Source: an uncultured delta proteobacterium (GTDB lineage Bacteria; Desulfobacterota; Binatia; Binatales; Binataceae). Taken from it: a stretch of 64,000 nucleotides of DNA. Both the position numbers and the translations under genes were made by a program. This document shows positions 1 through 64,000 of the stretch, piece by piece (the first letter of the stretch is position 1; each line of letters begins with the position of its first letter). The notes under the pieces were generated by a model that was not told the origin of the DNA, did not search any database, and saw only the letters and a list, made by a program, of their open reading frames with translations. Location of the stretch: NCBI GenBank assembly GCA_963749215.1, contig CAVVMA010000015.1, positions 277,915-341,914 of the forward strand. Reading direction: 5' to 3'.

Positions 1-1491
1 AAAGCCCAGCGTCAGTGTGTTTGGATCGAATATGGACTGCGCGATCGCGGCATCCACACCGCGCGCGGCCAGTTCCGTCCCCAGGCGCTCACGTACGTAG
101 CGCACCAGTTCAAGGCGATTGGTTGCGCGAAGCTCCCACAGGTCGGCATCCGAAACACGGCATATATCACTTCCGACGGTTTCCATGGTGCCGCGCCAGC
201 GCTCTCGACCGCAGGCTTCAGTCCATAACCTGTCGGCGGCGGCCGAGTCCCAACTCGAAGTGTGTACGCCGTTGGTGACATAGCCGATGGGAACCTCGGC
301 TTGCGGCCAGCGCGGAAACAGGCATTGGAATATGCGGCGGCTCACCGTGCCATGCAGGCGACTGACTCCGTTGACCGCTCCGCAACCACGAACAGCCAGA
401 TAGGCCATGCTGAACGGTTCGTGCGGATCGTCCGGATGCTCGCGGCCCAGTGCGAGCAGATGCGAAAGATCGATCTTGAGTAGCTGCTGTGCGTATTGCG
501 TAAGATACGCCCCCATGAGGCTCGGAGCGAACCGATCGAAGCCCGCCGCAACCGGGGTGTGAGTGGTAAACAGGTTGCCGACGCGCGTTGCGCTGAGCGC
601 GACTTCGAATGGCCGCGCGTTTTCCTCCATGAAGCTTCGGGCGCGTTCGAGCACGACGAACGCCGCATGCCCCTCGTTGAGATGGCAGACTTCGGGTTTG
701 ATTCCGAGACCGCGAAGCAGGCGCCAGCCGCCGATCCCGAGCACCAGCTCCTGTGCCAGACGCAACTCGGGGCCGCCGCCGTAGAGTTCACTGGTGATAC
801 CACGATAGGCTGGCTCGTTCGCGGGGTCGTTGCTGTCGAGCAGATAGAGTTTCAGCCGGCCGACCTGTACCTGCCAGGCGCGCAGCCAGAGTTTGTGGCC
901 CGGCAAGTTGATGCTGAGGCGTAGCCATTCGCCGTCACTGTCGCGCACGGGGCTTACGGGAAGTTGTCCAGGATCGTTGTACGGATTCAATGCCCGCTGG
1001 GCGCCGTCCCGGTCGATGATTTGGCGGAAGTACCCCTGCTGATAAAGAAGTCCCACCCCGACGACCGGGACTGCCAAGTCGCTGGCAGCCTTCAGATAGT
1101 CGCCCGCCACATTACCCAGTCCGCCAGAGTAGATTGGGAGCGCCTCGCTCAGCGCGAACTCCATGCTGAAGTATGCGACGCAGCTGAGCGGGGAGTAGGG
1201 GTAAGCATGCTGGAACCATGCCGGACGTTTCAAATACTCGCGCTGACTGCTCGCGATTTCGCGGACTTGTGCGCGGAATTCGGGATCAGCGCCGAGCGCT
1301 TCGATCCTTGTTCGTGATGCAGTCTGCAGAACCAGCCAAGGGTTGTGAGTGAGTGACCAAAGCTCCGGGTCGATCCTGCTCCACAGTGAATGGGTCGAAC
1401 AGTCCCAGCAGTTGCGGAGGTCCAGCGCCAGCTCCGCCAGCGGCTCGGGAGGCTGCGCGGAAGGCCGAATGACATGACTTCGATTCGACAC
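1..1491 (-). CDS. glgP: Alpha-glucan (glycogen/starch) phosphorylase, 5' part; runs off the window start
   Basis: Not in the ORF track (no stop in window). Manual translation from GTG 1491 gives LAELALDLR..W, VAYFSMEFALSEALPIYSGGLGNVAGDYLKAASDL, LYGGGPELRLAQE, CHLNEGH and FTTHTPV, all GlgP signatures. GAGAGGGA RBS upstream. Confidence 0.93.
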   Translation of the reverse strand, partial: MSNRSHVIRPSAQPPEPLAELALDLRNCWDCSTHSLWSRIDPELWSLTHNPWLVLQTASRTRIEALGADPEFRAQVREIASSQREYLKRPAWFQHAYPYSPLSCVAYFSMEFALSEALPIYSGGLGNVAGDYLKAASDLAVPVVGVGLLYQQGYFRQIIDRDGAQRALNPYNDPGQLPVSPVRDSDGEWLRLSINLPGHKLWLRAWQVQVGRLKLYLLDSNDPANEPAYRGITSELYGGGPELRLAQELVLGIGGWRLLRGLGIKPEVCHLNEGHAAFVVLERARSFMEENARPFEVALSATRVGNLFTTHTPVAAGFDRFAPSLMGAYLTQYAQQLLKIDLSHLLALGREHPDDPHEPFSMAYLAVRGCGAVNGVSRLHGTVSRRIFQCLFPRWPQAEVPIGYVTNGVHTSSWDSAAADRLWTEACGRERWRGTMETVGSDICRVSDADLWELRATNRLELVRYVRERLGTELAARGVDAAIAQSIFDPNTLTLGF

Positions 1492-1567
1492 GGTTCCCTC
1501 TCGCCATCAAACCCTTAGAACGGGGCGCGCCACGAGTGGTGCGGGTAGCGGGTTTCCCTTGGCGATT

Positions 1568-2095
1568 TCAGGCGCGACGGCGTATTCCGAAGAGCGCCTT
1601 CTGAATCGTCGGGAAGAGCTTGTGCTCCTCGTCGTCGATCGCGTCGTCCAGATAGACGGCGAGTCCGCTCAACGCGCGTCCGGCGTCGCGCGCCTGCGCT
1701 TCAGTGAGATGATCCGCTCCGGTGTCAGCGACTGCGCCGATGAGCGTTCGAAGTCTGTCGTGGCATTCGCGGACCTTTCGTCCGACCTCCGGCGAGAGAT
1801 GGCCTTGCTGTTCCAACCACGGCAGTAGCCGGCCGTCCTCGGTTTCGAGGTGATGCGAGAGGATTGGCTGGATCAACCCCCAAATCCGGGCAGCATCGCG
1901 CCTGAGCTCGCGGGATTCCGGATTGCGCGTGAGCCGCAGCCCCGCCAGGGCCGCATCGAGCAGGCACGACCTCAGTTGGGAATCTTCGCGATTGAGTTCC
2001 TCCGAGAGACGACGGATTCCCGTGTCGATGCGACTCGGGCTTTTGGCGGCCGATTCTTTCGCGTTCATCGCAGACCTCATCTTCACTTGACGCAT
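1568..2095 (-). CDS. Hemerythrin-like domain protein (ligand set partly degenerate)
   Basis: HHLETED..LLP, HDRL and DEEHKLFP helical-bundle motifs; some canonical His positions are missing. Confidence 0.7.
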   Translation of the reverse strand: MRQVKMRSAMNAKESAAKSPSRIDTGIRRLSEELNREDSQLRSCLLDAALAGLRLTRNPESRELRRDAARIWGLIQPILSHHLETEDGRLLPWLEQQGHLSPEVGRKVRECHDRLRTLIGAVADTGADHLTEAQARDAGRALSGLAVYLDDAIDDEEHKLFPTIQKALFGIRRRA

Positions 2096-2098
2096 CGG

Positions 2099-2542
2099 TT
2101 ATCCTTTCACTTGTTGTACCTGAAGAAATGATTGCAGCACACGCCCAAATCGCTCGAGCGCCAGCGGCTTCGAAACATAGTAGTGAGCGCCGTTCGTGCG
2201 CGCCCGTTTTTCGTTGCCATCGCTTTGGCTGCCGGCGATATAGAGCAAAGAGGCGCCGGAAAAGTGTTTGCGAATCTGCGCCAGCAGCCAGTTGCGATCG
2301 TTTTCTTCGACCGCTTGATCGTCGAGTATCACCAGCCGCACATTTGGCTGGGCGAACATCTTGTAGCTCATGTATCCGTCGGCGTCGTGGCGAAGCAGCT
2401 TCCAGGGACGCTTGACGATTCCGAATACGAGGTCCGCCACCACGTCGTCATCAGAGAGGAGCAGCACAGTGGGCGACAGGCGTACTTCCTCCAAATTGGC
2501 ATTTACTTTGATTGATCGCCGTGTTGGCCGCGTGGTACTCAC
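2099..2542 (-). CDS. Stand-alone response regulator receiver protein
   Basis: LLSDDD, VILDD (acceptor Asp) and GAHYYVSKPL receiver motifs; no output domain. Confidence 0.75.
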   Translation of the reverse strand: MSTTRPTRRSIKVNANLEEVRLSPTVLLLSDDDVVADLVFGIVKRPWKLLRHDADGYMSYKMFAQPNVRLVILDDQAVEENDRNWLLAQIRKHFSGASLLYIAGSQSDGNEKRARTNGAHYYVSKPLALERFGRVLQSFLQVQQVKG

Positions 2543-2568
2543 GTTAGCTCTTCATTCGGTAGCGACGA

Positions 2569-2585
2569 AGCAGCAATTATGCCAA
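2569..2585 (-). promoter_or_regulatory. Sigma54 (-24/-12) promoter motif for the receiver-hemerythrin-glgP unit
   Basis: Minus strand TTGGCATAATTGCTGCT, GG-N10-GC spacing, 27 nt upstream of the GTG at 2542. Confidence 0.65.
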
Positions 2586-2762
2586 GGTTCAGCTTGCTCT
2601 CGACGCGATCTTCTCCTAAAGAAGGTCCAGGCGCTGCGGTCCCCAGTTGTGGTGTGTCCGTAGGCGTCATCGCAGTGTTTGGCTGGTGCTTTAGGCCACA
2701 GTTGTGCGAGGCTTCTTGACTCCTCTGATCTCGGGCTTTCTGCGGTCTTGACGCTACCGCGG

Positions 2763-2778
2763 TGGCACGGGTGATGCT
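2763..2778 (+). promoter_or_regulatory. Sigma54 (-24/-12) promoter motif
   Basis: TGGCACGGGTGATGCT, GG-N10-GC, divergent from the 2569-2585 motif. Confidence 0.55.
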
Positions 2779-2835
2779 GACTCCCGCTGCGTGATTTGAG
2801 CGACCGCGAGCAGAGAAAGCGCGCTCGCCACGCAG

Positions 2836-3225
2836 ATGCCACCATTCCCGCAGTCAGTTGATGCCATCGACCCGATGCAGGATCGGTGGGGCGCGCTCGG
2901 GGCCGGCGTTCTCCTGGGGTTGGTGTGGGCGGCTTGGCATATCGTACCGTTGGTGCAGGCTCACCGATCGACGGCATGGATCGCCTGGTGGTGTCTCTCC
3001 ACGGTGGCAATGCGGGTCCTGATGGTTTGGCTGTACAACAACACTGGCAAGAGCGTATTCGCCACGGTGCTGTTCCACACCATGTCAAACCTCAGTTGGC
3101 AACTGTTTCCGATCCACGGTTCGTACTACGATCCACGTGTCACCGGCCTTATCGAGGCGACCGCGGCCGCAATCGTCACAATCGTATGGGGGCCACGAAC
3201 GTTAGCTCGATACCGGAATGCCTGA
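2836..3225 (+). pseudogene. C-terminal half of a CPBP/Abi (CAAX-type) intramembrane protease
   Basis: WAAWH, WLYNNTGKS and FHTMSN motifs present; the N-terminal EExxxR motif is absent. Confidence 0.65.
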
Positions 3226-4116
3226 CCGGACCGGCCGCGCTACATCAGCTTCTCGAGTGAGCGACCGCGCAAACAACTCGGCAGTCGCGATCCGGTTGGT
3301 GAAATGAGGAATCGTGTCGCATGACACGATTCGGCGGCATCCCGCTCTGCGTACCCGCGGGATCGCGCCTGCCTCGAACAGAGCGTGGACCACTACCACG
3401 TCCACCACGGGGATTTTCATACGGCGAAGCGTGCGCACGCATGCGGCGAGAGTAGCTCCGCTGCTCGCGATATCGTCGACAATGATCGCGCCACGGGCCT
3501 TCGGCTTGCGGATGAAGCGTATCGAGACCTCGCGATCGCCCGAACGCCGCTTTGCGCCGACCATCGCGGCCAAGCCCGTGCGGGCCGAAACGCCTTCAAC
3601 GAGGTGCGCCGATTCAGCATCCGGGCCGACTATCACAAAGTCGCGATAGCGCGTGACCCCAACCCATCGCGCGATAGCGGGCGCCGCCGAGAGCGCGTCG
3701 GCCTGGCCTGGGAACACGGTTGAGAGGTCCGGTGTGCGATGTAGATGCGGCTCGAGTGTGACCAGGCGATCGAAACTATGGCGGAGGACCTCGCCGATCG
3801 CGCGCTGCGATATCGGTTCGCCCACCCGGAAAAGCCTGTCCTGCCGCATATACGGCATGTACGGAGTAACGAGCGTAACATGTTTGGCGCCCGCCCGGCG
3901 AAGTGCATCCGCCGCCAGGATCACCTCGATCAGCTTGGCGTTCGGATCGTGCAGCGAGCGGACGACCCCGGCTTCTCGTCCCGAAGGCTTCGCGATGCGA
4001 GGCAGCGACTCGCCATCGGGAAATCGATGCAACTCGATCGGCGAGAAGTCGGCACCTGCCAAATGGGCGATCTCACGTCCAAGCCGCTCGCTGTCGGCGA
4101 ATGCGTGAATCTTCAA
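3202..4116 (-). CDS. prs: Ribose-phosphate pyrophosphokinase family protein
   Basis: RFPDGES, PYMPYMRQD, VGPDAES and the PRPP-binding IIVDDIASSGATL motif. Confidence 0.88.
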   Translation of the reverse strand: MKIHAFADSERLGREIAHLAGADFSPIELHRFPDGESLPRIAKPSGREAGVVRSLHDPNAKLIEVILAADALRRAGAKHVTLVTPYMPYMRQDRLFRVGEPISQRAIGEVLRHSFDRLVTLEPHLHRTPDLSTVFPGQADALSAAPAIARWVGVTRYRDFVIVGPDAESAHLVEGVSARTGLAAMVGAKRRSGDREVSIRFIRKPKARGAIIVDDIASSGATLAACVRTLRRMKIPVVDVVVVHALFEAGAIPRVRRAGCRRIVSCDTIPHFTNRIATAELFARSLTREADVARPVRSGIPVSS

Positions 4117-4131
4117 GCCCGACTCTCCATC

Positions 4132-4704
4132 CTATCGGCGGTTTCCGCGCACCGCGGATTTCGCGGCGTGTCCCGGATATTGCCATGTTGCGAACAGGCT
4201 CCCATCGTCGTCCGACCATGAGTACGTAGCCTTGCCGCCGAAGGCCTTCTGAAGCTCGTGGGCGATTCGATGGGCCAGCTTCTGTGACGTGGTAAGCACT
4301 TCCATCGTGGCGCCGTCCCACTCCTGGGAAACGATTCTCCGCTCGGGCTGGGTCGCGGCGGCCCGCTTTGCCACGTTGCGGATTCGAGCGCGAATTCTCT
4401 CGACATCTGCCGGGATTCCGGCCCCGCGAAGCAGCAACCGGCCGTAGTATTCTGCGTGCGACGCCTGCGCGCATCCGGGGCAGGTAGACCATTTGGCTCG
4501 GGCCATCAACACGTGGCTCAGGTTGCGTCCCTGCCGCCAGGTCTTGCGCGAATATGCGGCGCCGCATCGATCGCAAATCGTGGGGTCAAAGAGCGCGGGC
4601 GCTTTACGCGCGACGGGCGGACTCTTGTCCGACTTCGAGCCGCGACGGTCCAGGCTTCTGATCAGTCCTTTTATGGTTGACGAGCGTTTACTCTCCGCAG
4701 TCAT
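4132..4704 (-). CDS. BCAM0308-family (NMD3-like, Zn-binding) protein
   Basis: PTICDRCGA..W, CPGC, TTSQKLAHRIAHELQKAFGG and C-terminal W pattern. Confidence 0.8.
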   Translation of the reverse strand: MTAESKRSSTIKGLIRSLDRRGSKSDKSPPVARKAPALFDPTICDRCGAAYSRKTWRQGRNLSHVLMARAKWSTCPGCAQASHAEYYGRLLLRGAGIPADVERIRARIRNVAKRAAATQPERRIVSQEWDGATMEVLTTSQKLAHRIAHELQKAFGGKATYSWSDDDGSLFATWQYPGHAAKSAVRGNRR

Positions 4705-4773
4705 TGCCTTACCTCTTCGGCGTTACCTCTTGGTGATTCGGGCTACGGTCCATCAAGATCAGTCAGCTCCATA

Positions 4774-4790
4774 GGCGAGATCTATGCCAT
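4774..4790 (-). promoter_or_regulatory. Sigma54 (-24/-12) promoter motif for BCAM0308-prs
   Basis: Minus strand ATGGCATAGATCTCGCC, GG-N10-GC. Confidence 0.55.
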
Positions 4791-4975
4791 CATGCGGGCG
4801 CTGTCCGCGCGGATCGATGAAATGATAGCGGACCATTTTTGGTCCACATAGAAAGATTCGCTTTTCGCTTATGGATTATGTAGCAATCGGAACCAATTGA
4901 TTCCGATCGAGTCGTTTCACGCCTCGCGCGCGATCTCGAAAACTGCCGTATGGCTGCGATTTCACGTTCGCGAGC

Positions 4976-4992
4976 TTGGCACGGTGCCTGCA
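4976..4992 (+). promoter_or_regulatory. Sigma54 (-24/-12) promoter motif for the oxidase operon
   Basis: TTGGCACGGTGCCTGCA, GG-N10-GC, about 40 nt upstream of the coxB GTG. Confidence 0.7.
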
Positions 4993-5031
4993 CAGCAGTG
5001 CACGCCCAATTTGGGAGGTAAGGAAGTAGAA

Positions 5032-5745
5032 GTGATAACGGGATGGTTTCCGCAGAACGTGTCTACGTTCGGCGGAGATATTGACTGGGTTTTCCGTCTG
5101 ATCCTTTACGTCGTCGGAGCATGGTTCATTCTTGCCGAAGGGACGCTGCTTTATTTCGTGCTGCGCTATCGGCGCAAGAGTGGTCGATCCGCGTCCTTCA
5201 ATAACGGCGAAACGTGGCGTGAGTTGGCCTGGATTTTGATTCCGGCGCTCACCGTCCTGGTTCTCGATCTCGGCATCGATGTAACAGGCGGCGCGGCTTG
5301 GGACAAGGTCAAAGGAGGGCCGCCGCCTGCCACTGTCGAGATCCAAGTCAAGGCGAAGCAGTTCAATTGGGAATTCACCTACGCTGGTCCGGACGGCAAA
5401 TTCGGCACTGCCGACGACATTACGCAGGAAAATGAGCTGCACGTTCCCGTCGGCCAGGTCGTGCGGTTGACGCTCACCTCAGAGGACGTGATTCACAGCT
5501 TCTTCGTGCCCAACCTGCGCCTGAAGCAGGATGTCGTACCCGGCAGAACGATACCCGCGTGGTTCGAGGCCACCAAGTCCGGCAGCTATCCGATCGCGTG
5601 CACCGAGTTGTGTGGTTTCGGCCATTACTCAATGGCCGGCACGTTAGTCGTGCAGAGCGCGCACGACTATGCGCAGTGGCTAAAGGAACGTTCCCCTCAA
5701 TCGACGGCCAGCGCCGATACCGATCGCGCGCGAAAGGCGAATTGA
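5032..5745 (+). CDS. coxB: Cytochrome c oxidase subunit II
   Basis: Two TM helices; CuA ligands DVIHSFFVP and CTELCGFGHYSM; GTG start after GGAGG/AAGGA. Confidence 0.93.
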   Translation: MITGWFPQNVSTFGGDIDWVFRLILYVVGAWFILAEGTLLYFVLRYRRKSGRSASFNNGETWRELAWILIPALTVLVLDLGIDVTGGAAWDKVKGGPPPATVEIQVKAKQFNWEFTYAGPDGKFGTADDITQENELHVPVGQVVRLTLTSEDVIHSFFVPNLRLKQDVVPGRTIPAWFEATKSGSYPIACTELCGFGHYSMAGTLVVQSAHDYAQWLKERSPQSTASADTDRARKAN

Positions 5746-5747
5746 TT

Positions 5748-7481
5748 GTGGCAGCGCAAGTTGGGGCTCAGGGCATTGCCGGATCGCAGATCGAGCCGCA
5801 TCACGAATTGGGATTCCTGCGGCGCTACATTTTCTCCGTCGATCACAAAACGATCGCGAAGCAGTATCTGTCGCTCAGCCTGTTGATGGCGATTGTCGGA
5901 GGCTTGACGGCGTACCTGATCCGATGGCAGCTCGCGTGGCCGGAGACCTCAGTCGCCGGATGGGGCTACGTCGAGCCTGACGCGTACAACGCCATCGTCA
6001 CGATGCACGGCACGATCATGGTGTTCTTCGTCGCGATGCCGATGCTGTTGGGGGCGTTTGGCAACTTCCTGATTCCACTGATGATCGGCGCGCGCGACAT
6101 GGCCTTCCCGCGCCTCAATGCGCTTTCGTTCTGGACGCTGTTCACAGCGTCGATGGTCCTGCTGGCGTCGTTCTTCGTTCCCGGGGGGCCGGCCGCCGCT
6201 GGATGGACCAGCTACGCGCCGCTGTCCGATAACCCGATTTATACCGGCGTCAACTGGGGCATCAATCTCTGGATCATCGCGGTGGCGCTCGAGTTCGCGT
6301 CCTTCCTGATGGGTGGCGTGAACTTTCTGACTACCGCGCTCAACATGCGCGCGCGCGGCATGACGTTGTGGCGGATGCCGCTGATGGTCTGGATGGAACT
6401 GATCGCGTCGGTCGTGTTCCTGCTTTCGGTGGGACCGCTTGTGGCAGGCGCGGTAATGCTGCTGCTTGACCGCACGATCGGGACCGGATTCTTCGCGCCC
6501 GATCGCGGCGGCGATCCGCTGCTATGGCAGCATCTGTTCTGGTTCTTCGGTCATCCCGAAGTCTACGTCGTCGCACTGCCGGGATTCGGCATCATGATGG
6601 AAGTGATGCCGGTCTTCTCCCGCAAGCCGATCTTCGGCTATCGCACGATAGTCAATTCGGTAATTGCCGCGGGCCTGCTGAGCTTCATCGTGTGGGCGCA
6701 TCACATGTTCGTCAGCGGGATGGATCCGCGGCTCGCCACGCCGTTCAGCATCACGACGATACTCATCTCGGTGCCGTTCGCAATCATGGTATTCGGGATG
6801 ATCGCAACGTTGTGGCGCGGCTCGATCAGTCTCAAGACTCCGATGCTGTTCGCCGTGGGCGGTCTGGCGAGTTTCATTTTGGGCGGCGTAACCGGGATTT
6901 TCCTCGGCTCGGCAGCCGTCGATATCTACTTGCACGGAACTTACTTCGTGGTGGCGCACTTCCATTACACACTTTTCCCGACCGTCTTCTTCGGCGGGTT
7001 TGCCGGCCTGTACTATTGGTACCCCAAAATGTTCGGCCGGATGATGAACGAGACCCTCGGCAAGATCCACTTCGCACTGACTTTCGTATGCTTCAACGCG
7101 GTCTTCATTCCGCTGTTCGTCACCGGTCTGGCCGGCACTCCGCGAAGAATCTACGAAACGACGGCGTACGACTTCCTCAAGCCGGTACAGCCGTTGCACG
7201 TGGTCGCGACTATCGCGACGATTCTGCTGCTCTTGGGCCAGCTTCCATTTGTCGCTAACTTCGTCGTGTCGATGTTCCGGGGCGAGCGGGCGCCGCAAAA
7301 TCCATGGCAAGCCAACACGCTGGAGTGGCAGACCGATTCGCCGCCGCCGCACGGCAACTTCAGAACTACGCCGGTGGTGTTCCGCGGCCCTTATAACTAC
7401 ACCGTGCCCAAGGCGGCGCGGGATTGGGCGCCGCAGAGCGAGCCCGATCGTGCGACCGAGCTCGCGGCGGCCGGAGTCTGA
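5748..7481 (+). CDS. coxA: Heme-copper oxidase subunit I (A1-type GHPEVY, K-channel altered)
   Basis: TMHG, WFFGHPEVY, WAHHM, VAHFHY and PRR motifs; D-channel SVDHK and Asn residues retained. Confidence 0.95.
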   Translation: MAAQVGAQGIAGSQIEPHHELGFLRRYIFSVDHKTIAKQYLSLSLLMAIVGGLTAYLIRWQLAWPETSVAGWGYVEPDAYNAIVTMHGTIMVFFVAMPMLLGAFGNFLIPLMIGARDMAFPRLNALSFWTLFTASMVLLASFFVPGGPAAAGWTSYAPLSDNPIYTGVNWGINLWIIAVALEFASFLMGGVNFLTTALNMRARGMTLWRMPLMVWMELIASVVFLLSVGPLVAGAVMLLLDRTIGTGFFAPDRGGDPLLWQHLFWFFGHPEVYVVALPGFGIMMEVMPVFSRKPIFGYRTIVNSVIAAGLLSFIVWAHHMFVSGMDPRLATPFSITTILISVPFAIMVFGMIATLWRGSISLKTPMLFAVGGLASFILGGVTGIFLGSAAVDIYLHGTYFVVAHFHYTLFPTVFFGGFAGLYYWYPKMFGRMMNETLGKIHFALTFVCFNAVFIPLFVTGLAGTPRRIYETTAYDFLKPVQPLHVVATIATILLLLGQLPFVANFVVSMFRGERAPQNPWQANTLEWQTDSPPPHGNFRTTPVVFRGPYNYTVPKAARDWAPQSEPDRATELAAAGV

Positions 7482-8119
7482 TGATGGCATCGATCGAGCT
7501 TTCGGCAAATCCCGAAGCGGGCTTAGCCTCGGCATACGATCCGCAGTCTGGCGCGTCCGATCGGCTGCTGAGGGGGATGCCGATTGGAAAGATCGCGATC
7601 TGGTGGTTCCTCGCCTCGGAGATCATGATCTTCGGCGGGCTGATTGCATGCTACGTACTGATGCGAATCGCGCACGGCGGATGGGAGGCCGAGGCCGCCC
7701 ACGTCAAATGGCAACTCGGCGCTATCAATACACTGGTGCTGGTGACCAGCAGTCTCACGATGATCCTGGCTCACTACAGCGTCGAGCGCGACGACCGGGG
7801 CGCAGTGAGTAAATACCTTGGCATCACCGTAATACTCGGTCTGGCATTTCTGGGTATCAAAACGTTCGAATACTGGTCCGATCTGAAGGAAGGCTTCACG
7901 CCGCTGTCCGGCATGTTCTGGTCCTTCTACTACATGATGACCGGGCTACATGCCATCCATGTGACCGCCGGGATCGTAATCAATGCCTGGTTGTTCGCGA
8001 TGGCTCGCCGGGGCACGCTCTGGCCACGCCTCCAGCAGCGAGTCGAGTTCGCGGGTCTCTATTGGCATTTCGTGGACGTGGTATGGATTTTCCTGTTTCC
8101 GCTCCTCTATCTGACCTAA
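7481..8119 (+). CDS. Cytochrome c oxidase subunit III family
   Basis: WFLASEIMIFGG, TGLHAIHV, GLYWHFVDVVWIFLFPLLY; ATG overlaps the coxA stop. Confidence 0.92.
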   Translation: MMASIELSANPEAGLASAYDPQSGASDRLLRGMPIGKIAIWWFLASEIMIFGGLIACYVLMRIAHGGWEAEAAHVKWQLGAINTLVLVTSSLTMILAHYSVERDDRGAVSKYLGITVILGLAFLGIKTFEYWSDLKEGFTPLSGMFWSFYYMMTGLHAIHVTAGIVINAWLFAMARRGTLWPRLQQRVEFAGLYWHFVDVVWIFLFPLLYLT

Positions 8120-8148
8120 GGCGGGTGGCATACCGAGGCAGCCGGCAA

Positions 8149-8430
8149 ATGGAAAGTGTCGAACAAGGACGCGCTGAGTATGTCAGAGTATGGTTCTGGC
8201 TGGTAGCGCTGTTGGCCGCGGGACTTGTGGTGATGGCGTTGCCGGTTCCGAAGCTCGCGGCGTTGACGCTCATTTTCAGCATCGCGACGATCAAAGCCGG
8301 GCTGGTGATCCGGAACTACATGCACCTCAAGTACGAAAATCTGTTCGTCATCGCGCTCGCGCTCGTGCCCGTGCTTTTATTCATCGGTCTTGCAATTGCG
8401 CTCATACCCGACATCGCCATGCATCACTGA
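8149..8430 (+). CDS. Cytochrome c oxidase subunit IV family
   Basis: Three TM helices, KAGLVIRNYMHLKYE motif. Confidence 0.85.
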   Translation: MESVEQGRAEYVRVWFWLVALLAAGLVVMALPVPKLAALTLIFSIATIKAGLVIRNYMHLKYENLFVIALALVPVLLFIGLAIALIPDIAMHH

Positions 8431-9025
8431 GCCGCTGGCCGGCGCGGCGGCGGGAGCCGCTGGCGCGGCCGGCCAGGCGCTTCCAAACGCTCTGATCGCC
8501 GTGCTTATTCTGATCGGCGCGGAAGTGATGTTCTTCGCCGGTCTGATCATGGCGTTCATGATTCTCCGGGCCGGAAGCTTTTCCTGGCCGCCACCGGGCC
8601 AGCCGCGGCTGCCGATTGCGATCACCGGCATCAATACCTTGGTTCTCCTCGCGAGTGGCTGGGCAGTCTATCGCGCGGTCAAATCGACGAAGCAACGACG
8701 TTTGGAAAATGCCCCGCGGTGGATCGGCACGGCGATTCTGCTCGGCCTCACGTTCCTTACGATCCAGAGCGTGGAATGGATTCGGCTGCTCGCGTTCGGC
8801 TTGCGCGCGTCGAGAAGCCTCTATGGCGCCACGTTTTACACTGCGATCGGCGCCCATGCTGTTCATGTAGCCGGCGGATTGATCGCCCTCGCCTTTGTAT
8901 TCTACAAGAGCGTGAGCCGAGGCTTCGACGCGAAAACTCATAGCCTGCTGGAAGCGTGCGCGTTCTTCTGGCTCTTCGTCGTCGCGGTATGGCCGGTGCT
9001 CTATGTATTCCTTTATCTCACGTAG
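8390..9025 (+). CDS. Second subunit III-like protein (start uncertain)
   Basis: EVMFFAGL, WPPPGQPRLP, NTLVLLAS, GAHAVHV, FWLFVVAVWP. Confidence 0.85.
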   Translation: MQLRSYPTSPCITEPLAGAAAGAAGAAGQALPNALIAVLILIGAEVMFFAGLIMAFMILRAGSFSWPPPGQPRLPIAITGINTLVLLASGWAVYRAVKSTKQRRLENAPRWIGTAILLGLTFLTIQSVEWIRLLAFGLRASRSLYGATFYTAIGAHAVHVAGGLIALAFVFYKSVSRGFDAKTHSLLEACAFFWLFVVAVWPVLYVFLYLT

Positions 9026-9263
9026 CGCGATCGCAACCGCTGTGACTGCGATCGCGATGTTCCCCGCGACCGCGCTCGCGTGCTCAGCCTGCCTGGCTTC
9101 GTCGCAGGCGGGAGTACTTAGAGCATTCTACTTGAGTGCGGGTGTTTTGACCGTCCTGCCGTTCATCATTATCGGCGCGATCATTTTCTCAATCACGCGA
9201 ATCAGCAGACGGGGTACTACTCATTCACGCGATGGCTCGCCAAGTCACTCACGCAGACGCTAG
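9003..9263 (+). CDS. Small membrane protein with signal peptide, CxxC and a TM helix at the end of the cox operon
   Basis: ALACSAC after a signal-like segment, then one hydrophobic helix; overlaps the upstream gene. Confidence 0.6.
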   Translation: MYSFISRSAIATAVTAIAMFPATALACSACLASSQAGVLRAFYLSAGVLTVLPFIIIGAIIFSITRISRRGTTHSRDGSPSHSRRR

Positions 9264-9415
9264 TGGTGCTCGGCATCCGGACCGCAGCCAACCCATCGAG
9301 CAACCTCGCCGCGCCGGAACGTTCGTGGCCACCGTTGCCTGGGCTGGCCTGCGAGGTTTCCAGGGCGGTAGCATGCAAAGCGCGGGCACCACGATGAGCA
9401 AGGTGAAAGTTCCCT

Positions 9416-10726
9416 ATGCACGAAGCTGAATACAGATCGAAACTGATGACGCCGGCTGCCGGAGTAGAGCTTATTCCAGCGCGTGGGACGCTTTCGATGG
9501 GAATGGCGATCAGCGAGCCGCCGGCACTCCTACAGGCACTTGAGGACAGGGTGAAGCGCGGGGGGATCGAAGAGCTTCGAGTCTATTACTCGCATTCGGT
9601 CGCAGCCGCGGCGGCTACCATTCTCAAGTACGAGTACATGAACGTGATCAAGCCATATCCGTTTTTCCCCACCGTGATCGAGCGAATGCTGATCGAACGG
9701 GGCCGGCAGGACAATAGGCGGGTGGTCTTTTATATGCCGGGGAACTTCAGCGCCATGCCGCGCACCCTCGCCGCTATAGGAATCGACGCATTCGTGATGA
9801 TGGCCGCTCCGATGGATAAGGCCGGATTCTTCAGTTGCGGCACCAACGGAGACTATACGATCCCGACTGCGCGCGTTGCGAAAAAGCTGATCGTGGAGGT
9901 GAACCCGAAGATGCCCCGCGTTTTCGGAGACTCGTGCGTCCATATCTCCGAGGTTGACGCGATCGTTGAGAACGAAAGTCCGCTGTTTGCCGTTCCTCCG
10001 CGAGCGGCCACGGAACTCGACGAAAAGATCGGGAAAATTATCGTGGAGATGGTGCCCGATCGGGCCACGCTTCAGATCGGACTTGGCGGAGTACCAAATG
10101 CAGTCTGCAAAGTGCTGGCCAACCACAAGGACTTAGGCATTCATACCGAGTTGATGATGCCCTCGCTCGTCGCGCTCATTCGGTCAGGTGCAGTCACAAA
10201 CCGGTTCAAGAACCTCAACAGACACAAGAACGTATTCACTCTCGCCGCCGGCGACGAACCGTTCTACGAGTTCTTGAACGACAATTCGAGCATGGAGCTG
10301 TATGCGGTCGACTATGTCAACGACCCTTACGTGATCGGCCGGAACGATCGAGTGATATCGATCAGTGCTTTCCTGGAAGTCGGCCTTGACGGCGAGGTCA
10401 ACTCCGAAGCCATTGAGGGAAGGCAGTACAGCGCGCCGGGAGGCCAGTTGGATTTCGTTCGGGGGGCGCAGTTGTCCAAAGGTGGAAAGTCAATTCTGGC
10501 TGCATACTCCACCGCCGCGAAAGGATCCGTCTCCCGCATAGTCCCGAAAATTGAAGGGCCGACCACCGATCCACGGGCCGATACTCAATATATTATGACT
10601 GAGTACGGGATGGCTGACATGACCGGCAAATCCACAGCCGAGCGGGCCGAGGCGCTAATCGCCATTGCCCATCCCAGGTTCCGCGACCAGCTTGTCGAGG
10701 GCGCCAGGAAGCTGGGATATCTTTGA
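9416..10726 (+). CDS. Acetyl-CoA hydrolase / 4-hydroxybutyrate CoA-transferase family
   Basis: LQIGLGGVP, LGIHTE, GGQLDFVRGA, TEYG and IAHPRFRDQL motifs. Confidence 0.92.
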   Translation: MHEAEYRSKLMTPAAGVELIPARGTLSMGMAISEPPALLQALEDRVKRGGIEELRVYYSHSVAAAAATILKYEYMNVIKPYPFFPTVIERMLIERGRQDNRRVVFYMPGNFSAMPRTLAAIGIDAFVMMAAPMDKAGFFSCGTNGDYTIPTARVAKKLIVEVNPKMPRVFGDSCVHISEVDAIVENESPLFAVPPRAATELDEKIGKIIVEMVPDRATLQIGLGGVPNAVCKVLANHKDLGIHTELMMPSLVALIRSGAVTNRFKNLNRHKNVFTLAAGDEPFYEFLNDNSSMELYAVDYVNDPYVIGRNDRVISISAFLEVGLDGEVNSEAIEGRQYSAPGGQLDFVRGAQLSKGGKSILAAYSTAAKGSVSRIVPKIEGPTTDPRADTQYIMTEYGMADMTGKSTAERAEALIAIAHPRFRDQLVEGARKLGYL

Positions 10727-11928
10727 GCATGCGAACCGACGCTTGCGAACGGGAGTCCATTTTGAAGCCTATGGGTCAGTCTTTAACCTGCGATTGGGCG
10801 GGCAGCGCCCAGAACAATGAAAGCACTATTCATCAGCTTTCGCCGTACATTGGAAAACTTAAGTCATCCATGGCCGCGTCTCTCATTTCGCAGTTCACGA
10901 AGCGCGGCGAACTTGTTTACGACCCCTTCTCCGGATCCGGTACCGTCGCCTTGGAGGCCTGGTTCGCGGGCCGACATGTCGTAGCCAACGATCTCAATCC
11001 ATATGCCAGTCTGCTCACGCGAGCAAAGCTTTTTCCGTACCGCTCAGTTGAGGATGCCCTGCGCGACATCGAGCGGCTCAGCCTCGAAGCGGTGAAGTTG
11101 CAAGGCCGCTTCGATCTTCGGAAAGTCCCATCTTGGGTGCGGAGGTTCTTTCATCCCGATACTTTGCGTGAGACGCTTTCTTGGGCGAGTATTCTTGGGA
11201 AGCGACGCCGTTGGTTCTTGCTCGCATCGCTGCTCGGGATCTTGCACCATCAGCGTCCCGGTTTTTTGTCCTTTCCAAGTAGCCATACAGTTCCGTACTT
11301 GCGTGCGAAGAAGTTTCCTCGCGCTCGTTTCCCTGAAATGTATGAGTATCGCTCTCTGCGGGACCGTCTAGAGGCCAAAATAGAACGCGCATTTCGGCGG
11401 GTGCCGGAGTTGGATTTCAACATCAGACGAACCAGTTTCTGTAAGAGCGCAAACAACGTCGTTCTGTCGGCACCCGTCGATACCATAATTACAAGCCCTC
11501 CGTACATGCGACAATTGGACTACGGAAGAGACAATCGGTTGCGTCTCTGGTTCTTGGACGTCCAGGACTGGCGCTCTTTGGATGAGCTTGTTTCGCCCAG
11601 TGAAGATTCGTTTTTGAGCCTGATGCGTCGCTGCTTTACCCTCTGGAAAGCGGTCCTCAAACCTTCGCACTGCTGTGTCCTTATAATTGGGGATGCGTGC
11701 AGTCGCAATGACCGAGGAAACCTGCCTGACGTGGTCGCGCGCATCGCCACAGACGAGATTGGCGGATATTCGCGAGTGTGTGAGTATACGGATGCCATTC
11801 CGAATGAGAGGCGCGTTCGCCGTGGAATCGTTGGCAGCGTCTCCGAGACAATCGTAGTCCTTCGGAACACTGGCGTCTCAAGCTCATGGAGAGCATCCCG
11901 CGGGAGGACACATGCAACAGCTCTTTAA
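10723..11928 (+). CDS. Amino-DNA methyltransferase, probably N4-cytosine, alpha motif order
   Basis: N-terminal SAM-binding YDPFSGSGT and C-terminal catalytic ITSPPY. Confidence 0.85.
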   Translation: MSMRTDACERESILKPMGQSLTCDWAGSAQNNESTIHQLSPYIGKLKSSMAASLISQFTKRGELVYDPFSGSGTVALEAWFAGRHVVANDLNPYASLLTRAKLFPYRSVEDALRDIERLSLEAVKLQGRFDLRKVPSWVRRFFHPDTLRETLSWASILGKRRRWFLLASLLGILHHQRPGFLSFPSSHTVPYLRAKKFPRARFPEMYEYRSLRDRLEAKIERAFRRVPELDFNIRRTSFCKSANNVVLSAPVDTIITSPPYMRQLDYGRDNRLRLWFLDVQDWRSLDELVSPSEDSFLSLMRRCFTLWKAVLKPSHCCVLIIGDACSRNDRGNLPDVVARIATDEIGGYSRVCEYTDAIPNERRVRRGIVGSVSETIVVLRNTGVSSSWRASRGRTHATAL

Positions 11929-12997
11929 CACGCGAAACTACAGCATCCGTGACTTTGAGGAGTGGAACGAGCGAGGCGAACTTGTACTCGCTCCAAAATT
12001 CCAGCGCCGAGATTTCTGGAGCGACAAAGCACGTTCCTACCTTATCGACACCATCGTTCGGGGAAAGCCAATTCCCAAAATCTACATGCGCCAAGAGGTC
12101 AATCCCAAGACTCGCCGCGCGAGGCGCGAGATGGTGGATGGTCAGCAGAGGCTTCGCAGCGTGCTGGACTTTCTCAAGGATGGGTTCAAGATCAGCAAAG
12201 CTCATCACGAGGACTTCGGGGGTAAGTACTTCACCGGTTTGGACCAACACACGCAGCGCGACATTCTGAAGTACGAGTTTGTCGTCGATCTTCTTCAGGA
12301 TCTGCCCGACAATGAAGTCTACGACGTGTTTGCTCGAATAAACACTTACTCCGAGAAGCTGAAACCACAAGAATTGCGGAACGCGAAGTGGTTCGGTGAA
12401 TTCAAATCTGCGGTTTATCTTCTGTCTAAAGAATATGTGACGTTTTTTGCAACCAATGAAACCTTTTCGCCGAAATCAATTCTGCGCATGGCGGAGGCGG
12501 AGTTTATATCGCAGCTTCTCCTAGCTATCCATGAAGGGATCCGAGAGGGACAAAAGAGTGTTATCGACAATGCTTATAAGAAATACGATGACGACTTTCC
12601 ACGTCGTCGGCTTCATGAGAGGCGATTCCGCGAGACGATGGATACCATCGGAGGGATCGTCGGTGCAGACTTACCGCAACTGGAATTCCGTGCGACCAGA
12701 CTGTTCTACCCGCTATTCTGCGCAATGTTTCATGTGAAATTCGGTCTGCCAAGACTCCGCGCGCCAAGGGCTACCCTTAGGATCGCTGATTATCCGAAAC
12801 TGAAGAGAGTCTTAGAAAAGACCAGCGCACTGATTGATGAGATCAAAGCAGCCGAGGGTAGCACGAACGCTGTCGAGCTGTCGATCGAGGACCGAAGATT
12901 CTATGACGCCTACAATGAGCATTGGGTGCATGCAGACAAGAGAAGTGTCCTAACAGAGTATCTTTGCAAGAACTTCGTGAAGGCGCTGCGAGAATAA
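11912..12997 (+). CDS. DUF262 (ParB/Srx-like, GmrS-type) domain protein
   Basis: FQRR..W, YLIDTI..G.PIP, VDGQQRL and FARIN motifs; no C-terminal HNH (DUF1524). Confidence 0.9.
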   Translation: MQQLFNTRNYSIRDFEEWNERGELVLAPKFQRRDFWSDKARSYLIDTIVRGKPIPKIYMRQEVNPKTRRARREMVDGQQRLRSVLDFLKDGFKISKAHHEDFGGKYFTGLDQHTQRDILKYEFVVDLLQDLPDNEVYDVFARINTYSEKLKPQELRNAKWFGEFKSAVYLLSKEYVTFFATNETFSPKSILRMAEAEFISQLLLAIHEGIREGQKSVIDNAYKKYDDDFPRRRLHERRFRETMDTIGGIVGADLPQLEFRATRLFYPLFCAMFHVKFGLPRLRAPRATLRIADYPKLKRVLEKTSALIDEIKAAEGSTNAVELSIEDRRFYDAYNEHWVHADKRSVLTEYLCKNFVKALRE

Positions 12998-13001
12998 ACC
13001 G

Positions 13002-13661
13002 ATGGCGCAGCGCAGGCTACGTACCGTCTTGGAGGACTGCTTGCGGCGACTGGAAGAATCCAGGCGGCTCGCGGATGACGCCTATAGGTGGTCTTTGCCG
13101 GGAGCTTCAGGAATTGGCCCACGGATCAGTGTGAAAAGACGTGATTCTATGATGGAGCTGGCATTTCTGCGCACGTTCCTCGCTTGGGAATCTTTCCTGG
13201 AGGAGTCCTTCATTCTCTATCTCTCGGGGCAAAAGCCCCCTCGCGGTCGGCCCCCGGTTCGATACGCTTTCCCTCCTAACCACAAAGCGGCGATAGAATG
13301 GTTCGTTCCCGAATCGGGGCGCCCCAATTACGCACGATGGACCGTCGCGGGAGAGGTTACGACAAGAGCGGAGCGCGTTTTCCGAGCCGGGCGCCCATTC
13401 GCGGCTGTCCTCAGAGGAGGCCAAAACGTGCTGGACAAGTGTCGGACTATCAGGAATGCCATCGCGCATGAATCCGAGAGTTCTCGGACCAAGTTCGAGA
13501 CGCTGGCACGCGCCGAATTGGTCCCTTTACCTCTACCTCCGAGGTTGACCGTCGGAACCTTTCTTACTACGACTGTGCCAGCGTCCAGTCCACCTGTCTC
13601 ATTTCTGGACCACTACGTTGACAAAATCGACATTTTGGCGAAGCAGATCGTACGCTCTTGA
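13002..13661 (+). CDS. HEPN-domain protein (putative RNase)
   Basis: Helical protein with AWESFLEE and the Rx4H motif RNAIAH. Confidence 0.75.
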   Translation: MAQRRLRTVLEDCLRRLEESRRLADDAYRWSLPGASGIGPRISVKRRDSMMELAFLRTFLAWESFLEESFILYLSGQKPPRGRPPVRYAFPPNHKAAIEWFVPESGRPNYARWTVAGEVTTRAERVFRAGRPFAAVLRGGQNVLDKCRTIRNAIAHESESSRTKFETLARAELVPLPLPPRLTVGTFLTTTVPASSPPVSFLDHYVDKIDILAKQIVRS

Positions 13662-13712
13662 CTGCCCGGCGTAGGCGGCGTGAGAACTCACGAATGAAAA
13701 AAAGGCCAAAGC

Positions 13713-13859
13713 ATGCCGCGAAAGCCGCCCGATGCGGCGCCGGACGTCCTGAAAATCGAGGGTAATTGGAAAGAAGCCGTTACCAAGGCGCTTCAAGTGA
13801 GGAAGCCGCCCGGCGGCTGGCCGAAGCCGGAACCTCACCGACCGAAGGAATCAGCTTAG
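13713..13859 (+). CDS. Short basic hypothetical peptide (48 aa)
   Basis: Below the ORF-track cutoff: MPRKPPDAAPDVLKIEGNWKEAVTKALQVRKPPGGWPKPEPHRPKESA. Confidence 0.4.
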   Translation: MPRKPPDAAPDVLKIEGNWKEAVTKALQVRKPPGGWPKPEPHRPKESA

Positions 13860-13957
13860 CCTATGCGAGCGAAGTGAGCGCCGATGCGAGAAATGAAGCG
13901 GATTCAGGCACATGCTCCCGGATCGAATTGAGAGCGTCTCGGCCTTGGAGGCATGAA

Positions 13958-14389
13958 ATGCAGGTCACGATGATTGGATTCATCAGACGAGGAGTTTGTG
14001 CATCGATTGTCGTACTGATGCTCTCCGGGTTCGGCGCGATGAACGTCTGGGCTGGAACTACCGGCAAGCAGGATTTCGAGCAGAACTGCGCTTCCTGCCA
14101 TGGCAAGGACGGCAAGGGTCATGGCGAGGCGCTATATGTCATTCCCGGGATCAAGCCGCCCGATTTGACAGAATTGAGCAGGAACCAGGGCGGCGTGTTC
14201 CCAGCCGATCGAGTGTACCAATCCATCGACGGTAGGTCGGGCATTCCCTCACATACGCGCTTCGACATGCCGTTCTGGGGAACGAGTCTTCAGCAGGAAG
14301 GAAAAGAGTTCAGCCCGGAGAGCGAAGCGAAAGTCAAAGAGCGCATCTCAAATGTCGTGAGTTACATCAGGAGCATCCAGGAAAAGTAG
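13958..14389 (+). CDS. Monoheme c-type cytochrome
   Basis: Signal peptide, CASCH heme motif, MPFWG axial Met; GGAGG RBS. Confidence 0.9.
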   Translation: MQVTMIGFIRRGVCASIVVLMLSGFGAMNVWAGTTGKQDFEQNCASCHGKDGKGHGEALYVIPGIKPPDLTELSRNQGGVFPADRVYQSIDGRSGIPSHTRFDMPFWGTSLQQEGKEFSPESEAKVKERISNVVSYIRSIQEK

Positions 14390-14426
14390 ACGGCAGCGAA
14401 GTGCCCGATTTTGTCCCGCTGCCGGT

Positions 14427-16094
14427 ATGGAAATTCTGGAGAAAACGCGGATGTCGCCCGAGATCGAATCAGCGCATACCAACTTGCCGCCGCTGATCGA
14501 GGCGATGACCCATCCGGCCTTCTACCCCGATCCGGCGAATACAGTTGAATTGAGGCAGACTCATATCTCGTATGTATTTCTGGCCGGCGACTATGCCTAC
14601 AAGGTCAAGAAACCTGTCCGGTTTCCGTTCCTCGACTGTGCGAGGCTCGCTGAGCGCTACCGGCTCTGCGTCGAGGAAGTACGGCTGAATCGGCGCCTCT
14701 CGCCCGAAATCTATCTCGGTGTCTTCTCGATTCTCGAGCAGCGCGGTCGATTCGTGCTCGGGGACGATGCTCGCGCCTTCGATATGCGAGCCTGCGAGTA
14801 CGCGGTCAAGATGCGGCGGTTGCCCGAGGACCGGATGCTCGATCGGCTGGTTGGTGCAAAAGCGGTTGGCAAAGACACGATCGGAATGCTCGCGAGGCGA
14901 CTCGCCGCCTTCCATCGCGATTGCTCGGCTGTCCGGAGCTGGACCTACGGTTCGGCCGCGGCGGTCTGGCGCACTGTGATCCGCGATCTGAAGGAAGACG
15001 AACAGTTTGCCGGCTACACCATAAGCCGGCCACAACTGCGCGCTCTCGAAGAACATTGCCGCGCCTTCACGATGGCGCATTGGGAGCTGCTCAACGATCG
15101 GGCGCGCTACAAGCGCGTGCGTGAGTGTCACGGCGATCTGCGATGCGATTCGGTATGCGTGACGGACGGCCTGGTGATTTTCGATTGTCTCGAATTCAGT
15201 GAACGGCTGCGCTATTGCGATGTCGCCTCCGAGGTCGCGTTCTGCGCGATGGATCTCGACCGGCTCGGCGCGCGCGGACTCGCCGACGAGCTGGTAATGG
15301 CCTATGCCGAAGCGTCGAACGACGAGGCCGCAGCGCTGCTCGTCCCGTTCTACAAGTGCTTCCGCGCCACCGTCCGCGGCAAAGTCGAAAGCCTGCGCAG
15401 CCTCGACCGGAAGGTCCCGGCCGCGCAGCGCGAGCGCGCGATGGAAAACGCGCGCGCCTGCTTCGCACTCGCTCTCCGCTATGCGCAGGCTGCGACGCCC
15501 GCGCTGCTTGTAACGTGCGGTCTCTCGGGCGCCGGCAAGTCCACCGTTGCGCGCCTGCTTCAACTCCGCACCGGCTTCGAGATAGTCAATTCGGATCGGG
15601 TCCGAAAGCGTCTGGCGGGAGTCCACGAGACCGTGCATGTTCCCGAGGGCTATAGGGGTGGAATCTATGCGAACGACTTTACGAAGATGACCTATAAATC
15701 CCTACTGGCCGAGGCCGATGCCCGGTTGGCGGAGGGTTGCGGCGTGATCGTCGATGCGACCTTCAGAGCCTCGGCAGACCGGCGCCGTCTGCTCGATACG
15801 GCTGCCCGTCACTGCACGCCCGCGTTGTTCTTTGAATGTAAGGCGCCCACGGATGAAGTGCTTCGGCGCCTGCGCGAGCGCGAGCAAAAGTCCGGCGAAG
15901 TTTCCGACGCCACGCCGGAAATCTATCTGCGTCAGGCGGGCGAATTCGAGCCAATCACAGAGCTCTCCGAGCGCTCGCATCTGACGGTCGATACCACCGA
16001 GGATCACGCCGCGATCGGGAGCAGGCTCGAAGAAGCCGTGCTCCGATTGCTGCCTCGCGGCGCCGTTGGGTTCGAGCAGGTGGGTCCGGACTGA
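14427..16094 (+). CDS. APH-like phosphotransferase fused to a P-loop kinase (Rv2004c-like AAA family)
   Basis: QTHIS, ECHGDL, FDCLEF, then GLSGAGKS and VIVDATF. Confidence 0.9.
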   Translation: MEILEKTRMSPEIESAHTNLPPLIEAMTHPAFYPDPANTVELRQTHISYVFLAGDYAYKVKKPVRFPFLDCARLAERYRLCVEEVRLNRRLSPEIYLGVFSILEQRGRFVLGDDARAFDMRACEYAVKMRRLPEDRMLDRLVGAKAVGKDTIGMLARRLAAFHRDCSAVRSWTYGSAAAVWRTVIRDLKEDEQFAGYTISRPQLRALEEHCRAFTMAHWELLNDRARYKRVRECHGDLRCDSVCVTDGLVIFDCLEFSERLRYCDVASEVAFCAMDLDRLGARGLADELVMAYAEASNDEAAALLVPFYKCFRATVRGKVESLRSLDRKVPAAQRERAMENARACFALALRYAQAATPALLVTCGLSGAGKSTVARLLQLRTGFEIVNSDRVRKRLAGVHETVHVPEGYRGGIYANDFTKMTYKSLLAEADARLAEGCGVIVDATFRASADRRRLLDTAARHCTPALFFECKAPTDEVLRRLREREQKSGEVSDATPEIYLRQAGEFEPITELSERSHLTVDTTEDHAAIGSRLEEAVLRLLPRGAVGFEQVGPD

Positions 16095-16106
16095 TCGGGC
16101 GGTCGG

Positions 16107-17612
16107 ATGTTTCGCATCAAGCGTTTGCTCCTCGATACCCTGCGCGAGCACGTGATCGTGATCCATGAGCGGGCAGTCCGCGACGGCAACCTCGGGTTCA
16201 ATCCGCTCGATCGGGTGACGGTGTTCGGGATCGATCCGGCCACCGGCGGACGGCGTGAGATCACCGGCGTGCTCAACTTCTGCCTCGACACTCTGATCGC
16301 CGCCGACGAAATTGCTTTGTCGGAGCAGGCCTTCCGCGACCTCGGCCTGCCGGCGGGCGCAAGCGTGAACGCGACGCTCGCTGCGGCGCCCGGCAGCGTC
16401 GACCTGGTGCGCGCCAAGCTCAACGGCGGAAGGCTCGATCGCGCCGCGTTCGACGCGATTCTTGCCGACGTGGTGCGCTATCGATACTCGCGCGTGGAAC
16501 TTGCGATGTTCGTGCTCGCCTGCGCGCTCAGGAGGCTGGACCTGCCGGAGCTGGTCGACTACACGCGCGCGATGATCGCCACCGGCGAGACCCTGGATTT
16601 CGGTCCCGGTCCGATCGTCGACAAGCATTGCATCGGCGGCGTTCCCGGAAATCGCACAACCCTGATCGTAGTGCCGATTCTCGCCTCGCTCGGCGTGAGA
16701 GTGCCCAAGACTTCATCGCGCGCGATAACCAGCCCTGCCGGCACGGCCGACACGATGGGCGCTCTGGCCGAAGTGGCGCTCTCGCCGGAACGATTACGCC
16801 AGGTCGTCTCGGAGGTGGGCGCGTGTATCGCGTGGGGCGGAGCGCTGAGACTCGCTCCCGCCGACGACATTCTGATCACCGTCGAGCGTCCGATGGAACT
16901 CGACACCGAAGCCCAGATGGTCGCCTCGATCCTCGCGAAGAAGAAGTCGGTCGGAGCCACTCATGTTCTGGTCGATATTCCGGTGGGGCCCAGCGCCAAA
17001 GTCCGCACGACGGCGGGGGCGCATCGGCTTGCCAGTATGTTCCAGTCAGTCGCCGAACAGATCGACCTCGCAATTGAGATCGTGGTGACGCAGGCGGTCG
17101 GTCCGATCGGGCGGGGAATCGGACCACGGCTGGAAGCTCTCGATGCGCTCGCGGTCCTGCGGCGCGAGCCATCCGCGCCGGTGGATTTGCGAGAGAAGTC
17201 ACTCTACCTCGCGGCCAGGGCGCTCGAAATGAGCAAGGCAGTCGCGCCCCACGCCGGCTATCGCGCTGCTGAACGCGCGCTCGATTCGGGCGCTGCGCTC
17301 TCGAAGTTCGAGCAGATTATCGCCGCCCAGGGACGCCGCGATCTGCCGCCGCAGGCGCCTTATTCGTGCGTGATGCCGGCGGCGGCGGACGGCCGCATCC
17401 GTGAAGTGGATTGCTGGGAAATCGCGCGCATCGCCAAACAGGCCGGAGCACCCGCCAACGCTTCCGCCGGAGTCCTGATGCTGAAGTCGGTCGGGGAAGT
17501 CGTTCGCAGCGGTGAGCCGCTGTTCGAGATTCACACCGAGAGCGCGGCGCAACTCGAGTTCGCGCGGGCCTACGCAGACTCCCGTTCCGGCGTCGTCAGG
17601 CTCGGCTTCTGA
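16107..17612 (+). CDS. Thymidine/AMP phosphorylase family protein
   Basis: DKHCIGGVPGNRTT and KTSSRAITSPAGTAD, typical of the AMP-phosphorylase-like branch. Confidence 0.92.
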   Translation: MFRIKRLLLDTLREHVIVIHERAVRDGNLGFNPLDRVTVFGIDPATGGRREITGVLNFCLDTLIAADEIALSEQAFRDLGLPAGASVNATLAAAPGSVDLVRAKLNGGRLDRAAFDAILADVVRYRYSRVELAMFVLACALRRLDLPELVDYTRAMIATGETLDFGPGPIVDKHCIGGVPGNRTTLIVVPILASLGVRVPKTSSRAITSPAGTADTMGALAEVALSPERLRQVVSEVGACIAWGGALRLAPADDILITVERPMELDTEAQMVASILAKKKSVGATHVLVDIPVGPSAKVRTTAGAHRLASMFQSVAEQIDLAIEIVVTQAVGPIGRGIGPRLEALDALAVLRREPSAPVDLREKSLYLAARALEMSKAVAPHAGYRAAERALDSGAALSKFEQIIAAQGRRDLPPQAPYSCVMPAAADGRIREVDCWEIARIAKQAGAPANASAGVLMLKSVGEVVRSGEPLFEIHTESAAQLEFARAYADSRSGVVRLGF

Positions 17613-17864
17613 AGATCGCGATCCGCGGGGGCGCGGCGTAACGCCGGGCCTGCTCGCCGTCGAGGGAAAAGCCGTGCTGCGAAAGCCGGTGACGCCGATG
17701 TGATTGAGCCTCGCGCTGCGCCGCGAAAATGACATCCGACATTTAGACACGCTCTCAAGTGTTTCTTGGTGACTGGGAGCGTCTTCACGGGTTCAGTCAC
17801 CCGCAGAAATTTTGTGATCTGTGCTTGATCTTTAGGTTAACAATCTGTAGAGATTTGTAACTAA

Positions 17865-18971
17865 ATGTTTTATCGACAAAAGAAGACGATGTTACGCACT
17901 CAATGCGAAGCGCCCGCCGCCGGCCCGCGCCGCCTCGCGCGAGCGCTGGTCTGCGCGGCAATTGGCGTATGCAGCGCAGCTCTCGTTTGCGCATGTTCCG
18001 CGAGCTCTCACGAAGCCCGGAGCGTACCGGGTAACGCAGAGACGTCGAACATCGATGCGGGAAACGCGGTGCTGCAAAGCCGATTGGCAGATCCCGGCGA
18101 TCCGGGTCGCCCGCTCGGTCCCGGAGACGTGCTGAAAATCAACGTGGCAGGCGCCGACGAATTCAACGACTGCACGGTGAGGGTGTCGGGCGAAGGGACG
18201 ATCAACGCTCCGCTGGCAGGCATAATCCAGGCGGCGGGACTCAGCGAAGATGCGCTTGCTCATGAGTTGAGCGACCGTCTCAGAAAATATGTCCGGAACC
18301 CGCAGGTTCAAGTCTTCGTCCAGGAATACCGAAGCAATCAGGTCGGCGTGTTCGGCGCCGTTACCCGTCCTGGAGTCTACAACATCGCCGGCAGCGGCGA
18401 CTCGTTGCAGGACATGATATCGCAAGCCGGTGGCTTCACGCCAACGGCCGCGCGCCGCATCGAGCTCATTCCCGCTCGCCCTAACACCGCCGCACTCATC
18501 CCGGCCGGGAAGGCGGCGCACGACGGTGCGAGCGGCGTTGACCGCATCACGATCGATCTTTCCGATCCGCTCGGCGGCCGCTATCTGTCGGCTCCAGCTC
18601 ATATCGGCGACGTCATCTTCGTCCCGGAACTGGGTCAGGTCTTGGTCGAAGGATGGGTGGAGAAGCCCGGCTCTTACAGCATCAGCCCGGGGCTTGGCAC
18701 TTTGGGCGCGATCGCAGCGGCAGGCGGCGCGCTCTATCCGGCCGATCTCCATTCGGTAGGCCTGGTGAGGGTCAAGCCCGACGGCCGCACCGAGCTGAAA
18801 ACGGTTGATGTCGCCGCGATTGAGGCTGGAGAAACCCGCGACGTGCAGGTGCGGGACTCGGACGTCGTCCAGGTCGGCTACACGACTGCGAAAGCAATCC
18901 CGTACGGAGTCTACCAAGTCTTTACCGATGTCTTCCACGTTGGCGCCTATGTCGCGCCGGCTCTTCCCTGA
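17865..18971 (+). CDS. wza: Polysaccharide export protein (Wza/OPX, SLBB domains)
   Basis: Lipoprotein-like N-terminus, LGPGDVL, YVRNPQV, GAVTRPG, GWVEKPG. Confidence 0.85.
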   Translation: MFYRQKKTMLRTQCEAPAAGPRRLARALVCAAIGVCSAALVCACSASSHEARSVPGNAETSNIDAGNAVLQSRLADPGDPGRPLGPGDVLKINVAGADEFNDCTVRVSGEGTINAPLAGIIQAAGLSEDALAHELSDRLRKYVRNPQVQVFVQEYRSNQVGVFGAVTRPGVYNIAGSGDSLQDMISQAGGFTPTAARRIELIPARPNTAALIPAGKAAHDGASGVDRITIDLSDPLGGRYLSAPAHIGDVIFVPELGQVLVEGWVEKPGSYSISPGLGTLGAIAAAGGALYPADLHSVGLVRVKPDGRTELKTVDVAAIEAGETRDVQVRDSDVVQVGYTTAKAIPYGVYQVFTDVFHVGAYVAPALP

Positions 18972-18982
18972 AGGAGGCTTGC

Positions 18983-21281
18983 TTGCCCGATCTACTACAA
19001 TATGAGGAGTCACTTCCGGGTCCACTGGGAACCAGAGCGGAGATTGCCGGCGAGCAGACCGGAGCCGATTGGCGGAGCCGGTTACAGGTCCTGCGCAAGC
19101 GCAAGCGACTGATCCTGGGGTTCGCCGCAGCAACTGTGCTTGTCACCGCAGTCGCCGTGCTTTTTGTAATCACTCCGCTATATACGGCCAACACGACGCT
19201 GCTGATCGATAGAGCGCTGCCGCAGGTCCTCGACGTTCCGGAGTCGGTGATCGCACCCGGCCAATTTCCGGACACTGAACACGACTATTACAAGACTCAG
19301 TCCGAAATCCTGCAGAGCCGCGATCTCGGTCATCGAGAAACAGAAACTCGACCGCGATCCGTATTTTGTGAACGCCCTGCGCCCGCTGGTGCCGGAATGG
19401 CTCACCCGCCGCATTAACGCGCTGCTTTTGATGATCGGCGCTCAACGGCCGTTGCCGCCCGGCAAGAACGCGGTCGATCCGAGACTGGTCGACTTCTACC
19501 TGGACCACGTGATGAAGGTCGAGCCGATCCTGCAGACCGAATTGATCCAGCTGGAGATTAGCACCCCGAGCTCGGAACTGTCGGCCCGGCTCGCGAACGA
19601 GCACGCCGCGGCATTCGTCAGCAGCATCCGCAGGCTACGCAGCACGGCGAGCGCCGAGGGTCAGTCGTTTCTCGAAGAACGGCTGGGCGAGCTTCGCGAG
19701 CGCCTCAGACGTTCGGAAGCGGCCCTGAACGACTACACCCGGACCCATGGGTTGCTGGATTTCGAGGAAAAGGAAGAGAAGCAGGAGGATTCGAAGGACA
19801 GCCTGGTGATGGAAAAACTTTCAGACCTGCAGAAATTCCTGACCCAGGCGGAAGCCGACCGTATCGGGCTCGAAGCGCAGTTGATCCAGCTCCGCAAGGG
19901 TGACTACGCCGCGCTGCCCGGCGTGATGGACAACGAGTTGATCCAGGACCTCAAGAGTCAGCTCACGACTCTTCAATCCACCGAGGCGGGGTTGGCAACG
20001 CAGTATACGGACGACTATCCGCGGCTGGCGGAGATTCATGCCCAGGTCGAGTCGGTAAAAAGCGAACTGGCGCTCCATCTCCAGAAGTATGCCGCCAGCG
20101 TCGAGTTGGCGCATACCGCCGCGGTGCACAAGGAGGAATCGCTGCGCGCGAGCTACGCCGCGCATAAGGCCGAGGCACTCGCCATAAAGGACGCCGCGCT
20201 CGAATACGGAATCCTCTCGCGCGAGGTGAACACCAATCGCGAACTGTACAAGACCCTGCTCGAGCGCATGAAGCAGATGGGGATGGCGACTCAGCTTCCG
20301 ACCTCCGGGGTCTTGATCGTCGATGTCGCCACTGCTCCTATCCGGCCCTCCAGGCCCAAGAAACTTCTGAGTCTGCTGGTCGCTGCGTTCGCCGGACTCG
20401 TAGTCGGTACCGGTTTGGCATTCACATTCGAGTCGTTCGACACGGCCCTGAAAACCCCCGAAGAGGTCGAAGCATATCTTCGGCTTCCGACTCTCAGCCT
20501 GATTCCGGATCTGACCAAGCTGCTGCCGCCGCCCGGCGTCGAAAATGCCCGCCCGCGCGAATCCAGGCGCCTGACGTTCTCGCCGCGGACCAACGGCGCG
20601 GTGACACATCGCCGGGAGACCGTCTCCCTGATGCCGTCATGGTCTGCGACCGAGATGAACCGGCACCTGGTCCTGGAGGCATACCACTCGCTCTGCACCA
20701 GCATCACGCTTTCGAGAGCCGGACAACCGCCCCAAACTCTCCTGTTTACGAGTACCGCCGCCGGCGAAGGAAAGACCTTGATCGCGGTCGATACTGCGGC
20801 AAGCTTCGCGCGGCTTGGGGCGCGAGTGCTGCTGATCGACGCGGACCTCAGGCAATCGTCGTGCCATCGGCGGCTGGGAATCGAAAACGGCAAGGGACTC
20901 AGCGACGTTCTGACCGGACAGGCCGATCTTGCGGAGGCATTGAGAAAGACTTCGGTACCGAATCTTACGTTTCTCAGCAGCGGCTCTCCGGCACCCAACC
21001 CGGTCGCGCTCGTGGGGTCCGCTTCGATGCGGCGGACGCTCGAAGAGCTACGCCGCGACTTTGAATACATCGTTATCGACACCTGTCCCTCCTTCCACCT
21101 CAGCGAACCGATCTTGCTCTCCACGCTGGTGGACGGAGTGCTGCTGGTCCTGAACGGGTCGCAGACTCCCAGGGATCTCGCGCGAGCCACTATCGTCCGA
21201 CTGGAGCGCCATCGGGCGAATCTGCTCGGCGTGGTCATGAATCGCATGGACTTGCGACATCCCAAATACTCATACGGCTGA
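18983..21281 (+). pseudogene. wzc: Wzc-type polysaccharide co-polymerase / BY-kinase, frameshifted near 19328 (possibly an assembly error)
   Basis: Wzz-like N-terminus in ORF 18983-19417. Coiled coil, PIRPSRPKK, TSTAAGEGKT, LLIDADLR and IVIDT in ORF 19368-21281. Confidence 0.85.
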
Positions 21282-21343
21282 GAGCATCACGAGTGAGTAA
21301 TCGCGCGAATTTGGACCGAGACAACCAATCCTGGGGAGACGTC

Positions 21344-22357
21344 ATGAAAAACCAAAGAGTCAAGGCAGTGGTAACCGGCGCCGGCGGATTTATCGGACAC
21401 CATCTCGTTTCCCATTTGAAACGGCTTGGATACCAGGTTCGCGGCGTCGATCTGAAATACCCGGAGTTCGGAGCGACCGAAGCCGACGAATTCCTGATTC
21501 TTGATTTGAGGGAATCGCAAAGTTGCCGGCGCGCCACGCGCGATGCCGACGAAGTGTATGCCTTGGCGGCGGACATGGGCGGGATGGGCTTCATTTCGGC
21601 CAACCACGCTCAGATCCTTTACAACAATGCGATGATCAACTTTCAGACGCTCGAAGCTGCGCGCCGGAACTCGGTGCGGCGGTATCTCTATAGTTCGTCC
21701 GCGTGCGTTTACCCGGAGCACCTGCAGAGGAGCACCGATGTCACCCCGCTGCGCGAGGAGAATGCTTATCCGGCCGCGCCGCAGGATGCCTACGGATGGG
21801 AAAAGCTGATCACCGAGCGGCTCTGTACGCACTATCGCGAAGACTACGGAATCGAGACCCGGATCGTTCGCTTCCACAACATCTTTGGGCCTCTCGGCAC
21901 CTGGCGGGGCGGCCGCGAAAAGGCGCCCGGCGCACTATGCCGCAAGATTGCAATCGCGAAGCTGAGCGGAAGTCCCACGGTCCAGATTTGGGGAGACGGA
22001 CTTCAGACCCGCTCCTTCTGTTTCATCGACGACTGCGTATCGGGAATCCATCGGCTCATGCAGTCCGACTACGCCCAGCCGCTCAACCTGGGCCAGGATC
22101 GCCTCGTCACTATCCGCGAGCTCGCCGGCATCATCGCAGAAATCGCCGGCGTGCATATCGAGATGAAATTCGTGGCCGGCCCCCAGGGCGTGCGCGGCCG
22201 AAATTCCGACAACCGCAGATTGCGCGAGGTGCTCGGTTGGGAGCCCGAAATTTCGCTCGAAGAGGGCCTGACCCGGACCTATCGCTGGATCGAGGAGCAA
22301 GTGCGCAACGCGACGGACGGTGCCGGCGAGAATCAGCGCGTCGCCGCATTGCGATAG
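21344..22357 (+). CDS. NAD-dependent epimerase/dehydratase (GDP-mannose 3,5-epimerase-like)
   Basis: TGAGGFIG, LAADMGGMGFI, YGWEK, GGREKAP, GVRGRNSDN. Confidence 0.92.
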   Translation: MKNQRVKAVVTGAGGFIGHHLVSHLKRLGYQVRGVDLKYPEFGATEADEFLILDLRESQSCRRATRDADEVYALAADMGGMGFISANHAQILYNNAMINFQTLEAARRNSVRRYLYSSSACVYPEHLQRSTDVTPLREENAYPAAPQDAYGWEKLITERLCTHYREDYGIETRIVRFHNIFGPLGTWRGGREKAPGALCRKIAIAKLSGSPTVQIWGDGLQTRSFCFIDDCVSGIHRLMQSDYAQPLNLGQDRLVTIRELAGIIAEIAGVHIEMKFVAGPQGVRGRNSDNRRLREVLGWEPEISLEEGLTRTYRWIEEQVRNATDGAGENQRVAALR

Positions 22358-22458
22358 GTGACTCCCGGACCGAAACGGGCGGATGACGGTGGAAGTTGTG
22401 AGGGAACACTGATGACTCATTCATAGAATTCGATGCTTGCGACCGGCCTGAACAGGGC

Positions 22459-24039
22459 TTGCTGGAAACCCGAAGAATTGCGGTCGGGTCGCGCCCGCAT
22501 CACATCTGGAGTCGAGGCCCGGTGAGCACTCAGGTAGTCAGCTCCGCCGCAGCCGAGTCTCCGAGAGTTGCACGACTCTGGCCTTCGTTTTTCGATTCCG
22601 TACCGCCGCGCATTCAAGAAGCGCGCACACTATATGCGCTGTCGACCCCCTGGTGGGCGCCTTTCGCGCGCTGCGCCGCTTTGGCGTCGCTCGATCTTCT
22701 GGCTCTGACGGCATCGGCTGCGTTGGGTTACTGGCTATGGCCGTACCGGGTACTTGGTCAGATTCTTTCGGCCTATTCACTCGCGCTGCCTCTGATCTGT
22801 CTGCTCCCGGTTGGCTATGCGGCAGCCGGACTTTATCCCGGCTTCGGCCTTGGCGCGGTCGAGACTCTGCGCAAGACAACCTTCTGCACGACTATCGGCT
22901 ACATGAGTTTCGCCGCCTCAGTGTTTCTCTTGAAGCTGCCCAATTCATTCTCGCGAGTCGGCTTTGCGCTGACCTGGGCCGCGACCCTGATTCTGGTACC
23001 AACCGTCAGATTCGTGGCCCTCTCGAGGCTCACGCGTTTTCGATGGTGGAGGAAACCAGCGGTCCTATGCGGCAGCGAGCAATGGATCGAAAGGACGACT
23101 CCGGGACTACAAGCTTCGCGCTCGCTCGGTTACGGCCCGGTCGCAGCGGTGCTCAGCAATGGCCGGAGACCCTCGTCCAGGACGATCGCGAATCTGCCCA
23201 TGCTCACCGAACAGGCCGCACGCTCGCTGGCACAGCGCCTGGAATGTGCAGTGATGGTCGAAGAGACCGAGGCACACTCGCCGGCCGCTGGATGGCTTTG
23301 GCAGACCTTTCCGCGCCTGCTTCTGCTTCGTGAATATGGCGACCTGCCGCTCGAGGGCGCACAGGTGCGCACTCTGGGCAGCGCTCTCGGCATCGAGTTT
23401 TCGAACAACCTCCTGATCAGAAGGAACCTTTTGTGCAAGCGTCTGCTGGATCTCCTGGTCGGATTGATCGCGCTGACTGCGGCTCTGCCGCTGATAACAC
23501 TGGGCGCATTCGCAGTCTGGGTGGCCGATGGACGTCCGATGTTCTTCGCCCAGGAGCGTGACGGCGCCGGCGGCCGGCGCATCAGGGTCTGGAAGCTGCG
23601 CACGATGTACAACGACGCCGAGTTGAGGCTCGGCCGCGTCATTGCGTCTGACCCCGCTCTCAAGCGCGAGTGGGAACAGCACTACAAGCTGAGGCACGAT
23701 CCGAGAGTCTTGCCATGGATCGGCGAGTTACTTCGCCGCTGGAGCATCGATGAGCTGCCCCAGTTATGGAACGTGCTGGCCGGAGAGATGAGCCTGGTAG
23801 GGCCGCGGCCGGTACCGAGCTATCACCTGGAACGGCTGCCTCGCGAGTCTCTGGAGGTGCGATCTCGAGTCTTACCGGGACTCACCGGAATGTGGCAGGT
23901 GATGGTGCGGGGAAGCGGGACGCTGGACCAGCTGGCGTCGCTCGATACCTACTACGTCCGGAACTGGTCGATCTGGCTGGATATCTATCTGCTCGCGCGC
24001 ACCGGCTTTGCCGTGTTTTCCGGAAATGGCGCCTACTGA
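22459..24039 (+). CDS. Initiating polyprenyl-phosphate sugar transferase (WbaP/WcaJ-like)
   Basis: TM region, then KLRTM, DPRV, SIDELPQLWNVL.GEMSLVGPRP, PGLTGMWQV, YVRNWS. Confidence 0.92.
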   Translation: MLETRRIAVGSRPHHIWSRGPVSTQVVSSAAAESPRVARLWPSFFDSVPPRIQEARTLYALSTPWWAPFARCAALASLDLLALTASAALGYWLWPYRVLGQILSAYSLALPLICLLPVGYAAAGLYPGFGLGAVETLRKTTFCTTIGYMSFAASVFLLKLPNSFSRVGFALTWAATLILVPTVRFVALSRLTRFRWWRKPAVLCGSEQWIERTTPGLQASRSLGYGPVAAVLSNGRRPSSRTIANLPMLTEQAARSLAQRLECAVMVEETEAHSPAAGWLWQTFPRLLLLREYGDLPLEGAQVRTLGSALGIEFSNNLLIRRNLLCKRLLDLLVGLIALTAALPLITLGAFAVWVADGRPMFFAQERDGAGGRRIRVWKLRTMYNDAELRLGRVIASDPALKREWEQHYKLRHDPRVLPWIGELLRRWSIDELPQLWNVLAGEMSLVGPRPVPSYHLERLPRESLEVRSRVLPGLTGMWQVMVRGSGTLDQLASLDTYYVRNWSIWLDIYLLARTGFAVFSGNGAY

Positions 24040-27000
24040 AACCGCTATCGGTCTCGAAACCGCCGGGGTGCTTGAAGAGGCACACACCGAACGCGTTCTG
24101 GGCCTGAGCGACGCAGCCTACTCGCTCATCGACCAGGTTTCCTTCTCACTCTCACACTTCGCATTGAATATCCTGCTGGCGCGCTGGCTATTGCCGGTGA
24201 CCTTCGGCGCTTTCTCGTTCGGCTTTTCGATTCTGCTTCTGATCGCCGCACTCTACAATGCCGTGGCGACGGAACCGCTGCTGATGTTCGGTGCCTCGCG
24301 CTTTCGCGGTGGCTTCAGGACTTATCTCGGGGTCGTGATGCGAGCTCATTGCGCGTTCAGCGTGGGCGTCGTCGCGATCGCCGCACTGAGCGGATGCGTA
24401 GCGCGAGTGCTGGGCTCGCCGGAGGCGGCTCAGGCCTTGTTCGGCGTCGCGATCGCGACGCCGCTGGTCTTGCTTTCGTGGCTGTTGCGGCCGGCCTGCT
24501 ATGTCTTGCGCAGAACCTCGTGGGCTGGTTTGTCGGGCATCATCTACTTCGCGGCGCTGGTCGGATCGCTCGTCACGCTTCATCGACTCGCCATCCTCAA
24601 TACGCTCACCGCCTTCCTCGCGATGGCGTTCGCGTCGGCCAGTGCGTGTATCGTTCTTCTGATCCTCCTGCGCCCGGTGCTCAGCAGAGCACCACGAGAG
24701 TTCACCGACTCGGTGAAGCAGGCTCACCTGGGATTTGGCGGGCTCAACCTGGTCGCCGCCAGTTTCACCTGGCTCTCGGGGCAGATTCTGGTCTTCCTTA
24801 TTCCATTTTTTATGGGGTTCCGCTCGGTTGCGATGATTGCTGCGGCCCTGAACTTCTATCGCCCGCTGCATCTCATCATGCGCTCAGCGACCGGTCTGGT
24901 CCTGCCCTTTGGCGCGCAACTCGCTTCAAGCGCTGAAGGCGCCGAAACTCTGGCGGCGCGTTCGCGCAGGTTTGTACTCGGCTCGGGCCTCGGCGTGCTT
25001 ACTTACAGCATCGTCCTGACAGCCTTCGCCGGTCCGATCTTCGCGCACGTCTACGGAGCCAAATACGACTTGCATCGGCCGCTGGTGTTCCTGCTGGGAC
25101 TCGCTTACACGGGCTCGATTCTCGTTCAGGCCGACGCTCTCATTCTAAAGGCGATCGGCCAGATGCGCGCACTGGTAATGATATGGATCTTCCCCGCGCT
25201 GCTGACCACGCTGCTGTCGATTCCGGCGCTGCTGACAAACAACGTCGTGGTAGTGCTCGCAGTCTATGCCGCGAGCTACCTGAGCGCGGCTGTGATCGCG
25301 CGGCGGCATACCCGCGCCGCGCTGCGTGAATTTTCTCCCGCCGGCAATCGAAGAGCCTCGCTGTCGTTGCTGCATCCGAAGGCTTCTGTCAGCGGACCCC
25401 CGCGAAGTCCCAAGCCGGATAACGCGACCCCGGAAGCTTACCCCGGCTCCGCGCTCGTTCTGTCCCGCTGCGGGACTACTCCAGAGCCTCGAGACCACGC
25501 GGAGGAAATCGACGGGACGGCCGATCCCGATGCGATCGATACTGAACGCGCGCTCCGGGTTGGAATTCTTCTGACCCTGGCCCAGGCCCTTGACCACGAA
25601 GGCATCAAGTACTGTCTCCTGCACGGATTGGATCGCTTGCCGGAAGGCTCAGGTGACTTCGACCTGATCGTCGAGCCCGCCGGATTGGCCGGCTTCGAGG
25701 ACGTGCTCAGGCACATTCCGGAGATCGACCTAATCCAGTTGCTGCAACACGAAACCACCTGCTTCTTTTTCGTGGCCGCATCGCACGACGGCCGAACCTT
25801 CGTCCAGTTCGACGTTGCGACCGACTATCGCCGCGAGGGCCGCGTCTATTTTTCCGCCGATGAGCTCCTGCGCGGTCGCCGGCAATCCAAGCAGCTATGG
25901 GTTCCCAGCCGCGAAGCTGAACTGTCCTATCTGATCGTCAAAAAGATTTCCAAGTTGGCGTTTCCGCGCCATCAGAGACGCCGTATGGAGCACCTCGCCG
26001 GCGCGTTACCGCAGCAGGCGGAGCAGATCTGCCGGCGATTACTGGGTCCGCGATATGGCGCCGCTCTGTTCGCGGCGGTGCGAGCCGGCGATTGGACCCC
26101 CGTCGAGCAGCGAATGCCGAGCTTCAAGCGCGCTCTGCGATGGAACGCGCTGCGGCACGACCCATTCAATTCGATCCGATATTGGATTCCGGAGTTGCGG
26201 CGAAGGTGGAAGCGTTGGATGCACCCGACCGGCCTGTTCGTCGCGCTGCTGGGACCCGATGGGGTGGGGAAGAGCACCGTCGCCGTGCGGGCGACGGCGA
26301 TTATGACCGGCGGCCCTGCGATGACCGGAGCTTTCAGGCGCGCGGACAGCTTCCATCTGCGTCCGCATACTCTAAGCGCCGCCGACGAGACGGGCGCTCC
26401 GGTGGTCGATCCTCACGGAGCCGAGCCGCGTTCGTATCTGGTTTCGATCGGCAAGCTTGGCTTTTACGTCGCGGACTATTTTTTCGGCTACATGAGCCGC
26501 CTGCGTCCCAAGCTCGTACGTTCAAGCCTGCTTTTTGCCGACAGATATTACGACGACTTGCTTGTCGATCGACGGAGATATCGTTACGGGGGTTCGACGC
26601 GGCTGCTTCCCTGGTGCGGACGTGTTGTTCCGGAACCCAACGTCCTGATCGTGCTCGATGCTGCCGAGAACCAGCTGCTTGAGCGCAAGCGGGAGATCTC
26701 CGCGCCAGAGTTGACGCGCCAGCGGCGCGCGTACCGCAGGCTGGTCGGCGATCGTTCGAACGCGTTCCTGGTTGATGGGTCGCGCCGCGAAGAGCTGGTC
26801 GCCCGTGACTTGGGCGGCGCCTGTCTGGATTTCATGCGTGACCGCTATGCATCGCGAAGTGCTGCCTGGTTTGCCGAGGATTGGGACGAAGACCTGCGAT
26901 GGTTGAGCTCCGCCCTGCTGGATCCGCCGCGGGCGCGCTTCGTTTCAGGAGCGGCGGAGCCACAGCGGCCATGGCGTAAGACCTCGCCTGCGTTCCTCAA

Positions 27001-28105
27001 AGTTACGCCCGGTCTTGGCCGCCGCTATCTTATTCCAACCGGACCGGCGGCGGTCCACGGTCTCGAGCTTTACAACGCTCAACGGCTGAAGGCTCGCGTC
27101 GCCCGGGCAGCTCTTTCGGCCGCGGCGCAATCGGGCCTGACTTCCCGGCTGTTGCCTTCAGTCTCGGTCCAGGTCTGCACCGAACTCGGTGACCGGGAGG
27201 TTGCGGACGCCAGTGTTTTCGAACATCTGAAGAAGCTTTTCCGCGACGAGAAACTTTCTTTCGCGGTCTCGCTCGGAACACCCGGACCGCATCGCAAGCC
27301 CGTGATTCAGGTTCTCGGGCATGACGGTGAAGCGGCGGGCTATCTCAAAATAGGCGCCGACGCTTCGTCCGATCGGCTGGTCCAGAACGAGGCGAGCATG
27401 CTGCAGTTGCTGGAACACTTCCAGTTCCGCAGCTGCGCTGTGCCCGGTCTTCTCAGTTCGGGCAAATGGCACGGACGGCCCTACTGTCTGCAATCGGCGC
27501 CCGCTGAAAAGCTGGAGACCGCCTCCACTCGTCTAACCGATCGATACTACGACATCGTGATCGAACTCAGCACGCTGGGCCGTACGACGCGGCCGTGGTC
27601 GTCGAGCGGGTTCTGGTGCGATGTGGTCTCCTCGATTTCGCGCGTGCGCAACCGTTACTATCGCCATCTCCTGGAACAGGGAGCCTCGGCGGTCGAACGG
27701 CGGCTACGCCCGGCTGACCTTCCCTTTCACTTCTGCCATGGCGATTTCACGCCCTGGAACGCGAAGCAGTTGCGCGACGGGCTATACGTCTTTGACTGGG
27801 AATGCGCCGACCAGCAAGGTCCGCCGGGTTGGGATCTCTTCCACTTCTTCACCGAGACCGGCCTTTTGCTGAAGGGAGCCACGCCCAGGCAACTTGTCGA
27901 CGACATGCTCTCGGCGGGACCGGCTTCTCAATGGCTCAGCAAGTACCTCCAATCGGTCTCTGTCCGCAACGAGTACCTGACACCGCTCTATCTTGCCTAT
28001 CTGGTCTGCAGGCTCTCGCTATATGCGAGAGTCGAAGAAGGCTATTTCCACAGGCGTCAGCAACTTGCGGCGCTGGTCGCAATGACTATTGGGGAATTGG
28101 AGTGA
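24026..28105 (+). CDS. Fusion: Wzx-type flippase + nucleotidyltransferase-like + thymidylate-kinase-like + APH-type kinase
   Basis: About 430 aa of many TM helices, a Pro-rich linker, GDFDLIV, GPDGVGKST..DRYY and HGDFTPWN..DWE, all in one open frame. Confidence 0.8.
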   Translation: MAPTETAIGLETAGVLEEAHTERVLGLSDAAYSLIDQVSFSLSHFALNILLARWLLPVTFGAFSFGFSILLLIAALYNAVATEPLLMFGASRFRGGFRTYLGVVMRAHCAFSVGVVAIAALSGCVARVLGSPEAAQALFGVAIATPLVLLSWLLRPACYVLRRTSWAGLSGIIYFAALVGSLVTLHRLAILNTLTAFLAMAFASASACIVLLILLRPVLSRAPREFTDSVKQAHLGFGGLNLVAASFTWLSGQILVFLIPFFMGFRSVAMIAAALNFYRPLHLIMRSATGLVLPFGAQLASSAEGAETLAARSRRFVLGSGLGVLTYSIVLTAFAGPIFAHVYGAKYDLHRPLVFLLGLAYTGSILVQADALILKAIGQMRALVMIWIFPALLTTLLSIPALLTNNVVVVLAVYAASYLSAAVIARRHTRAALREFSPAGNRRASLSLLHPKASVSGPPRSPKPDNATPEAYPGSALVLSRCGTTPEPRDHAEEIDGTADPDAIDTERALRVGILLTLAQALDHEGIKYCLLHGLDRLPEGSGDFDLIVEPAGLAGFEDVLRHIPEIDLIQLLQHETTCFFFVAASHDGRTFVQFDVATDYRREGRVYFSADELLRGRRQSKQLWVPSREAELSYLIVKKISKLAFPRHQRRRMEHLAGALPQQAEQICRRLLGPRYGAALFAAVRAGDWTPVEQRMPSFKRALRWNALRHDPFNSIRYWIPELRRRWKRWMHPTGLFVALLGPDGVGKSTVAVRATAIMTGGPAMTGAFRRADSFHLRPHTLSAADETGAPVVDPHGAEPRSYLVSIGKLGFYVADYFFGYMSRLRPKLVRSSLLFADRYYDDLLVDRRRYRYGGSTRLLPWCGRVVPEPNVLIVLDAAENQLLERKREISAPELTRQRRAYRRLVGDRSNAFLVDGSRREELVARDLGGACLDFMRDRYASRSAAWFAEDWDEDLRWLSSALLDPPRARFVSGAAEPQRPWRKTSPAFLKVTPGLGRRYLIPTGPAAVHGLELYNAQRLKARVARAALSAAAQSGLTSRLLPSVSVQVCTELGDREVADASVFEHLKKLFRDEKLSFAVSLGTPGPHRKPVIQVLGHDGEAAGYLKIGADASSDRLVQNEASMLQLLEHFQFRSCAVPGLLSSGKWHGRPYCLQSAPAEKLETASTRLTDRYYDIVIELSTLGRTTRPWSSSGFWCDVVSSISRVRNRYYRHLLEQGASAVERRLRPADLPFHFCHGDFTPWNAKQLRDGLYVFDWECADQQGPPGWDLFHFFTETGLLLKGATPRQLVDDMLSAGPASQWLSKYLQSVSVRNEYLTPLYLAYLVCRLSLYARVEEGYFHRRQQLAALVAMTIGELE

Positions 28106-29403
28106 TGCCTCGGCGCCTTCGCGTACTGATGTCCGCATACGCGTGCGAGCCGGAGAAAGGATCCGAGTCCGGCATCGGATGGAGCTTCGTGTCTCAAGCC
28201 GCGCAGTTTCACGATTTATGGGTGATCACCCGTGCGAGCAATCGATCGGCCATCGAAGCAAGCCTCGGCAAGCATCCGCTCAATAATGTTCAATGGCTAT
28301 TCTTCGATCTTCCCCGATGGAGCCGGTTCTGGAAGAAGGGCGAACGAGGCGTCAATCTCTATTACTACTTGTGGCAACTGGGTATCTACTCGCACGCCAG
28401 GCGATTGACGAGCGTGACATCCTTTGATCTGGTCCATCATGTGACATTCGGCAAGTACTGGTCTCCGAGTCTGCTGGCGTCGCTGTCCGTGCCGTTTGTG
28501 TGGGGACCGCTCGGAGGCGCGGAGTCCACGCCGCCTGGATTCTCGACCCGCTTTGGTCGGCGCGCGCAGGTTTACGAAGCGGCGCGGAGCGCCGCGCGAC
28601 GCGTCGAGGAGATCGACCCGCTGGTGCGCCTCACCGCCCGCCGCTCCGCGCTCGCGCTGGCTACCACCGCGCAGACTCAGGAACGTCTTGCCCGGATGGG
28701 CTGCCGCGACGTGCGGCTGCGCTTCGCGCTTGGGCTGGGGCGCGACGAGTTAGGCACATTGAAAAGTCCACCGCTCGGTGGCAGGCGGCCGTTCAGAGTC
28801 GTGAGCTGCGGGCGGCTCCTGCATTGGAAGGGCTTCGACCTCGGCCTCAAGGCTTTTGCGCTCCTGAATCGAGACCTGCCTGACAGCGAGTACGTAGTCG
28901 TGGGAGAAGGACCGGAGCGCCGCAACCTGGAACGGCTGGCGGCCGATCTCGGCATCGCGGGAAAAATCGGGTTCCGCGGCCGGTTGCCGCGTGCCGAGAC
29001 CTTCGAGCAATTCAGGGACTGCGCGGTGATGGTCCACCCAAGTCTCCACGATTCGAGCGGAATGGTTTGCATCGAAGCGATGGCGGCGGGCCGGCCGGTG
29101 GTCTGTCTTGACTGGGCCGGGCCCGCGATGCTGGTGAGCGACGACGCGGGCATCAAGGTTCCGGCTGCTGACCCGGAGCAAGCCGTCAGGGGCCTGGCCG
29201 CCGCGATGCTGCAGCTTGCACGCGATGACTCGCTGCGCGCCTCGATGGGCGCCGCGGCGCGGCGGCGGGTGGAGCGCGAGTTCGTATCGGAAAGGCAGGC
29301 GGCGTCGCTTCGCGATCTGTACCACGAAGCGGCGGAGGCCGGTGCCGGACGAGTCCCGGCGCGGGCGCATGCCGGCCGGAAAATGGCGACGTCACCCAAA
29401 TGA
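28105..29403 (+). CDS. Glycosyltransferase family 4
   Basis: SAYACEP.GSE.G.GW, GRLLHWKG, EAMAAGRPV. Confidence 0.92.
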   Translation: MPRRLRVLMSAYACEPEKGSESGIGWSFVSQAAQFHDLWVITRASNRSAIEASLGKHPLNNVQWLFFDLPRWSRFWKKGERGVNLYYYLWQLGIYSHARRLTSVTSFDLVHHVTFGKYWSPSLLASLSVPFVWGPLGGAESTPPGFSTRFGRRAQVYEAARSAARRVEEIDPLVRLTARRSALALATTAQTQERLARMGCRDVRLRFALGLGRDELGTLKSPPLGGRRPFRVVSCGRLLHWKGFDLGLKAFALLNRDLPDSEYVVVGEGPERRNLERLAADLGIAGKIGFRGRLPRAETFEQFRDCAVMVHPSLHDSSGMVCIEAMAAGRPVVCLDWAGPAMLVSDDAGIKVPAADPEQAVRGLAAAMLQLARDDSLRASMGAAARRRVEREFVSERQAASLRDLYHEAAEAGAGRVPARAHAGRKMATSPK

Positions 29404-30965
29404 CGGCATCACTGTCCAGCCGCAACTACTCAGACGCGTCGGCAGTGTCGAAACCATTGCAAGCCGTTCGCGCGTCGTTGTGGCTATTGATGCTTCTGGC
29501 TGTGGCTATTACAATTGGCGTTCTTAGTATTCAGTGGCCGTTGCCAATGGCAGCCATGTTAGTAGTTTGCCTTGGTGGCGCAGGTCTGATTGCGATCGTT
29601 GGCGTCGAACGCTGTCTGCCTTTCTGCCTCGCACTCGTAGTGGTAGGTGAAACCAAGTTTCGGGCACGCAATGCCGGCGCGCTCCTCGAGGGCAATATCG
29701 ACTGGGAGGTTGGTTTCGAGCTCGCCTGCTACGGGCTGGTCGGCCTCGTTACGCTCGGGGCGCTCGCAAAACTCAAGCGGCAGGACCTGAAGCCTCGGGG
29801 AGTGGAATTGCCACTGGCCGCCTATACGGTCCTGGCCATTCTATCAACGCTTTGGTCCGTCGACTTCCGCTTGAGTGCCGTTCGGTCGCTTCAGCAGGCG
29901 ATTCTGTTCTCGTACGTATTCGTGCTGGCGCGAATCGAAAGACCCGCGAGGGTAGTGGCTGTCCTGCGGCAAACGCTGACCGCATACGTGCTGACCGGTG
30001 CCGGGCTGGCGCTGTTGGTTCCGGCGGCCAGGTACAAACCCGTCTTGCACGTGACGGCGCTGCGATTTTCGTGGTTTGCCGTACATCCGATAGTCGCCGC
30101 CGAGGAAACGAGCATGGCTCTGATCCTCTTTGCCGTAGGCGCCCTCTTTGCCGGCGAGAATCGGAGCGCGCCGAGGCAAAAGGGCTGGCGATATATTGCC
30201 ATCGCGGCTCTGATAGCGATCTTCATCGCGACGCGAGCGCGCGGTCCCCTGGTCGCGCTGACCGGGACATTGTTCGTGCTCTTTGGGTTGCGCGACCTAG
30301 GCCGAAGCGTCGTTATGTGGTTCGGCGCACTGTGTTTGATCGTTTTTCTGGCCTGCACGCTTGGTGACTTCAGCCCCACCGCCGCCGTGCATAGCCTGCT
30401 CGATTCCCAGCCCTATCTGCGCCAGTACCTGCTGCGCGGAGAAAGCGCCGGTTACGTGATGGGCCTGTCAGGGCGAATCGGTCTCTGGAAGACGATTTAC
30501 CGATTCGTTCTCAAGCGGCCGATTTTCGGTTACGGATTCGTGGCGTCGCGGACGCTTCTATTGCAGTGGTTCAAATGGGCGGGCGAATCGCACAACGCTC
30601 TGGCGGAATCCCTGCTGAACCTCGGGATCGTGGGAACGGTTCTGCTTTGGGGGCCGATGCTCTACGTGGTCGGCGGCTTCTTCCTGCCGCGCGTCGAGCA
30701 TCGCATGAGAGAGCCCTGGGAGGAAATCGCCGCCATCGCCAGTCTGGTCTTTTTGCTGATCATCGCGGTCGATAGCGCCAGTTTTGCGGGCTTCATTACC
30801 TACGATCCGATGGTGTTCGCGGTGGCAATGATGGTGCATCAGCGAGTGCAGACGGAACGAATTCGGAATCCGGCCAAGGGCTTCGTGTCGAGAAGCAGAC
30901 GGACGATATTGCCGTACGGCCTGGACGCCAATCCGCTCGCGGCCGCCGCGGGCAGCCCACGATGA
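29400..30965 (+). CDS. Wzy polymerase / O-antigen ligase family membrane protein
   Basis: Many TM helices, ATRARG, LSGRIGLW, PIFGYGF, HNALAE. Confidence 0.85.
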   Translation: MTASLSSRNYSDASAVSKPLQAVRASLWLLMLLAVAITIGVLSIQWPLPMAAMLVVCLGGAGLIAIVGVERCLPFCLALVVVGETKFRARNAGALLEGNIDWEVGFELACYGLVGLVTLGALAKLKRQDLKPRGVELPLAAYTVLAILSTLWSVDFRLSAVRSLQQAILFSYVFVLARIERPARVVAVLRQTLTAYVLTGAGLALLVPAARYKPVLHVTALRFSWFAVHPIVAAEETSMALILFAVGALFAGENRSAPRQKGWRYIAIAALIAIFIATRARGPLVALTGTLFVLFGLRDLGRSVVMWFGALCLIVFLACTLGDFSPTAAVHSLLDSQPYLRQYLLRGESAGYVMGLSGRIGLWKTIYRFVLKRPIFGYGFVASRTLLLQWFKWAGESHNALAESLLNLGIVGTVLLWGPMLYVVGGFFLPRVEHRMREPWEEIAAIASLVFLLIIAVDSASFAGFITYDPMVFAVAMMVHQRVQTERIRNPAKGFVSRSRRTILPYGLDANPLAAAAGSPR

Positions 30966-30974
30966 GGTGAAGCC

Positions 30975-31715
30975 TTGTTGAGAATCGTCACTACCAGTTG
31001 GGACGACGGCGACGCTCGCGATCTGAGACTGGCGGAAGTTCTGTCGCGCGCGGACGTCAAGGGCACGTTCTACATTCCGACCTGCTACGCGGCTTGCTCG
31101 ATCGATAAGCCCGCGCAACGCAGCTTGCGATCCGCCGGCTTCGAGATTGGATCGCACGGAGTTACGCACCTTCCGCTCACCGCTTCACCCGATCCGATGG
31201 GCGAGCTGACGGACAGCCGCCGGCACCTGGAAGACACGCTTGGCGAACCGGTTCTGTCCTTTTGCTATCCGCTCGGCGCGTTCAACGCGCAAACCGCCGT
31301 GATGGCCTATCAAGCCGGCTACCATCTGGCGCGAACCACCGTCGCTTTCCGCACGGAGGTTCGCTTCAACCCCTTTCAGATGCCGGTCTCGATGCAGTTC
31401 TATCCGCACCCGCGCTCGATACTGGTTCGGCACGAACTGAAGAGCGGGAATCTTCGCGGTCTCTCGGCATGGATGAGAAAGTGGTCGATGAAATCCGGCC
31501 CGCTGGCCCTGGCGCGCGCGATCTTCGAAGACGTGGCCTTGAACGGCGGCGTGTTTCACCTGTGGGGACATTCCTGGGAAATCGATCAGCAGGGTTCCTG
31601 GCACGAGCTCGAAGAGCTGCTGAGGGCGATTTCGCATCGGCCGGGAATTGACTATCTGACCAATATCGACGCATTGAATGTGCTGACTAATGAGAATTCT
31701 GATAATCCACAATAG
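30975..31715 (+). CDS. Polysaccharide deacetylase (NodB-like)
   Basis: TSWDDG, EIGSHGVTH, FCYPLG, HLWGHSWE. Confidence 0.9.
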   Translation: MLRIVTTSWDDGDARDLRLAEVLSRADVKGTFYIPTCYAACSIDKPAQRSLRSAGFEIGSHGVTHLPLTASPDPMGELTDSRRHLEDTLGEPVLSFCYPLGAFNAQTAVMAYQAGYHLARTTVAFRTEVRFNPFQMPVSMQFYPHPRSILVRHELKSGNLRGLSAWMRKWSMKSGPLALARAIFEDVALNGGVFHLWGHSWEIDQQGSWHELEELLRAISHRPGIDYLTNIDALNVLTNENSDNPQ

Positions 31716-32955
31716 CTACCGGCAGCGCGGCGGCGAGGATGTCGTCGTGGATCGGGAATCCGCGCTTCTGAGGGCATTCGGCCACGAGGTCGTCGAATAT
31801 CGGCGAACCAACTGGGAGCTCGCGAATTATCGTTTCGGCAAACTGGGCGTTGTCAGTCAGGGGATGTGGTCGAATACCACGTACCGCGAAGTGACCGGCT
31901 TGATTGGGAAATGGCGGCCTGACGTGGCTCACGTTCACAATACACTCGCGGTCGTCTCGCCCTCGGTGTACTACGCGTGCAGGCGGCTTGATATTCCGGT
32001 TGTGCAGACCCTGCACAACTACCGGCTAATCTGCACGCGCGCAGACCTGTTCCGCGAAGGCACGATCTGCGAGCAATGCCTGGGCCGCAGCGTTCCCTGG
32101 CCGGCGATCAAAAACCGGTGTTACCACTCGTCCGCCGCGCAGACGGCCGCCGTCGCAGCGATCTACCAGGGCCATCGCCTGCTGGGCACATGGTCGAAAC
32201 AGATCGATGTCTACGTGACGCCGAGCGAGTTCGCAAAGCAGAAGCTGTGCCGCGAGATTCTCCCGGCCGATCGAGTCGTGGTCAAGCCGAATTTCGTATG
32301 GCCCGATCCGGGCGCCCGCGAGGGTCGCGGCTCGTATGCGATTTTTATCGGCAGGCTTGCCCCGGAAAAGAAGATCATCACGCTTCTGCACGCTTGGCGG
32401 GACTTCAAGCAACTGCCGCTCAGAGTGCTGGGAACCGGCAGCTCCGAGGAAGAGCTGCGCGTCCATGCCCGGCAGAACGGGTTGGACAACGTCGAGTTCT
32501 GCGGGCTTCGAAATCAGGCTGAGGTGTTCGCCGCACTCAAACAGGCTGCCTTCCTGATCTTTCCCTCCGAATGGTACGAGACCTTCGGTTTGGGAATGGT
32601 CGAGGCCTACGCCTGCGGCGTACCGGTGATCGCATCGCGGCTGGGCGCGATGGCTGAGATCGTGCAGGCGGGAAAGAGCGGATTGTTGTTCACGCCCGGC
32701 GATTGCGCCGATCTCGCCGCAAAGGTCGGTTGGGCGATCTCTCACCCGGACGAAATGGCGGAGATGGGGAAGTTTGCGCGAGGACTCTTCGAGGCCAACT
32801 ACTCGGCGGACAAGAATTACGAATTGCTCATGATGATTTATCGCCGCGCGATCGAGTCGCGGCGGGCCGCGCGGACCCGCGCGCGTACTCCAGCACGCGC
32901 TGGAGCAGCTCTCGGGGCTTGCGCGGGGAAAATCGGAGTCGCGGGACAGACATGA
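31690..32955 (+). CDS. Glycosyltransferase family 4
   Basis: HNSYRQRGGED, GRLAPEK, PSEWYETFG, EAYACGVPV. Confidence 0.92.
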   Translation: MRILIIHNSYRQRGGEDVVVDRESALLRAFGHEVVEYRRTNWELANYRFGKLGVVSQGMWSNTTYREVTGLIGKWRPDVAHVHNTLAVVSPSVYYACRRLDIPVVQTLHNYRLICTRADLFREGTICEQCLGRSVPWPAIKNRCYHSSAAQTAAVAAIYQGHRLLGTWSKQIDVYVTPSEFAKQKLCREILPADRVVVKPNFVWPDPGAREGRGSYAIFIGRLAPEKKIITLLHAWRDFKQLPLRVLGTGSSEEELRVHARQNGLDNVEFCGLRNQAEVFAALKQAAFLIFPSEWYETFGLGMVEAYACGVPVIASRLGAMAEIVQAGKSGLLFTPGDCADLAAKVGWAISHPDEMAEMGKFARGLFEANYSADKNYELLMMIYRRAIESRRAARTRARTPARAGAALGACAGKIGVAGQT

Positions 32956-33019
32956 AACGAAGCGCCTCAATGATCGGTACGCGGAAAGCATTGATTCTGT
33001 TCGATACGGATGGTCGGCA

Positions 33020-34624
33020 ATGAAAAGACGTATGTACCTGATGGTGTTTGTGTTCTCGCTGCTACCGGGCGCTCAATTCGCGTTCGGGCAGGTGACGGGA
33101 GCGCAAATCGACGAAACTCGGATTCAAGTTCAGCTCTACGTTGATCAGTCGAATCCCGCAGCGAGCGACAAGAACTCCGGAACTGCAGGTTCTCCCTTCC
33201 TGACGATCGGCGCGGCCGTTGCGCGAGCTTCGCAGAAATCCGGCGGCACGAAAATCTGGATCGCCCCCGGCGTCTATCGCGAATCCCTTGCGCTGGCAAA
33301 TTTCAACCAGGGCAATCCGTATCCGCTGATTCTGCAGGCGACCACGACCGGGAAGACCGTAATTTCCGGGTCGGCGGTCTGGACGGGTTGGAGCAAACAG
33401 TCCAACGGCACATATGCGCATTCGTGGCCGTACTCGTGGGGCTACGCTCCCGTTCCTTCAGGATGGCCGGTGCTCGCTCCGATTGTGACCCGGCGGGAGA
33501 TGATCTTTGTCAACGGACTGCCGCTCTCCCAGGTGCTGGCCAAGTCGGCACTCGTACCGGGAACGTTTCTGGTGGCCGACGGCCAATCCGTAACGATCGA
33601 CCCGCCCGCTGGGACGCAGCTCGCGGCCGCTCAAGTCGAGGTTGCGATCCGGTCGGGCCTGTTCCAGACGCCAAACGGCATAAGTAACCTGGTGCTGCGC
33701 GGCCTGACCTTCCAGTACGACAATACGCCGGCCAACGGCAATGGAATGGCCGCGGTGAATATCGCCGGCGGCGCTCAAATCCTGGTCGACCAGTGCTCGT
33801 TTCGTTACAACAACTGGTCGGGTCTGTCGGTGCAGGGCACCGCGATTACGATCCAGAATAGCTACGCCGATCACAACGGCGAAAAGGGCGTCGATTTTTT
33901 CGAGATCTCAAATCTTTTGTTCGCCGGCAATCAGACCTCGTTCAACAACTGGCGGGGTGCCTTGGGGAGTTTTACCGGCTGGGACGCTGCCGGGATGAAG
34001 GCCTGCCGGCTGCACAACGCTCTCATCTCCAACTATGTGTCGGCCTACAATCAGACCGGTGGTGTGTGGTTCGATACCGACGTATCGGGAGTCCAGATCA
34101 CCAATTCGCAGCTCTGCTACAATTTGACCAACGGCGCTTTCGTCGAAGTCAGCGAGGGTCCGGTTGCGATTCACAACACCCTGATCCTTCAGAACGGAGG
34201 CTCCGGGGTTCAGGTCTCCAATTCGGCCGGGGTGAGTGTGGCCAACAGCGTGGCGTACGCGAACGGACAATCGGCCATTTTGATCGGCGGGAGCGACATC
34301 CCGGCCAAAGTGACCGACTTCCAAAGCGGAGCTGCCTATTCGCTGTACTCCCAGGGAATGAATCTCCAAAGCAACTCATTTGCCGGGACTTCATCCAAAC
34401 AATTTCTCGCGGTCGGGAATATAACTTCATCATGGCCGATCTTCGTTCGCACGCTCAGCTCGGATTTCAACGACTGGTTCGCCCCGGCCAATGCGACTCC
34501 GTTCTGGACCTCGAGTGGCGGCCTGAATCTCAAGCAGTGGCAATCGACCACCGGCGAAGACTCTCACTCCACCTCAACTGCGCCCAACGTCAGCCTGCCG
34601 ACGACGTGTGGAGTGATGGACTGA
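33020..34624 (+). CDS. Secreted right-handed parallel beta-helix protein (possible lyase/hydrolase)
   Basis: Signal peptide, YVD..N..ASD.NSG, PGVYRE, Asn-rich PbH1-like repeats. Confidence 0.85.
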   Translation: MKRRMYLMVFVFSLLPGAQFAFGQVTGAQIDETRIQVQLYVDQSNPAASDKNSGTAGSPFLTIGAAVARASQKSGGTKIWIAPGVYRESLALANFNQGNPYPLILQATTTGKTVISGSAVWTGWSKQSNGTYAHSWPYSWGYAPVPSGWPVLAPIVTRREMIFVNGLPLSQVLAKSALVPGTFLVADGQSVTIDPPAGTQLAAAQVEVAIRSGLFQTPNGISNLVLRGLTFQYDNTPANGNGMAAVNIAGGAQILVDQCSFRYNNWSGLSVQGTAITIQNSYADHNGEKGVDFFEISNLLFAGNQTSFNNWRGALGSFTGWDAAGMKACRLHNALISNYVSAYNQTGGVWFDTDVSGVQITNSQLCYNLTNGAFVEVSEGPVAIHNTLILQNGGSGVQVSNSAGVSVANSVAYANGQSAILIGGSDIPAKVTDFQSGAAYSLYSQGMNLQSNSFAGTSSKQFLAVGNITSSWPIFVRTLSSDFNDWFAPANATPFWTSSGGLNLKQWQSTTGEDSHSTSTAPNVSLPTTCGVMD

Positions 34625-35380
34625 AGGCGGCCCGACCCCAGCGCCGGGAGCCGTCCAGGATAGTTCGTTCGCTGGTGCTTGGCTGGCCTGTGCGACGTAG
34701 AGCAGGGTGCCGCCGAACTTCGGGAGCCTTTCGAGCAGGGCCTTTCCGAGCCGGAATGAACCGGCGCGCCTGGCATACGGCTGATAGCACGTGAAAGTCT
34801 CCACCACCCGGTAGCCGTGGCGCTCGAGCAATTGCCTCAGGGTTACAGGATTGAAGCTCAGGACGTGCTGTTTGCCTTCCGCAAATCTCCCCGACGCGTA
34901 ACGCAGAAAATTCGGCAGGCCCATCGCGTTCGGAGTCGAAACGATCAGCCGGCCGTTCGGCGCGAGCAGAGGCCTGATCCCGTCGAGCATATTCCCGGGA
35001 TTTGAGAGGTGCTCGATGATGTCCGCAGCCGCGACCACATCGAAAGCGGCGCGTTCCAGGGGCGTCTTGTCGAGCTGTTCCACGTCGCCCGCGATAGCGT
35101 TGAGGAAGACCCCTTTGCGCTGCATCTGCAACAACGAATCGCGATCCAGATCAACCCCGGTGCAGGTTGAAATCGCGCTGAGCCGCGCATGCAGAGTTCC
35201 CGATGCGAGCGCGACCTTTTGGTCGACCGGGCAATCCGTGAACCCCACGCAGCCCAGATGCAGAACACGTTTGCCCCGGCACCATTGGAGCAAAGCAGCG
35301 TCACGATCCAGGTATCGCGCCGGGCCGTGCGCAATCGAATCCATGACGATACGACGATTAGTCCGGGCCTGCATTTGCAC
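34574..35380 (-). CDS. Class I SAM-dependent methyltransferase
   Basis: VLHLGC, GVDL, DIIEHL.NPG, IVSTPN. Confidence 0.85.
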   Translation of the reverse strand: MQMQARTNRRIVMDSIAHGPARYLDRDAALLQWCRGKRVLHLGCVGFTDCPVDQKVALASGTLHARLSAISTCTGVDLDRDSLLQMQRKGVFLNAIAGDVEQLDKTPLERAAFDVVAAADIIEHLSNPGNMLDGIRPLLAPNGRLIVSTPNAMGLPNFLRYASGRFAEGKQHVLSFNPVTLRQLLERHGYRVVETFTCYQPYARRAGSFRLGKALLERLPKFGGTLLYVAQASQAPANELSWTAPGAGVGPPSVHHSTRRRQADVGRS

Positions 35381-36218
35381 CCGGACGCCCCGGCAGGTGA
35401 GAGCCGCGGGCCGGCGCAGGCTGGTATCGATACAGGAACTGTTTTGCGATCAGAGCGACGAACCGCGGGTTGTTGACGAGATATCGGCGCCAGAGCCTTC
35501 GCGGCTCGGTCAGCAACCGAAACATCCATTCCAGTCCCGACCGCCGCATCCATAACGGAGCCTGTCTCTTGACGCCGGCTATAAAATCGAACGCCGCGCC
35601 GACGCCGACCAGGACCGGAACGTTCAGCCGGGCAGTATGCGCCGCCATCCATCGCTCCTGGGTCGGAGTACTAAGTCCCACCCATACTATATCCGGAGCC
35701 GCAGCGCTGATGAGATTGACTACTTCGTCGTCCTGCGCGGGAGTGAGCGGTCGAAACGGCGGGCAATGGCGGCCGACAATTCTGATTCCCGGATAGAGCT
35801 CGCGCAGGCGGCACTCCAGCTTTTCGCCGACTCCCGGGGCTCCGCCGTAAAGAAAGTGACGGTACCCGCGCGCCACCGAGTGTTCACAAACGGCGCGCAT
35901 CAGGTCCGGCCCATAGACCCGTTTGACGTGGCGAAACCCCATCGCCCGGCTGATCCAGACCAGCGGCATTCCGTCCGGCGTCACAAGCCCGGCACGGTTG
36001 TGGATCGCGCGAAGCTCGGTGTCCTTGCGGCTTTCCATGACGCCGTGGACGCCGGTGACGCATATATAGTTTGATGCGCGCTCGGCTATCCATTTGTCTA
36101 TGGTGTCGAGCGCGATCGGCAGGTTGATTGCGCTCACGCCGACACCCAGAATATCCGATCTGGGTATGCTCAGTCCCGCGTTCAGAGATCCGCTGAGATG
36201 TCGATCGGCTCCTGGCAA
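35358..36218 (-). CDS. WecB/TagA/CpsF family glycosyltransferase
   Basis: PDGMPLVW, RVYGPDL, VGVGAAFDF, GLEW.FRL..EPRRLWRRY. Confidence 0.93.
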   Translation of the reverse strand: MPGADRHLSGSLNAGLSIPRSDILGVGVSAINLPIALDTIDKWIAERASNYICVTGVHGVMESRKDTELRAIHNRAGLVTPDGMPLVWISRAMGFRHVKRVYGPDLMRAVCEHSVARGYRHFLYGGAPGVGEKLECRLRELYPGIRIVGRHCPPFRPLTPAQDDEVVNLISAAAPDIVWVGLSTPTQERWMAAHTARLNVPVLVGVGAAFDFIAGVKRQAPLWMRRSGLEWMFRLLTEPRRLWRRYLVNNPRFVALIAKQFLYRYQPAPARGSHLPGRPGANAGPD

Positions 36219-36264
36219 CTGACCAAACCCTCGACTACCGCGGAAGCAAAAGCCCCGGCGCGCT

Positions 36265-37131
36265 TCACGGCGAAGGAGCGCCTGCTTCGGAAGACGCGAT
36301 GTGAACGCTGATTCCCAGGTGAGATTTCTTGTCTTGAGTCCGTGCAGCCTGGCCGAAAACGGGCTTACTCAGCTCGATCCAGTCCTGAAAGGCGCTGTTC
36401 GCTTCGACTTCGTCCGCGACTACCGCCGCTCGATCCGCAAGGTACGGACGAATCATGGACAACTCTCCGAACTTCACGTCGTAGGCGCGACTGGTGTCGA
36501 GCACGGCGAGCCCGATGGGTCCGAGCTTCGGCAACAGGGTCGGCAGCACGCGTTTGCTGGTACCGCGATGGAGCCGCCATCGGTGCCGCAGCGTTTCAGG
36601 GACCAGAACGCCTACGTACCACTCGTTTTCGGGAAGGCAGGCGGCCAGCGGCGGCAGATCGACGCTATGCAATTCGCCACCGCCGTTTGCTTCCAGCGCT
36701 TTCAGGATGAAGGCCGAAGTCACGCCGTAGGCTACGCCGGTTTCAAGCACGACCTCCGGCCTGATCATCCGGCAAAGGGCATAGCAGATATCGGCCAGCC
36801 GGCGGTCGGCATTGTAGCGAATCAGGAACGGCGGATCGGCGAGCCGCTCGCCGATCGCACGGCAAACCTCGCCGGCGATCTCGGTGTATTGAGACTCCTG
36901 CAAATATTGCCCGGCGTCGCTGCCCAGCAACGCCGAGAGCCCGCGCAGAAGGTCCGGCCACTCGACAATGTCCTGCCGGGGGACGTTTGTTCGGGTGCTT
37001 TGACGGAAGAACGCATCGCCCGTCTGCATCGCGATCCGATCGTAGAGTTCCATCGGACGGCTCAAGAGCAAATGCAGCGCGACCAGCGGTTTCCTTGCTC
37101 GGCTGATTTGCATCGTACCCCGGCAGTTCAA
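36265..37131 (-). CDS. Class I SAM-dependent methyltransferase (Methyltransf_24-like)
   Basis: PEVVLETGVAYGVTS, LHSVDLP, GTSKRVLP. Confidence 0.82.
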   Translation of the reverse strand: MNCRGTMQISRARKPLVALHLLLSRPMELYDRIAMQTGDAFFRQSTRTNVPRQDIVEWPDLLRGLSALLGSDAGQYLQESQYTEIAGEVCRAIGERLADPPFLIRYNADRRLADICYALCRMIRPEVVLETGVAYGVTSAFILKALEANGGGELHSVDLPPLAACLPENEWYVGVLVPETLRHRWRLHRGTSKRVLPTLLPKLGPIGLAVLDTSRAYDVKFGELSMIRPYLADRAAVVADEVEANSAFQDWIELSKPVFGQAARTQDKKSHLGISVHIASSEAGAPSP

Positions 37132-37299
37132 GCTCCGCGATTTCGGCGGCGAAGCGATTGTCCGACAGGTCGTATTCCGGCCTCAGACGTGAACCGCAGC
37201 ACCGGTTCGCTCGGCACGTTCTGTATCTATTTCCTACTATAAGTAGCAGAAAAGCGCAAGCGAAACCCCGGGTCGAGGGCGCGCGGCGGCTGATTCCCG

Positions 37300-37364
37300 T
37301 TCACGTGCGGCGCGGGCGAAACTCGCCGCGCAGAACGTTGGCTTCGCGCCGAAAGACCTCGGCG
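37300..37364 (+). repeat. 65-bp direct repeat, copy 1 (duplicate of the LysR 3' end)
   Basis: TTCACGTGCGG...GACCTCGGCG matches 38399-38463 with 1 mismatch. Confidence 0.9.
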
Positions 37365-37569
37365 GACTTGGTTGCGTAAAGGGTTGAATTGCGAACCTGA
37401 CTTGACGCCCCGTCCCCGCTCCGTGTGGCTAGGAGGTGGTAGACGTGCGGCTCCGAGCATCCGAACGTGACCGCGCGAGCGGATTGATAATTCCGGGACG
37501 ATCGCGAGAAGGAGGGTCAGCGGTAGGCGCTGCGAGGAAAGGGGTGGCCGGTCATCGGCCTTCTGGCCT

Positions 37570-37911
37570 TCAGGGTCTGTGCCAAGAGATCGCGTTGCGC
37601 GGAAGTCTCCACTGACGAAGGACGTACGAGACTAGCCGTGCGAAGACTTCCTTGTCCGTCACCTCAAAGGGCAGATAGACGGCGGTTGTGTCCTCCGGAT
37701 ATCCCCGGTAGTGCCGCAGGACGAACTCATGGCCGGCGAGGTCGTCGAGCTCTATTTCCCTGGTCCCTCGGTAAATGTCCAAGTCATCGTGAGATTCAAA
37801 GAAGTGCGGCCCCATTCCCTCGAAAAAAGACACCGGTCGCTTGATCACCGCCACCGGGACCCATTCGATCTCTTTGCGCGGATGTCGTGACGCTGCGGGA
37901 TGTCGTGACAC
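37570..37911 (-). CDS. Hypothetical protein
   Basis: Globular-looking 113-aa ORF between the 65-bp repeats; no recognised family. Confidence 0.5.
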   Translation of the reverse strand: MSRHPAASRHPRKEIEWVPVAVIKRPVSFFEGMGPHFFESHDDLDIYRGTREIELDDLAGHEFVLRHYRGYPEDTTAVYLPFEVTDKEVFARLVSYVLRQWRLPRNAISWHRP

Positions 37912-38398
37912 CGATTCTCACCTACACGATCTTCGTTATCTTTGTCGGAATCCAGGCGAAACCGAGAGCATTGAGCTCTATGCTCGGCTTTAGTCTGCGT
38001 GGGAGACTCAGTATCGGCAGTAGATCGGCCGGCTTGGCCTGGTTTGCCTGCTCTGCTGCCAAGACATCGATCGCAAGGGCTGTACCGCGCGGAAAGCATC
38101 GAATTTAGGCGGCGCCTTGGCTTTCCCTTTGTAGCAGAAGGTGCAGAACTGCCTGCTCTAGTGTAGCCGTCTCGCAACTTGCAAACGTTGATAACACACC
38201 GAATCTGCATTAATAAGCTGGCGTTTCGACGGTTGTCATCAGCTGGGCATGCTATGTCGGCTGTCCCGTCCGGAGATAAGTCGCAGTTTGTGAGCCGCAT
38301 TCGTTCCATTTATGGCACAAGATCGAGCTGCGGCACACGTCAAAATTGTACACGAAGCCCGTCGTTCGCCGCCAGTCGAAGATTGATCGCGATTTTCA

Positions 38399-38463
38399 TT
38401 CACGTGCGGCGCGGGCGAAACTCGCCGCGCAGAACGTTGGCTTCGCGCCGGAAGACCTCGGCG
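38399..38463 (+). repeat. 65-bp direct repeat, copy 2
   Basis: Matches 37300-37364; contains the stop codon of the LysR fragment. Confidence 0.9.
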
Positions 38464-38760
38464 ATCGCGTCGGCGACGATTCTGACCCTTGCAGCGCGAC
38501 GCAGGTCTTCGTGATGGAGCAGATACAGCGGCTGAAAGTGCGGCGGAGCCTCCGGCCACAGCCGTACCGGCCGCGGCTCCTTCTCGGCCATGTAGCAAGG
38601 AATGAATCCGATTCCGAAGCCCTCGGCGACAGCGCGTGAAAGCGCAAGCGTGCTGTTGCTGCGGAATACGATCCGCGCGCCATCGACCGGTTCGCCCATG
38701 AACTGCGAAGCGGCTCGCGGCAGCAGATAAGTCCAGGCGACCAGATCGTGATTCGCCAGT
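38400..38760 (-). pseudogene. LysR-type regulator, C-terminal substrate-binding fragment
   Basis: RSNSTLAL..AV.EG.GIG.IPC and LLHHEDLRRAARVR.V.D; no HTH present. Confidence 0.7.
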
Positions 38761-38865
38761 CCGGCCCCGGCGGCCTCAGCGTGGGTAGCGAATGGTGTGG
38801 AAAACGTAGCGGAAGGCTCGGAACCTGCGGGTCAACGCCACCGGCAAGTCAGCTTTGATTGCACG

Positions 38866-40020
38866 CTAACCCGGGATTTCCGTTTTGGTCTCCGCTTTCA
38901 ACTCGCCGTGTAGAGCCAACGGCCACCCTCGGCAAGGTTTTAACGGCGGGAGGCCGCAGGTGCCGAGCATGGCGCTTTCCCATGCGTCGATCTGATAGGC
39001 GGAGTTCATCTCGCAGCGCCCGGCATGGGCGAGGGCTGCGGCGGATAGGTCGTCATAGTGCCGTCCATGCTGCCAAAGTTTGCGAACGGTGGAGGCCCAA
39101 TCGGCAATCGGCTGCTCAGGGTCGAGAAGGATTCCGCCCGGTCCGACGGCCTCGGGCAGCCCGCCACGGGACGATGCGACGACAGGAATGCCGCTGATTT
39201 GGGCCTCGGTTGCGACTCGCCCGTAGGCTTCTTCCCACACAGACGGCGCAAGCAGAATGCCGCATTTTCCGTAGACCACGCGCATGTCGTTCTGCGGCGG
39301 CAGAAATGTGACATTGCGAAGCGCTTGGAGTTTCTGCATCAGATGTCGCCGGTTGTGGTCGAAGAGTCGCCACGATTCGACAAAGGTAAAGGGAATCTCC
39401 GGGCAGAGGCGGGCGATACCGAGAGCGATGTCACGGCCTTTGATGGGGAGGGGATTGATGAAGGTGACGTTTTCCCTCGTGCTTTGGGCCCTGTATCTGT
39501 CCGCGGAAATGAAGGGATAGATCACGCGCGGGTTGATGCCGAAGACAGCGCGGTACTTGTCCGCAGTGAACCGGGAGTTCGCAACGCAGGGAACGTTGCC
39601 CAGGTCCCCGAAGCGCCCACCGAGCAAGTGAAATTCAACGTTCTGCAACCGCATCAGAATGGGAATTTGCGCGCGCTTCGCTGCCAAAGCCATCCGTACC
39701 GGCGCACCAGACATGGCAACGATGAGTTCGGGCTTCTCTTTATCGGCCACATAGTCGAGCGCGTCCCACGGAAACCAGGTACGCCACACGGGATATTCGG
39801 ACCCGGCATCGCGAGACACCTTGCAGCCGGAGAGCCTCTGATTGATCTCCATCTTGATGCGTGATTTCCAGCCGACCAGACCGGCCGGCTTCAATCCAGC
39901 CAGTACGGCAACGCCGTGTCCTCTGCGTTTGAGGTCGATGCACAGTTCGTTCGCTGATGACTGCATACCGCCGCGTGACTGCGGAAGGTATGGACTGGCG
40001 GTTACGAACAGCACTCGCAT
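38866..40020 (-). CDS. Glycosyltransferase family 4
   Basis: YLPQSRGG, INP..IKG, PSVWEEAYGRVATEAQISGIPV. Confidence 0.9.
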   Translation of the reverse strand: MRVLFVTASPYLPQSRGGMQSSANELCIDLKRRGHGVAVLAGLKPAGLVGWKSRIKMEINQRLSGCKVSRDAGSEYPVWRTWFPWDALDYVADKEKPELIVAMSGAPVRMALAAKRAQIPILMRLQNVEFHLLGGRFGDLGNVPCVANSRFTADKYRAVFGINPRVIYPFISADRYRAQSTRENVTFINPLPIKGRDIALGIARLCPEIPFTFVESWRLFDHNRRHLMQKLQALRNVTFLPPQNDMRVVYGKCGILLAPSVWEEAYGRVATEAQISGIPVVASSRGGLPEAVGPGGILLDPEQPIADWASTVRKLWQHGRHYDDLSAAALAHAGRCEMNSAYQIDAWESAMLGTCGLPPLKPCRGWPLALHGELKAETKTEIPG

Positions 40021-40061
40021 GCGGTGTCGTTTTTGATGAAGGCGCAAACCCGCCCCGAGCA

Positions 40062-41180
40062 TCAGGCCACCGTCTGATCGCGGCAATGCCCGGTGAGGAC
40101 GCGCGACCACAAGGCCTGCAAGCTATCGACCTGCGCTGCCAGCGAGAATTTTGCGGCGATGCGGCGTCGCGCCGCCTGGCCCATTGCGCGCCCCAACGGC
40201 GGGTCTGCCAGCAGCCGCTGGAGCGCATCTGCCAGCGCAGCCGCGTCGCCAGGCGGCGTGAGCAAGCCGGTCACGCCGTCTTCGATCAGCTCGGGGATGC
40301 CGCCGACGCGCGTGGCGACCACGGGCAGTTCACACGCTCCCGCCTCCATCAGACTCACCGGCATCCCCTCTCGGTGGCTGCACAGGACCGCGACCGACGC
40401 GCGCCTGAGCCATTCAAGGACCGTGGCTCGTTCGGCGGCGCCAACCATCTCGACCAGCGGCTCTATTCTCAGTTGTGCGCGAATTCCGATCAGCTCATCA
40501 TGAGTGGGACCGTCGCCGATCATGATGCATCGGAACTCCACCCCGCGCGCCTGGAGCGTCGCGCATGCTTCGAGCAGCAGGCCCAGATTCTTCACGGGAT
40601 TGTGGCGCGCGACGCAGACGATCAGCCCGGATTCCCGAGACGAGGGAACCCCCGATGAATGGTCTCCGGGGGCGCGATCGGGTGGGGAAAATCGGATCGT
40701 ATCCACGCCGCTCGGGATCACGGAAAGGTGCTCGCGTGGGACGCCAAAATTCTGCGCGATATAGCGGGCGTTGGCTTCGGAGACTGTCACCACCGCTGCG
40801 GCGGATGCCGCTCGTTCCGCAAAATCCGCCGGTGGTCTTTCGTAGATATCGAGGCCGTGCGTAGTGAAAGTGAATGGCACGCCGATCGCGGAGGCCAATC
40901 TGCGCGCCGCTTCGGTGGGGTCCGTGGCGAAATGCGCGTGAATCAATTGCGGCCTGAACTTCCTGAGCTGCGCGGGAAACTTTTTCAGGCCGTAGACGGT
41001 AACTTCGTCCAGCTTGTCACTCGCGACGAAGTCGTGACGCAACTGATCGTGCGAATGCAGCAGCGACAGGATGCGGATTTCGACTCCGCGCCGGCGCAGC
41101 TCGCCGATCTCTGAGGCCACGAAGGTCTCGGATAGTTTCGGAAAGTATTTGAGGACGTAGGCGATACGATGCGCATTCAT
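40062..41180 (-). CDS. Glycosyltransferase family 4 (WcaL-like)
   Basis: FPKLSETF, IHAHFA, TTHG.DIY, EGMPVSLMEA. Confidence 0.92.
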   Translation of the reverse strand: MNAHRIAYVLKYFPKLSETFVASEIGELRRRGVEIRILSLLHSHDQLRHDFVASDKLDEVTVYGLKKFPAQLRKFRPQLIHAHFATDPTEAARRLASAIGVPFTFTTHGLDIYERPPADFAERAASAAAVVTVSEANARYIAQNFGVPREHLSVIPSGVDTIRFSPPDRAPGDHSSGVPSSRESGLIVCVARHNPVKNLGLLLEACATLQARGVEFRCIMIGDGPTHDELIGIRAQLRIEPLVEMVGAAERATVLEWLRRASVAVLCSHREGMPVSLMEAGACELPVVATRVGGIPELIEDGVTGLLTPPGDAAALADALQRLLADPPLGRAMGQAARRRIAAKFSLAAQVDSLQALWSRVLTGHCRDQTVA

Positions 41181-41462
41181 GGCGCTTCATCGGGTGAAAT
41201 TTCTTCCGGACGTAGATTCCGGGTCACGCCGAGTCGCTTCGGCTTTTTGCAGTCTGGACCGCGGCATCCCATCATGTCGACCACACTCACCCCCCCTGCG
41301 GCCTCGAGGCCGCCGGACTGTCCATACTGAAAACTCCCGCAAGTCCGAAAAACTAGAGAGTTTCGCGCGCGCGCTCCAATCCGCCGATCCTGGCCCGGCG
41401 CATCTGTTCTTCGTCTGCCATGTTCTCACACTCAAAGCCGCAAGAAAGCTCCGCCCACGAGC

Positions 41463-42227
41463 CTACGCTCCGAGCAGTTCGGCGAGGGCGGCCCGGTATT
41501 GCTCCGCCTCGGCCGCTTCTCTTAGATGCCTCTTGTCCTTGAACGATGCATCAAGGACAGTCTCGCCCTTTATGAGGTTGTCTCCGACAAACAAGATCGC
41601 AGCCGAGGGAACAGCGAAGTGATTCGACACGGCAAAGACGGTCGCAGCTTCCATTTCGACGCCGAGGTAGCCTTGGTCGGACCATGTCCTAACGTCTTCG
41701 AGGGTCTCGGCCATCATGGCCTGATTCGTTACGGTCGGTCCATGCCACACTTTGTGCTTCCGGTTAATGGCTCTCGCCAACCGAGCACTCAGCTCCTTGC
41801 TCGGAAAGTGCCTATGATCGGACGCCTGGGGTTGGTAGACCCTCGTCGTGCTTTCATTTCCGTGGCTGAAGGTGGGCACAACGAAATCACAGGCATCGAC
41901 CTGAGCGTCCAGGCCGCCGCAGCTCCCCAGCAGAATATTCTTTCGCGATCCGAACAAGCAGGCGAGATGCAAATACTCGGAGAGTCGTGCGCCGCCGTAC
42001 GAGACATCAAACCAGTAGCGCTTTCCGTCGACGACGAATTCGAGCATCCGTTCAAGAAAGTCGGCTAGCTGATTGAATTGGGCGACTCTCGTGCGCAGAG
42101 ACTCTTGAAGAAGTGAAATGTGTCGTTGCCTATTCCAGCCGCCCCAGATGAGCATTCCATCAAGTCGATAGGTCTCGGGCAGGTTGAAGAACGAGCGATA
42201 GTCGCTGGCGCTGTACGTCTTGTACAT
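41463..42227 (-). CDS. Nucleoside phosphorylase (PNP/UDP family 1)
   Basis: LGSCGGL, GVEMEAATVFAV, VGDNL. Confidence 0.82.
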   Translation of the reverse strand: MYKTYSASDYRSFFNLPETYRLDGMLIWGGWNRQRHISLLQESLRTRVAQFNQLADFLERMLEFVVDGKRYWFDVSYGGARLSEYLHLACLFGSRKNILLGSCGGLDAQVDACDFVVPTFSHGNESTTRVYQPQASDHRHFPSKELSARLARAINRKHKVWHGPTVTNQAMMAETLEDVRTWSDQGYLGVEMEAATVFAVSNHFAVPSAAILFVGDNLIKGETVLDASFKDKRHLREAAEAEQYRAALAELLGA

Positions 42228-42283
42228 GCCGTTTCACTCCTGAGTTTCTGTGGAGCTGGTTGCCAGATTTTTCTCTAGTCTTT

Positions 42284-42400
42284 TCAGGGAGATGAGACTC
42301 CGTGCAAAACTACCAGCCTCTCGCGCACCACGCCACGCGCCTTCTCGTCGTCACGTAGCGCGACAAACTTCGCATGCCTGAGATGGCCGGCCGGAGTCCA
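42284..42400 (-). pseudogene. Remnant of the C-terminus of an ATP-dependent DNA ligase (LigD-like)
   Basis: Manual translation WTPAGHLRHAKFVALRDDEKARGVVRE. Confidence 0.6.
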
Positions 42401-42805
42401 TCTCTTGTCGCTGCGGAAAACTCCAGCGTGCGATTCGCCTCGCTCTCGCACGCGCGTAATCGCGAGATTAGGGGTTTTGGGCTATAGCGGCTTCGCGAAA
42501 TTCTGGTTTTTTGTCACCTACCCAACAAAAAGCGCCAAACCGATTCTGGCAGTGGGCCAATCCGCGTCTTGTCGAGGCGGTGCCCGGTATCTGAATCCAT
42601 CTTTTTCAGGAAGTCGCCGCGCGCAGGGCCGCGCAGGCGAGGATGCGCGTGGAGTCGAGGATCGGAAGCTGAGAGTCCGCCTCGCCGACCAGCCGCGGAA
42701 TCTCGGTGCAGGCCAGGGCGAGAGACGCTGCACCGTTTGATTTGGTCTCGGTGATTAGAGGAGATTTACGTTGAAATGATCACCGGGCATGAACGGGAGA
42801 GCAAT

Positions 42806-43633
42806 ATGAGACTCGAAGGCAAAGTGGCGATCGTCACGGGATGCGCCCGCGAGCGGGGAATCGGACGGGCGATCGCGATGCGGCTGGCGTCCGAAGGCGC
42901 GGACATCGTGGCGGCGGATTACTGCCGCTCGATACCGGAATATCCCGACGCAAAGTTTGGCCAGATGGCGGAGCTCGAAGGCGTCGCGTCGGAGGTCCGC
43001 AAGCTGGGGCAGCGCAGTATCGCGGTCAAAGTCGATGTCACTGACGAGGCCGAAGTTACGGCGATGGCCAATGCGGCGATGAAGGAATTCGGCCGCGTCG
43101 ATATTCTTTGCAACAACGCAGGCGGGGGCGTTGGCGGCGGCCCGGTGATTCAGCAGACGCTCGATTCGTGGAACCGCACAGTGGGAATCAATCTTACCGG
43201 CACGTTTTTGTGCGCCAAACACGTTGCGCCGAAGATAATCGAGGGGGGACGCGGCGGCCGGATCATAAATACCGCGTCGATTGCGGGCAAGAGCGGCGGC
43301 CCGATGATGGCGGCGTATTCGGCGGCGAAACACGGCGTGATCGGTCTGACGCGAAGCCTGGCGCTGGAGCTTGGCGCATTCAAAATCACGGTCAACGCGG
43401 TCTGCCCCGGATTCGTGGAGACGCAACTGTTCGACGGGTTGATCAACATGGTCGGCGCGACGCGAAATCTCAATCGCGAGCAGGTGCTCAAGACATTTGT
43501 TCAACGGGTGCCGATGGGCAGGCTGGAAACGGGCGAGGACGTTGCGAACTTGGTCGCGTTTCTCGCGTCGGAGGATGGCGGGTACATGACGGGGCAGGCG
43601 CTCAATATCTGCGGGGGCGTCGAGGTGCATTGA
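42806..43633 (+). CDS. SDR family oxidoreductase
   Basis: TGCARERGIG, NNAG, YSAAK, VNAVCPG. Confidence 0.93.
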   Translation: MRLEGKVAIVTGCARERGIGRAIAMRLASEGADIVAADYCRSIPEYPDAKFGQMAELEGVASEVRKLGQRSIAVKVDVTDEAEVTAMANAAMKEFGRVDILCNNAGGGVGGGPVIQQTLDSWNRTVGINLTGTFLCAKHVAPKIIEGGRGGRIINTASIAGKSGGPMMAAYSAAKHGVIGLTRSLALELGAFKITVNAVCPGFVETQLFDGLINMVGATRNLNREQVLKTFVQRVPMGRLETGEDVANLVAFLASEDGGYMTGQALNICGGVEVH

Positions 43634-43991
43634 GGGCCGCGAGGGCGATCATTCGCCGGAGTTTTCAGTATGCACAGCCCTGAAAAGTCTCCGGACTCAA
43701 ATCCGGGCTCAAACTTTGCGTTTGCAAACCGCATGGTCTTTGTCCAAGTTTGAATCGGGTTTCAAAACGGAAATTCGTTCATGTGTCTGCTCTCGGGTTC
43801 GATGCCGTGGTTGCGCAGCCACTCGCGGCAGGCGCTAACCACAGAAGGAACGTCTGAGAATGGAATCGGCAGCAGGCACACGCCGTGACCCAGCCGGATC
43901 CGGCTCGTCACCTGGCTGAGCGTAGTGCGGCCGAACACATCCAATTTAAGCGAGTGTAATTTTGGCGAGTGTAATTTGCGGAGGTGGTGCA

Positions 43992-44945
43992 ATGCGCGAG
44001 CTTGAGCATCGATTCGTCAAAACCAATGGAATCCGTATGCACTATGTCGAGGCCGGCTCCGGCCCTTTGGTAATCCTGTGCCATGGCTTCCCGGAGTCGT
44101 GGTACTCGTGGCGCCATCAGATTTCCGCGCTCGCGCAAGCCGGCTTTCATGTCGTTGCACCCGACATGCGCGGCTACGGACAGACTGATCGTCCCGAGGC
44201 CGTCGAGGCTTACGACATTTTTCAGCTCACCGGCGATATTGTCGGGCTGGTGAACGCTCTGAATGAGAAACCTGCCGTCATCGTGGGGCATGATTGGGGC
44301 GCATGGATTACCCCATACGCCGCGCTTTTTCGTCCGGATCTGTTCAGAGCGGTTGGGCTGCTGAGCGTTCCGTACTTTCCGCGCATGAGCGTGAGTCCGA
44401 GCGAATGGGAGCAACAGAAATACCCGGGCAAGATTTTCTACCAGGCAATGTTCAGGTCTCCCGGCGCGGAGAGCTTTTTCCAGGCGGACGTCAGGGGCAG
44501 TCTGCTCAACGGCCTGTACTCCGCATCGGGAGATGCGGCTCCCGACGAACGATGGAATCCGGTGATCGATCCGAACGCGCCGCCGAGCGAACCGGCCTTG
44601 CCGAAGAAGCTTCCGCCATGGCTGACAGAGAAAGACCTGGATTTCTTCACGGGCGAATTCAAACGGACCGGCTTCCGAGGCGGTCTCAATTACTATCGGA
44701 ACGTGGATCGCAACTGGGCTCTCACGCCATTTCTCGACGGTGCGAAGCTGCTGCAACCGACGATTTTCATCGCTGGCGACAGAGATGCCGTGATCGAATT
44801 CTGGGGCGAGGAATTCAACGCCCTGGAAGCCAACGTTCCTAATCTGAGGAAGAAGGCGGTGCTTGCGGGAGTCGGTCACTGGACGCAGCAGGAGCGTCCG
44901 AGCGAAGTGAATGATCTGCTGATCGAGTTTTTGAAAGGTCTCTAG
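43992..44945 (+). CDS. Epoxide hydrolase-like alpha/beta hydrolase
   Basis: HGFPE, DMRGYG, GHDWGA, GHWTQQE. Confidence 0.93.
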   Translation: MRELEHRFVKTNGIRMHYVEAGSGPLVILCHGFPESWYSWRHQISALAQAGFHVVAPDMRGYGQTDRPEAVEAYDIFQLTGDIVGLVNALNEKPAVIVGHDWGAWITPYAALFRPDLFRAVGLLSVPYFPRMSVSPSEWEQQKYPGKIFYQAMFRSPGAESFFQADVRGSLLNGLYSASGDAAPDERWNPVIDPNAPPSEPALPKKLPPWLTEKDLDFFTGEFKRTGFRGGLNYYRNVDRNWALTPFLDGAKLLQPTIFIAGDRDAVIEFWGEEFNALEANVPNLRKKAVLAGVGHWTQQERPSEVNDLLIEFLKGL

Positions 44946-46143
44946 TCGTCGCCGCAGAGCTGGCGGCGCGCCGCATCGTCGAATCGCTCGTCGGGTCCGC
45001 AGAAACCCTGGTCTGGAAGCCGCGCGATTCCTTGTGCGACTCGCGGCAGGACCTTCGCCCTGAGCGCGTCGGATTCCGCTCCCGGATCGATCAGCAGCTC
45101 CCGCGTAAAGTTGTCCGCGTCACGCAAAATATTGAAATAGTTGTCGTGTGCCCGCGCATACGCGGAGCAGGCACCAGCCCAATCGTCGCTCGCGCGTAAC
45201 AGATCCGTCAGCACTCTTGCGTCGCGGCAAGTCAGGCTCAGCCCCTGGCCCCAGATCGGATCGCTCGCGGCGGCGGCGTCTCCGATCAGCACTACTCCGC
45301 CCCGGTATGGGTTCTCGACCCAATGATCTGCGGTAATGAACGACGCGAGCGGACCATCGGCGCGCGCGCCCTTGTAGTAGTCTCGCGGAACGCCGGTGCG
45401 AATCGCCTCGGAGACAAAGCGGTCCCTTGCACCGGCGCCTTGAAGACGAAAGTCGGCACTGGTCGGATAGACGAGGTAGGCACGCACGCAACCGTCGCCT
45501 TGCGGGAAAAGATAGCCGACCTGCCCGACCTTCGGATTGTATACGCCGACAGCCGTGTCCTGCGGAGCGGGCATTTCCTCGAACCGCAGGCCGGCGATGT
45601 AGTACCGATCGGATTCACAAGCGGTTTGGAAACCGCACCATTTGCGCACCATCGAGCTTCGCCCGTCGGCGCCGACCACAAGCCTCGGCGTCAACTCTTC
45701 GGTGCGCCCCTGCCACGCGACAGAGAGACTCGGGGATTGCCGGGCCTGACCTCGCGCACCAGGGCGCCGCGCCGGACTTCGGCGCCGGCTTTAACCGCCT
45801 CGGCGAGGACCAATTCCTGCAGCGCCGGATGGTAGATGCCGAGGTTCGGCAGCTTATGTGGCGTGGTGGCGACGCAGTCGCGGCGATCGATTTTCATCTC
45901 ACCCAGGTAGAGTTGCCACCATGGAGTCTCGTTGGCGGCCGAGCGTATCGCGTTGTAGATGCCCAGCCGGATTGTTTCCGCAACTCCCCACGGTTCCATG
46001 AATTCGCCGCGCACGCGATCCTGAAAACGCTCCTCACGCTCCACTACCAACACGCGAGCGCCAGCCTTCGCCATCACGGTCGCGAGTGCCGCCCCGCCCA
46101 GTCCTCCGCCCACCGTAACGATGTCGTATTCGCTTCGGCTCAT
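44942..46143 (-). pseudogene. FAD-dependent monooxygenase, frameshifted near 45700 (possibly an assembly error)
   Basis: GGGLGG Rossmann motif in one frame; GADGRSS and IGDAA..GQG in the next. Confidence 0.8.
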
Positions 46144-46395
46144 TGCAATTTCAAGCGCGGGTGCTTCCTTAAAACTGCAGCCGCTCCGAAGACACTCCAG
46201 TTTTAAGCGGCCGGCGTCAACCACGGCGAGCGAACAGCACGCGACGCATATAGTGACCACCAGCCGCATCAACCAGGTGATCTCAGAATGATCTGAGGTC
46301 ATCTGGCGAAACTCGGGAATTGTGGGCAGTTTGTGGGCACTCAAGCCACCTAAGCGGTTGTGCCAGTCGCCGTAAGTGCTTAGAAAATAAGGGCT

Positions 46396-46491
46396 GGAGG
46401 AGGAAAGGGCCCGGTGGCTCTACCGGTCTTCAAAACCGGCTTGGCGGGCATTACGCTCGCCGGAAGGTTCGACTCCTTCCCCCCTCCGCCA
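46396..46491 (+). tRNA. selC: tRNA-Sec (UCA)
   Basis: 8-bp acceptor stem (one A.C mismatch), 6-bp D stem AGGGCC/GGCTCT with 4-nt loop, anticodon loop CTTCAAA, long variable arm TGGCGGGC/GCTCGCCG, GAAGG-TTCGACT-CCTTC, terminal GCCA. Confidence 0.95.
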
Positions 46492-47779
46492 CAAACCTAC
46501 CCGAATTTGTTGCAGTTTCTTTGGCAGTGCCACCAAAGTGCCAACCGGAGGAGCGCACGTAGTCGCTAAGGCGGGATAGAGCAACGTCAACCTCGCTCTC
46601 CGCGCCGATGGCGTAGCGGCTGTACATACGTTCGGTCCACCCGCCCAGCTTCATCGCGACTCCGCGCGGCATTCCGGCGCGCTCGAAATTACGCGCGGCT
46701 GAACGGCGCAGGTCGTGAAACAGCAACCCAGGCAGGCCGACGTTTTCGCACGCGCGCTGCCAATGCTCGCGGAGCGCACTCAATAGGCCGCGCTCGCCAC
46801 TGGGTTTGAACAGCGGCGCTCCGGCAGGGTGGTAAAGACGCCCGCGCACTCTTGCCGGCTCACTAAAACAGAACACCCACGGCGTAATGACGCCGGCGCG
46901 CCTGAGCCGCTCGCGCACGGCCGCACGGCGCGCAATCACTTCGGCAAGCTCAGGATAGTGACCGTAGGGAACCGCGCGCGGCCGGCCGCTTTTCGTCGAG
47001 CGGAAATGAACCACGCAGGGTTCAGACTCGACATCCGCCCATGCGAGCGCAAGCGTCTCCATTTCGCGCGCGCCGCACAGAAAAGCGAAGTCGCCAGCAT
47101 CGCGCAAGTCGGGGTCGAGCCTTGCGCGCAGCTCGCCCCACTGACGAGCCTCCACGAAGCCGGAACGCACGTTCAAATTCTTTATCTGCGGGAACTCAGG
47201 AATCGACCGGACTAACCCGGCCACGCGCGCCAGATGATAGGCGCGGCGCGCCACGGACAATTCAAAATGAACCGTGTCCGGCGCGACTTGCTGTTTACGC
47301 TGAGCCGCATACTTCACCCAAGCCGCGTGCTCAACGTGCTCGGCACGATAACCCGAAAGCGTAGCGCACAGAGCGCGACCAGCGCGCTCGATTCGCTTCA
47401 CGGCTTTGAGTCCGCGCACCTTCGCATCATCGACCAGCAGGGCGATTAGCTGCTCAAAACTTGCCGTGCCCGGGAGCATCCCCGTGCTTGCCTGATAGAC
47501 CTTGAAGGCAAGAAGGTGCTCAGCCTCACGCCGGCTTTGTGCGCGTGTGCTCTCATAACGCCACTTGCCGTTGACGAGATACTTGATTTGCCAGTAGCGG
47601 GAACGAGCGCGCTTAAAAACCGAGCCGCCGACCGTCTTCAAGCGCCGCGCGCGAAGCTCAAGCAGATCGGCGGAAAATTGACGCGCTTGAGGACCAGTCG
47701 CGAGAATGAATTCCTCGCCTTTCTCAAGCGCACGTTGAAGGTCCGCGACAGCAGGGTCTTGGCACGCCGGAGCGCTCAC
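46451..47779 (-). CDS. Tyrosine recombinase / integrase
   Basis: Arm-binding-like GSVFKR..YWQIKY, GAREME (Arg), STK, FHDLRRSA, GW and RY catalytic residues; the 3' end runs across attL. Confidence 0.92.
   Translation of the reverse strand: MSAPACQDPAVADLQRALEKGEEFILATGPQARQFSADLLELRARRLKTVGGSVFKRARSRYWQIKYLVNGKWRYESTRAQSRREAEHLLAFKVYQASTGMLPGTASFEQLIALLVDDAKVRGLKAVKRIERAGRALCATLSGYRAEHVEHAAWVKYAAQRKQQVAPDTVHFELSVARRAYHLARVAGLVRSIPEFPQIKNLNVRSGFVEARQWGELRARLDPDLRDAGDFAFLCGAREMETLALAWADVESEPCVVHFRSTKSGRPRAVPYGHYPELAEVIARRAAVRERLRRAGVITPWVFCFSEPARVRGRLYHPAGAPLFKPSGERGLLSALREHWQRACENVGLPGLLFHDLRRSAARNFERAGMPRGVAMKLGGWTERMYSRYAIGAESEVDVALSRLSDYVRSSGWHFGGTAKETATNSGRFVAEGGRSRTFRRA
46458..46492 (+). 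repeat. attL core
   Basis: CGCCGGAAGGTTCGACTCCTTCCCCCCTCCGCCAC, identical to 53872-53906. Confidence 0.93.
46526..46545 (+). repeat. Probable integrase arm-type site (left)
   Basis: AGTGCCACCAAAGTGCCAAC, 19/20 identical to 53789-53808. Confidence 0.75.
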
Positions 47780-47929
47780 TTATGAATGCCTCCGCAGCCG
47801 CGCGAGCCAGACATGCTCGTACTCTTCGGGCGGGAGACTCTGACGCCAGCGCCGGCGTTCCAGCCTCGCACCGACGCACCAGGCCCGTCGACGACGCCGA
47901 ACCCCGACCGCGGCGACCAGGAGCGTCAT
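47780..47929 (-). CDS. Small basic protein directly upstream of the integrase
   Basis: 49 aa MTLLVAAVGVRRRRRAW...; its TAA abuts the integrase GTG and its ATG overlaps the TGA of ORF 47926-48153. Confidence 0.35.
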   Translation of the reverse strand: MTLLVAAVGVRRRRRAWCVGARLERRRWRQSLPPEEYEHVWLARLRRHS

Positions 47930-48431
47930 GGTTGTCCGCTCTCGCTCGGCTTGGTGGGCGAATTGTGATTACAGATTGCTTGCCTACTTGCCATAGGCGC
48001 ACGTTTCCGCCCGATACGGCCCATGCCATGCGGATACTCCTTGGGTTTCCGCACGACGGCGCTATTCCTGTGGGGCCAGCCTTCCGACTCTGCCCGCTCC
48101 GCCCGTGGTATGCGTCGGCGTGGCCACGGGTCTGACGGCCGACGGGCCGTCAACTAACGCCATTCCCAATCAACGCCTTGCCGCTATATGCTCTGGGGCG
48201 CTTGATAGACCCTTCTCTCTTACGCCGGTCGGCGCGCGAGAATCAAGAAGGCAAGCAGGCCGCAACGGCCACTGAGAAGCCCGACCTTTCCCTTGCGAAG
48301 CGCGCTTCAAGCGATTGAGGCGCGCTTCACTCTGCGGCGCTTCCAGCGCCCAAGCGCTAGACCGCCGCTACCGCTCCAGCAATCGCGGTCGCTCGGCTTT
48401 TCCTCGCGGTTCCGGCGCGACATAATCCAGC

Positions 48432-48920
48432 GTGATGCTGGCCAGACTGCTACAGCGCTCGCCGGACTCGCGCTCGCTTACCAGCGCGCTTCAGCGGCGA
48501 ATCGACGAGCTTGAAGCCGAGATCGCCATTCTGCGGGAACCTTCCGACGAAATGACTGATCGCCTGCGCCAGACGGTCCGTTTGGCGGATATGTGCCTCA
48601 CACGGTTGATCGCCCAGGTAGCACTGGCAGCCGACTCAGCACTTTCGGTCGGACGCGCTGTCGAGGGTTTCGCGAGCGCGATGCGCGCCCGACCGGCGCG
48701 CGGTCGTGCTGGCGGACTGGCGCGAGCACGGACCGCGTGGCGTTACTCTGACGGTACCTTCATGCCGGAGAGCGAGCGAGCGGCGACAGTCGAGGAACTG
48801 GAAACGCAACAGTACGAACGTTACGCGGCGGGCGGGCGCGCAAGGGCGATGAACGCGCCCCGTGCGCGAAACGGAAGATTTGTGCAACGCGACGGCGGTT
48901 CACTCGAAGGCCGGCGATGA
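48432..48920 (+). CDS. Hypothetical coiled-coil protein with two AGG.ARA..R..G.F repeats
   Basis: RAGGLARARTAWRYSDGTF and AAGGRARAMNAPRARNGRF. Confidence 0.6.
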   Translation: MMLARLLQRSPDSRSLTSALQRRIDELEAEIAILREPSDEMTDRLRQTVRLADMCLTRLIAQVALAADSALSVGRAVEGFASAMRARPARGRAGGLARARTAWRYSDGTFMPESERAATVEELETQQYERYAAGGRARAMNAPRARNGRFVQRDGGSLEGRR

Positions 48921-49096
48921 GGAAGAGGCGAGACAGATCGATCTGACGTTGCTTTCCCTGACGTTGCTTTCCGGTCCATAGGAAAGCCGCGCGGGAGCGA
49001 TGACCCGAACCGGCCCCTCCCGCCCGCGCGGGTAGTGTCTCAGTTTGATTTTTCATGCGCGTTATGGAACGTTCGGGCCGGAGGCGCGAATGGAGG

Positions 49097-49426
49097 CTAC
49101 GGGCAATTGCACGGCGGACGGAGCGCAACTTTTAAATCAGTCTCGATAGCCGTGCGCACGACCTTACCCCCGTGAAGGACCAAGCAGCAAACGTTTGTTG
49201 CCCGTTCGCGTAGCATAATGCAGTCCCAGCAAGGGTGATTCGCGATATTAACGTTCAGGCGCTCATTGAAATCCTCGGTCTCGCCCACATAAATTTGCGC
49301 CCATTTGCCGTGCGCCGCTGGCTTACAAAGAAGGTACACGCCAGGGTTCGTGCTGAACGCGCGTCCCAACTCGCACAATTCCATGCCGTAGACTTTGCCG
49401 CTGTAGCCTGTCCAGTTCACGTTCAT
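49097..49426 (-). CDS. Minimal GIY-YIG-like nuclease
   Basis: PGVY, IYVGE, ERL, H, IETDL and PPCN, the GIY-YIG catalytic pattern in 109 aa. Confidence 0.75.
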   Translation of the reverse strand: MNVNWTGYSGKVYGMELCELGRAFSTNPGVYLLCKPAAHGKWAQIYVGETEDFNERLNVNIANHPCWDCIMLRERATNVCCLVLHGGKVVRTAIETDLKVALRPPCNCP

Positions 49427-49504
49427 TGGATTGCCCTACCTTGCGCTTGTCGCGCTGATGGGGTTGGCGGCTTCGACTTAATTCCTTGATCGAGCATAGC
49501 CGAT

Positions 49505-49614
49505 CTGTCGCGCCCGCTGCCAATGTCCGGGGGTCGGGCGGGATTGCTCTCGCCCGGCCCCTTTGGTTGGACCATCTTGGACCGCCTTGGCAGGAGGGTC
49601 AGGGCCAACGACAG
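49505..49614 (-). ncRNA. Candidate structured RNA / leader upstream of the GIY-YIG gene
   Basis: Nested complementary pairs: CTGTCG/CGACAG, CTGCCAA/TTGGCAG and an inner ~14-bp hairpin (49530-49561). Confidence 0.35.
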
Positions 49615-50089
49615 GAATGCTACCTCTTTGTGATGGCGCTCAACAGGCAGTTGACAGCGGGGAATCCACAGCGGGAATTCGCATTATCCACAGTCTGCAT
49701 TCAAGCGCGGCAATGCCACTTTCTGAGCCGCTTCCCATTCGTCCACGATCCCGACCATATCCTCCGTTCAGTGACCCCGGCTTCCATCGCTAGGGTAAAC
49801 GGCGCTTGCGCGCAAAGCGCGCCGAACATTCAAACTGAGACACTACCCCCGCGCGCAAGGGGCTGGTCTCATTTCGGGGATTAGAGAATACTGCATATAG
49901 ACGTAATATGCGCCGATACGGAGGGCAATGCGCCGGTCAGGCGGGCAATCGAAATTATACCCGCCTCGCCGCGAAATCTCGCATAGGGCGGTTCTCTTCG
50001 TCGTCACCTTTGGTAGCGACGGCGGCGTGCTGGTATTCCGGTGCGAAGGGCTAGCCGGAACAACGGCGAACGAAAAGGAGGAGCCAGAA

Positions 50090-50785
50090 GTGAGAACATG
50101 GAATGACGAACTGCGCGCGCAGATCGAAGCGCTCAGCCGGGCAGTTGCATCCAAGCTCTGGTTGCTGGAAGACAAAACCCGCAGCACCCCGCGCCTGAGG
50201 TGGCCGACGGATGGCAAGTCTGAGCCACGGGTCAGCGAACAAGAGGCGCGCATTCTCTTCTGCCAAGAGTTGGAAAACTCGCGCTGGTATTACTCCGTGG
50301 AGACGCCTACGCAGGGAAAATTTCGGGAGAAGGGAGCGAAGAAACTGAGCGCGAGGGTAGACCTTAGCCTTTACAAGGGCATCGACTCCGAACCATGTGT
50401 AAACATAGAGTTCAAATGCAACAACCCCGAAAGCTCCGGCTTCGAGCACGACTTTGAGAAGCTGCTACGTGAACAACCTTGCTCAGTCTGGTTTGGCGTG
50501 ATCGTGAGTCAGGCCCGCCTTCCACGGGTCTTGGAAAGCATTCCAGCCGCATTCGCCAGGTTGGATACGAATCATAAGATTCTCTCACCCCTCAATCGCG
50601 AGGTGTTGTTCCAACTCTGCGTTTTGGAGAGTGGCCGTCAGGAACTTTTCCAAGGTCGCCTGCAATTCGATGGCACGCTGGGCGATTCGCTTGAGAACAT
50701 TAACCGATTCTTCAAGTGGGAAAGCCTTCGGCTTCCAAGCGGCGGATGGAAACGCTTTGCGCCTGGCGGAGAGTTGCTCCATTGA
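50090..50785 (+). CDS. PD-(D/E)XK restriction-endonuclease-like protein
   Basis: SEQE helix, SVETPT, RVDL, IEFK, DFEKL; GTG start after AAGGAGG. Confidence 0.7.
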   Translation: MRTWNDELRAQIEALSRAVASKLWLLEDKTRSTPRLRWPTDGKSEPRVSEQEARILFCQELENSRWYYSVETPTQGKFREKGAKKLSARVDLSLYKGIDSEPCVNIEFKCNNPESSGFEHDFEKLLREQPCSVWFGVIVSQARLPRVLESIPAAFARLDTNHKILSPLNREVLFQLCVLESGRQELFQGRLQFDGTLGDSLENINRFFKWESLRLPSGGWKRFAPGGELLH

Positions 50786-50974
50786 TGGCTCGCGCTGGTA
50801 GCGCTGCATGAATGACATAGACGGGGCTGTGCTTGCGAGGGGAGATGGATCGCACGTTCAAATCGTACATCGACAGGCTTCATCCCAAGTTGGATGAGTT
50901 GATGAAGATGGCAGCAGGCAAGATAAACACGTTGCCCGTGAACGCGCCTGCGCGGTTTTTTTAGGCGGCTCAGA

Positions 50975-52325
50975 GTGGCGATACCAAGACGTAGACAGCG
51001 CGGGAGGGGTCGGCGCAATCCGCGTCTAGCCGCGATTGGTCCTTGTGGACCGCGTGAGCACCTACTGACCAAGCGCAAGACGACGGTCGGGAGCGCGAGC
51101 AACAATGACTTGGTCGTCCTTGGCGGCAGGGTCTCTCGCTGTCATGCGCTGATCAAACGGCGGCTCGGAAGCTACAGAGTGATCGACCTTGAATCGACCA
51201 ACGGTACTTTCATCAACGGCCGGCGCGTCCAAGCAGCGCCGATTGCCAGAGGCGACGAGCTACGCTTCGGCGCAGTGCGGTTTGCGTTTCTGGACCCGCC
51301 CGGAACCCGCGAGCTGAAAAGGCCCGTTTCCCTGACCACGACACTCGGGCTCCTGCTCGTAATTTTCGCGGCTGGGTTCGCACTCACGCAACACTTCGTC
51401 AACCGCGTGCTTTCAGACAAGTTGTTGCGTACGCAGCGGACGGAATCAGAAAACGAAGCGGCCCTTTCGAGACGGGTTGCAACTGCCGAGGCTGAGGCAA
51501 CTAAGGACAGCGCTCTCGCGAAGCAGCCGGACTGGCTTTGGCGCATAAACTACTACCGACGCATGGCGCGTCTTCCCGCCGTCACGGAAGACCCTTCCTT
51601 GAGCGACGGCGACTTCAAGCATTCGCGCTACTTGGTCAAGCGGATGATCCGAACTGGTGCGCCCGCCGTAGGGGCGGAAGCGCACTCGGAAGACCCAAGC
51701 GACCCTTGGTACACGCCCGAAGGTTTGCAGGCAGCGCAACGCAGCGACGTTCAAGGGGCGGGAGAGTTTTCAGGCGTAGACGCTGTGGACGCTTGGGTCA
51801 ACGTTCCCCTGCATCGCCTGTCAATCCTGTACCCCTATCTGCTGAGCGCGGGTTATGGCTACTATTGCGAATCGAGAAGCTGTGAGGCAGCCCTCGCAAC
51901 CCAGCCACAGCCATCGTTCCCCCGGACGAGCACAGGACCATCGCCGGTTGAGTTTCCCCCCGATGGTGCCTCTGTACCAATCGGCAGATTTAGCGGCGCG
52001 GAATGGCCTGAGCCGCTTACGAGCTGCCGCGGCTACAGCGCGCCGGTCGGCTATCCTATAACGCTTCAATTTGATTGGCGCTTAGTGCCGCAGCTTTCGG
52101 CATATTCGGTGAGCCGTGACGGGAAGCCCATTGAAGTCTGCGGCTTCGACTCGTCGAACTACAGAAACCCTGATACATGCTACTCAAGCCTGGGCTCGGA
52201 ACGTGTTGAGGGGCTCTGGCGCGGTGGTGTTGATCCCACGTGAGCCCCTCGCTCACCAAGCAAGGTACACCGTGTCCGTCACCGCAAGCGGGCAAACCTA
52301 CGTTTGGAATTTTTCGGTCAAATAA
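50975..52325 (+). pseudogene. FHA domain + TM + CAP(SCP) domain protein, frameshifted near 52175
   Basis: FHA motifs VG..SRCH..STNGTFING; CAP motifs INYYR, HSRY, AHSE, HRL. The C-terminus continues in ORF 52116-52325 (LIPREPL..YTVSV). Confidence 0.75.
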
Positions 52326-52519
52326 CTCGGGCCGTTTGTCGGCCAAACCGCGTGCAGATGTTTCCTCTTTGGTCAAGTGAAGCAGAGCGGTAGGCGAGCC
52401 GAACCGCGCGACGCTCCGCCAAGAGAAGACTCTTGGCCTTCGCGCCGCATCGCGGCCCGGCTCGCGATCCAAAATTAGTGTAAGGTGCGTGGTCGCGCGT
52501 TCCTGTGTGGCGACTTCGA

Positions 52520-52581
52520 GGGGCAACTTTCCCGCCTTGCTCTCCAATCAGCGCTTAGGAGAGCAAGGGGGAAAGCTGCTC
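52520..52581. other. Long hairpin downstream of rep, candidate single-strand origin
   Basis: GGGGCAACTTTCCCGCCTTGCTCTCC pairs with GGAGAGCAAGGGGGAAAGCTGCTC; further stems lie at 52394-52466. Confidence 0.45.
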
Positions 52582-52603
52582 TGGCGAGAGCGGTGACGGC
52601 CCG

Positions 52604-53443
52604 CTAGGCCGCCGGCGCATCGGGAGCCGCGCGAGCGAACGCATTGCAGCCGGCCACGAAGTCGGAGGACGCGCCGCAGCGACAAAAGGTTGTACGGCAG
52701 ATACAACCCGGCGCACGCTCATGCGGCGGCGCGTCGGCCATGCGGATCACAAGCTGCGGGTCGGGGAGCGGGAGCGCCGGCGGCGCGACCGGCGACCAGT
52801 ACCAGTCGGGATTCTTGTCGGGGCGCTGCATTTGCGCCCGCGCCTTGCGGCTCGCACCCCATCGCCGCGCGCCCTTCGGCCAGTCAGATTGCGACGTTGT
52901 GTCTTTGGTCGCATACCGGAGCGCTTTCAGCGCGTAGCGATGAACGCTCTCGCCGCGACCGTGGCCGTTGCGCAACCGCGCCCCGGCTCCGACCCGCGAG
53001 ATGTTGACAACGCGCCCGAAGCCGCACGCTTCGGCTGCGTCGGCAAGCCATGCCTGATCAACCCAATCCTCGTCCCACAGAACGTTGAGATGGAGACGCC
53101 CTGTCCCGCTTCCGTGCGTGTTATGCTCGCGTGCCCAAGCCAGCGCGAAGCGATGCCCGAATTTGCGGAAGAGCCGCTCTTCGAGGCGACGCTTGGCGGC
53201 ACTCTGCGCAAGCAGGTTCTCTCGTTTGTTCCAGTCTCCGCGATCGGGCGGCATCGTGAACACCACCAACGCGCGCACGCCCTTCAGTTGCTCCCAGCGC
53301 TTCTGCACCGCGCGCCCATACACCCACGCGCAGTATTTGCACTCGCGCCAAGACTTGCAGCGCGCGGCGATCACTTGGCCCGTTAACTGATTGACGAGCA
53401 CGCCACGCCCGCGCTCGCAGCGCGTGCGATGGACTTTCTCCAT
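52604..53443 (-). CDS. HUH rolling-circle replication initiator (Rep)
   Basis: N-terminal C..C..CxxC, motif I VFTMP, motif II LHLNVL, motif III YALKALRYATKD. Confidence 0.85.
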   Translation of the reverse strand: MEKVHRTRCERGRGVLVNQLTGQVIAARCKSWRECKYCAWVYGRAVQKRWEQLKGVRALVVFTMPPDRGDWNKRENLLAQSAAKRRLEERLFRKFGHRFALAWAREHNTHGSGTGRLHLNVLWDEDWVDQAWLADAAEACGFGRVVNISRVGAGARLRNGHGRGESVHRYALKALRYATKDTTSQSDWPKGARRWGASRKARAQMQRPDKNPDWYWSPVAPPALPLPDPQLVIRMADAPPHERAPGCICRTTFCRCGASSDFVAGCNAFARAAPDAPAA

Positions 53444-53576
53444 CGCGTTGCGCAGCGCCCGATTCTCGCCGCGCCACCAACGCTCAAGCGCTTCCTCGAT
53501 CTGTTCAACAGTGAGGCTCGGCAGATCGAGCCGCGAAGTGAACGAAGCCAGCTTTGCAAGTACGTCGCGCGTGCAC

Positions 53577-53783
53577 TCAGCTCAGTTCGGGTAGGTCGAA
53601 ATCGAAGTCATAAGACGCGGAGTGCGGGCAGCCGCACGCGTGGCCAGAATGCTCGCATTCGTGGCCATCGTGTCCGCGCGCGCATGACTCATCGCAGTTG
53701 ACCGCGTGTCCGACCGCGCACAGGCCGCGCGCGAGTGCGAGGAACGGTCTCTCGCTCTCTCCGATACCGGCGTGTTCGTCCAT
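53577..53783 (-). CDS. Small Cys/His-rich hypothetical protein upstream of rep
   Basis: MDEHAG...CAVGHAVNCDESCARGHDGHECEHSGHACGCPH... Confidence 0.35.
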   Translation of the reverse strand: MDEHAGIGESERPFLALARGLCAVGHAVNCDESCARGHDGHECEHSGHACGCPHSASYDFDFDLPELS

Positions 53784-53788
53784 CGGCG

Positions 53789-53808
53789 AGTGCCAACAAA
53801 GTGCCAAC
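53789..53808 (+). repeat. Probable integrase arm-type site (right)
   Basis: AGTGCCAACAAAGTGCCAAC. Confidence 0.75.
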
Positions 53809-53871
53809 TACTAGCCCCGTTTTTTCGCCCGTCTTCCGGCGCTCGACCCTTGAAAATGCTTGGGTTTTTTG

Positions 53872-53906
53872 CGCCGGAAGGTTCGACTCCTTCCCCCCTC
53901 CGCCAC
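53872..53906 (+). repeat. attR core (duplicated tRNA-Sec 3' end)
   Basis: Identical to 46458-46492. Confidence 0.93.
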
Positions 53907-53971
53907 GCAATTGAGTCTTCCGTCACAATCGCCCGCGCGGCGCGAAAATCCGCACCCGAGCGTCCCTGAAG

Positions 53972-54379
53972 TTACCAGCTTTCAGTCAAAATCAGCACCT
54001 GGCCCTCGAGCCCGGCCTCGCGATGCACGCCGATCGCCTGCACTTCCGGCGAGGTCGCGATGCGCTGGAAGGCAGCGCGTGACGGATACTCCATTATCGC
54101 GGCGACGTCCCACACTTCACCCACCTCTCCGATCACCACGCCCTTGACTGTGCCGACGAATAATATGCTGCCGCCCTCGCGCTCGACGATTTTGCTCATC
54201 GCGGTCGCATAGCGCTGGTAGGCTTCGAAGCCCGAGATATCGTCGGGCCGTCCGTCCTTGTACAACGCCTTCTTGCGGAACTTGAGCAAGTTCAGCATCG
54301 CGATTGGGGTTGGTGAGGGGTCCTGAGCGAGTGCCCGCAATCCGTCGGCGGTTGGATATACCGCGTTTTCTACCTTCAT
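53972..54379 (-). CDS. DUF1330 family protein
   Basis: MLNLLKFR, AYQRY, WDVAAIMEYPSR, HREAGL. Confidence 0.85.
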   Translation of the reverse strand: MKVENAVYPTADGLRALAQDPSPTPIAMLNLLKFRKKALYKDGRPDDISGFEAYQRYATAMSKIVEREGGSILFVGTVKGVVIGEVGEVWDVAAIMEYPSRAAFQRIATSPEVQAIGVHREAGLEGQVLILTESW

Positions 54380-54413
54380 CTCTCTCCCTCCGGCTGATCT
54401 GAACGAGCGCTGC

Positions 54414-55319
54414 TTATTTGGTTGAGGCTGTGAAGGCGTGCAGCAAGTCGGCAATTTCCTGCGGTTTATCCTCCTGCAGGAAGTGGCCCGCGTCCGTGAT
54501 GGTCACGTGCTTTTGGCCTTTGGCCCCCGGAACACGCTCCTGAAAGCGCGCCTCGCCGCCCTTGGTAACCGGATCCGAATCGCTGAACGCCGTCAGAAAG
54601 GGGTTGGTGAAACCCTCCAGAACCTTCCATGCGGCCTTGTTCTCGGCCACTGAGGCGTGTTGCGGCGTAATCGGGACCAAGGCCGGAAAGCGGCGCGCGC
54701 CCGCCTTGAACGATTCGTCCGGAAAGGGAGCGTCGTAAGCTGCTTTTTCGGCCTCGCTCAGGCCACGGCGGCATCCCATGCTGACGATCTGCCCGATAGG
54801 CAACGTGGGCGTGTTCTGGCTGAATTCGAGCCATCGCATGAAAGCGTCGGAAAATCCCTCGCCGGTCGGCAGCCCGGTATTGGCGACCACTACGCGCGCG
54901 AATCGATCAGGAAACGCGGCCACCAACCTGAGGCCGATCAGACCGCCCCAGTCCTGGCAGAAGAGCGTGATGTCCGACAGGCGCATCGCGCTGAGCCAAT
55001 CGCTCATCCATCGCACGTGCCGCTCGAAGGTGTAATCAAGCGGATCGGCCGGCTTGTCCGAGCGGCCGAAGCCGACCAGATCCGGCGCGACGACGCGATG
55101 GCCGCGTGGGGCGAGGCTCGCGACGATCCGGCGATAGAGAAACGACCATGACGGTTCGCCATGCAGCAGCAGCACCGGCGCGGCGCCGCGCGGTTCCTCG
55201 TCGATACAGCAAATCCGGATCGCGCCGGCATCCGGATCAGGCACTTCGAGATAGTTGGGCGCGAAAGGAAATTCCGGCAGTCCCTGAAATCTCGAATCGG
55301 GCGTTCTGAGTATCTTCAT
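54414..55319 (-). CDS. Haloalkane dehalogenase
   Basis: [35 protein letters not shown]. Confidence 0.93.
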
Positions 55320-55414
55320 GTTACATCTCCGTCAGGCCGGGCATTATCGCGACCGGCAGTTGACATCACGATCCGCAAGTGGCTATTGCCAATCATAATA
55401 CTCGACCTGACGGT

Positions 55415-56224
55415 TCAGGACGATTTCATGGAGCGTTCCGCGGCCCGCGCGGCGGGCACTATGCGAAGAGCGTCGGGTAGCAGCGGCAACGTCAGCCAGA
55501 TTGCGGCCTCAGCGGCGTCGGACAGCATCCGGCTCGTGGAGTTCCATTTGATCCCGAACTGCTCGCGCAGCGGAGGCGGCAGCAGACCGGCCATCACGAC
55601 ATTGATCGCGTCGAAGGCGAATGACGGTATCAGTGGAATCGGCGGATAGAGGATGCTGCGAGCCAGCTCGCGCGCGGTCGCGCTCACCCGCACCGGTCCG
55701 CGCTCGATCATGTCGCGCATGTAACGCTGAAATTCGCCGAGCCCGGACGGTATCAGCGCGTCGGGAATCCTGAACAGGCGCGCGATCGTCTTGCTCTCCT
55801 GGTAGAACTGGCGCGCGTCACGCGCGCCGAGATCGCCGACCAGGCGCTGGTAGACCACCATCACGGTGTCCACCAGCGTCGCGTGCACCCAGAACAGAAG
55901 CTCGGGGTCGCGTGCATTGTAGGAAATACCGCCTGCAGGTACATCGGCGCCGGCCGGGCTTCGCACCCGCGCGTGAACCGAATCGACCTGCCGGTAGGCC
56001 GCCTCCGCCTGCTCGGCGGTTCCGAATGCAAGCGTGAACATGGGCTCGATAGTCCGGCGCAGCCGCCCGAAAGGATCTTGCTTGAAGTGGCTGTGCTCCG
56101 CGACCGCCGCGGCGACCGCCGGATGAGCGATCTGCATCAGGAGCGCCCGCCGGCCGCCGAGCAACATCACGGCTTCGCGCTGGAGGCGCCAGGCAACCCC
56201 ATTTGGGTTCATCAGTGTCGTCAT
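55415..56224 (-). CDS. Oxygenase MpaB / DUF2236 family protein
   Basis: GRRALLMQIAHP.V, HS.F..DP..RL.RT, Y.A.DPELL.WVHATL. Confidence 0.9.
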   Translation of the reverse strand: MTTLMNPNGVAWRLQREAVMLLGGRRALLMQIAHPAVAAAVAEHSHFKQDPFGRLRRTIEPMFTLAFGTAEQAEAAYRQVDSVHARVRSPAGADVPAGGISYNARDPELLFWVHATLVDTVMVVYQRLVGDLGARDARQFYQESKTIARLFRIPDALIPSGLGEFQRYMRDMIERGPVRVSATARELARSILYPPIPLIPSFAFDAINVVMAGLLPPPLREQFGIKWNSTSRMLSDAAEAAIWLTLPLLPDALRIVPAARAAERSMKSS

Positions 56225-56511
56225 CGTTACGCGCTCTCGCACCAACGCTTGCGAGCACTTTAAGAGAATACCATCGCCGGCGTTGCAGTGCTGCGATCTG
56301 CGGTTGCCTTCTTAGCCGCCATTTCACCGCCGATTAATTCGCACGTCATCGGCGGCTGCTACTTATTATACCCCGGAACTACGAGTCCGCGGCCTTGCGG
56401 CAGCGCAAGGCTCCACAAACAAAGCGCGCGAAACGGTTTCGATTGGGGCGCGCAGGATTCCGCAACATCCGCGCACAAGAGCTGCGCGGGAAGATCGAGG
56501 AGGACATTTCG

Positions 56512-57393
56512 ATGCGAAGGCTTTTATTGTCTGTGATGGTGGGCGCGCTCGGATGGGCGCTGCTGGCTCCGGCGCCGGCATTTGCCCAGTTCGACGTGAC
56601 ACATATCAAGGGAACGTACATCTCGTCGTTCAAATTGAACCTCAATGACCAGGCGAGCGAGGGAACCTTCGTTCCAAGCTCTGGCCTTCAACAGGTCGTA
56701 CATGCCATTGGGCTCGACGTCGGCAAGGGGACCAAGGTGTGCCCGATGCTTTCGCTTCCCAGCGGTATTTCAACCACCGACATAAAGACCGTAGCCACGA
56801 GCATTCTCTTCGGGCCAGGTGACATCATGTCGGGCGTCTTTCAAACCACCTATGACGGCGCGGGGAGCGTGATTGGAGAAGCCGACTTCAACGTATTCAA
56901 GGATGGTGCATACGCCAAGACCAAGAGTCTCCAGGCTCTGAATGGCGTCAACGGCGGGTTCACCAGCAGAATTTGCGGTGGCAAGAATGCGCAAACGGAA
57001 GACCAAAAGAGATGTGGACCGGTCTGCACGATTACAGACTCGAAGATGTCGCCTTACAACTGCGCCCTTACATATCCGGGCAGTAGCGGCAGCGAACCCA
57101 ACGAGGGTGGAGGCGGTTACACGACAGACGCTGACGCTACGATAAGCACTGTGACCTCGCCGACCCCCAACAGCGTAGCCTCGATAAGCGTGTTGCATTT
57201 CTATATCTCGGCCTTCGGGCTGTGCGGCACCGGGGTAAACTCGTTCGCCCAGTGCTGCAACGACCCGGCCCTCGACCTCATCATGCACATCCCGACCGTC
57301 AACGCCCCCGGTACCGGCAATGTCACGCAGAGCTTCGGCGTGGTAGGCGATCCGTGGGCGAGCGGCATCGTGAATAGCGTGTTCTCCGAATAG
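56512..57393 (+). CDS. Secreted Cys-containing hypothetical protein
   Basis: GAGGAGG RBS, signal peptide ending AFA, eight Cys, Gly/Ser/Thr-rich. Confidence 0.7.
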   Translation: MRRLLLSVMVGALGWALLAPAPAFAQFDVTHIKGTYISSFKLNLNDQASEGTFVPSSGLQQVVHAIGLDVGKGTKVCPMLSLPSGISTTDIKTVATSILFGPGDIMSGVFQTTYDGAGSVIGEADFNVFKDGAYAKTKSLQALNGVNGGFTSRICGGKNAQTEDQKRCGPVCTITDSKMSPYNCALTYPGSSGSEPNEGGGGYTTDADATISTVTSPTPNSVASISVLHFYISAFGLCGTGVNSFAQCCNDPALDLIMHIPTVNAPGTGNVTQSFGVVGDPWASGIVNSVFSE

Positions 57394-57437
57394 ATGGCCC
57401 AACCGCACCGGCGCGAGCCTGTGCGTGGCAGGAGGGC

Positions 57438-57478
57438 CACCGGAATGGCCGCCCGGCGTCCCGGGCGGCCTTCCGGTG
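57438..57478 (+). terminator. GC-rich hairpin after the secreted-protein gene
   Basis: CACCGGAA-TGGCCGCCCGG / CCGGGCGGCC-TTCCGGTG; weak U-tract. Confidence 0.45.
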
Positions 57479-57566
57479 TGTTGCGCGCAACCTGCGCAGG
57501 GCGCTCGCGCGATCGGAATATGAAGTGGCTATCACTACGGCTATGCATGGAGAAGTGAGAAGTACA

Positions 57567-57920
57567 ATGAGAACGCGTGGATGGGTAACTATAGCTGTTT
57601 TACTAATCACGCTCGCCGTGTCGGGATGCAGCCATCGCCTGGTCGCCGGCGACGGCCAAGCTACGGTCAAGGTGTACCAGAACGAGGACGTGTACAATGC
57701 GGCGGTTCACATTAAACGGGCGCTGGGCATCCAGAAGACCGACGGGGCGGAGAAGTTTGCCGCATTCTTGAATATGCTGGCGGAGCACGAGTCCAAAGAC
57801 GTCGAAAGCGAGACCCGGGTCAAGATAGTTTCCAGCGACGCCGTAGGCGCCAGCGTCGAACTGCTCGAAGGCCCCGATAAAGGCTACAAGGGCTTCGTAC
57901 CGCGAGGAAATCTTCGTTAG
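57567..57920 (+). CDS. Hypothetical lipoprotein
   Basis: Lipobox VSGC; SH3-like C-terminus (VELLEGP..G.KGFV). Confidence 0.7.
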   Translation: MRTRGWVTIAVLLITLAVSGCSHRLVAGDGQATVKVYQNEDVYNAAVHIKRALGIQKTDGAEKFAAFLNMLAEHESKDVESETRVKIVSSDAVGASVELLEGPDKGYKGFVPRGNLR

Positions 57921-58010
57921 AAGCGGCGGGATGGGTGAGCCTCCGTATACGGGGCGAGGCGGAGAAGTCTGCCAATTATCTTTGGTGTTGCGCTTTGGCT
58001 GGGAGTTATT

Positions 58011-60033
58011 ATGTCGAACAAGGGTTACGGGTCTGCGGGCCGTGGGTTATCACGCGGATTGGCCGGCGTTGCGGCGCTATGCCTGTTGACCGCGTGGTCG
58101 ACAGCCGCGATGGCGACCATCACTCAGGGTGATTTTTCAGTCTTCGGCCAGTTGAGCAGCCGATGGTCCGGGCGATGGGGCGAAGGGTCTGGCCACGGCG
58201 GCACTGCCGCCCCCTACATCCCGATTCCGCCCGGACCTCGTACGGCGTATTCGCTTATTCCCGGCCAGCCGACTGCTTCCGGGTCGCCGGCCAGCAGGAC
58301 CGGCGGCAGCTTCGACTTCAATCATTGGGATCTGGTTCAGGCACGGCAGTTGGCCGACATCCGTCCGGATTACCACATCGTAAAAAACTACAATTTTCTA
58401 GGACGGTTCGACACGCTTCTGCTCGAGGACGCTGACGTGTTTGCGGTCTATATGCCGTGGTACGACGCCTTCCCGGACATCAAGCACAACGGAATCTCGC
58501 AACCCGCACGCGATTGGACCAGCTATTCAGACGAGAACAAAGTCCAGCAGTTCGAGCGCAACGACCTGCGCGAATATTATGGGCAACTCAACTTCACCGA
58601 CAGTTTCTCGGCCAGGATAGGCAAGCAGCAGGTGATCTGGAGCGAGGCCGACGCGCTATCCGGCACCAACGTCACCAACCCGACCGACCTGCGCTACCAC
58701 TGGACACATTTCGAGTCGGCCGAAGACGAACGCGTCAACCTCCGAATGATCAAGCTCAGTTACGTCTTCCCGGACTTTCTGAATACCACCAACAACGAGC
58801 TTGATGCGTTCATCATTCCGGGCGACTGGGAAGGTGGCGCCAACCTGGTCAACACGTCCGACGCGCGGAGCCCGTACGACGCCCAAGCCGCCGTCGAAGC
58901 GGGAGTTGGAACTGTAGGCTACAACCAGTATGGCCAACCCTACCGGGACCAGACACTGGCGGACGGAGACCAGTATCCCCTGCACGAGACATATAGCTCC
59001 ACGCTCGCAGCCCCGGTCTTCCTCGACGAGAAGGTTACCACGCATGTCCAAGGACTGTCGAATTCGCTCGACAACAGCGAATTCGGCGTGCGCTATTCCA
59101 CGTTGCTTCCGATTGGCAACGGCCTTCAGACCAGCCTGATCTATCTGTACGAGGCGCGCTCGGACAAACTTCAATGGTGCGCTGCCTGTAAGAACCCAGA
59201 CCCCAAGTATTACCTGAGCGCTTTTGCGCCGCCGCCCGGCAATGCGGTTGTTACGCCCGGCGAGGGTCCGCCGGGGTCTTTCGTTGGCTTCAGCGTTCCC
59301 TTCATAGCAAGGCTCGCGGGTGTTTCGCCCACCTCCTTGCTCTACGGTGCTCCGAAAAATCGCCTTCTCGGGGCGGTGGGTAACCTCTATATCAACCTGG
59401 AGGACGAGTATGTCCGGCAGAGCTACTTCGACGTTACCGGCACCTACTACGACAAGGATCTGACCGACATCGTCTATCGATACGACGCGGTCTACTCTCC
59501 CAAACAAGCGGTGAACCTGCCGGCGCATCCCCCAGAGAGGCCTTTCCCGCAAAGTTTCTTCGCAACCGGTGGGAAGCCGTACACCTCCGACGGTAGGAGC
59601 TGCCTGGACCGACTACACGCGTTGGATCGTCGCCTGCGACCGCCCGACCTACATACCGTGGCTCTCCAAGCAGCACACCTTCATAACCTTCCAGCAGACC
59701 GAGACTTGGTACCCGGACCGGCCCGACGGCGCGGTTTTTGGCTCACCCGTTTCGACAGCCAAGATACGCGAGACCAGCACCCTGTCGGTGCTCGCGTTTA
59801 CCAACTGGCTAATCAACGGCCAGTTAACCGCGACGAACATCGCGGTATGGGACTGGGATAACAACGTCGGATACGTGGAAAGCGAAAACAATTATCGCTA
59901 CTCGAGAAATATCCTGCTGGACCTCAACGCGATTTGGTATCTGGGCCGGAGCGGCCGCTATACCGACCCGTTCCTGTTCAGCCGCGACCAGCGGATAAAT
60001 GAGCTGGAGTTCCGTTTCACGTACGAGATCTGA
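58011..60033 (+). pseudogene. DUF1302-like outer-membrane beta-barrel, frameshifted near 59585 (possibly an assembly error)
   Basis: Signal peptide, LREYY, RIGKQQVIW.EAD; barrel C-terminus ELEFRFTYEI lies in ORF 59569-60033. Confidence 0.75.
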
Positions 60034-60048
60034 GACTGCGATTTCGCC

Positions 60049-60084
60049 AAGGGCGGCGCCGGCTCAGGCCGGGGCCGCCCCTTT
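60049..60084 (+). terminator. Rho-independent terminator
   Basis: AAGGGCGGC-GCCGGC / GCCGG-GGCCGCCCTT stem ending in TTTT. Confidence 0.7.
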
Positions 60085-60123
60085 TGCCCGCGATTCTTCC
60101 CGGCCCGCCGCCTGGCTGCCGCG

Positions 60124-60273
60124 ATGACTGATCAGGCCGAACTTCACTGGTATCTCATTCATACCAAGCCCCAGAAGGAACGATGGGTTGCCGACCAGCT
60201 CTCGGAGGTCGCGGCCGACGCGGCCCCTCCGATCATGCCGGTGTGCGTGTGTTGTTTGCTACCATCCGGCTGA
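60124..60273 (+). pseudogene. Truncated NusG-paralog (RfaH/UpxY-like) N-terminus
   Basis: MTDQAELHWYLIHTKPQKERWVADQL, after which similarity is lost. Confidence 0.6.
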
Positions 60274-60296
60274 CAACTCACGGGAGGTCACCGGCT

Positions 60297-60692
60297 ATGA
60301 GCGGATTCAAGGCGTTCATCCTGCGGGGCAACGTGGTGGACATGGCGGTGGGCGTAGTGATGGGTGCGGCTTTCGGCACGGTTGTGAGTGGTTTCGTCAA
60401 AGACCTGCTCACGCCGTTCATCGCGGCCGTGGTCGGCAAGCCCGACTTCTCGGCGATCGCGTTCACGATCAATGGCAGCAAGTTCCCGATCGGTGAGTTC
60501 ATCAACGCGGCGGTTTCGTTCCTGCTGATCGCGAGCGCGGTCTATTTCTTTGTTGTGCTGCCGGTGAACACTTTGGTGGCGCGCCTTCAACCGCCGGGGC
60601 CGACGACCACGAAAAAGTGCCCCGAATGCCTCAGCGATGTATCGATCGGGGCGAAACGCTGCGCGTTCTGCACGTCGCCGCTCAGCGCATGA
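60297..60692 (+). CDS. mscL: Large-conductance mechanosensitive channel with a C-terminal Zn ribbon
   Basis: FKAFILRGNVVDMAVGVVMGAAF; C-terminal CPEC..CAFC; GGGAGG RBS. Confidence 0.93.
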   Translation: MSGFKAFILRGNVVDMAVGVVMGAAFGTVVSGFVKDLLTPFIAAVVGKPDFSAIAFTINGSKFPIGEFINAAVSFLLIASAVYFFVVLPVNTLVARLQPPGPTTTKKCPECLSDVSIGAKRCAFCTSPLSA

Positions 60693-60780
60693 CGGGACCG
60701 CAAAATCCTGGACTGGATTTTCAGCGCGCAATATAAGAGGTTGGATCGAAACCGATTCTCCCGGCATCCGTAAGTTTGTG

Positions 60781-62607
60781 ATGATGGGGTTGAACCCTTC
60801 GGAACTTCGACCCGGTTGGCTCGACGGCACTCGCGGCCTGGCGGCGATGGGCATCGTCCTGCTCGCGATGCTCGCGATGATGGTTGGATCAGCGTGGAAC
60901 GAGTCGGCCACCTACGACGAGGTTTCGCACATCGGCGCCGGCTTCGCCTATATCATGCAGCGCCATTATCGGATCAACGCCGAGGCGCCGCTGCCTTTGA
61001 AAACACTCTCCGCGTTGTTCGCCGAGCTGGCCGTACATCCCGACTTTCCAGCCGCAACGACCGCGATGCGCGAGAACAACTCGTCCGAGCAGGGACGGCT
61101 CTTTCTCTACGAGTCGGGAAACGACGCCGACCGAATCGTGTTCTGGGCGCGCCTGCCGCTGATGCTGCTCGCGCTGGTGTTGGGCGCGATGCTGTTCATA
61201 TGGACGCGGCGGCTCTTCGGCCCGGATGCCGCCCTGATGACGCTGCTGCTGTTCGCGTTCTCGCCCACGTTTCTATGTCACGCGCGGCTGGTGAACAGCG
61301 ATCTCGGCGCTTCGTTCGGTTTCTTTATCGGTATCGTGGGGTTCCTGCGCTTCCTCGAACGTCCAACCCGCGCCAACGTTCTGATCGCGGGACTCGCGCT
61401 CGGAACCGCCGAGCTGTGCAAATTCTCGGCCGCCCTGCTCACGCCGCTGCTGGCGGTGCTGCTCGCGGCCTGGTTTCTCACTCTGCCGGCGGATGGGCAA
61501 CGCGGCCGCGCTGCGGTGCGGTACCTGCTCGGCTCGTGCGCCGTGGCGGCGGTCGCCGTGTCGCTGATCTGGATAGTCTATGGATGCTTCGTCTGGGGTT
61601 CCGGCGCGCCCGGACGTTACCGCAATGCCTACGTATTTCCGCTTTTGCCGCTTGCGTCCGAGCATCGCATAATCGGCAAACTCGTCCTGCCGCTCGACAT
61701 CGCATTACTCAATTCGGCGCTGACGCGGCCACTCGGGGAATGCCTGCTTGGTTTGCTGCTAGCCACCGGGCGCGTCGCGAGCGGCGACTTCGCCTACTTC
61801 TTCGGCCGGTTGACCGCCAAAGGCTCATCGCTCTACTTCCCGACTTTGTATCTATTGAAGGAGCCGCTCGCACTTCATCTTCTGACGCTGGCGGCGCTGG
61901 GTCTGGCTCTCGTGCGCGTGCCGCGATTCCTCAAGCGGCAGGCGCAACCGCTTGCGGCCCGGCTGGCTCGATGGATTCACGAGAACTTCGCGGAGTTCTC
62001 GGCGCTGACCTTCGTGATCGTCTATTGGGCCCTGGCGATCCAGGCGGGCCTCAACATCGGCGTGCGTCACGTGATGCCGACCTTTCCGTTCATCTACCTG
62101 CTGGTCTCGCGGCGGATCACGGTGTGGCTCAGAGACGACCCGGGTGCCAGGCGGATCACTCTCAGGCGCGCCGCGGTTGCCGCCGCGATGGCCGGTCTGG
62201 TTATCGGCACGACTTCGTCGTTTCCATACTTCCTGCCCTACTACAATATACTTGCCGGCGGAACGGCGAATGGCTGGAAAATAGCCATTGACTCGAACTA
62301 CGATTGGGGTCAGGACCTGGACCGGCTCCGCGAGTACGTAATCAACAAGGACATCAAGGAGATTTCACTGGACTATTTCGGGCGCGCCGACCCAGAATAT
62401 TATCTGGGTAATGCACTGGTCAAGGAGAAGCAGGACGCTGCGATCGCCCACGGATGGTTTGCGATCTCCGCCTCGACGCGGCAGATGGCGTTCGCCGAGC
62501 CGGAGCGCGGCTTCGACACCGAATGGAAGGGCGTCTACGACGAGTTGAGGGCCTACGAACCCGTCGACCGGGTCGGATACGGGATATTCATCTACCGGCT
62601 GCCGTAG
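60781..62607 (+). CDS. GT-C fold glycosyltransferase (ArnT/PMT-like, family 39/83)
   Basis: ATYDE..H, multiple TM helices, KFS, NIGVRH, DSNYDWGQDL. Confidence 0.88.
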   Translation: MMGLNPSELRPGWLDGTRGLAAMGIVLLAMLAMMVGSAWNESATYDEVSHIGAGFAYIMQRHYRINAEAPLPLKTLSALFAELAVHPDFPAATTAMRENNSSEQGRLFLYESGNDADRIVFWARLPLMLLALVLGAMLFIWTRRLFGPDAALMTLLLFAFSPTFLCHARLVNSDLGASFGFFIGIVGFLRFLERPTRANVLIAGLALGTAELCKFSAALLTPLLAVLLAAWFLTLPADGQRGRAAVRYLLGSCAVAAVAVSLIWIVYGCFVWGSGAPGRYRNAYVFPLLPLASEHRIIGKLVLPLDIALLNSALTRPLGECLLGLLLATGRVASGDFAYFFGRLTAKGSSLYFPTLYLLKEPLALHLLTLAALGLALVRVPRFLKRQAQPLAARLARWIHENFAEFSALTFVIVYWALAIQAGLNIGVRHVMPTFPFIYLLVSRRITVWLRDDPGARRITLRRAAVAAAMAGLVIGTTSSFPYFLPYYNILAGGTANGWKIAIDSNYDWGQDLDRLREYVINKDIKEISLDYFGRADPEYYLGNALVKEKQDAAIAHGWFAISASTRQMAFAEPERGFDTEWKGVYDELRAYEPVDRVGYGIFIYRLP

Positions 62608-62696
62608 TCGCCCGCGCGGTGGAGCACTCGATGCGAAATCTGCGCCGCTTGCCTCACACGCGGGCAAAGCGAGAGAGATCTCATGAAAGGCTGGCG

Positions 62697-63951
62697 CTAA
62701 CTTTCTGCCTTGTCCGGAAACAGCCCGGGCATCCAGCGCGACGCCAAAGCGGCCGGGAAGGCCAGCCGAAGCGGCGCGCGCGAGCCTTCTGATACGAGAA
62801 CGTTTTTCGCCACGAGGTCGGCAACGATGCGCCGAGCATGGCGGGCGGTTGTCCCCAACGACGGCGCCTACTTCACCACGCGGCAACTCGCCTCGATACA
62901 GCAACGCTTCGAGCACGCTTCCGGCTTTTGCCGGCAAGGCGTTTAGCCGGACTTCTTCCTCGGCCCACATGAGGATGCGGGTCCGCAATCGCTCGGGCTC
63001 CACCAATCCTTCCATGAAACTGACCTGATCGAGACAAGTCTCCAGGAAAAAACGCGCGAATTGCGCGAGCGCTTCCTCGCTCAGATGTCCCCGGCCATCG
63101 AGGTCATTGCGACGCGGAAGGTCGCACTCAGCCAGGTTCCGCTTGTAGCCCGCGACGTTGCGCGCCAGTCCGCGCGCCACCGACCAGATCGCGCCGGTGT
63201 CGAGCGCTTCCAGCAGCATCGCATGCGACATCAACCGCGCAACCCGGCCGTTGCCGTCAAGAAAAGGGTGAATCCAGACCAGGCGATGATGTGCGGCTGA
63301 CGTCGCGAGAATCGCATCGGTTTTTCCGAGATTTCCGTAGACCTGTTCGAACCGTTCCATGAAGCGCGGCAAAGCCCCTGGGCTAATCGGAATATGCCGG
63401 CCTACTTTCACATCGCGCCCGCGCAACTCGCCCGGCGTCATCTTGATGCGCTCGCCAGTATCGGGATTTTCGACCCACAACAATTCGTCGGGCAGCTTGT
63501 CGCCAAAGCGGCGATGCACCTCGCAGATGCCGACCCGCGTGGTTGCCCGACCTCGCAGCCCTCCACCATCGATCCATCGCTGGACCTCGATATGCGCCTT
63601 GGCTTCGAGCTGCAGGTTTCTTTTGCGAAGGTCCGCGCTGTAATCGTTCTTCAGGGCGCGTTCGATATCGATCGGATGGGTATCGTGGCCCTCGATCAGG
63701 TTGCTGTAATAGCAGTTCATCGAACGGACCAGATCGGCCAGCGCCGCCACGATCCCCTCGGGCAGACTCCGGCGAAAACCGGCCGAACGCGCCGCCAACT
63801 CGATCGCGAAATCCGTGAGTCCGCCTCGGAAGCGGGAGCCTTCGGGTATCAACAGCGGCTCCATCAGGCTCACGGGTTCTTTGCGGTCGGGAATAAGGCC
63901 TTTGCCGTCCGCTCCAATGTCCGCTTCTATGTCCGCATCAGTCTTGGCCAT
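62697..63951 (-). pseudogene. Fic family protein, frameshifted near 62845 in the last ~50 codons
   Basis: MNCYYSNLIEG and the Fic motif HPFLDGNGRVAR; the natural C-terminus (LRLAFPAALASRWMPGLFP) is in another frame ending TAG at 62697. Confidence 0.85.
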
Positions 63952-64000
63952 CTCTCTAATAATAGCGTAGCTTCCTGCTGATGTGAACCCTTGATTGCTC

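Follow-up and report, generated by a model that had tools for sequence, protein, structure and literature searches.

A conserved A1-type oxidase lineage of Binatia with a hydrophobic K-channel and a second glutamate in the D-channel

A-type heme-copper oxidases are described in textbooks as enzymes with two proton channels, D and K, and the K362M variant, in which the K-channel Lys becomes Met, is a classic dead mutant. How, then, should we understand an A-type oxidase of an uncultured soil member of the Binatia that carries Met at the very same position? Its operon, at ~5032-9263, lies within a window of 64,000 nucleotides (GenBank contig CAVVMA010000015.1); all coordinates given here are positions in this window, on the + strand, unless another contig is named. 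The genes are as follows.

5032..5745 (ORF 4897-5745), + strand: subunit II, CoxB-like, with a CuA site (PF00116 COX2, 61.6 bits; PF02790)
5748..7481, + strand: subunit I, CtaD/CoxA-like, A-family, A1-type (helix VI Glu present), without K-channel residues (translation, profiles, alignment, model)
7481..8119, + strand: subunit III-like, its ATG overlapping the subunit I stop codon (PF00510 COX3, 74.7 bits; start inferred from the ORF translation)
8149..8430 (ORF 8062-8430, probable start 8149), + strand: small subunit IV-like (PF03626 COX4_pro, 34.9 bits)
8390..9025 (ORF bounds, true start uncertain), + strand: second subunit III-like (PF00510 COX3, 84.5 bits)
9003..9263, + strand: small membrane protein with CxxC after a signal-like N-terminus, last in the operon (ORF)

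The start of subunit II is probably the GTG at 5032, judging from homologues that begin VI(A/T)GW, and its CuA motif, H...CTELCGFGHYSM (pattern H...CxExCGxxHxxM), is intact. Subunit IV homologues of 92-104 residues are equally placed in loci L041, L043, L044, L046 and L047, and the arrangement with two COX3 genes is found again in L044, L046, L047 and the canonical operon on contig C10. The small CxxC protein has no Pfam match; comparable small ORFs lie just behind the operon in L039, L040, L044, L047 and the canonical C10 operon.

The 577-residue translation of 5748-7481 (P0001) scores 490.8 bits against PF00115 COX1, well above the cut-off of 34.8, and 641.2 bits against TIGR02891 CtaD_CoxA, slightly below the equivalog cut-off of 670.75. 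An AlphaFold2 model (mean pLDDT 87.8, pTM 0.89) confidently predicts the fold of an aa3 subunit I, and the top Foldseek matches are aa3 subunit I structures (TM 0.83-0.87). Sequence identity to the canonical A1-type enzymes of Rhodobacter sphaeroides and Paracoccus denitrificans is 40-43%, the best PDB sequence match being an actinobacterial CtaD. With these enzymes P0001 shares the CuA-bearing subunit II, the subunit III and IV genes, the D-channel entry, the D-channel Glu286 and the HPEVY Tyr. The first-pass annotation had held that all six His ligands and the cross-linking Tyr are intact, and alignment to the reference ligands agrees: heme a, heme a3 and CuB have their His ligands in H87, H269, H318, H319, H404 and H406, Arg466 and Arg467 are also retained, and the Tyr lies in a motif present in all 121 sequences of the close-homologue set defined below.

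6549..6566, + strand: GHPEVY, with CuB ligand His269, D-channel Glu271 (E286) and cross-link Tyr273 (Y288) (translation)

Reference numbers are those that we take to be the R. sphaeroides ones, a constant offset of +15 fitting D132, E286, S299, T359, K362, D412 and H419. B-family enzymes are distinguished by the absence of a D-channel and by an alternative K-channel of Thr, Ser and Tyr; in P0001 the D-channel is present, and the B-type paralogue of the same genome (HPIVY) is a separate gene, at C15:255345-257051. P0001 is classed in the A family by homology and fold, as a K-less variant, although it lacks the K-channel residues by which that family is also recognised.

Those residues are Lys362, Thr359 and Ser299 (Lys354/Thr351/Ser291 in P. 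denitrificans; PMC3084760, table 2), and channel roles for S197, S200, S201, N207, A356, S365, W366 and Glu101 of subunit II are listed in PMC10341450. Every K-channel position of P0001 is hydrophobic (S299→M, T359→F, K362→M, W366→M).

6765..6794, + strand: helix VIII segment ISVPFAIMVF (residues 340-349), F344 at the T359 position and M347 at the K362 position (translation, alignment)
6798-6800, + strand: M351 at the W366 position (translation, alignment)
6597..6599, + strand: M284 at the K-channel Ser299 position (alignment)

The helix VIII reading, with Thr replaced by Phe and Lys by Met, had already been proposed, and is reproduced exactly by the translation and by a gapless phmmer alignment with Mycobacterium smegmatis CtaD (6adq_F), in which 'lisvPfaiMvf' faces 'liavPtgiKff'; the hydrophobic residues at the S299 and W366 positions are additional to it. 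At position 299 the clade has L or M, compared with S in 16 of 16 sister rows. A shifted Lys filling the channel, named at the outset as the finding that would overturn this reading, is ruled out, since the alignment is gapless and none of the 32 positions that a screen picked out as conserved and clade-specific is Lys or Arg. No relocated lysine was found in that screen, and the only new ionisable residues of the clade, E182 and H484, both lie away from the K-channel region. Further differences from canonical aa3 enzymes are D412→Gly, S197→Glu, G198→Phe, S201→Phe and H472→Phe. The subunit II residue that matches the K-channel entry Glu remains E here, as in 14 of 14 sister loci; among the F-type loci recovered (n=10) it is E in six and Q in four, a drift of the kind that relaxed selection on a dead channel predicts.

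The annotation had also noted HGT in place of HDT at the Mg site, and this too is seen, the reference sequences having HDT.

6933..6941, + strand: HGT (residues 396-398) at the Mg/Mn-site position, canonically HDT; D412→Gly (translation)

Across the query and 120 homologues the motif is HGT in 105, HDT in 12, HDS in three and HAT in one, and basal members retain HDT, indicating that HGT arose later within the clade. A strict coupling of Mg-site loss to K loss is ruled out by these basal HDT members and by HGT in the K-bearing sister L031.

Is the loss of the K-channel genuine, and has it been maintained? Among close homologues (≥70% identity, labelled Binatia/Binataceae; 121 sequences), position 359 is F and position 362 is I, L or M in every case, so that PFAI[ILM] does define a clade, the check that the annotation had suggested for its PFAIM-like helix VIII. 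Comparison with same-genus orthologues gives dN/dS values of 0.10 and 0.14, so purifying selection acts on the subunit I gene. Helix VIII is spanned by DNA contigs of two studies, X1 record 4 covering 6615-6952 with 1 difference and X7 record 29 covering 6758-6927 with 0 differences, and the same helix VIII is present on independent soil and peat contigs. An assembly artefact is ruled out by these contigs and the 121 homologues, which also answers the concern that the change might be unique to this assembly. One peat RNA library contains two mismatch-free short contigs, at 5096-5317 and 7117-7255, neither spanning helix VIII; they are a faint hint of operon transcription, DNA carry-over being possible.

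All ten of the K-less Binatia genomes examined also carry a K-bearing canonical A-type oxidase, which implies that the K-less enzyme is an accessory paralogue. The K-bearing paralogue of this genome and its Binatia orthologues read VPSAIKTF in helix VIII and HDT at the Mg site, keep S299, S359, K362, W366, D412 and H472, and have L/G/S at 197/198/201. They are the nearest K-bearing relatives of P0001 (52-57% identity), and their operon is likewise equipped with two COX3-like genes, COX4 and a small CxxC protein; unlike the K-less operon, it carries a heme O synthase. A quick IQ-TREE tree placed the K-less clade as sister to this paralogue (96 SH-aLRT). In an AU test, however, a grouping with the SV[IL]-type K-less clade described below fitted better (lnL +12.5) and was not rejected (p 0.686). 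A firm sister placement was therefore dropped and, because it is not robust, independent losses inside that branch were left uncounted.

A second lineage also combines T359F, a hydrophobic residue at 362 and D412G, and an AU test rejects a single clade (delta lnL 70.5, p 0.0037). The combination has thus arisen independently twice and looks adaptive rather than a product of decay. That P0001 is a decaying or non-functional paralogue, as the loss of a key catalytic residue beside an ever-present canonical copy might suggest, can hardly be credited: dN/dS is 0.10-0.14, every ligand is kept in over 120 cluster representatives, the operon is conserved with its genes for subunits II, III and IV, RNA-library contigs match it, and identical substitutions converge in another lineage.

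Loss of K362 is also neither as rare nor as new as the annotation had implied. The residue is missing in 59 of the 148 nearest 50%-identity cluster representatives and in 35 of 80 named genome loci, mostly of Verrucomicrobiota, Acidobacteriota and Planctomycetota. In the genome of cultured Rubritalea marina the only A-family subunit I found lacks it, the protein at L145 being a cbb3-type CcoN-like protein by BLASTP. SV[IL]-type K-less oxidases of these phyla and others (K362→I/L/V, S299→A/G, W366→L/M, H472→F/L) resemble the Binatia clade in keeping the D-channel and E286, share 42-51% identity with it and sit on the same large tree branch; they differ in having Ser at 359, HDT at the Mg site and L/I/S at 197/198/201, hence no extra Glu. 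K-channel-less A-family COX1 has already been published, from acidophilic Fe2+-oxidisers and their relatives (Degli Esposti et al., bioRxiv 10.1101/2020.03.01.968255; Front Microbiol 2021, PMC8239418). As described there, the Lys is replaced by a hydrophobic residue such as Ile, the D-channel is kept and the entry Glu of subunit II is not conserved; the preprint reads the enzyme as D-channel-only.

By description, then, P0001 agrees with the published group in having a non-protonatable residue for the helix VIII Lys and a retained D-channel. The published enzymes are described as A2-type, without a helix VI Glu; this contrasts with the A1-type Binatia clade, which has E286 and an extra Glu at 197, and in which E271 is present in all 121 sequences. 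The entry Glu of subunit II is substituted non-conservatively in the published group; in the Binatia loci recovered it is E or Q. The taxa differ, Fe2+-oxidisers there and soil and peat Binatia here, the relation being judged from the published descriptions. No account of a K-less clade of Binatia, or of A1-type, was found in the literature searched, which lay outside subscription journals and the supplementary figures of Degli Esposti et al. The K-channel loss seen here is real and evolutionarily maintained, and the same kind of loss has been reported in other bacteria.

What does such an enzyme do? In R. sphaeroides, K362M abolishes oxidase turnover and leaves peroxidase activity, the phenotype cited in the annotation and stated in PMC7601700. 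Since this one replacement abolishes turnover, O2 reduction without a K-path needs some compensation, and a candidate lies in helix IV. D117 (D132), N106 (N121), N124 (N139), N192 (N207), S127, S185 and E271 (E286) are all kept. The claim that the D-channel residues are intact is thus correct for the entry and for E286; the upper channel, in contrast, has been remodelled.

6291..6305, + strand: helix IV segment E182-F183-A-S-F186, with S197→E, G198→F and S201→F, in the upper D-channel just below E286 (alignment columns)

S197, S200 and S201 are D-channel lining residues (PMC10341450). S197→E occurs in 100% of the clade, and G198→F and S201→F are clade-specific. E182 occurs without exception in the clade and in the Ile-359 group that is its sister, and almost nowhere else; one relative, L019, has GHPGVY, hence no E286, and retains E182.

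We favour, with somewhat better than even confidence, the view that P0001 is an O2-reducing cytochrome c oxidase fed solely through a remodelled D-channel. A D-channel-only oxidase was among the suggestions of the annotation and is the most economical reading. The operon would encode a functional aa3-like, CuA-dependent cytochrome c:O2 oxidoreductase, accessory beside the canonical A1 oxidase. Hydrophobic side chains (S299→M/L, T359→F, K362→I/L/M, W366→M) would close the K-pathway, with constraint on the subunit II entry Glu presumably relaxed. The D-pathway, keeping its entry (D132, N121, N139, N207) and E286, would then take in all substrate protons and any pumped protons; S197→E supplies it with another carboxylate, one helix turn beneath E286, with the two new Phe as neighbours. 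We infer O2 as substrate, D-only delivery and a compensating role of Glu182. The stronger form of the proposal is more tentative: that this is a true single-channel A-type oxidase in which, thanks to the new helix IV Glu (S197E) beside E286, the reductive-phase protons usually dependent on Lys362 arrive by the D-pathway. The occurrence of K-less A-family enzymes among aerobes we counted in favour of O2 reduction; the K-bearing paralogue is kept in all ten genomes, so that the K-less copy need not do the standard job, and this we counted against it.

An O2 reductase might instead draw on a second proton route near the old K-channel, through other residues and waters, with an upper part formed by Y273, T337 and the clade-specific S341 above a cryptic entry. 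B- and C-family enzymes do use non-Lys K-analogue channels (PMC3084760), the clade has gained Ser at the A356 position on the channel face (S341, 100%), a position counted as K-channel-defining in PMC10341450, and the subunit II Glu persists in this window. We consider such a route improbable, though worth keeping in mind, for the lower face of helix VIII is uniformly hydrophobic (F344, M347, M351), as is M/L284 on helix VI, the subunit II Glu has become Gln in four of ten loci, and there is no new ionisable residue there, E182 and H484 lying elsewhere.

A little less probable again is a role restricted to peroxide reduction. The enzyme would then be a membrane-bound cytochrome c peroxidase that runs only the 'peroxidase half' of the oxidase cycle and needs the D-channel alone; when cells are stressed or oxygen is low, it may remove H2O2 or use it to conserve energy. 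This would fit the retention of the D-channel with loss of the K-channel, the canonical oxidase always alongside, and the behaviour of K362M, which blocks oxidase and not peroxidase activity, peroxidase-phase protons moving through the D-channel only (PMC7601700). The neighbourhood in this genus, with Hsp20, USP, CBS, DUF2267, hemerythrin, a B-family oxidase and a second ATP synthase, includes genes of stress type (Hsp20, USP, CBS, hemerythrin). The 'low-oxygen cluster' of the annotation survives in part: a stress- or dormancy-type neighbourhood does exist in this genus, but the flanks of the operon vary across the clade. A link with the Burkholderia cenocepacia lxa locus was dropped as a generic resemblance, the lxa paper listing USPs, alpha-crystallin, acetate kinase and cytochromes and never mentioning thymidine phosphorylase, hemerythrin or acetyl-CoA hydrolase. 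The unconserved neighbourhood itself speaks against a peroxide reductase, as does the lack of any peroxide-specific feature found in the sequence. Two further points count against it. The Fe2+-oxidisers with K-less enzymes respire O2. It is from these organisms that the published K-less COX come (10.1101/2020.03.01.968255), and in other K-less A-family lineages, such as R. marina, the K-less enzyme is the sole A-type oxidase found in the genome.

That P0001 is a nitric oxide reductase, or some other A-type descendant with a substrate different from O2, is very unlikely. Heme-copper oxidase families have switched repeatedly to NO reduction, and A-family oxidases have some NO reductase activity; the new NOR families, however, came from B- and C-type ancestors and are without the Tyr cofactor (PMC11214002). 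The NOR motif H-x-Arom-x-E, which supplies an FeB-type Glu ligand (PMC3084760), is absent from P0001. NO is an unlikely substrate because all 121 sequences have the three CuB His and the Tyr of HPEVY and the genome already has cNOR-like and qNOR-like genes.

If O2 is indeed reduced through the D-pathway with the help of the helix IV Glu, nature has already run the suppressor experiment for K362M. The relative L019, which combines GHPGVY with the helix IV Glu, would in that case be an example of this Glu standing in for E286 itself, and the convergent T359F, K362-hydrophobic and D412G lineage would mark a repeatable evolutionary route to D-only oxidases. Whether A-type enzymes really need two channels could then be tested directly by a three-residue transplant into R. 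sphaeroides K362M.

Finally, many A-family lineages, spread over several phyla, have no K362, and here we describe a conserved, selected A1-type lineage in which the K-path is filled in and the D-path has a second Glu. The clade is common in soil and peat Binatia, and so bears on how respiratory genes in metagenomes are read. Such enzymes may serve as natural templates for one-channel A-type operation, its cost in pumping stoichiometry and the conditions, such as stress, low O2 or peroxide, that favour it.

Subunit I of the oxidase, the 577-residue protein P0001, is a stop-free translation of positions 5748-7481 (+) of the window and belongs to the COX1 family (PF00115, 490.8 bits), although its score with TIGR02891 (CtaD_CoxA), 641.2 bits, falls a little below the model cut-off of 670.75. 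The first-pass annotation had read helix VIII as lacking the conserved Thr and Lys of the K-channel, and this is borne out: residues 340-349 (nucleotides 6765-6794) are ISVPFAIMVF, and a phmmer alignment with solved actinobacterial CtaD chains runs through the helix without gaps, with P-T-G-I-K opposite P-F-A-I-M. Equally, the Mg-site triplet is HGT in place of HDT, as first described, and profile alignment confirms the six His ligands and GHPEVY, together with the Arg pair. Rhodobacter sphaeroides residue numbers are used for these sites on a constant offset of +15 from P0001, which agrees at every landmark. The positions of S299 and W366 are both Met, so that the entire lower face of the K-channel is hydrophobic; roles of the channel residues are listed in PMC10341450. 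The AlphaFold2 model of P0001 is confident (pLDDT 87.8, pTM 0.89) and superposes on aa3 subunit I structures with TM scores of 0.83-0.87.

Genes of the operon that accompany subunit I
4897-5745: open reading frame for subunit II with CuA, probable start 5032
7481-8119: COX3-like gene, its ATG overlapping the stop of subunit I
about 8149-8430: COX4_pro gene
8390-9025: second COX3-like gene
9003-9263: small CxxC membrane protein with a signal-like N-terminus

A canonical oxidase operon on contig C10 of the same genome has the same accessory gene set, plus heme O synthase. It too has two COX3 genes, and the doubling is thus not peculiar to the enzyme without Lys362 (hereafter K-less). Both operons end with the CxxC protein (C10:69996-70295 in the canonical one), for which no Pfam family was matched in either.

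The finding is real, and its support is better than could be known at the first pass. From 8000 candidates scored in a 90%-clustered protein collection, the best 120 homologues listed are 70-93% identical to P0001 and, where named, carry Binatia, Binataceae or old 'Deltaproteobacteria' MAG labels. Phe359 and GHPEVY are each present in all 121 proteins, P0001 included, with I, L or M at 362; the Mg-site triplet is HGT in 105, HDT in 12, HDS in 3 and HAT in 1. Basal members (L016, L017, L018, P0094 and P0107) retain HD(T/S), which makes D412G a later event. For the subunit I gene, dN/dS is 0.10 and 0.14 against two same-genus orthologues, and 0.17-0.23 for remoter pairs, in which dS is close to saturation. 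Public metagenome runs on soil and peat, drawn from 11 studies, contain parts of the gene, and contigs from two of these cover helix VIII, one with a single difference (X1 record 4, from a set that is possibly the source sample) and one with none (X7 record 29). Two contigs of a peat RNA library match the operon without mismatch (5096-5317 and 7117-7255), only a hint of transcription.

A clade member at 67% identity or more occurs in 12 of 41 related genomes (two of the 12 being fragments), and in 3 of 401 genomes evenly sampled from the GTDB phylum (E <= 1e-240). The window's own genome has five further heme-copper oxidase (HCO) genes.

Further HCO genes of the genome
canonical A1 paralogue with VPSAIKTF and HDT, 55% identity
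B-type gene, C15:255345-257051, subunit I with FTGHPIVY, some 21 kb upstream of the window and part of the island that contains the K-less operon
cNOR-like gene
qNOR-like gene with one in-frame TAG
frame-shifted A-type subunit I at a contig end, split over three frames

The last two, covered by C3:60754-62391 and C6:74252-75958, could each be a pseudogene or an assembly error. Each of the ten checked genomes with a complete K-less gene also encodes one or more A-family subunit I proteins that have both Ser/Thr359 and Lys362. The K-less enzyme is thus an accessory paralogue.

The operon had been placed in a low-oxygen cluster; what holds, in this genus, is a neighbourhood of the stress/dormancy type. 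Its stretch encodes hemerythrin-domain, PRPP-synthetase-like and NMD3-like proteins, an acetyl-CoA hydrolase/transferase, and AAA_33 kinase-like and thymidine-phosphorylase-like proteins; further upstream are genes for a glucan phosphorylase, for CBS proteins and for a second F-type ATP synthase, the last forming an operon, as well as for a cytochrome c, DUF2267, Hsp20 and the B-family oxidase. USP, acetate kinase and a sigma-54 activator are present in addition in relatives of the same genus. In a general way the neighbourhood resembles stress or hypoxia islands, its likeness to the lxa locus (USP, alpha-crystallin, acetate kinase) being equally general, but in other genera of the clade the flanks differ.

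Several other features lie nearby. The second ATP synthase operon (minus strand, L147:11789-18357 in the upstream stretch, C15:269789-276357) is a neighbour of the K-less oxidase, some 1.5-8 kb upstream of the window, and has the order beta, (small genes), a, (c), b/delta, alpha, gamma, which is that of N-type ATPase operons. Two such features are covered by L147:870-5062 and L147:6082-8088. One is a molybdopterin oxidoreductase, its Fe-S domains NuoG-like, that adjoins a NuoF-like flavoprotein, and this pair looks like a soluble formate dehydrogenase; the other, shared with a same-genus relative, is a protein-isoaspartate methyltransferase fused to an erythromycin-esterase domain. What looks like a small restriction/defence insert (10723-13661: an N6_N4_Mtase DNA methylase, a GmrSD_N/DUF262 protein and a 219-residue protein with no Pfam match) separates the acetyl-CoA hydrolase/transferase gene from a cytochrome c gene.

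How might protons reach the active site? We screened 130 clade sequences against 16 sister and 87 other K-bearing sequences for positions at least 85% conserved within the clade and rare elsewhere, and obtained 32.

Clade-specific changes (R. sphaeroides equivalent in brackets)
channel positions: L/M284 (S299), F344 (T359), M351 (W366), S341 (A356)
D-channel: E182 (S197; 100%), F183 (G198), F186 (S201)
other: G397 (D412), F457 (H472)

Neither Lys nor Arg occurs among these 32, and hence there is no relocated lysine. The D-channel, first reported as intact, does keep D117, N106, N124 and N192 (D132, N121, N139 and N207) but is altered at the three positions listed. The same E182/F183/F186 set occurs in the Ile-359 sister subgroup (P0122, L019 and L077, the last from a MAG labelled Bdellovibrionaceae). 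L019 (L048:6349-8082, in the single genome G039) has GHPGVY and so no E286, yet retains E182; its helix VIII reads PISEM, with Ile at 359. The channel-entry Glu of subunit II is present in the window and at 14 of 14 sister loci, whereas the 10 F-type loci (the P0001 clade) with subunit II recovered, that of L018 being unmatched, have E in 6 and Q in 4, a variation that fits relaxed constraint on a closed channel.

With moderate confidence, we favour a functional CuA-dependent O2 reductase in which the K-path is shut and protons would enter through the remodelled D-path, clade-invariant Glu182 being the best candidate to compensate for the lost lysine. That O2 is the substrate, that the D-path alone serves and that Glu182 compensates are points we infer. 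A residual, non-canonical second proton route is a rather unlikely alternative. According to PMC7601700, K362M kills oxidase but not peroxidase activity, and peroxidase-phase protons use the D-channel only; that the enzyme is a peroxide-reducing specialist seems to us somewhat less likely still, and that it is an NO reductase improbable.

Loss of the lysine is not very unusual, and as such is published and widespread. In their preprint (bioRxiv 10.1101/2020.03.01.968255), Degli Esposti and co-workers describe K-less A-family COX1, classed as A2-type and termed rare, in acidophilic Fe2+-oxidisers and non-acidophilic relatives, with Lys replaced by, for example, Ile, the COX2 entry Glu substituted and the D-channel conserved; the published version (PMC8239418) gives about seven independent K-channel losses in archaeal family A oxidases. 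Of the best 150 representatives of 50%-identity clusters, a sample biased towards the query, 148 are occupied in the K362 column, by Lys in 89 and by another residue in 59 (Q 17, I 13, L 12, M 4, V 3, A 3, H 2, E 2, and one each of T, G and F). In species genomes, Lys362 is absent from 35 of the 80 named loci: one Binataceae MAG of the P0001 clade, one Ile-type and 33 of the SV[IL] type. The latter, a large lineage (L066-L104, L116), spans Verrucomicrobiota, Acidobacteriota, Planctomycetota, Omnitrophota and Ignavibacteriota, and its members share S299 to A/G, W366 to L/M and H472 to F/L. No A-family subunit I other than this type (L144) was found in the genome of the cultured Rubritalea marina DSM 17716, where it is accompanied by a cbb3-like CcoN and by one weak match to HCO proteins. 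Separately, a lineage of fused proteins of about 840 residues (P0159, P0162, P0165, P0179, P0180 and others) has Gln at 362, Glu in place of both G198 and N207, and a hydrophobic side chain at N121, and seems to have undergone remodelling of both channels.

With trait columns taken out beforehand, FastTree (143 rows) and quick IQ-TREE (70 rows) both recover the P0001 clade plus Ile-type with full support, inside a large branch that also takes in the SV[IL] group and the K-bearing 'SAK' groups of Binatia and Bacteroidota. Quick IQ-TREE places Binatia K-bearing paralogues as sister of the P0001 clade (96 SH-aLRT), but the AU test does not reject its union with the SV[IL] clade (constrained tree better by 12.5 lnL, p 0.686). 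A remote 11-cluster lineage, chosen post hoc from the first tree, likewise combines T359F, a hydrophobic 362 and (R/H/N)G(T/S) at the Mg site. Its union with the P0001 clade is rejected (delta lnL 70.5, p-AU 0.0037), so the combination arose at least twice, and that P0001 is merely a decaying paralogue is, given this recurrence, highly improbable.

Neither a K-less clade of Binatia or of A1 type nor a helix IV Glu was found in the literature searched, subscription journals and the Degli Esposti supplements lying outside the search. New here are an A1-type lineage of Binatia that carries an additional Glu in the D-channel, and the convergent reappearance of the F359/G412 pattern, whose repeated origin, as read from the sequences, argues for adaptation rather than decay.

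Follow-up and report, generated by a model that had tools for sequence, protein, structure and literature searches.

The 64-kb stretch of DNA analysed here, called the window throughout, hosts a cassette of three genes encoding a DNA methylase, a DUF262 protein and a small HEPN-like protein. As yet unnamed, it is related to two systems whose anti-phage activity has been demonstrated in E. coli. On balance it is probably a mobile anti-phage module with a conserved gene pair at its core, where a sensor guarded by the methylase would trigger an RNase.

The genes are all on the plus strand (Table 1; the longest methylase ORF spans 10723..11928). Methylase and DUF262 genes overlap by 17 nt (11912-11928), and 4 nt (12998-13001) separate the DUF262 gene from the HEPN-like gene. 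A preliminary description had pointed to this tight linkage, to AT-richness relative to the flanks and to insertion between CoA-transferase and cytochrome c genes, and all three features are borne out. The AT-richness is real and moderate. The G+C content is 0.537 in the cassette vs 0.608 in the window, the minimum for the 64 kb, just one of 612 sliding windows of cassette length being as low; GC3 is 0.59-0.61 in the cassette genes vs 0.70-0.79 in the neighbouring ones. In G001, a genome of the same genus, the orthologues of the two flanking genes are separated by 338 nt, and the site is empty. Nucleotide homology to G001 stops at 10726 and restarts at 13949, and the regions 10305-10726 and 13949-14397 are roughly 90% identical to G001 in nucleotide sequence (flanks compared by blastn and tblastn). 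The missing segment has a G+C content of 0.543. No flanking repeats were found at the insertion junctions. The cassette was found in none of four same-genus genomes; this, the empty site and the low G+C argue for mobility, and the cassette has been acquired horizontally. It is flanked in the window by housekeeping genes, with no defence island and no other defence genes nearby, a setting that counts against the main reading.

Table 1. Features of the cassette and of its insertion site (window coordinates)
Feature	Position	Strand	Basis
DNA methyltransferase, N6-adenine/N4-cytosine type	10771..11928	+	Pfam, PADLOC, motifs
DUF262 (ParB/Srx-fold NTPase-type) protein, helical C-terminal domain, without HNH/DUF1524	11912..12997	+	Pfam, PADLOC, AF2/Foldseek
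HEPN-like protein, 219 aa, all helical, predicted RNase effector	13002..13661	+	Rx4H, AF2, profile comparison
Cassette and the 287 nt that follow it, missing from this site in G001 (same genus)	10727..13948	.	blastn/tblastn

The proteins had been described as an SPPY-type methyltransferase, a DUF262 protein with DGQQR and no HNH, and an HEPN protein carrying RNAIAH. All three domain calls are borne out, the third protein being a distant, profile-level relative of an HEPN group. The longest methylase ORF begins with TTG at 10723; since homologues align only from its residue 18-24 on, the ATG at 10771 (385 aa) is the more likely start. The product matches N6_N4_Mtase in Pfam (E 4.7e-13) and MTase_II in PADLOC (E 3.3e-21), while Pfam MethyltransfD12 covers the SAM-binding part only (27.6 bits, residues 47-119). 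Translation reveals an N-terminal SAM-binding motif, DPFSGSG (10921-10941), and a C-terminal catalytic one, SPPY (11494-11505), in an order swapped relative to the beta-class enzyme PDB 2zie with which the protein was aligned. Thirteen homologues all share DPFxGxG and SPPY, and the catalytic motifs are intact. The inserted segment carries three genes only, none of which matches a nuclease family in Pfam or PADLOC. The cassette does not fit a classical type II restriction-modification system, as no restriction endonuclease gene is found beside the methylase.

The DUF262 protein matches GmrSD_N/DUF262 (E 1.2e-20, residues 25-161) and no other Pfam domain, GmrSD_C/HNH (DUF1524) giving no match even at E 10. 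It carries the motifs QRRDFW (12002-12019) and DGQQR (12137-12151), both verified by translation, and FARIN (12329-12343); DGQQR, QRxxxW and FxxxN are invariant in 26 DUF262 partners. In the AF2 model (pLDDT 89.7) the C-terminal half is all helical, and Foldseek ranks BrxU (E 1.8e-4), ParB/Noc CTPases and SspE as its closest matches. With GmrSD_N alone and a helical C-terminal half, the protein does not fit a GmrSD-type type IV enzyme. In PADLOC the protein matches NsnA (E 5.8e-38, residues 6-253), which scores higher than PD-T4-2_A (PDLC04027; E 4.4e-18, residues 14-203). DUF262 is reported to be an NTPase sensing DNA modification in the related proteins GmrSD, BrxU and SspE. The known DUF262 sensors, these three and probably Dazbog, reportedly answer modified and not unmodified DNA, which counts against the main reading.

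The HEPN-like protein has no match in Pfam, PADLOC or NCBIfam. It features the motif LAWESFLEE (13179-13205) and an Rx4H motif, RNAIAH (13452-13469, verified by translation), whose Arg (R151) and His (H156) are kept without exception in 29 close homologues and in 25 diverse ones, with identities as low as 23%. Searched with VIA-align, its AF2 model (pLDDT 87.1) retrieves HEPN proteins, identified by title or literature, in 7 of the 10 top rows, at Z 8.7-9.9; helical bundles reach Z under 10 by chance, and a Z in the chance range is a further point against the main reading. Foldseek gave no match at E <= 0.001. The MAE_28990/RiboL-PSP Pfam models (PF18737, PF18735) do not match the window protein at E 10. 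Among 25 relatives, 12 match PF18735 and one PF18737, all below cut-off (best PF18735 score 21.1 bits vs a cut-off of 28.4), so that none reaches either threshold. Comparison by hhalign of the window family with the MAE_28990/RiboL-PSP HEPNs gives a probability of 89.8% (E 1.8e-6) over 79 N-terminal columns that include the WE..E motif, the Rx4H regions corresponding by eye only. By its fold, the sub-threshold Pfam matches and the profile-profile comparison, the protein is distantly related to the MAE_28990/RiboL-PSP HEPNs, and it is a probable RNA-cutting enzyme. The family counts 1,934 cluster representatives (clusters at 50% identity) at E <= 0.001. No Pfam model reaches its threshold with this family, and none of the PADLOC models matches at E <= 0.001, the weak PADLOC matches being to CARF_HEPN, PDC-S05 and QatD (E 0.013-0.035). 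A sizeable family is thus left without a model in either collection, and tools built on Pfam/PADLOC models would probably miss such cassettes.

All of 33 related loci have a DUF262 gene immediately before the HEPN-like gene, in the same order, and the DUF262-HEPN pair is the conserved core. The loci span at least nine phyla (Acidobacteriota, Pseudomonadota, Chloroflexota, Bacillota, Planctomycetota, Nitrospirota, Gemmatimonadota, Verrucomicrobiota-type and KSB1 genome bins), a patchy distribution that points to horizontal transfer. Several adjoin GmrSD, ArdC, NERD, PIN, MNT-HEPN, integrase or IS genes. The trio had been taken as the unit, a view that the loci do not support: over the whole set a DNA methylase is directly upstream of the pair in 18 of 33. 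The methylases are of at least four unrelated types. The family found in the window occurs upstream of 14 pairs, and unrelated N6_N4 methylases precede four others (L006, L015, L017, L018); in L024 a C5+N6 methylase fusion is found two genes upstream. Fourteen of the 33 loci lack a DNA methylase in the roughly 3.8 kb upstream and 3 kb downstream, L022 and L034 being truncated by contig ends. It follows that the pair can do without a methylase and that its trigger need not be missing methylation; these loci, too, count against the main reading.

The picture changes within the clade of the DUF262 tree that includes the window (97% support, 14 rows). Here every one of the 14 rows has a methylase immediately upstream, of the window family in 11 and of other families in three. 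Replacement rather than loss suggests that a methylase is needed in this clade. The swap for unrelated enzymes favours a functional link to the pair, and speaks against the strict matching of recognised sequences that marks classical restriction-modification. The L006 DUF262 protein is about 74% identical to that of the window, yet the accompanying methylase is unrelated. Unrelated methylases probably differ in target sites, and their association with such similar sensors is hard to square with the reading of a site-specific methyl mark, a further point against the main reading. In four loci (L003, L004, L009 and L013, all from metagenome bins, the first two representing one event) the DUF262 gene is broken and the HEPN gene intact, which would be more expected of a sensor or activator than of an antitoxin.

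In the proposed module the DUF262 protein, of ParB fold, would be an NTP-dependent DNA sensor with a helical C-terminal domain of the DNA-binding type, encoded directly upstream of a putative HEPN ribonuclease effector. In the window subclade a DNA methylase would have been added as a guard that marks the DNA of the host, and the sensor would be triggered only by incoming DNA lacking the methyl mark. Once triggered, it would activate the HEPN RNase, and the cutting of cellular or phage RNA would stop the infection, probably via growth arrest or abortive infection. Such a division of labour, with the methylase marking self, DUF262 sensing unmethylated DNA and HEPN cleaving RNA, had been suggested in the preliminary description. 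Defence as a role is supported by the existence of validated analogues such as PD-T4-2, annotated as 'DUF262, HEPN'.

Alternatively, the pair might be an autonomous defence of the PD-T4-2 kind, sensing a phage cue, for instance DNA with hypermodification or another modification, in the manner of type IV systems, and the methylase an orphan or companion gene with no control role. The methylase-free loci agree with this, as do the reported responses of characterised DUF262 proteins to modified DNA; two genes are reported to suffice for PD-T4-2, which protects against T4 (Vassallo et al. 2022). Of five loci with MAE_28990-type DUF262-HEPN pairs, two have a complete XhoI-type restriction-modification system next to the pair, a hint that modification genes may simply be co-located. 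This alternative is nevertheless fairly unlikely, because the methylase and DUF262 genes overlap, the methylase is constant in the window clade, where the original family, when missing, is replaced at the same position by unrelated enzymes, and the only broken methylase gene (L003/L004) is accompanied by a broken DUF262 gene.

[quoted passage not shown] Upon cassette loss the mark would be diluted and the remaining DUF262-HEPN would kill, self-maintenance being the main function and phage defence secondary or absent. A compact mobile unit set between housekeeping genes, away from other defence genes, fits the idea, and HEPN proteins are reported as toxins in HEPN-MNT pairs. Methylase-free pairs are common, however, intact HEPN genes persist beside broken DUF262 genes, so that HEPN alone is tolerated, and analogous systems are reported to give measurable phage protection; an addiction module is accordingly a quite unlikely explanation. 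Very improbable is the lack of any immune or conflict role, with methylase and ParB-like protein engaged in epigenetic regulation or DNA handling and the third protein a non-catalytic helical partner: the latter does match no curated family, and its structural matches are within the chance range for helical bundles, but the invariance of the Arg and His of Rx4H, the profile-level homology to HEPN families, the cross-phylum spread and the closeness of the sensor to the defence proteins NsnA and PD-T4-2_A all speak against it.

A more specific version of the methylase-guarded module is possible, though rather doubtful. Cassettes of the window clade may be restriction-modification systems free of restriction enzyme, in which DUF262 would read methylation generically and not at one matched site, and unmethylated incoming DNA would unleash the RNase while being left uncut. 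Generic reading would explain the swapping-in of unrelated methylases. If true, three small genes would link methylation-based discrimination of self from non-self to abortive infection. The cassette bears on how nuclease-free DUF262 sensors, such as those of PD-T4-2, Menshen and Dazbog, recognise infection and signal to the effector; no mechanistic study of PD-T4-2 or PD-lambda-5 was found among the literature records searched. The related loci provide a natural experiment, as the same pair is found without methylase, combined with one methylase family, or combined with one of three or more other types of methylase, and methylation gating of the sensor is therefore directly testable.

The architecture of the cassette is not new. 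MAE_28990-like operons combining HEPN, ParB and methylase genes, named in the preliminary description, are indeed among the predictions listed by Anantharaman et al. 2013 (Biol Direct), the relation to the cassette being a distant one, visible at profile level. The accompanying statement that no experimental characterisation existed has to be corrected: PD-T4-2 (E. coli ECOR65) and PD-lambda-5 (E. coli ECOR7, 'ParB/HEPN, methyltransferase') are reported as validated anti-phage systems by Vassallo et al. 2022 (Nat Microbiol). Searches with PADLOC models gave a divided answer, as the DUF262 protein matches NsnA and PD-T4-2_A but the cassette fails the PD-T4-2_B and PD-Lambda-5 models, a failure counting against the main reading.

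GmrSD, BrxU and SspE (type IV and phosphorothioate-sensing) share with the cassette the DUF262 NTPase module with DGQQR, and BrxU is the best structural match; the cassette lacks the DUF1524/HNH DNase domain, and its effector is a separate predicted RNase. Similarity to Menshen (NsnABC; Millman et al. 2022; Li et al. 2025, NAR) concerns NsnA, the best PADLOC match of the cassette DUF262 protein, which has the same architecture of ParB-DUF262 plus helical C-terminal domain. According to Li et al. 2025, Menshen is sometimes found beside lone methylases, and the authors ask whether ParB-DUF262 targets non-modified genomes. Unlike Menshen, the cassette has neither the NsnB ABC ATPase (with DUF3696) nor NsnC, and its effector is an HEPN protein instead of the inactive-PIN nuclease fusion (NsnC). 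In the genome, matches to the NsnB model are no more than weak and lie on other contigs (E 2e-4 and 7.4e-4); the model also hits 14 of 14 control genomes.

MAE_28990/RiboL-PSP operons similarly join a ParB-type gene and a DNA methylase to an HEPN-like gene. In a sample of 401 genomes a DUF262 gene is directly upstream of 5 of the 6 genes whose products (213-350 aa) pass the PF18737 threshold. The cassette HEPN family, in contrast, fails both Pfam models, and the methylase of the MAE-type loci examined, where present, is part of a complete downstream XhoI-type restriction-modification pair and not a lone upstream gene. PD-lambda-5, reported to give broad phage protection and read by its authors as a compact RM+Abi system, resembles the cassette in uniting a DNA methylase with ParB-fold and HEPN-like domains, and in the lack of a recognisable restriction endonuclease. 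Its ParB (N-terminal) and HEPN-like (C-terminal) parts are fused, whereas they are separate genes in the cassette; the ParB part is of ParBc type and not DUF262, and the methylase is of the D12 class, which the cassette methylase matches in Pfam over its SAM-binding part only. PD-Lambda-5_A (PDLC04017) has no match at the cassette locus at E 1, nor do the PD-Lambda-5_B models PDLC04018 and PDLC04019 match there.

PD-T4-2 has no methylase, and its HEPN protein is of another family (about 167 aa vs 219 aa). The PD-T4-2_B model (PDLC04028) matches neither the window protein at E 0.1, nor 25 family members at E 1, nor the whole genome at E 1; hhalign of the HEPN-like family with a genuine PD-T4-2_B-type protein gives a probability of 1.1%, only 22 columns around Rx4H being aligned. 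The DUF262 partners of the cassette type form a separate clade in the tree (99% support). The two-gene core is nonetheless the same in PD-T4-2 and in the cassette: a DUF262 protein of about 360 aa is followed, on one strand and in the same order, by a small Rx4H HEPN protein, and the cassette DUF262 is 27% identical over 168 aa to that of a genuine PD-T4-2-type pair (L039).

The three genes of the cassette are co-oriented, the first two overlapping by 17 nt and the last two separated by 4 nt. This spacing, already pointed out in the preliminary description, is borne out by the ORF listing. Translation of the coordinates confirms the motifs: gene 1 encodes DPFSGSG and SPPY, gene 2 QRRDFW, DGQQR and FARIN, and gene 3 LAWESFLEE and RNAIAH. 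Homologues of gene 1 align only from residue 18-24 of the TTG-start ORF, and the downstream ATG is thus the more likely start, predicting a methylase of 385 aa. The G+C content of the cassette is 0.537, against 0.608 for the window; of 612 sliding windows as long as the cassette, a single one is equally low. Similarly, GC3 is 0.59-0.61 in the cassette genes versus 0.70-0.79 in neighbouring genes. Promoter- or terminator-like sites at the locus do not exceed shuffled controls, and the 10300-14400 interval has no Rfam matches.

Genes of the cassette and their coordinates in the window
Feature	Coordinates	Strand	Source and remarks
Gene 1, methylase ORF	10723..11928	+	ORF listing; TTG start 10723, likelier start ATG 10771
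Gene 2, DUF262 protein ORF	11912..12997	+	ORF listing
Gene 3, HEPN-like protein ORF	13002..13661	+	ORF listing

The cassette is an insertion, real and horizontally acquired. In G001, a genome of the same genus, the orthologues of the flanking CoA-transferase and cytochrome c genes (88-92% and 83% amino-acid identity to the window) are only 338 nt apart, with the Usp/CBS and kinase genes downstream as in the window. Nucleotide homology between the window and G001 stops at 10726 and restarts at 13949; the stretch 10727-13948 is therefore additional in the window. The HEPN-like gene is single-copy in its own genome, is present in 3 of the 41 genomes searched, its own included, and is found in none of four same-genus genomes, which are 75-90% complete. 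No direct or inverted repeats of note flank the junctions, and the 287-nt tail of the insert downstream of the cassette is not conserved among related loci. The hypothesis that the site is a defence hotspot was rejected, because in G003 and G004, also of the same genus, synteny ends after the CoA-transferase gene, and housekeeping genes are found there.

Some features of the surroundings deserve mention. The CoA-transferase orthologue is split into two overlapping pieces in G001 (L053/L058) and G003 (L054/L057), owing either to a frameshift or to misassembly. The cytochrome c ORF of the window is listed from a TTG at 13766, and is similar to the G001 orthologue only from residue 62. Since its first 61 codons (13766-13948) fall within the inserted segment, the true start codon probably lies close to 13949-13960. 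The downstream 555-aa protein (14427-16094) carries an AAA_33/zeta-toxin-like kinase domain at its C-terminus; being conserved in G001 (59-64% identity), it belongs to the core neighbourhood and not to the cassette. Elsewhere in the genome hosting the window, contig C9 carries at about 11.9-15.2 kb (L064, L065) a row made of parA, parB, an HTH gene and a D12 (Dam-type) methylase, the latter matching the PD-Lambda-5_B model at E 1.4e-9. This row resembles a usual partition locus that includes a methylase.

The gene 1 product matches Pfam N6_N4_Mtase (E 4.7e-13) and the PADLOC type II methylase models (best E 3.3e-21). Aligned to 2zie, a beta-class enzyme of solved structure, the protein has its SAM-binding motif N-terminal and SPPY C-terminal, and the motif order is therefore permuted relative to that enzyme. 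Both the DPFxGxG-type SAM-binding motif and SPPY are invariant in 13 homologues. GmrSD_N/DUF262 is the only Pfam match of gene 2 (E 1.2e-20), and no HNH/DUF1524 domain was found in the Pfam search even at E 10. Among PADLOC models, Menshen NsnA ranks first (E 5.8e-38) and PD-T4-2_A second (E 4.4e-18). The three DUF262 motifs are invariant across 26 partners, and the top 120 DUF262 relatives all measure 337-373 aa. The AF2 model of the protein (pLDDT 89.7) combines an N-terminal domain of the ParB/Srx type with a C-terminal half that is helical, the best Foldseek matches being BrxU, ParB/Noc CTPases, SspE and sulfiredoxin. No PDB sequence matches the protein at E 0.1.

Gene 3 has no match in Pfam, PADLOC or NCBIfam. 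Its family is well conserved and widespread, numbering 178 word-sharing relatives and, at E <= 0.001, 1,934 cluster representatives; it supplies a predicted effector missed by current models. R151 and H156 (Rx4H) and the WE..E motif are retained without change even at 23% identity. The AF2 model (pLDDT 87.1) is all helical. Foldseek retrieved no match at E <= 0.001, HEPN toxins being found among the weak rows. When 48,161 chains were searched with VIA-align, 7 of the 10 top rows were HEPN proteins by title or published description, with Z 8.7-9.9, scores that helical bundles also reach by chance; two further rows of the top ten are presumably HEPN proteins as well. Sub-threshold Pfam matches among 25 diverse family members are to PF18735 (RiboL-PSP HEPN) in 12, to Swt1-HEPN in 4 and to PF18737 in 1. 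The family profile matches one built from six genuine MAE_28990/RiboL-PSP HEPN proteins (probability 89.8%, E 1.8e-6), in an alignment spanning 79 N-terminal columns; against PDB sequences it gave only chance-level matches (E >= 0.67). Judged from profiles and predicted fold, the gene 3 protein is concluded to be a putative, divergent HEPN of the MAE_28990/RiboL-PSP group. Complex prediction for the DUF262 and HEPN proteins scored 0.00, which speaks neither for nor against binding. No fused forms of the HEPN-like protein were found among longer proteins, which is weak evidence. In a single 427-aa representative (P0245), the C-terminal portion of a DUF262 partner, 37% identical to residues 143-309 of the window protein, is joined to the HEPN-like domain (residues 212-425); the fusion may be natural or an artefact of gene calling.

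Related loci were collected by an alignment-based pattern scan, taking one genome per species, and 33 were obtained. A DUF262 homologue is directly upstream of the HEPN-like gene in all 33. The methylase family of the window is found upstream in 14 loci, an unrelated N6_N4 methylase directly upstream in four (L006, L015, L017, L018), and a C5+N6 fusion methylase two genes upstream in one (L024). The scanned flanks of the remaining 14, two of which (L022, L034) are cut by contig ends, have no DNA methylase. Figures for other and missing methylases come from a Pfam scan of 142 ORFs from the 19 loci lacking the window's methylase family. The three-gene unit originally proposed is hence conserved as to the DUF262-HEPN pair, but not as to the methylase. 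One more candidate, L001, retrieved by a single-protein locus search, was discarded, the 23-residue match being spurious and none of the three proteins matching there.

DUF262 partners (29 window-type and 5 outgroup rows) were compared in a quick maximum-likelihood IQ-TREE search, with SH-aLRT support only. Interrupted genes (L003, L004, L009, L013) and a fragment (L034) were left out. Window-type partners form one clade (99% support). In an inner clade of 14 rows (97% support), the gene directly upstream is always a methylase, from the window's family in 11 rows and from other families in 3; basal clades lack it, L024 excepted. The pair is therefore the ancestral unit. A methylase was added to it once, and has since given way to other methylases but has not disappeared.

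L003, L004, L013 and L009 have an interrupted DUF262 gene and an intact HEPN gene; in L009 the cause is a frameshift. L003 and L004 represent one event, as the same IS4-type element is inserted within both methylase and DUF262 genes. The locus is found twice on one contig of a Bryobacterales genome bin (10.9 kb, 99.97% identity), and in both copies the HEPN gene is spared by the 1.3-kb IS (L003:1604-2892 and 3965-5289, same in L004; 99.9% identical), which encodes a DUF4372 + DDE_Tnp_1 transposase. In a Frateuria bin, a second ORF weakly matching HEPN_RiboL-PSP (L032:6562-7269, E 7.1e-4) lies directly 3' of the HEPN-like gene, and is followed by an IS200-type transposase. On an Acidobacteriota chromosome (L006:1692-7704), a full-length GmrSD (DUF262+DUF1524), an HTH gene, the unrelated N6_N4 methylase, the pair and an ArdC-like anti-restriction gene follow one another in this order; the pair sits there within a small defence or mobile island. 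At L030:1080-6525, in a Mesorhizobium bin, a window-type pair directly follows a carB-like gene; at L039:398-2004 a genuine PD-T4-2-type pair is located exactly between carA and carB. The vicinity of carbamoyl-phosphate synthase genes may be a recurrent insertion site of such pairs.

In the best-supported reading, every functional step of which we infer, the ParB-fold, NTP-dependent gene 2 protein would be a DNA sensor and the HEPN protein an RNase effector cutting RNA. In the window's clade, the methylase would prevent activation of the sensor by the DNA of the cell itself, defence being the outcome. Retention in one clade, non-orthologous replacement and gene overlap all suggest a functional link to the methylase. 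The classical site-matched reading is disfavoured, because many pairs have no methylase and methylases are easily swapped, and also because the DUF262 sensors that have been characterised respond to modified, not unmodified, DNA. The main value of the cassette is that it lends itself to testing whether DUF262 sensors are gated by methylation.

Studies of a methylase-DUF262-HEPN trio are missing from the literature listings, whose coverage excludes bioRxiv supplement tables, and no mechanistic study of PD-T4-2 or PD-lambda-5 turned up there. PD-T4-2, listed as 'DUF262, HEPN', has been validated, also by deletion in the native strain, and PD-lambda-5 is listed as 'ParB/HEPN, methyltransferase' (Vassallo et al. 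2022); work on the latter required a host deficient in mrr/mcr. A genuine PD-T4-2-type pair was found in 1 of 401 genomes (L039); its DUF262 protein is 27% identical to that of the window over 168 aa, and its HEPN aligns with the window's family around Rx4H only. PADLOC models of PD-lambda-5 have no match at the window's locus. MAE_28990-like operons that combine HEPN, ParB and methylase genes are listed by Anantharaman et al. (2013). The PF18737 threshold is passed by 6 proteins in the 401 genomes; five have a DUF262 gene directly upstream, and in two of these an XhoI-type endonuclease and a methylase follow. In four-gene rows of DUF262, MAE_28990/RiboL-PSP HEPN, R.XhoI-type endonuclease and N6_N4 methylase genes (L047:5266-7881 with L066:35-904; L048:5433-8130 with L067:69-1043), the DUF262-HEPN pair adjoins a full type II restriction-modification system. 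Menshen shares the NsnA-type sensor with the cassette, but requires NsnB and NsnC, both absent here. Because of these comparisons, the cassette is assigned to none of PD-T4-2, PD-lambda-5, MAE_28990 operons and Menshen, yet has their architecture; its design principle goes back to a 2013 prediction, and the validation of close analogues followed in 2022.

Follow-up and report, generated by a model that had tools for sequence, protein, structure and literature searches.

A very small integrative element in a tRNA-Sec gene of an uncultured soil Binataceae bacterium, with a putative rolling-circle initiator

The window (the whole 64,000-nucleotide stretch of DNA analysed here) contains an element of 7,449 bp (46458-53906), inserted in the tRNA-Sec gene of an uncultured soil Binataceae bacterium. 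The original prediction, that this is a compact self-integrating element with a rolling-circle replication (RCR)-type initiator, here called Rep, and without virion or transfer genes, is supported by our analysis. The features are as follows.

46396..46491, plus strand: tRNA-Sec gene, anticodon TCA (ARAGORN; Rfam RF01852, 69.1 bits, full model 1-91)
46451..47779, minus strand: tyrosine integrase, 442 aa (PF00589, E 3.3e-9; phrog_1, E 1.6e-31)
46458..46492: attL core, 35 bp (100% identity to the attR core, repeat search)
46526..46545: arm-type sites at the integrase end, a pair of 9-mers AGTGCCAMC (repeat search)
48025..48268: conserved non-coding block between the integrase and 162-aa genes (nucleotide comparison with L026)
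48432..48920, plus strand: core accessory protein, 162 aa (homologues in related loci)
48921..50974: 2-kb insertion between the 162-aa and FHA-CAP genes (absent from the colinear relative L026)
49022..49856: cassette around the GIY-YIG-like gene (33-nt inverted repeats, 88% complementary)
49097..49426, minus strand: GIY-YIG-like small protein, 109 aa (Pfam GIY-YIG below cut-off; partial PADLOC PDC-S14)
49928..50785, plus strand: 285-aa orphan protein (PD-(D/E)XK-like order of invariant residues)
50975..52243, plus strand: FHA-transmembrane-CAP protein, 422 aa (Pfam FHA 1.4e-17, CAP 4.5e-7)
52330..52547, minus strand: putative short conserved ORF lying downstream of Rep (corresponding to residues 6-72 of ORF 52056-52547, 163 aa)
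52529..52574: hairpin between Rep and the small ORF (17-nt arms, 88% complementary, 12-nt loop)
52604..53783, minus strand: Rep, putative initiator, frameshifted at 53580 in the assembly (fold, conserved motifs, profile-profile homology)
53789..53808: arm-type sites at the Rep end, a pair of 9-mers AGTGCCAAC (repeat search and motif comparison)
53872..53906: attR core, 35 bp (repeat search; 53872 directly follows 46457 in a contig from run X1)

The element is bounded by a perfect 35-bp direct repeat that corresponds to the 3' end of its target, the tRNA-Sec gene, which is still whole after integration. The two 20-bp arm sites are 95% identical to each other; among the delimited elements, their motif occurs at both ends in all six that share this integrase type and in neither of the two that have another type, and in L057, L059, L061, L062 and L049 its distance from the end is as in the window element. 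The integrase ORF, the final 13 codons of which cross the att core into the tRNA gene, is full length and retains the catalytic residues R..K..HxxR..W..Y (translation read by eye), and integrases 52-61% identical to it adjoin Rep in L027, L049, L051, L057 and L059-L063. The perfect att repeats, near-identical arm sites and intact integrase described in the original prediction were all borne out.

Assembler word lengths are typically about 31. The X1 contig that joins 46457 to 53872 continues to 54204 without mismatch; in it, tRNA-Sec is followed immediately by the right flank, the arrangement expected of an empty site. Its tRNA side comprises only 23 letters, and the junction could possibly be a mis-join through the 35-bp repeat, because this repeat barely exceeds the usual word lengths. 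A same-genus genome (G048) carries tRNA-Sec without the element. Of the two junctions proposed as a check, an attB-like one is thus represented by one X1 contig, whereas the circular attP junction was found in none of the four sequencing runs compared; terminal overlap was found in none of the metagenome contigs L047-L069.

In the assembly, Rep is represented by ORF 52604-53443 on the minus strand, split from an N-terminal domain in ORF 53577-53807. Contigs of runs X1 and X3, which come from two soil studies, do not have the extra base at 53580, so the gene is intact in the population; without this base Rep reads as a single 392-aa ORF colinear with P0002; a different Rep frameshift occurs in L057. 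The protein has a Cys/His-rich N-terminal domain, a zinc ribbon (CKSWRECxYC), a motif I (FVVFTMP), an HUH variant that reads H-L-N (RLHLNVL) and two tyrosines (Y170 and Y177). Among its 62 homologues, none of which is named, C29, C35, C38, T63, E106, H107, L119, N120, Y170, Y177 and K180 are invariant and H118 is nearly so. ORF 52604-53443 had no sequence matches in Pfam, PHROG, NCBIfam, PADLOC or PDB. In an AF2 model (pLDDT 66), the core is beta-alpha-beta-beta-alpha-beta, and the best 4 of 48,161 PDB chains are all HUH proteins, with scores (SIRV1 ORF119, Z 8.1; AAV5 Rep, 7.2; Helitron, 7.2; MVM NS1, 6.5) that are middling, a best Z of 7-8 being typical of models without a clear match.

The Rep family profile matched 247 clusters among 1.84 billion representatives. 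PF23343 (REP_ORF2-G2P) was matched at E <= 0.01 by 86 of the 90 distant relatives scanned, and 70 of these 86 reached the family cut-off, and secondary matches were to Rep_1, RepSA and Phage_GPA. The profile check by hhalign against 24 PF23343-positive proteins gave 99.93% probability (E 6.3e-36), in an alignment where HLH faces the HLN of Rep and the two tyrosine helices coincide; inside the Rep alignment itself, one of 22 members touched PF23343 (E 0.011). Fold, conserved motifs and profile match together place Rep among the rolling-circle initiators. The 'Zn-finger HUH Rep' of the original prediction therefore holds indirectly, by these three lines of evidence, but not as a literal HUH or by any direct sequence match. 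The family was correctly suspected to be undescribed, as it has neither a library model nor a named homologue, and searches of plasmid records (72,556), phage records (50,697) and IMG/VR contigs (2.9 million) found no relatives.

Within the order, Rep is present in 16 of 165 genomes, with one copy per genome, and in none of the four other genomes of its own genus. An integrase adjoins Rep in 12 of the 16 assessable loci, so the pair does co-occur elsewhere, and its recurrence extends to the target, as 10 of these 12 loci are at a tRNA gene. Three integrase types are found combined with the Rep clades. Eight elements measure 3,411-7,449 bp and carry tRNA-derived repeats 21-53 bp long; the relatives (3.4-5.5 kb) are smaller, not larger, than the window element, which was the comparison called for to see whether it is a remnant of a larger prophage or ICE. 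The shared core consists of Rep, a basic protein of 74-165 aa and the integrase, and spans 3.4-4.7 kb. The window element is thus a member of a previously undescribed family of tiny elements, although its kind, an integrase combined with an RCR initiator, is already known from integrative mobilizable elements (IMEs), AICEs and archaeal cryptic integrated elements. Decay is common in the family, as seen in integrase-less Rep loci amid housekeeping genes (L029, L030, L032 and L034) and in a decayed remnant in genome G051, with an attL junction and arm sites as in the window element, and the window copy could be inactive.

The 162-aa core protein combines an N-terminal coiled coil with two basic repeats (GGLARA..R..DG.F) and gave coiled-coil noise only against Pfam and PDB. 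Its homologues occur in L026, L031, L049, L051, L055, L057, L067 and L037, with a 74-aa short form in L062; the family is basic, with the coiled coil in the longer forms. Upstream, the block at 48025-48268 is 86% identical in nucleotides to L026 across 245 nt, including a frame-breaking indel, whereas the flanking proteins are 45-66% identical, a comparison that, like that of the 2-kb insertion, rests on genome G157 (unpublished). Two of the order's 165 genomes have the block, which the window element shares with a single relative and which in each case lies within an element; it had no Rfam match, and its folding is no better than that of shuffles (z -1.0 and -1.3). On this conservation, it is the best candidate for the replication origin, or may be a regulatory region. 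A search for an origin or nick site found no non-coding 12-mers shared across 11 elements besides the arm sites.

The cargo includes genes probably gained at different stages. In L026, the 162-aa and FHA-CAP genes sit about 10-20 nt apart, and the 2-kb insertion that separates them here, holding the GIY-YIG-like and 285-aa genes, is seen only in the window copy. The inverted-repeat motif of its cassette recurs in the same genome on contigs C17 (twice), C18, C11 and C9, and a 109-aa paralogue of the GIY-YIG-like protein lies on contig C16 (G000:C16; 85% nucleotide identity). As a GIY-YIG gene, it gains partial support from PADLOC PDC-S14 (1.2e-7, covering just the N-terminal part of models of ~300 aa), but its Pfam score falls short (13.8 bits, E 0.073; cut-off 22.6 bits). 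Similarly, the 285-aa protein has 17 distant unnamed homologues with invariant residues (RVSEQE, ETPT, S..D, E.K and D..KL..E) in the order of a PD-(D/E)XK nuclease, but the Pfam hints, HSDR_N_2 and RE_TdeIII, are marginal and each found in 1 of the 17. Because both genes lie in an insertion absent from L026, nuclease cargo is not a family trait, and PADLOC recognised no defence system in the element; the proposal of a family that carries defence nucleases was not upheld. The FHA-CAP gene was confirmed. Its homologues are 45% identical in L026 and 87-89% in the G051 remnant, and full-length paralogues occur in all 165 genomes of the order, that of the same genome on C10; it is an accessory gene belonging to a host gene family.

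We propose that the tyrosine integrase would bind the arm sites at both ends and recombine the 35-bp core common to the 3' end of tRNA-Sec, and because the core is this 3' end, the element could enter or leave the chromosome with the tRNA kept whole. On the excised circle, Rep would act as a nuclease of the HUH fold in which H-L-N replaces H-U-H and which has two catalytic-type tyrosines along with the zinc ribbon and the Cys/His-rich N-terminus; it would nick one strand at the origin, possibly within 48025-48268, and prime rolling-circle replication, with the small basic coiled-coil protein as a putative Rep-linked accessory factor. The window copy would have gained the FHA-CAP gene and, later, the insertion with the two nuclease-like genes. 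Because the element lacks transfer and virion genes, movement between cells would rely on outside help. As predicted, no Zot/pI, coat, canonical relaxase or FtsK/TraB families were found among the ORFs scanned (14 with Pfam and PHROGs, 12 with NCBIfam).

We favour, at a probability of roughly 60%, the reading that 46458-53906 is a site-specific integrative element retaining a plasmid-like rolling-circle replicon. A possible but clearly less probable explanation is that it is an IME, in which Rep is mainly a non-canonical relaxase that nicks an oriT, the element travels on the conjugation apparatus of a plasmid or ICE in the same cell, and circle replication is a by-product. The element indeed has an integrase and att sites without transfer genes, and distant Rep relatives also score on Rep_1, and one on the Relaxase family. 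In the sections of PMC5704250 used here, an RCR-initiator-related relaxase is found in 118 of 144 streptococcal IMEs, 35 of these 118 lack a coupling protein, and Rep_1 and Rep_trans proteins serve as both initiators and relaxases; in view of these IMEs, the earlier statement that integrated RCR elements always have morphogenesis or translocase genes or use XerCD was too narrow. According to the same sections, these IMEs (Rep_trans/MobT, Rep_2, PHA00330) resemble the window element in small size, a site-specific recombinase, an HUH RCR-type protein, att sites often at tRNA 3' ends, variable passengers and the lack of mating-pore genes. However, the cases documented there are Firmicutes and depend on TcpA-type coupling proteins, whereas our element is from Binataceae, its Rep forms a separate unnamed family nearest to PF23343, and its three-gene core has a novel basic partner. 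Moreover, no helper conjugative system was detected in its own and five other carrier genomes: neither VirB4 (PF03135) nor the coupling protein (PF02534) was found in the former, which is 86% complete, and VirB4 in just one of the latter, at a marginal 22.3 bits. Such absence is weak evidence, because MAGs often lack plasmids.

The satellites RS1 and TLC of Vibrio are tiny Rep-bearing integrated elements without morphogenesis genes. The window element, very small and with Rep and a small basic protein but no morphogenesis genes, could likewise be the satellite of a filamentous or other ssDNA phage yet to be discovered, with Rep making single-stranded circles that helper virion proteins package and its own tyrosine integrase at a tRNA replacing XerCD at dif. 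The nearest named family, reached by transitive homology, is indeed that of the ORF2/G2P replication proteins of inoviruses and plectroviruses (PF23343). We regard this as unlikely, since the helper search found Zot/pI ATPase (PF05707) in none of six assemblies (its own and those of the five other carriers), Rep relatives are absent from the IMG/VR and phage sets, and no conserved small hydrophobic coat-like ORF was found among the elements. Slightly less likely still is an inactive relic, fixed at tRNA-Sec and decaying with a non-functional Rep: the frameshift in the assembly, the insertion that interrupts the operon and the relics elsewhere would fit, but the perfect att cores, intact arm sites, full-length integrase, frameshift base missing from contigs of two studies and empty-site contig with its perfectly matching flank argue against it. 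Disfavoured, and very improbable, is a Y2-type HUH transposase (IS91/ISCR or Helitron-like) that moves by rolling-circle transposition with an incidental integrase. The zinc-binding N-terminus, HUH-type core, two tyrosines, Helitron structural match and one distant relative scoring weakly on Zn_Tnp_IS91 recall such enzymes, but in eight elements the ends match tRNA-derived direct repeats and integrase arm sites exactly, there is a single copy per genome, and by sequence Rep is closest to families of plasmid and phage initiators rather than of PF04986-type transposases.

For the preferred reading of a replicating integrative element, other parallels exist. In AICEs, the initiator RepSA replicates the excised circle. 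As far as PMC2440964 was drawn on, AICEs likewise combine a tyrosine integrase at a tRNA gene with an RCR initiator, and RepSA (PF20199) is a weak secondary match of distant Rep relatives; however, AICEs have an FtsK-like TraB translocase and spread genes, domains not found in the scanned ORFs, and are two to three times the size of the window element. The cryptic elements integrated in Thaumarchaeota, such as NitAQ6f-E2, as described in the portion of PMC6563490 used here, are also a few kilobases long, integrase-delimited, equipped with an RCR initiator and without virion or conjugation genes, but their hosts are archaea and the Rep they encode has SNJ1/IS91-type proteins as its relatives; there is no sign that the elements descend from a common ancestor.

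The strong hairpins of the original prediction did not stand out, as 8 terminator-like sites were counted in the element and 8.4 +/- 2.8 in shuffles. The putative small ORF downstream of Rep had no family match in Pfam, PHROGs, NCBIfam or PADLOC, and tblastn found it again in L026 (54% over 67 aa) and L030 (54% over 35 aa).

The integrative rolling-circle element is genuine and clearly bounded, and it represents a new family of a known kind. It is located at the sole tRNA gene of the window, a tRNA-Sec at 46396–46491 that was identified by ARAGORN and also by Rfam (69.1 bits); a search of 46300–54100 against Rfam gave no other match. The final 34 bases of the tRNA and one further base (46458–46492) are repeated perfectly at 53872–53906, and the segment thus delimited is 7,449 bp long. 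A 20-bp site is present just inside each end (46526–46545 and 53789–53808), each composed of two direct 9-mers, AGTGCCAMC. The integrase gene adjoins the tRNA, and its final codons pass through the att core. Its translation, read by eye, contains the catalytic residues R-K-H-R-H/W-Y (in GAREME, STKSG, HDLRR, GGW and YSRY), and the protein is, as judged from its catalytic domain and these residues, a tyrosine site-specific recombinase. All parts of the proposed integration into tRNA-Sec, namely the perfect 35-bp attL/attR, the nearly identical 20-bp arm sites and the tyrosine integrase, were therefore found; the strong hairpins of the original prediction did not hold up, as the hairpin number is no higher than in shuffled sequence.

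Features of the element and its tRNA (coordinates in the window, strand, description)
46396–46491, plus strand: tRNA-Sec (ARAGORN; Rfam)
46451–47779, minus strand: tyrosine integrase (PF00589, 3.3e-9, 37.2 bits, cut-off 27.1; phrog_1, 1.6e-31)
48432–48920, plus strand: 162-aa core protein with homologues in the relatives
49097–49426, minus strand: GIY-YIG-like protein, 109 aa (weak Pfam match; partial PADLOC match)
49928–50785, plus strand: 285-aa orphan with a PD-(D/E)XK-like residue order
50975–52243, plus strand: FHA-TM-CAP protein (domain matches; host family)
about 52330–52547, minus strand: small ORF downstream of Rep (supported ORF)
52604–53443, minus strand: Rep candidate, a 279-aa ORF in the assembly (fold, motifs and profile homology)

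The integrase frame crosses the att core (46451–46492 and 53840–53906). In the integrated form it stops two codons beyond the core, within the tRNA; on the excised circle, a frame-0 reading suggests that it would run on through the Rep-side end, lengthening the protein by 19 residues, so that the integrase C-termini would differ between the two states.

Rep matches were present in 16 of the 165 genomes of the host order and in none of the four other genomes of the genus, and 14 loci from genomes and 23 from metagenomes were fetched. Sixteen distinct loci were assessable, in that the Rep aligned over at least 180 residues (in two pieces in L057) and about 2.5 kb downstream, or an integrase, was visible. 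A tyrosine integrase accompanies the Rep in 12 of these (the window, L026, L027, L031, L039, L049, L051, L055, L057, L059/60, L061 and L062/63), and the search for a recurring Rep and integrase pair thus gave a positive answer; the remaining four Rep loci (L029, L030, L032 and L034) lack an integrase and lie among housekeeping genes. A tRNA gene adjoins 10 of the 12 Rep–integrase loci (Sec in five, including the window, and Gly, Phe, Arg, Met and Lys in one each), and a direct repeat of 21–53 bp from the tRNA 3' end is found in eight elements. The eight delimited elements measure 3,411, 3,444, 3,683, 3,876, 4,069, 4,722, 5,517 and 7,449 bp, and what the elements have in common is a Rep, an integrase and a protein homologous to the 162-aa one.

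Three integrase types occur among the elements. The arm motif AGTGCCAAC is present at both ends of all six elements with the window-type integrase, compared with neither of the two with other types. In the Rep tree, the window Rep is placed beside elements with another integrase and tRNA-Gly, and the remaining tRNA-Sec elements form a separate, well-supported clade; this placement indicates that replication and integration modules have been exchanged. Alongside the L031 element, a second, broken integrase gene was observed (10554–11703 of that locus), as tandem insertions at one tRNA would leave. Relatives of the Rep were absent from IMG/VR, PLSDB plasmids and GenBank phages, and a phylum-wide sample of 400 other genomes, four of them from the same family, contained none at E ≤ 1e-10.

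The 279-aa Rep ORF of the assembly had no match in Pfam (E ≤ 10), PHROGs, NCBIfam, PADLOC or PDB (sequence and profile). Its 62 homologues are unnamed proteins from metagenomes and metagenome-assembled genomes (MAGs), and the few labelled ones belong to Binataceae or Terriglobia. Most homologues have a Cys/His-rich N-terminal extension, which in the window is carried by an ORF in a different frame (53577–53807). Contigs from the soil sequencing runs of two studies match the window perfectly over 53482–53781 and 53516–53749 except for the absence of one base at 53580, and without this base the Rep is a single 392-aa ORF with its ATG at 53783, colinear with the homologue P0002 (69.5% over 377 residues). 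Because the base is missing in the contigs of both studies and the ORF is then whole, the break is either a variant of the strain or an error of the assembly. In the metagenome element L057, too, a frameshift splits the Rep, there within the catalytic domain (10001–10647 of that locus).

Homology of the Rep to rolling-circle initiators was shown at the level of sequence profiles. A family profile search of 1.84 billion representatives retrieved 247 clusters; among 90 distant hits, 86 match PF23343 (REP_ORF2-G2P, the nearest Pfam model) at E ≤ 0.01, 70 of them at or above the curated cut-off, with secondary matches to Rep_1, RepSA and Phage_GPA. Within the Rep family itself, a direct PF23343 match was seen in one of 22 members (E 0.011). 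When the family alignment was compared by hhalign with 24 PF23343-positive distant hits, the probability was 99.93% (E 6.3e-36, 181 columns), although these 24 sequences had been retrieved using the same alignment and the independent evidence is solely their Pfam membership. The proposed HHpred-type check therefore places the Rep among PF23343-type initiators. The comparison pairs P-H-L-H-V-L of the positive set with RLHLNVL, which indicates that the Rep family has H-L-N at the expected HUH place, and pairs YxxKYLxK with the two-tyrosine helix of the Rep.

The invariant features of the Rep alignment are a zinc-ribbon-like CKSWRECxYC, FVVFTMP, REH, GRLHLNVLWD and two tyrosines in RYATKCLRYASKD. 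At the HUH position the sequence reads R-L-H-L-N-V-L, in which H118 is nearly invariant and N120 invariant, on strand 116–123 of the AlphaFold model; a literal HUH, with two histidines around a hydrophobic residue, is absent from the family because the second histidine is Asn. Reps in which the second HUH histidine is replaced are known, for example HUQ in circoviruses. Y170, Y177 and K180 are invariant, and the tyrosines lie on helix 167–179 of the model, C-terminal to the HUH-position motif. Of the proposed zinc-finger HUH Rep, the zinc-ribbon-like motif and the homology to initiators stand, whereas the literal HUH does not.

In the AlphaFold model (pLDDT 66), these motifs map to a beta-alpha-beta-beta-alpha-beta core and the helix that comes after it. 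In an all-against-all structural search of 48,161 PDB chains, the top four were HUH proteins, with an rmsd of 3.4–4.7 over 112–150 residues: SIRV1 ORF119 (Z 8.1), AAV5 Rep (7.2), Helitron (7.2) and MVM NS1 (6.5), values that are only middling, as Z 7–8 is typical of models with no clear structural match. Foldseek against the PDB gave nothing at E ≤ 0.001, and below that level generic ferredoxin-like folds and a few Reps. For the assignment of the Rep as a rolling-circle initiator, the sequence evidence is stronger than the structural evidence.

The third core gene encodes the 162-aa protein. An alignment of eight family members revealed two basic repeats, GGLARA..R..DG.F; the six longer members have a coiled coil ahead of the repeats, and the short form in L062 (74 aa) retains one GGLARA-type motif; against Pfam and PDB profiles, the protein matched nothing beyond coiled-coil noise. 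A non-coding block at 48025–48268 is 86% identical to L026, the colinear relative, over 245 nt with a frame-breaking indel, compared with 45–66% identity of the flanking products, and this comparison is with a single unpublished genome of the same order (G157). The block folds no better than shuffles. CTTGAT, the pC194/phiX-type nick motif, lies inside the block in the window and in L026, but it has no consistent placement in 10 other elements and was rejected as the nick site. The search for a replication origin located none, and the arm sites were the sole source of non-coding 12-mers shared among the 11 elements compared.

The colinearity of L026 with the window extends over Rep, the small ORF, FHA-CAP and the 162-aa gene. 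As the last two are only about 10–20 nt apart in L026, window positions 48921–50974 represent an insertion; this comparison, too, is based on the unpublished G157. At the left edge of this 2-kb insertion, just past the 162-aa gene, a perfect 15-bp tandem duplication (CTGACGTTGCTTTCC) was observed at 48943–48972.

Defence nucleases had been suggested as possible cargo of the family, and as a family trait this is not supported: both nuclease-like genes lie in the insertion specific to this copy, PADLOC recognised no defence system on the element, and FHA-CAP belongs to a host family. The first of the two, the GIY-YIG-like gene, encodes a GVY..x11..YVG motif (read by eye), but its Pfam score of 13.8 bits is below the PF01541 cut-off of 22.6, so the product does not qualify as a GIY-YIG nuclease by domain; the PADLOC PDC-S14 match (1.2e-7) covers residues 4–71 only, and PDB sequences gave no match. 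The gene is enclosed by 33-nt inverted repeats (49022–49054 and 49824–49856), whose motif (GGGTAGTGTCTCAGTTTGA...) is also found on five other contigs of the genome, including C17, C18 (205668), C11 (165383) and C9 (22123); the C17 pair (102601–104443) encloses an unrelated 242-aa membrane ORF. The repeats bound small passenger-gene cassettes without a transposase (49022–49856 and on C17), which look like a family of non-autonomous insertion cassettes. A 109-aa paralogue with 85% DNA identity lies on contig C16 of the genome (64730–65156; 1500–1829 of locus L090), where its neighbours are ffh and what resembles part of an IS1-type transposase (E 0.0037).

For the 285-aa protein, 17 sequences were compared, its distant and unnamed homologues; E104/E106, D145, E161 and K163 are invariant and follow a PD-(D/E)XK-like order, and the Pfam hints are weak (HSDR_N_2, E 0.067, and RE_TdeIII, E 0.093, each in one of the 17 members). 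FHA-TM-CAP proteins are a large family found throughout the lineage: each of the 165 genomes of the order encodes them, mostly in multiple copies, and the own genome has a further copy on contig C10 (83330–84529). The copy on the element therefore belongs to a family of host genes and was probably captured from a host.

Evidence on mobility came from soil contigs and from genomes of the genus. In one contig, 46457 is followed directly by 53872, and the match extends to 54204 with no mismatch; 23 letters lie on the tRNA side. Its sequence is that of a site without the element in this strain background, but with so short a tRNA side it may instead be a misassembly across the 35-bp repeat. A contig from a second study matches the Rep-side end (53720–53904) with five mismatches and then enters a different flank. 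In G048, a genome of the same genus, tRNA-Sec lacks the element and directly precedes the homologue of 55433 onward, without the 1.5-kb 53907–55432. In another, G051, a remnant of 3.2 kb persists: its attL junction is identical, the arm sites are present, the attR core differs at two positions, and FHA-CAP and part of the integrase are left, whereas Rep is absent. An exact empty site was not found within the genus, as the right flank (53907–55400) and the tRNA are apart in G048–G051. No circular form was detected, either as terminal overlap among 23 metagenome contigs or as a back-joining contig in four runs, whose assembled contigs do not show rare forms or depth. Between the own genome and G051, the shared element parts are 90–95% identical and the host flanks 67% to 91%, values that give no verdict on recent transfer.

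With regard to its class, the pairing of an integrase with an RCR-type initiator is established, for example in AICEs such as pSAM2 and, according to PMC6563490, in archaeal cryptic integrated elements. As predicted, the 14 ORFs of the element gave no match to a pI/Zot ATPase, coat protein, canonical relaxase or FtsK/TraB, and no transfer functions are encoded. An AICE of the pSAM2 type is therefore rejected, because neither an FtsK/TraB-type translocase nor a spread gene is present. An inovirus prophage or satellite appears unlikely, because pI/Zot (PF05707) was found neither in the element nor in its own genome or the five other carrier genomes. These six assemblies are MAGs (82–96% complete), and plasmid- or phage-borne helpers may be missing from them. 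The own genome (86% complete) contains neither VirB4 nor a coupling protein, and VirB4 was found in one of the five other carrier genomes, marginally. The description of an IME or cryptic integrated element fits, although no helper was found: the element has its own integration and excision module and att sites, as IMEs do, and, according to PMC5704250, RCR-type relaxases occur in 118 of 144 streptococcal IMEs. By analogy, the RCR-type Rep could serve as a relaxase.

In the most likely scheme for this element, the integrase acts at the tRNA-Sec core, with the arm sites as its guides, to integrate and excise the element, a step that is supported by the anatomy and by comparison with the relatives. 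The Rep, which is homologous to initiators, would replicate the excised circle from a putative origin. A more far-reaching reading, which we consider unlikely when its parts are taken together, is that these are the smallest bacterial self-integrating rolling-circle replicons, a three-gene 'integrating mini-plasmid' lineage of 3.4–4.7 kb specific to Binataceae-like soil bacteria, with a Rep that has a Cys/His-rich N-terminal domain and uses H-L-N as its metal site. The elements would spread as single-stranded circles by a non-conjugative route as yet undescribed for their kind, for example packaged by an unknown ssDNA virus, carried in vesicles or taken up by transformation.

Our findings leave the accepted view of the workings of such elements as it is; the novelty lies in the Rep clade, in the partner protein, in how extremely compact the elements are and in the host lineage. 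Literature on Binatia mobile elements, or on selC/tRNA-Sec with rolling-circle replication, described no such element (paper supplements aside), and Binataceae, a soil lineage without cultured members, gain with it a first family of mobile elements. The rolling-circle initiators gain an unnamed, well-conserved branch with Asn for the second HUH histidine and an extra Cys/His-rich domain. The elements also show the extent to which an integrative replicon can shrink, down to 3.4 kb with an integrase, a Rep and a single small protein, and how passengers are gained. If these bacteria are cultured, the three-gene core and its defined att site could seed genetic tools.

The 1.5 kb between attR and the conserved flank (53907–55432) contains two genes (160 aa and 301 aa) and in G048 lies 105 kb from tRNA-Sec, which indicates that the region downstream of tRNA-Sec varies within the genus. 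Further upstream, a 2.3-kb segment at 38964–41276 is repeated several times in G048 (93%, 83%, 82% and 68% identity) and is therefore probably an insertion sequence; for the remainder of window positions 24001–44000, G048 and G051 contain hardly any matching DNA.
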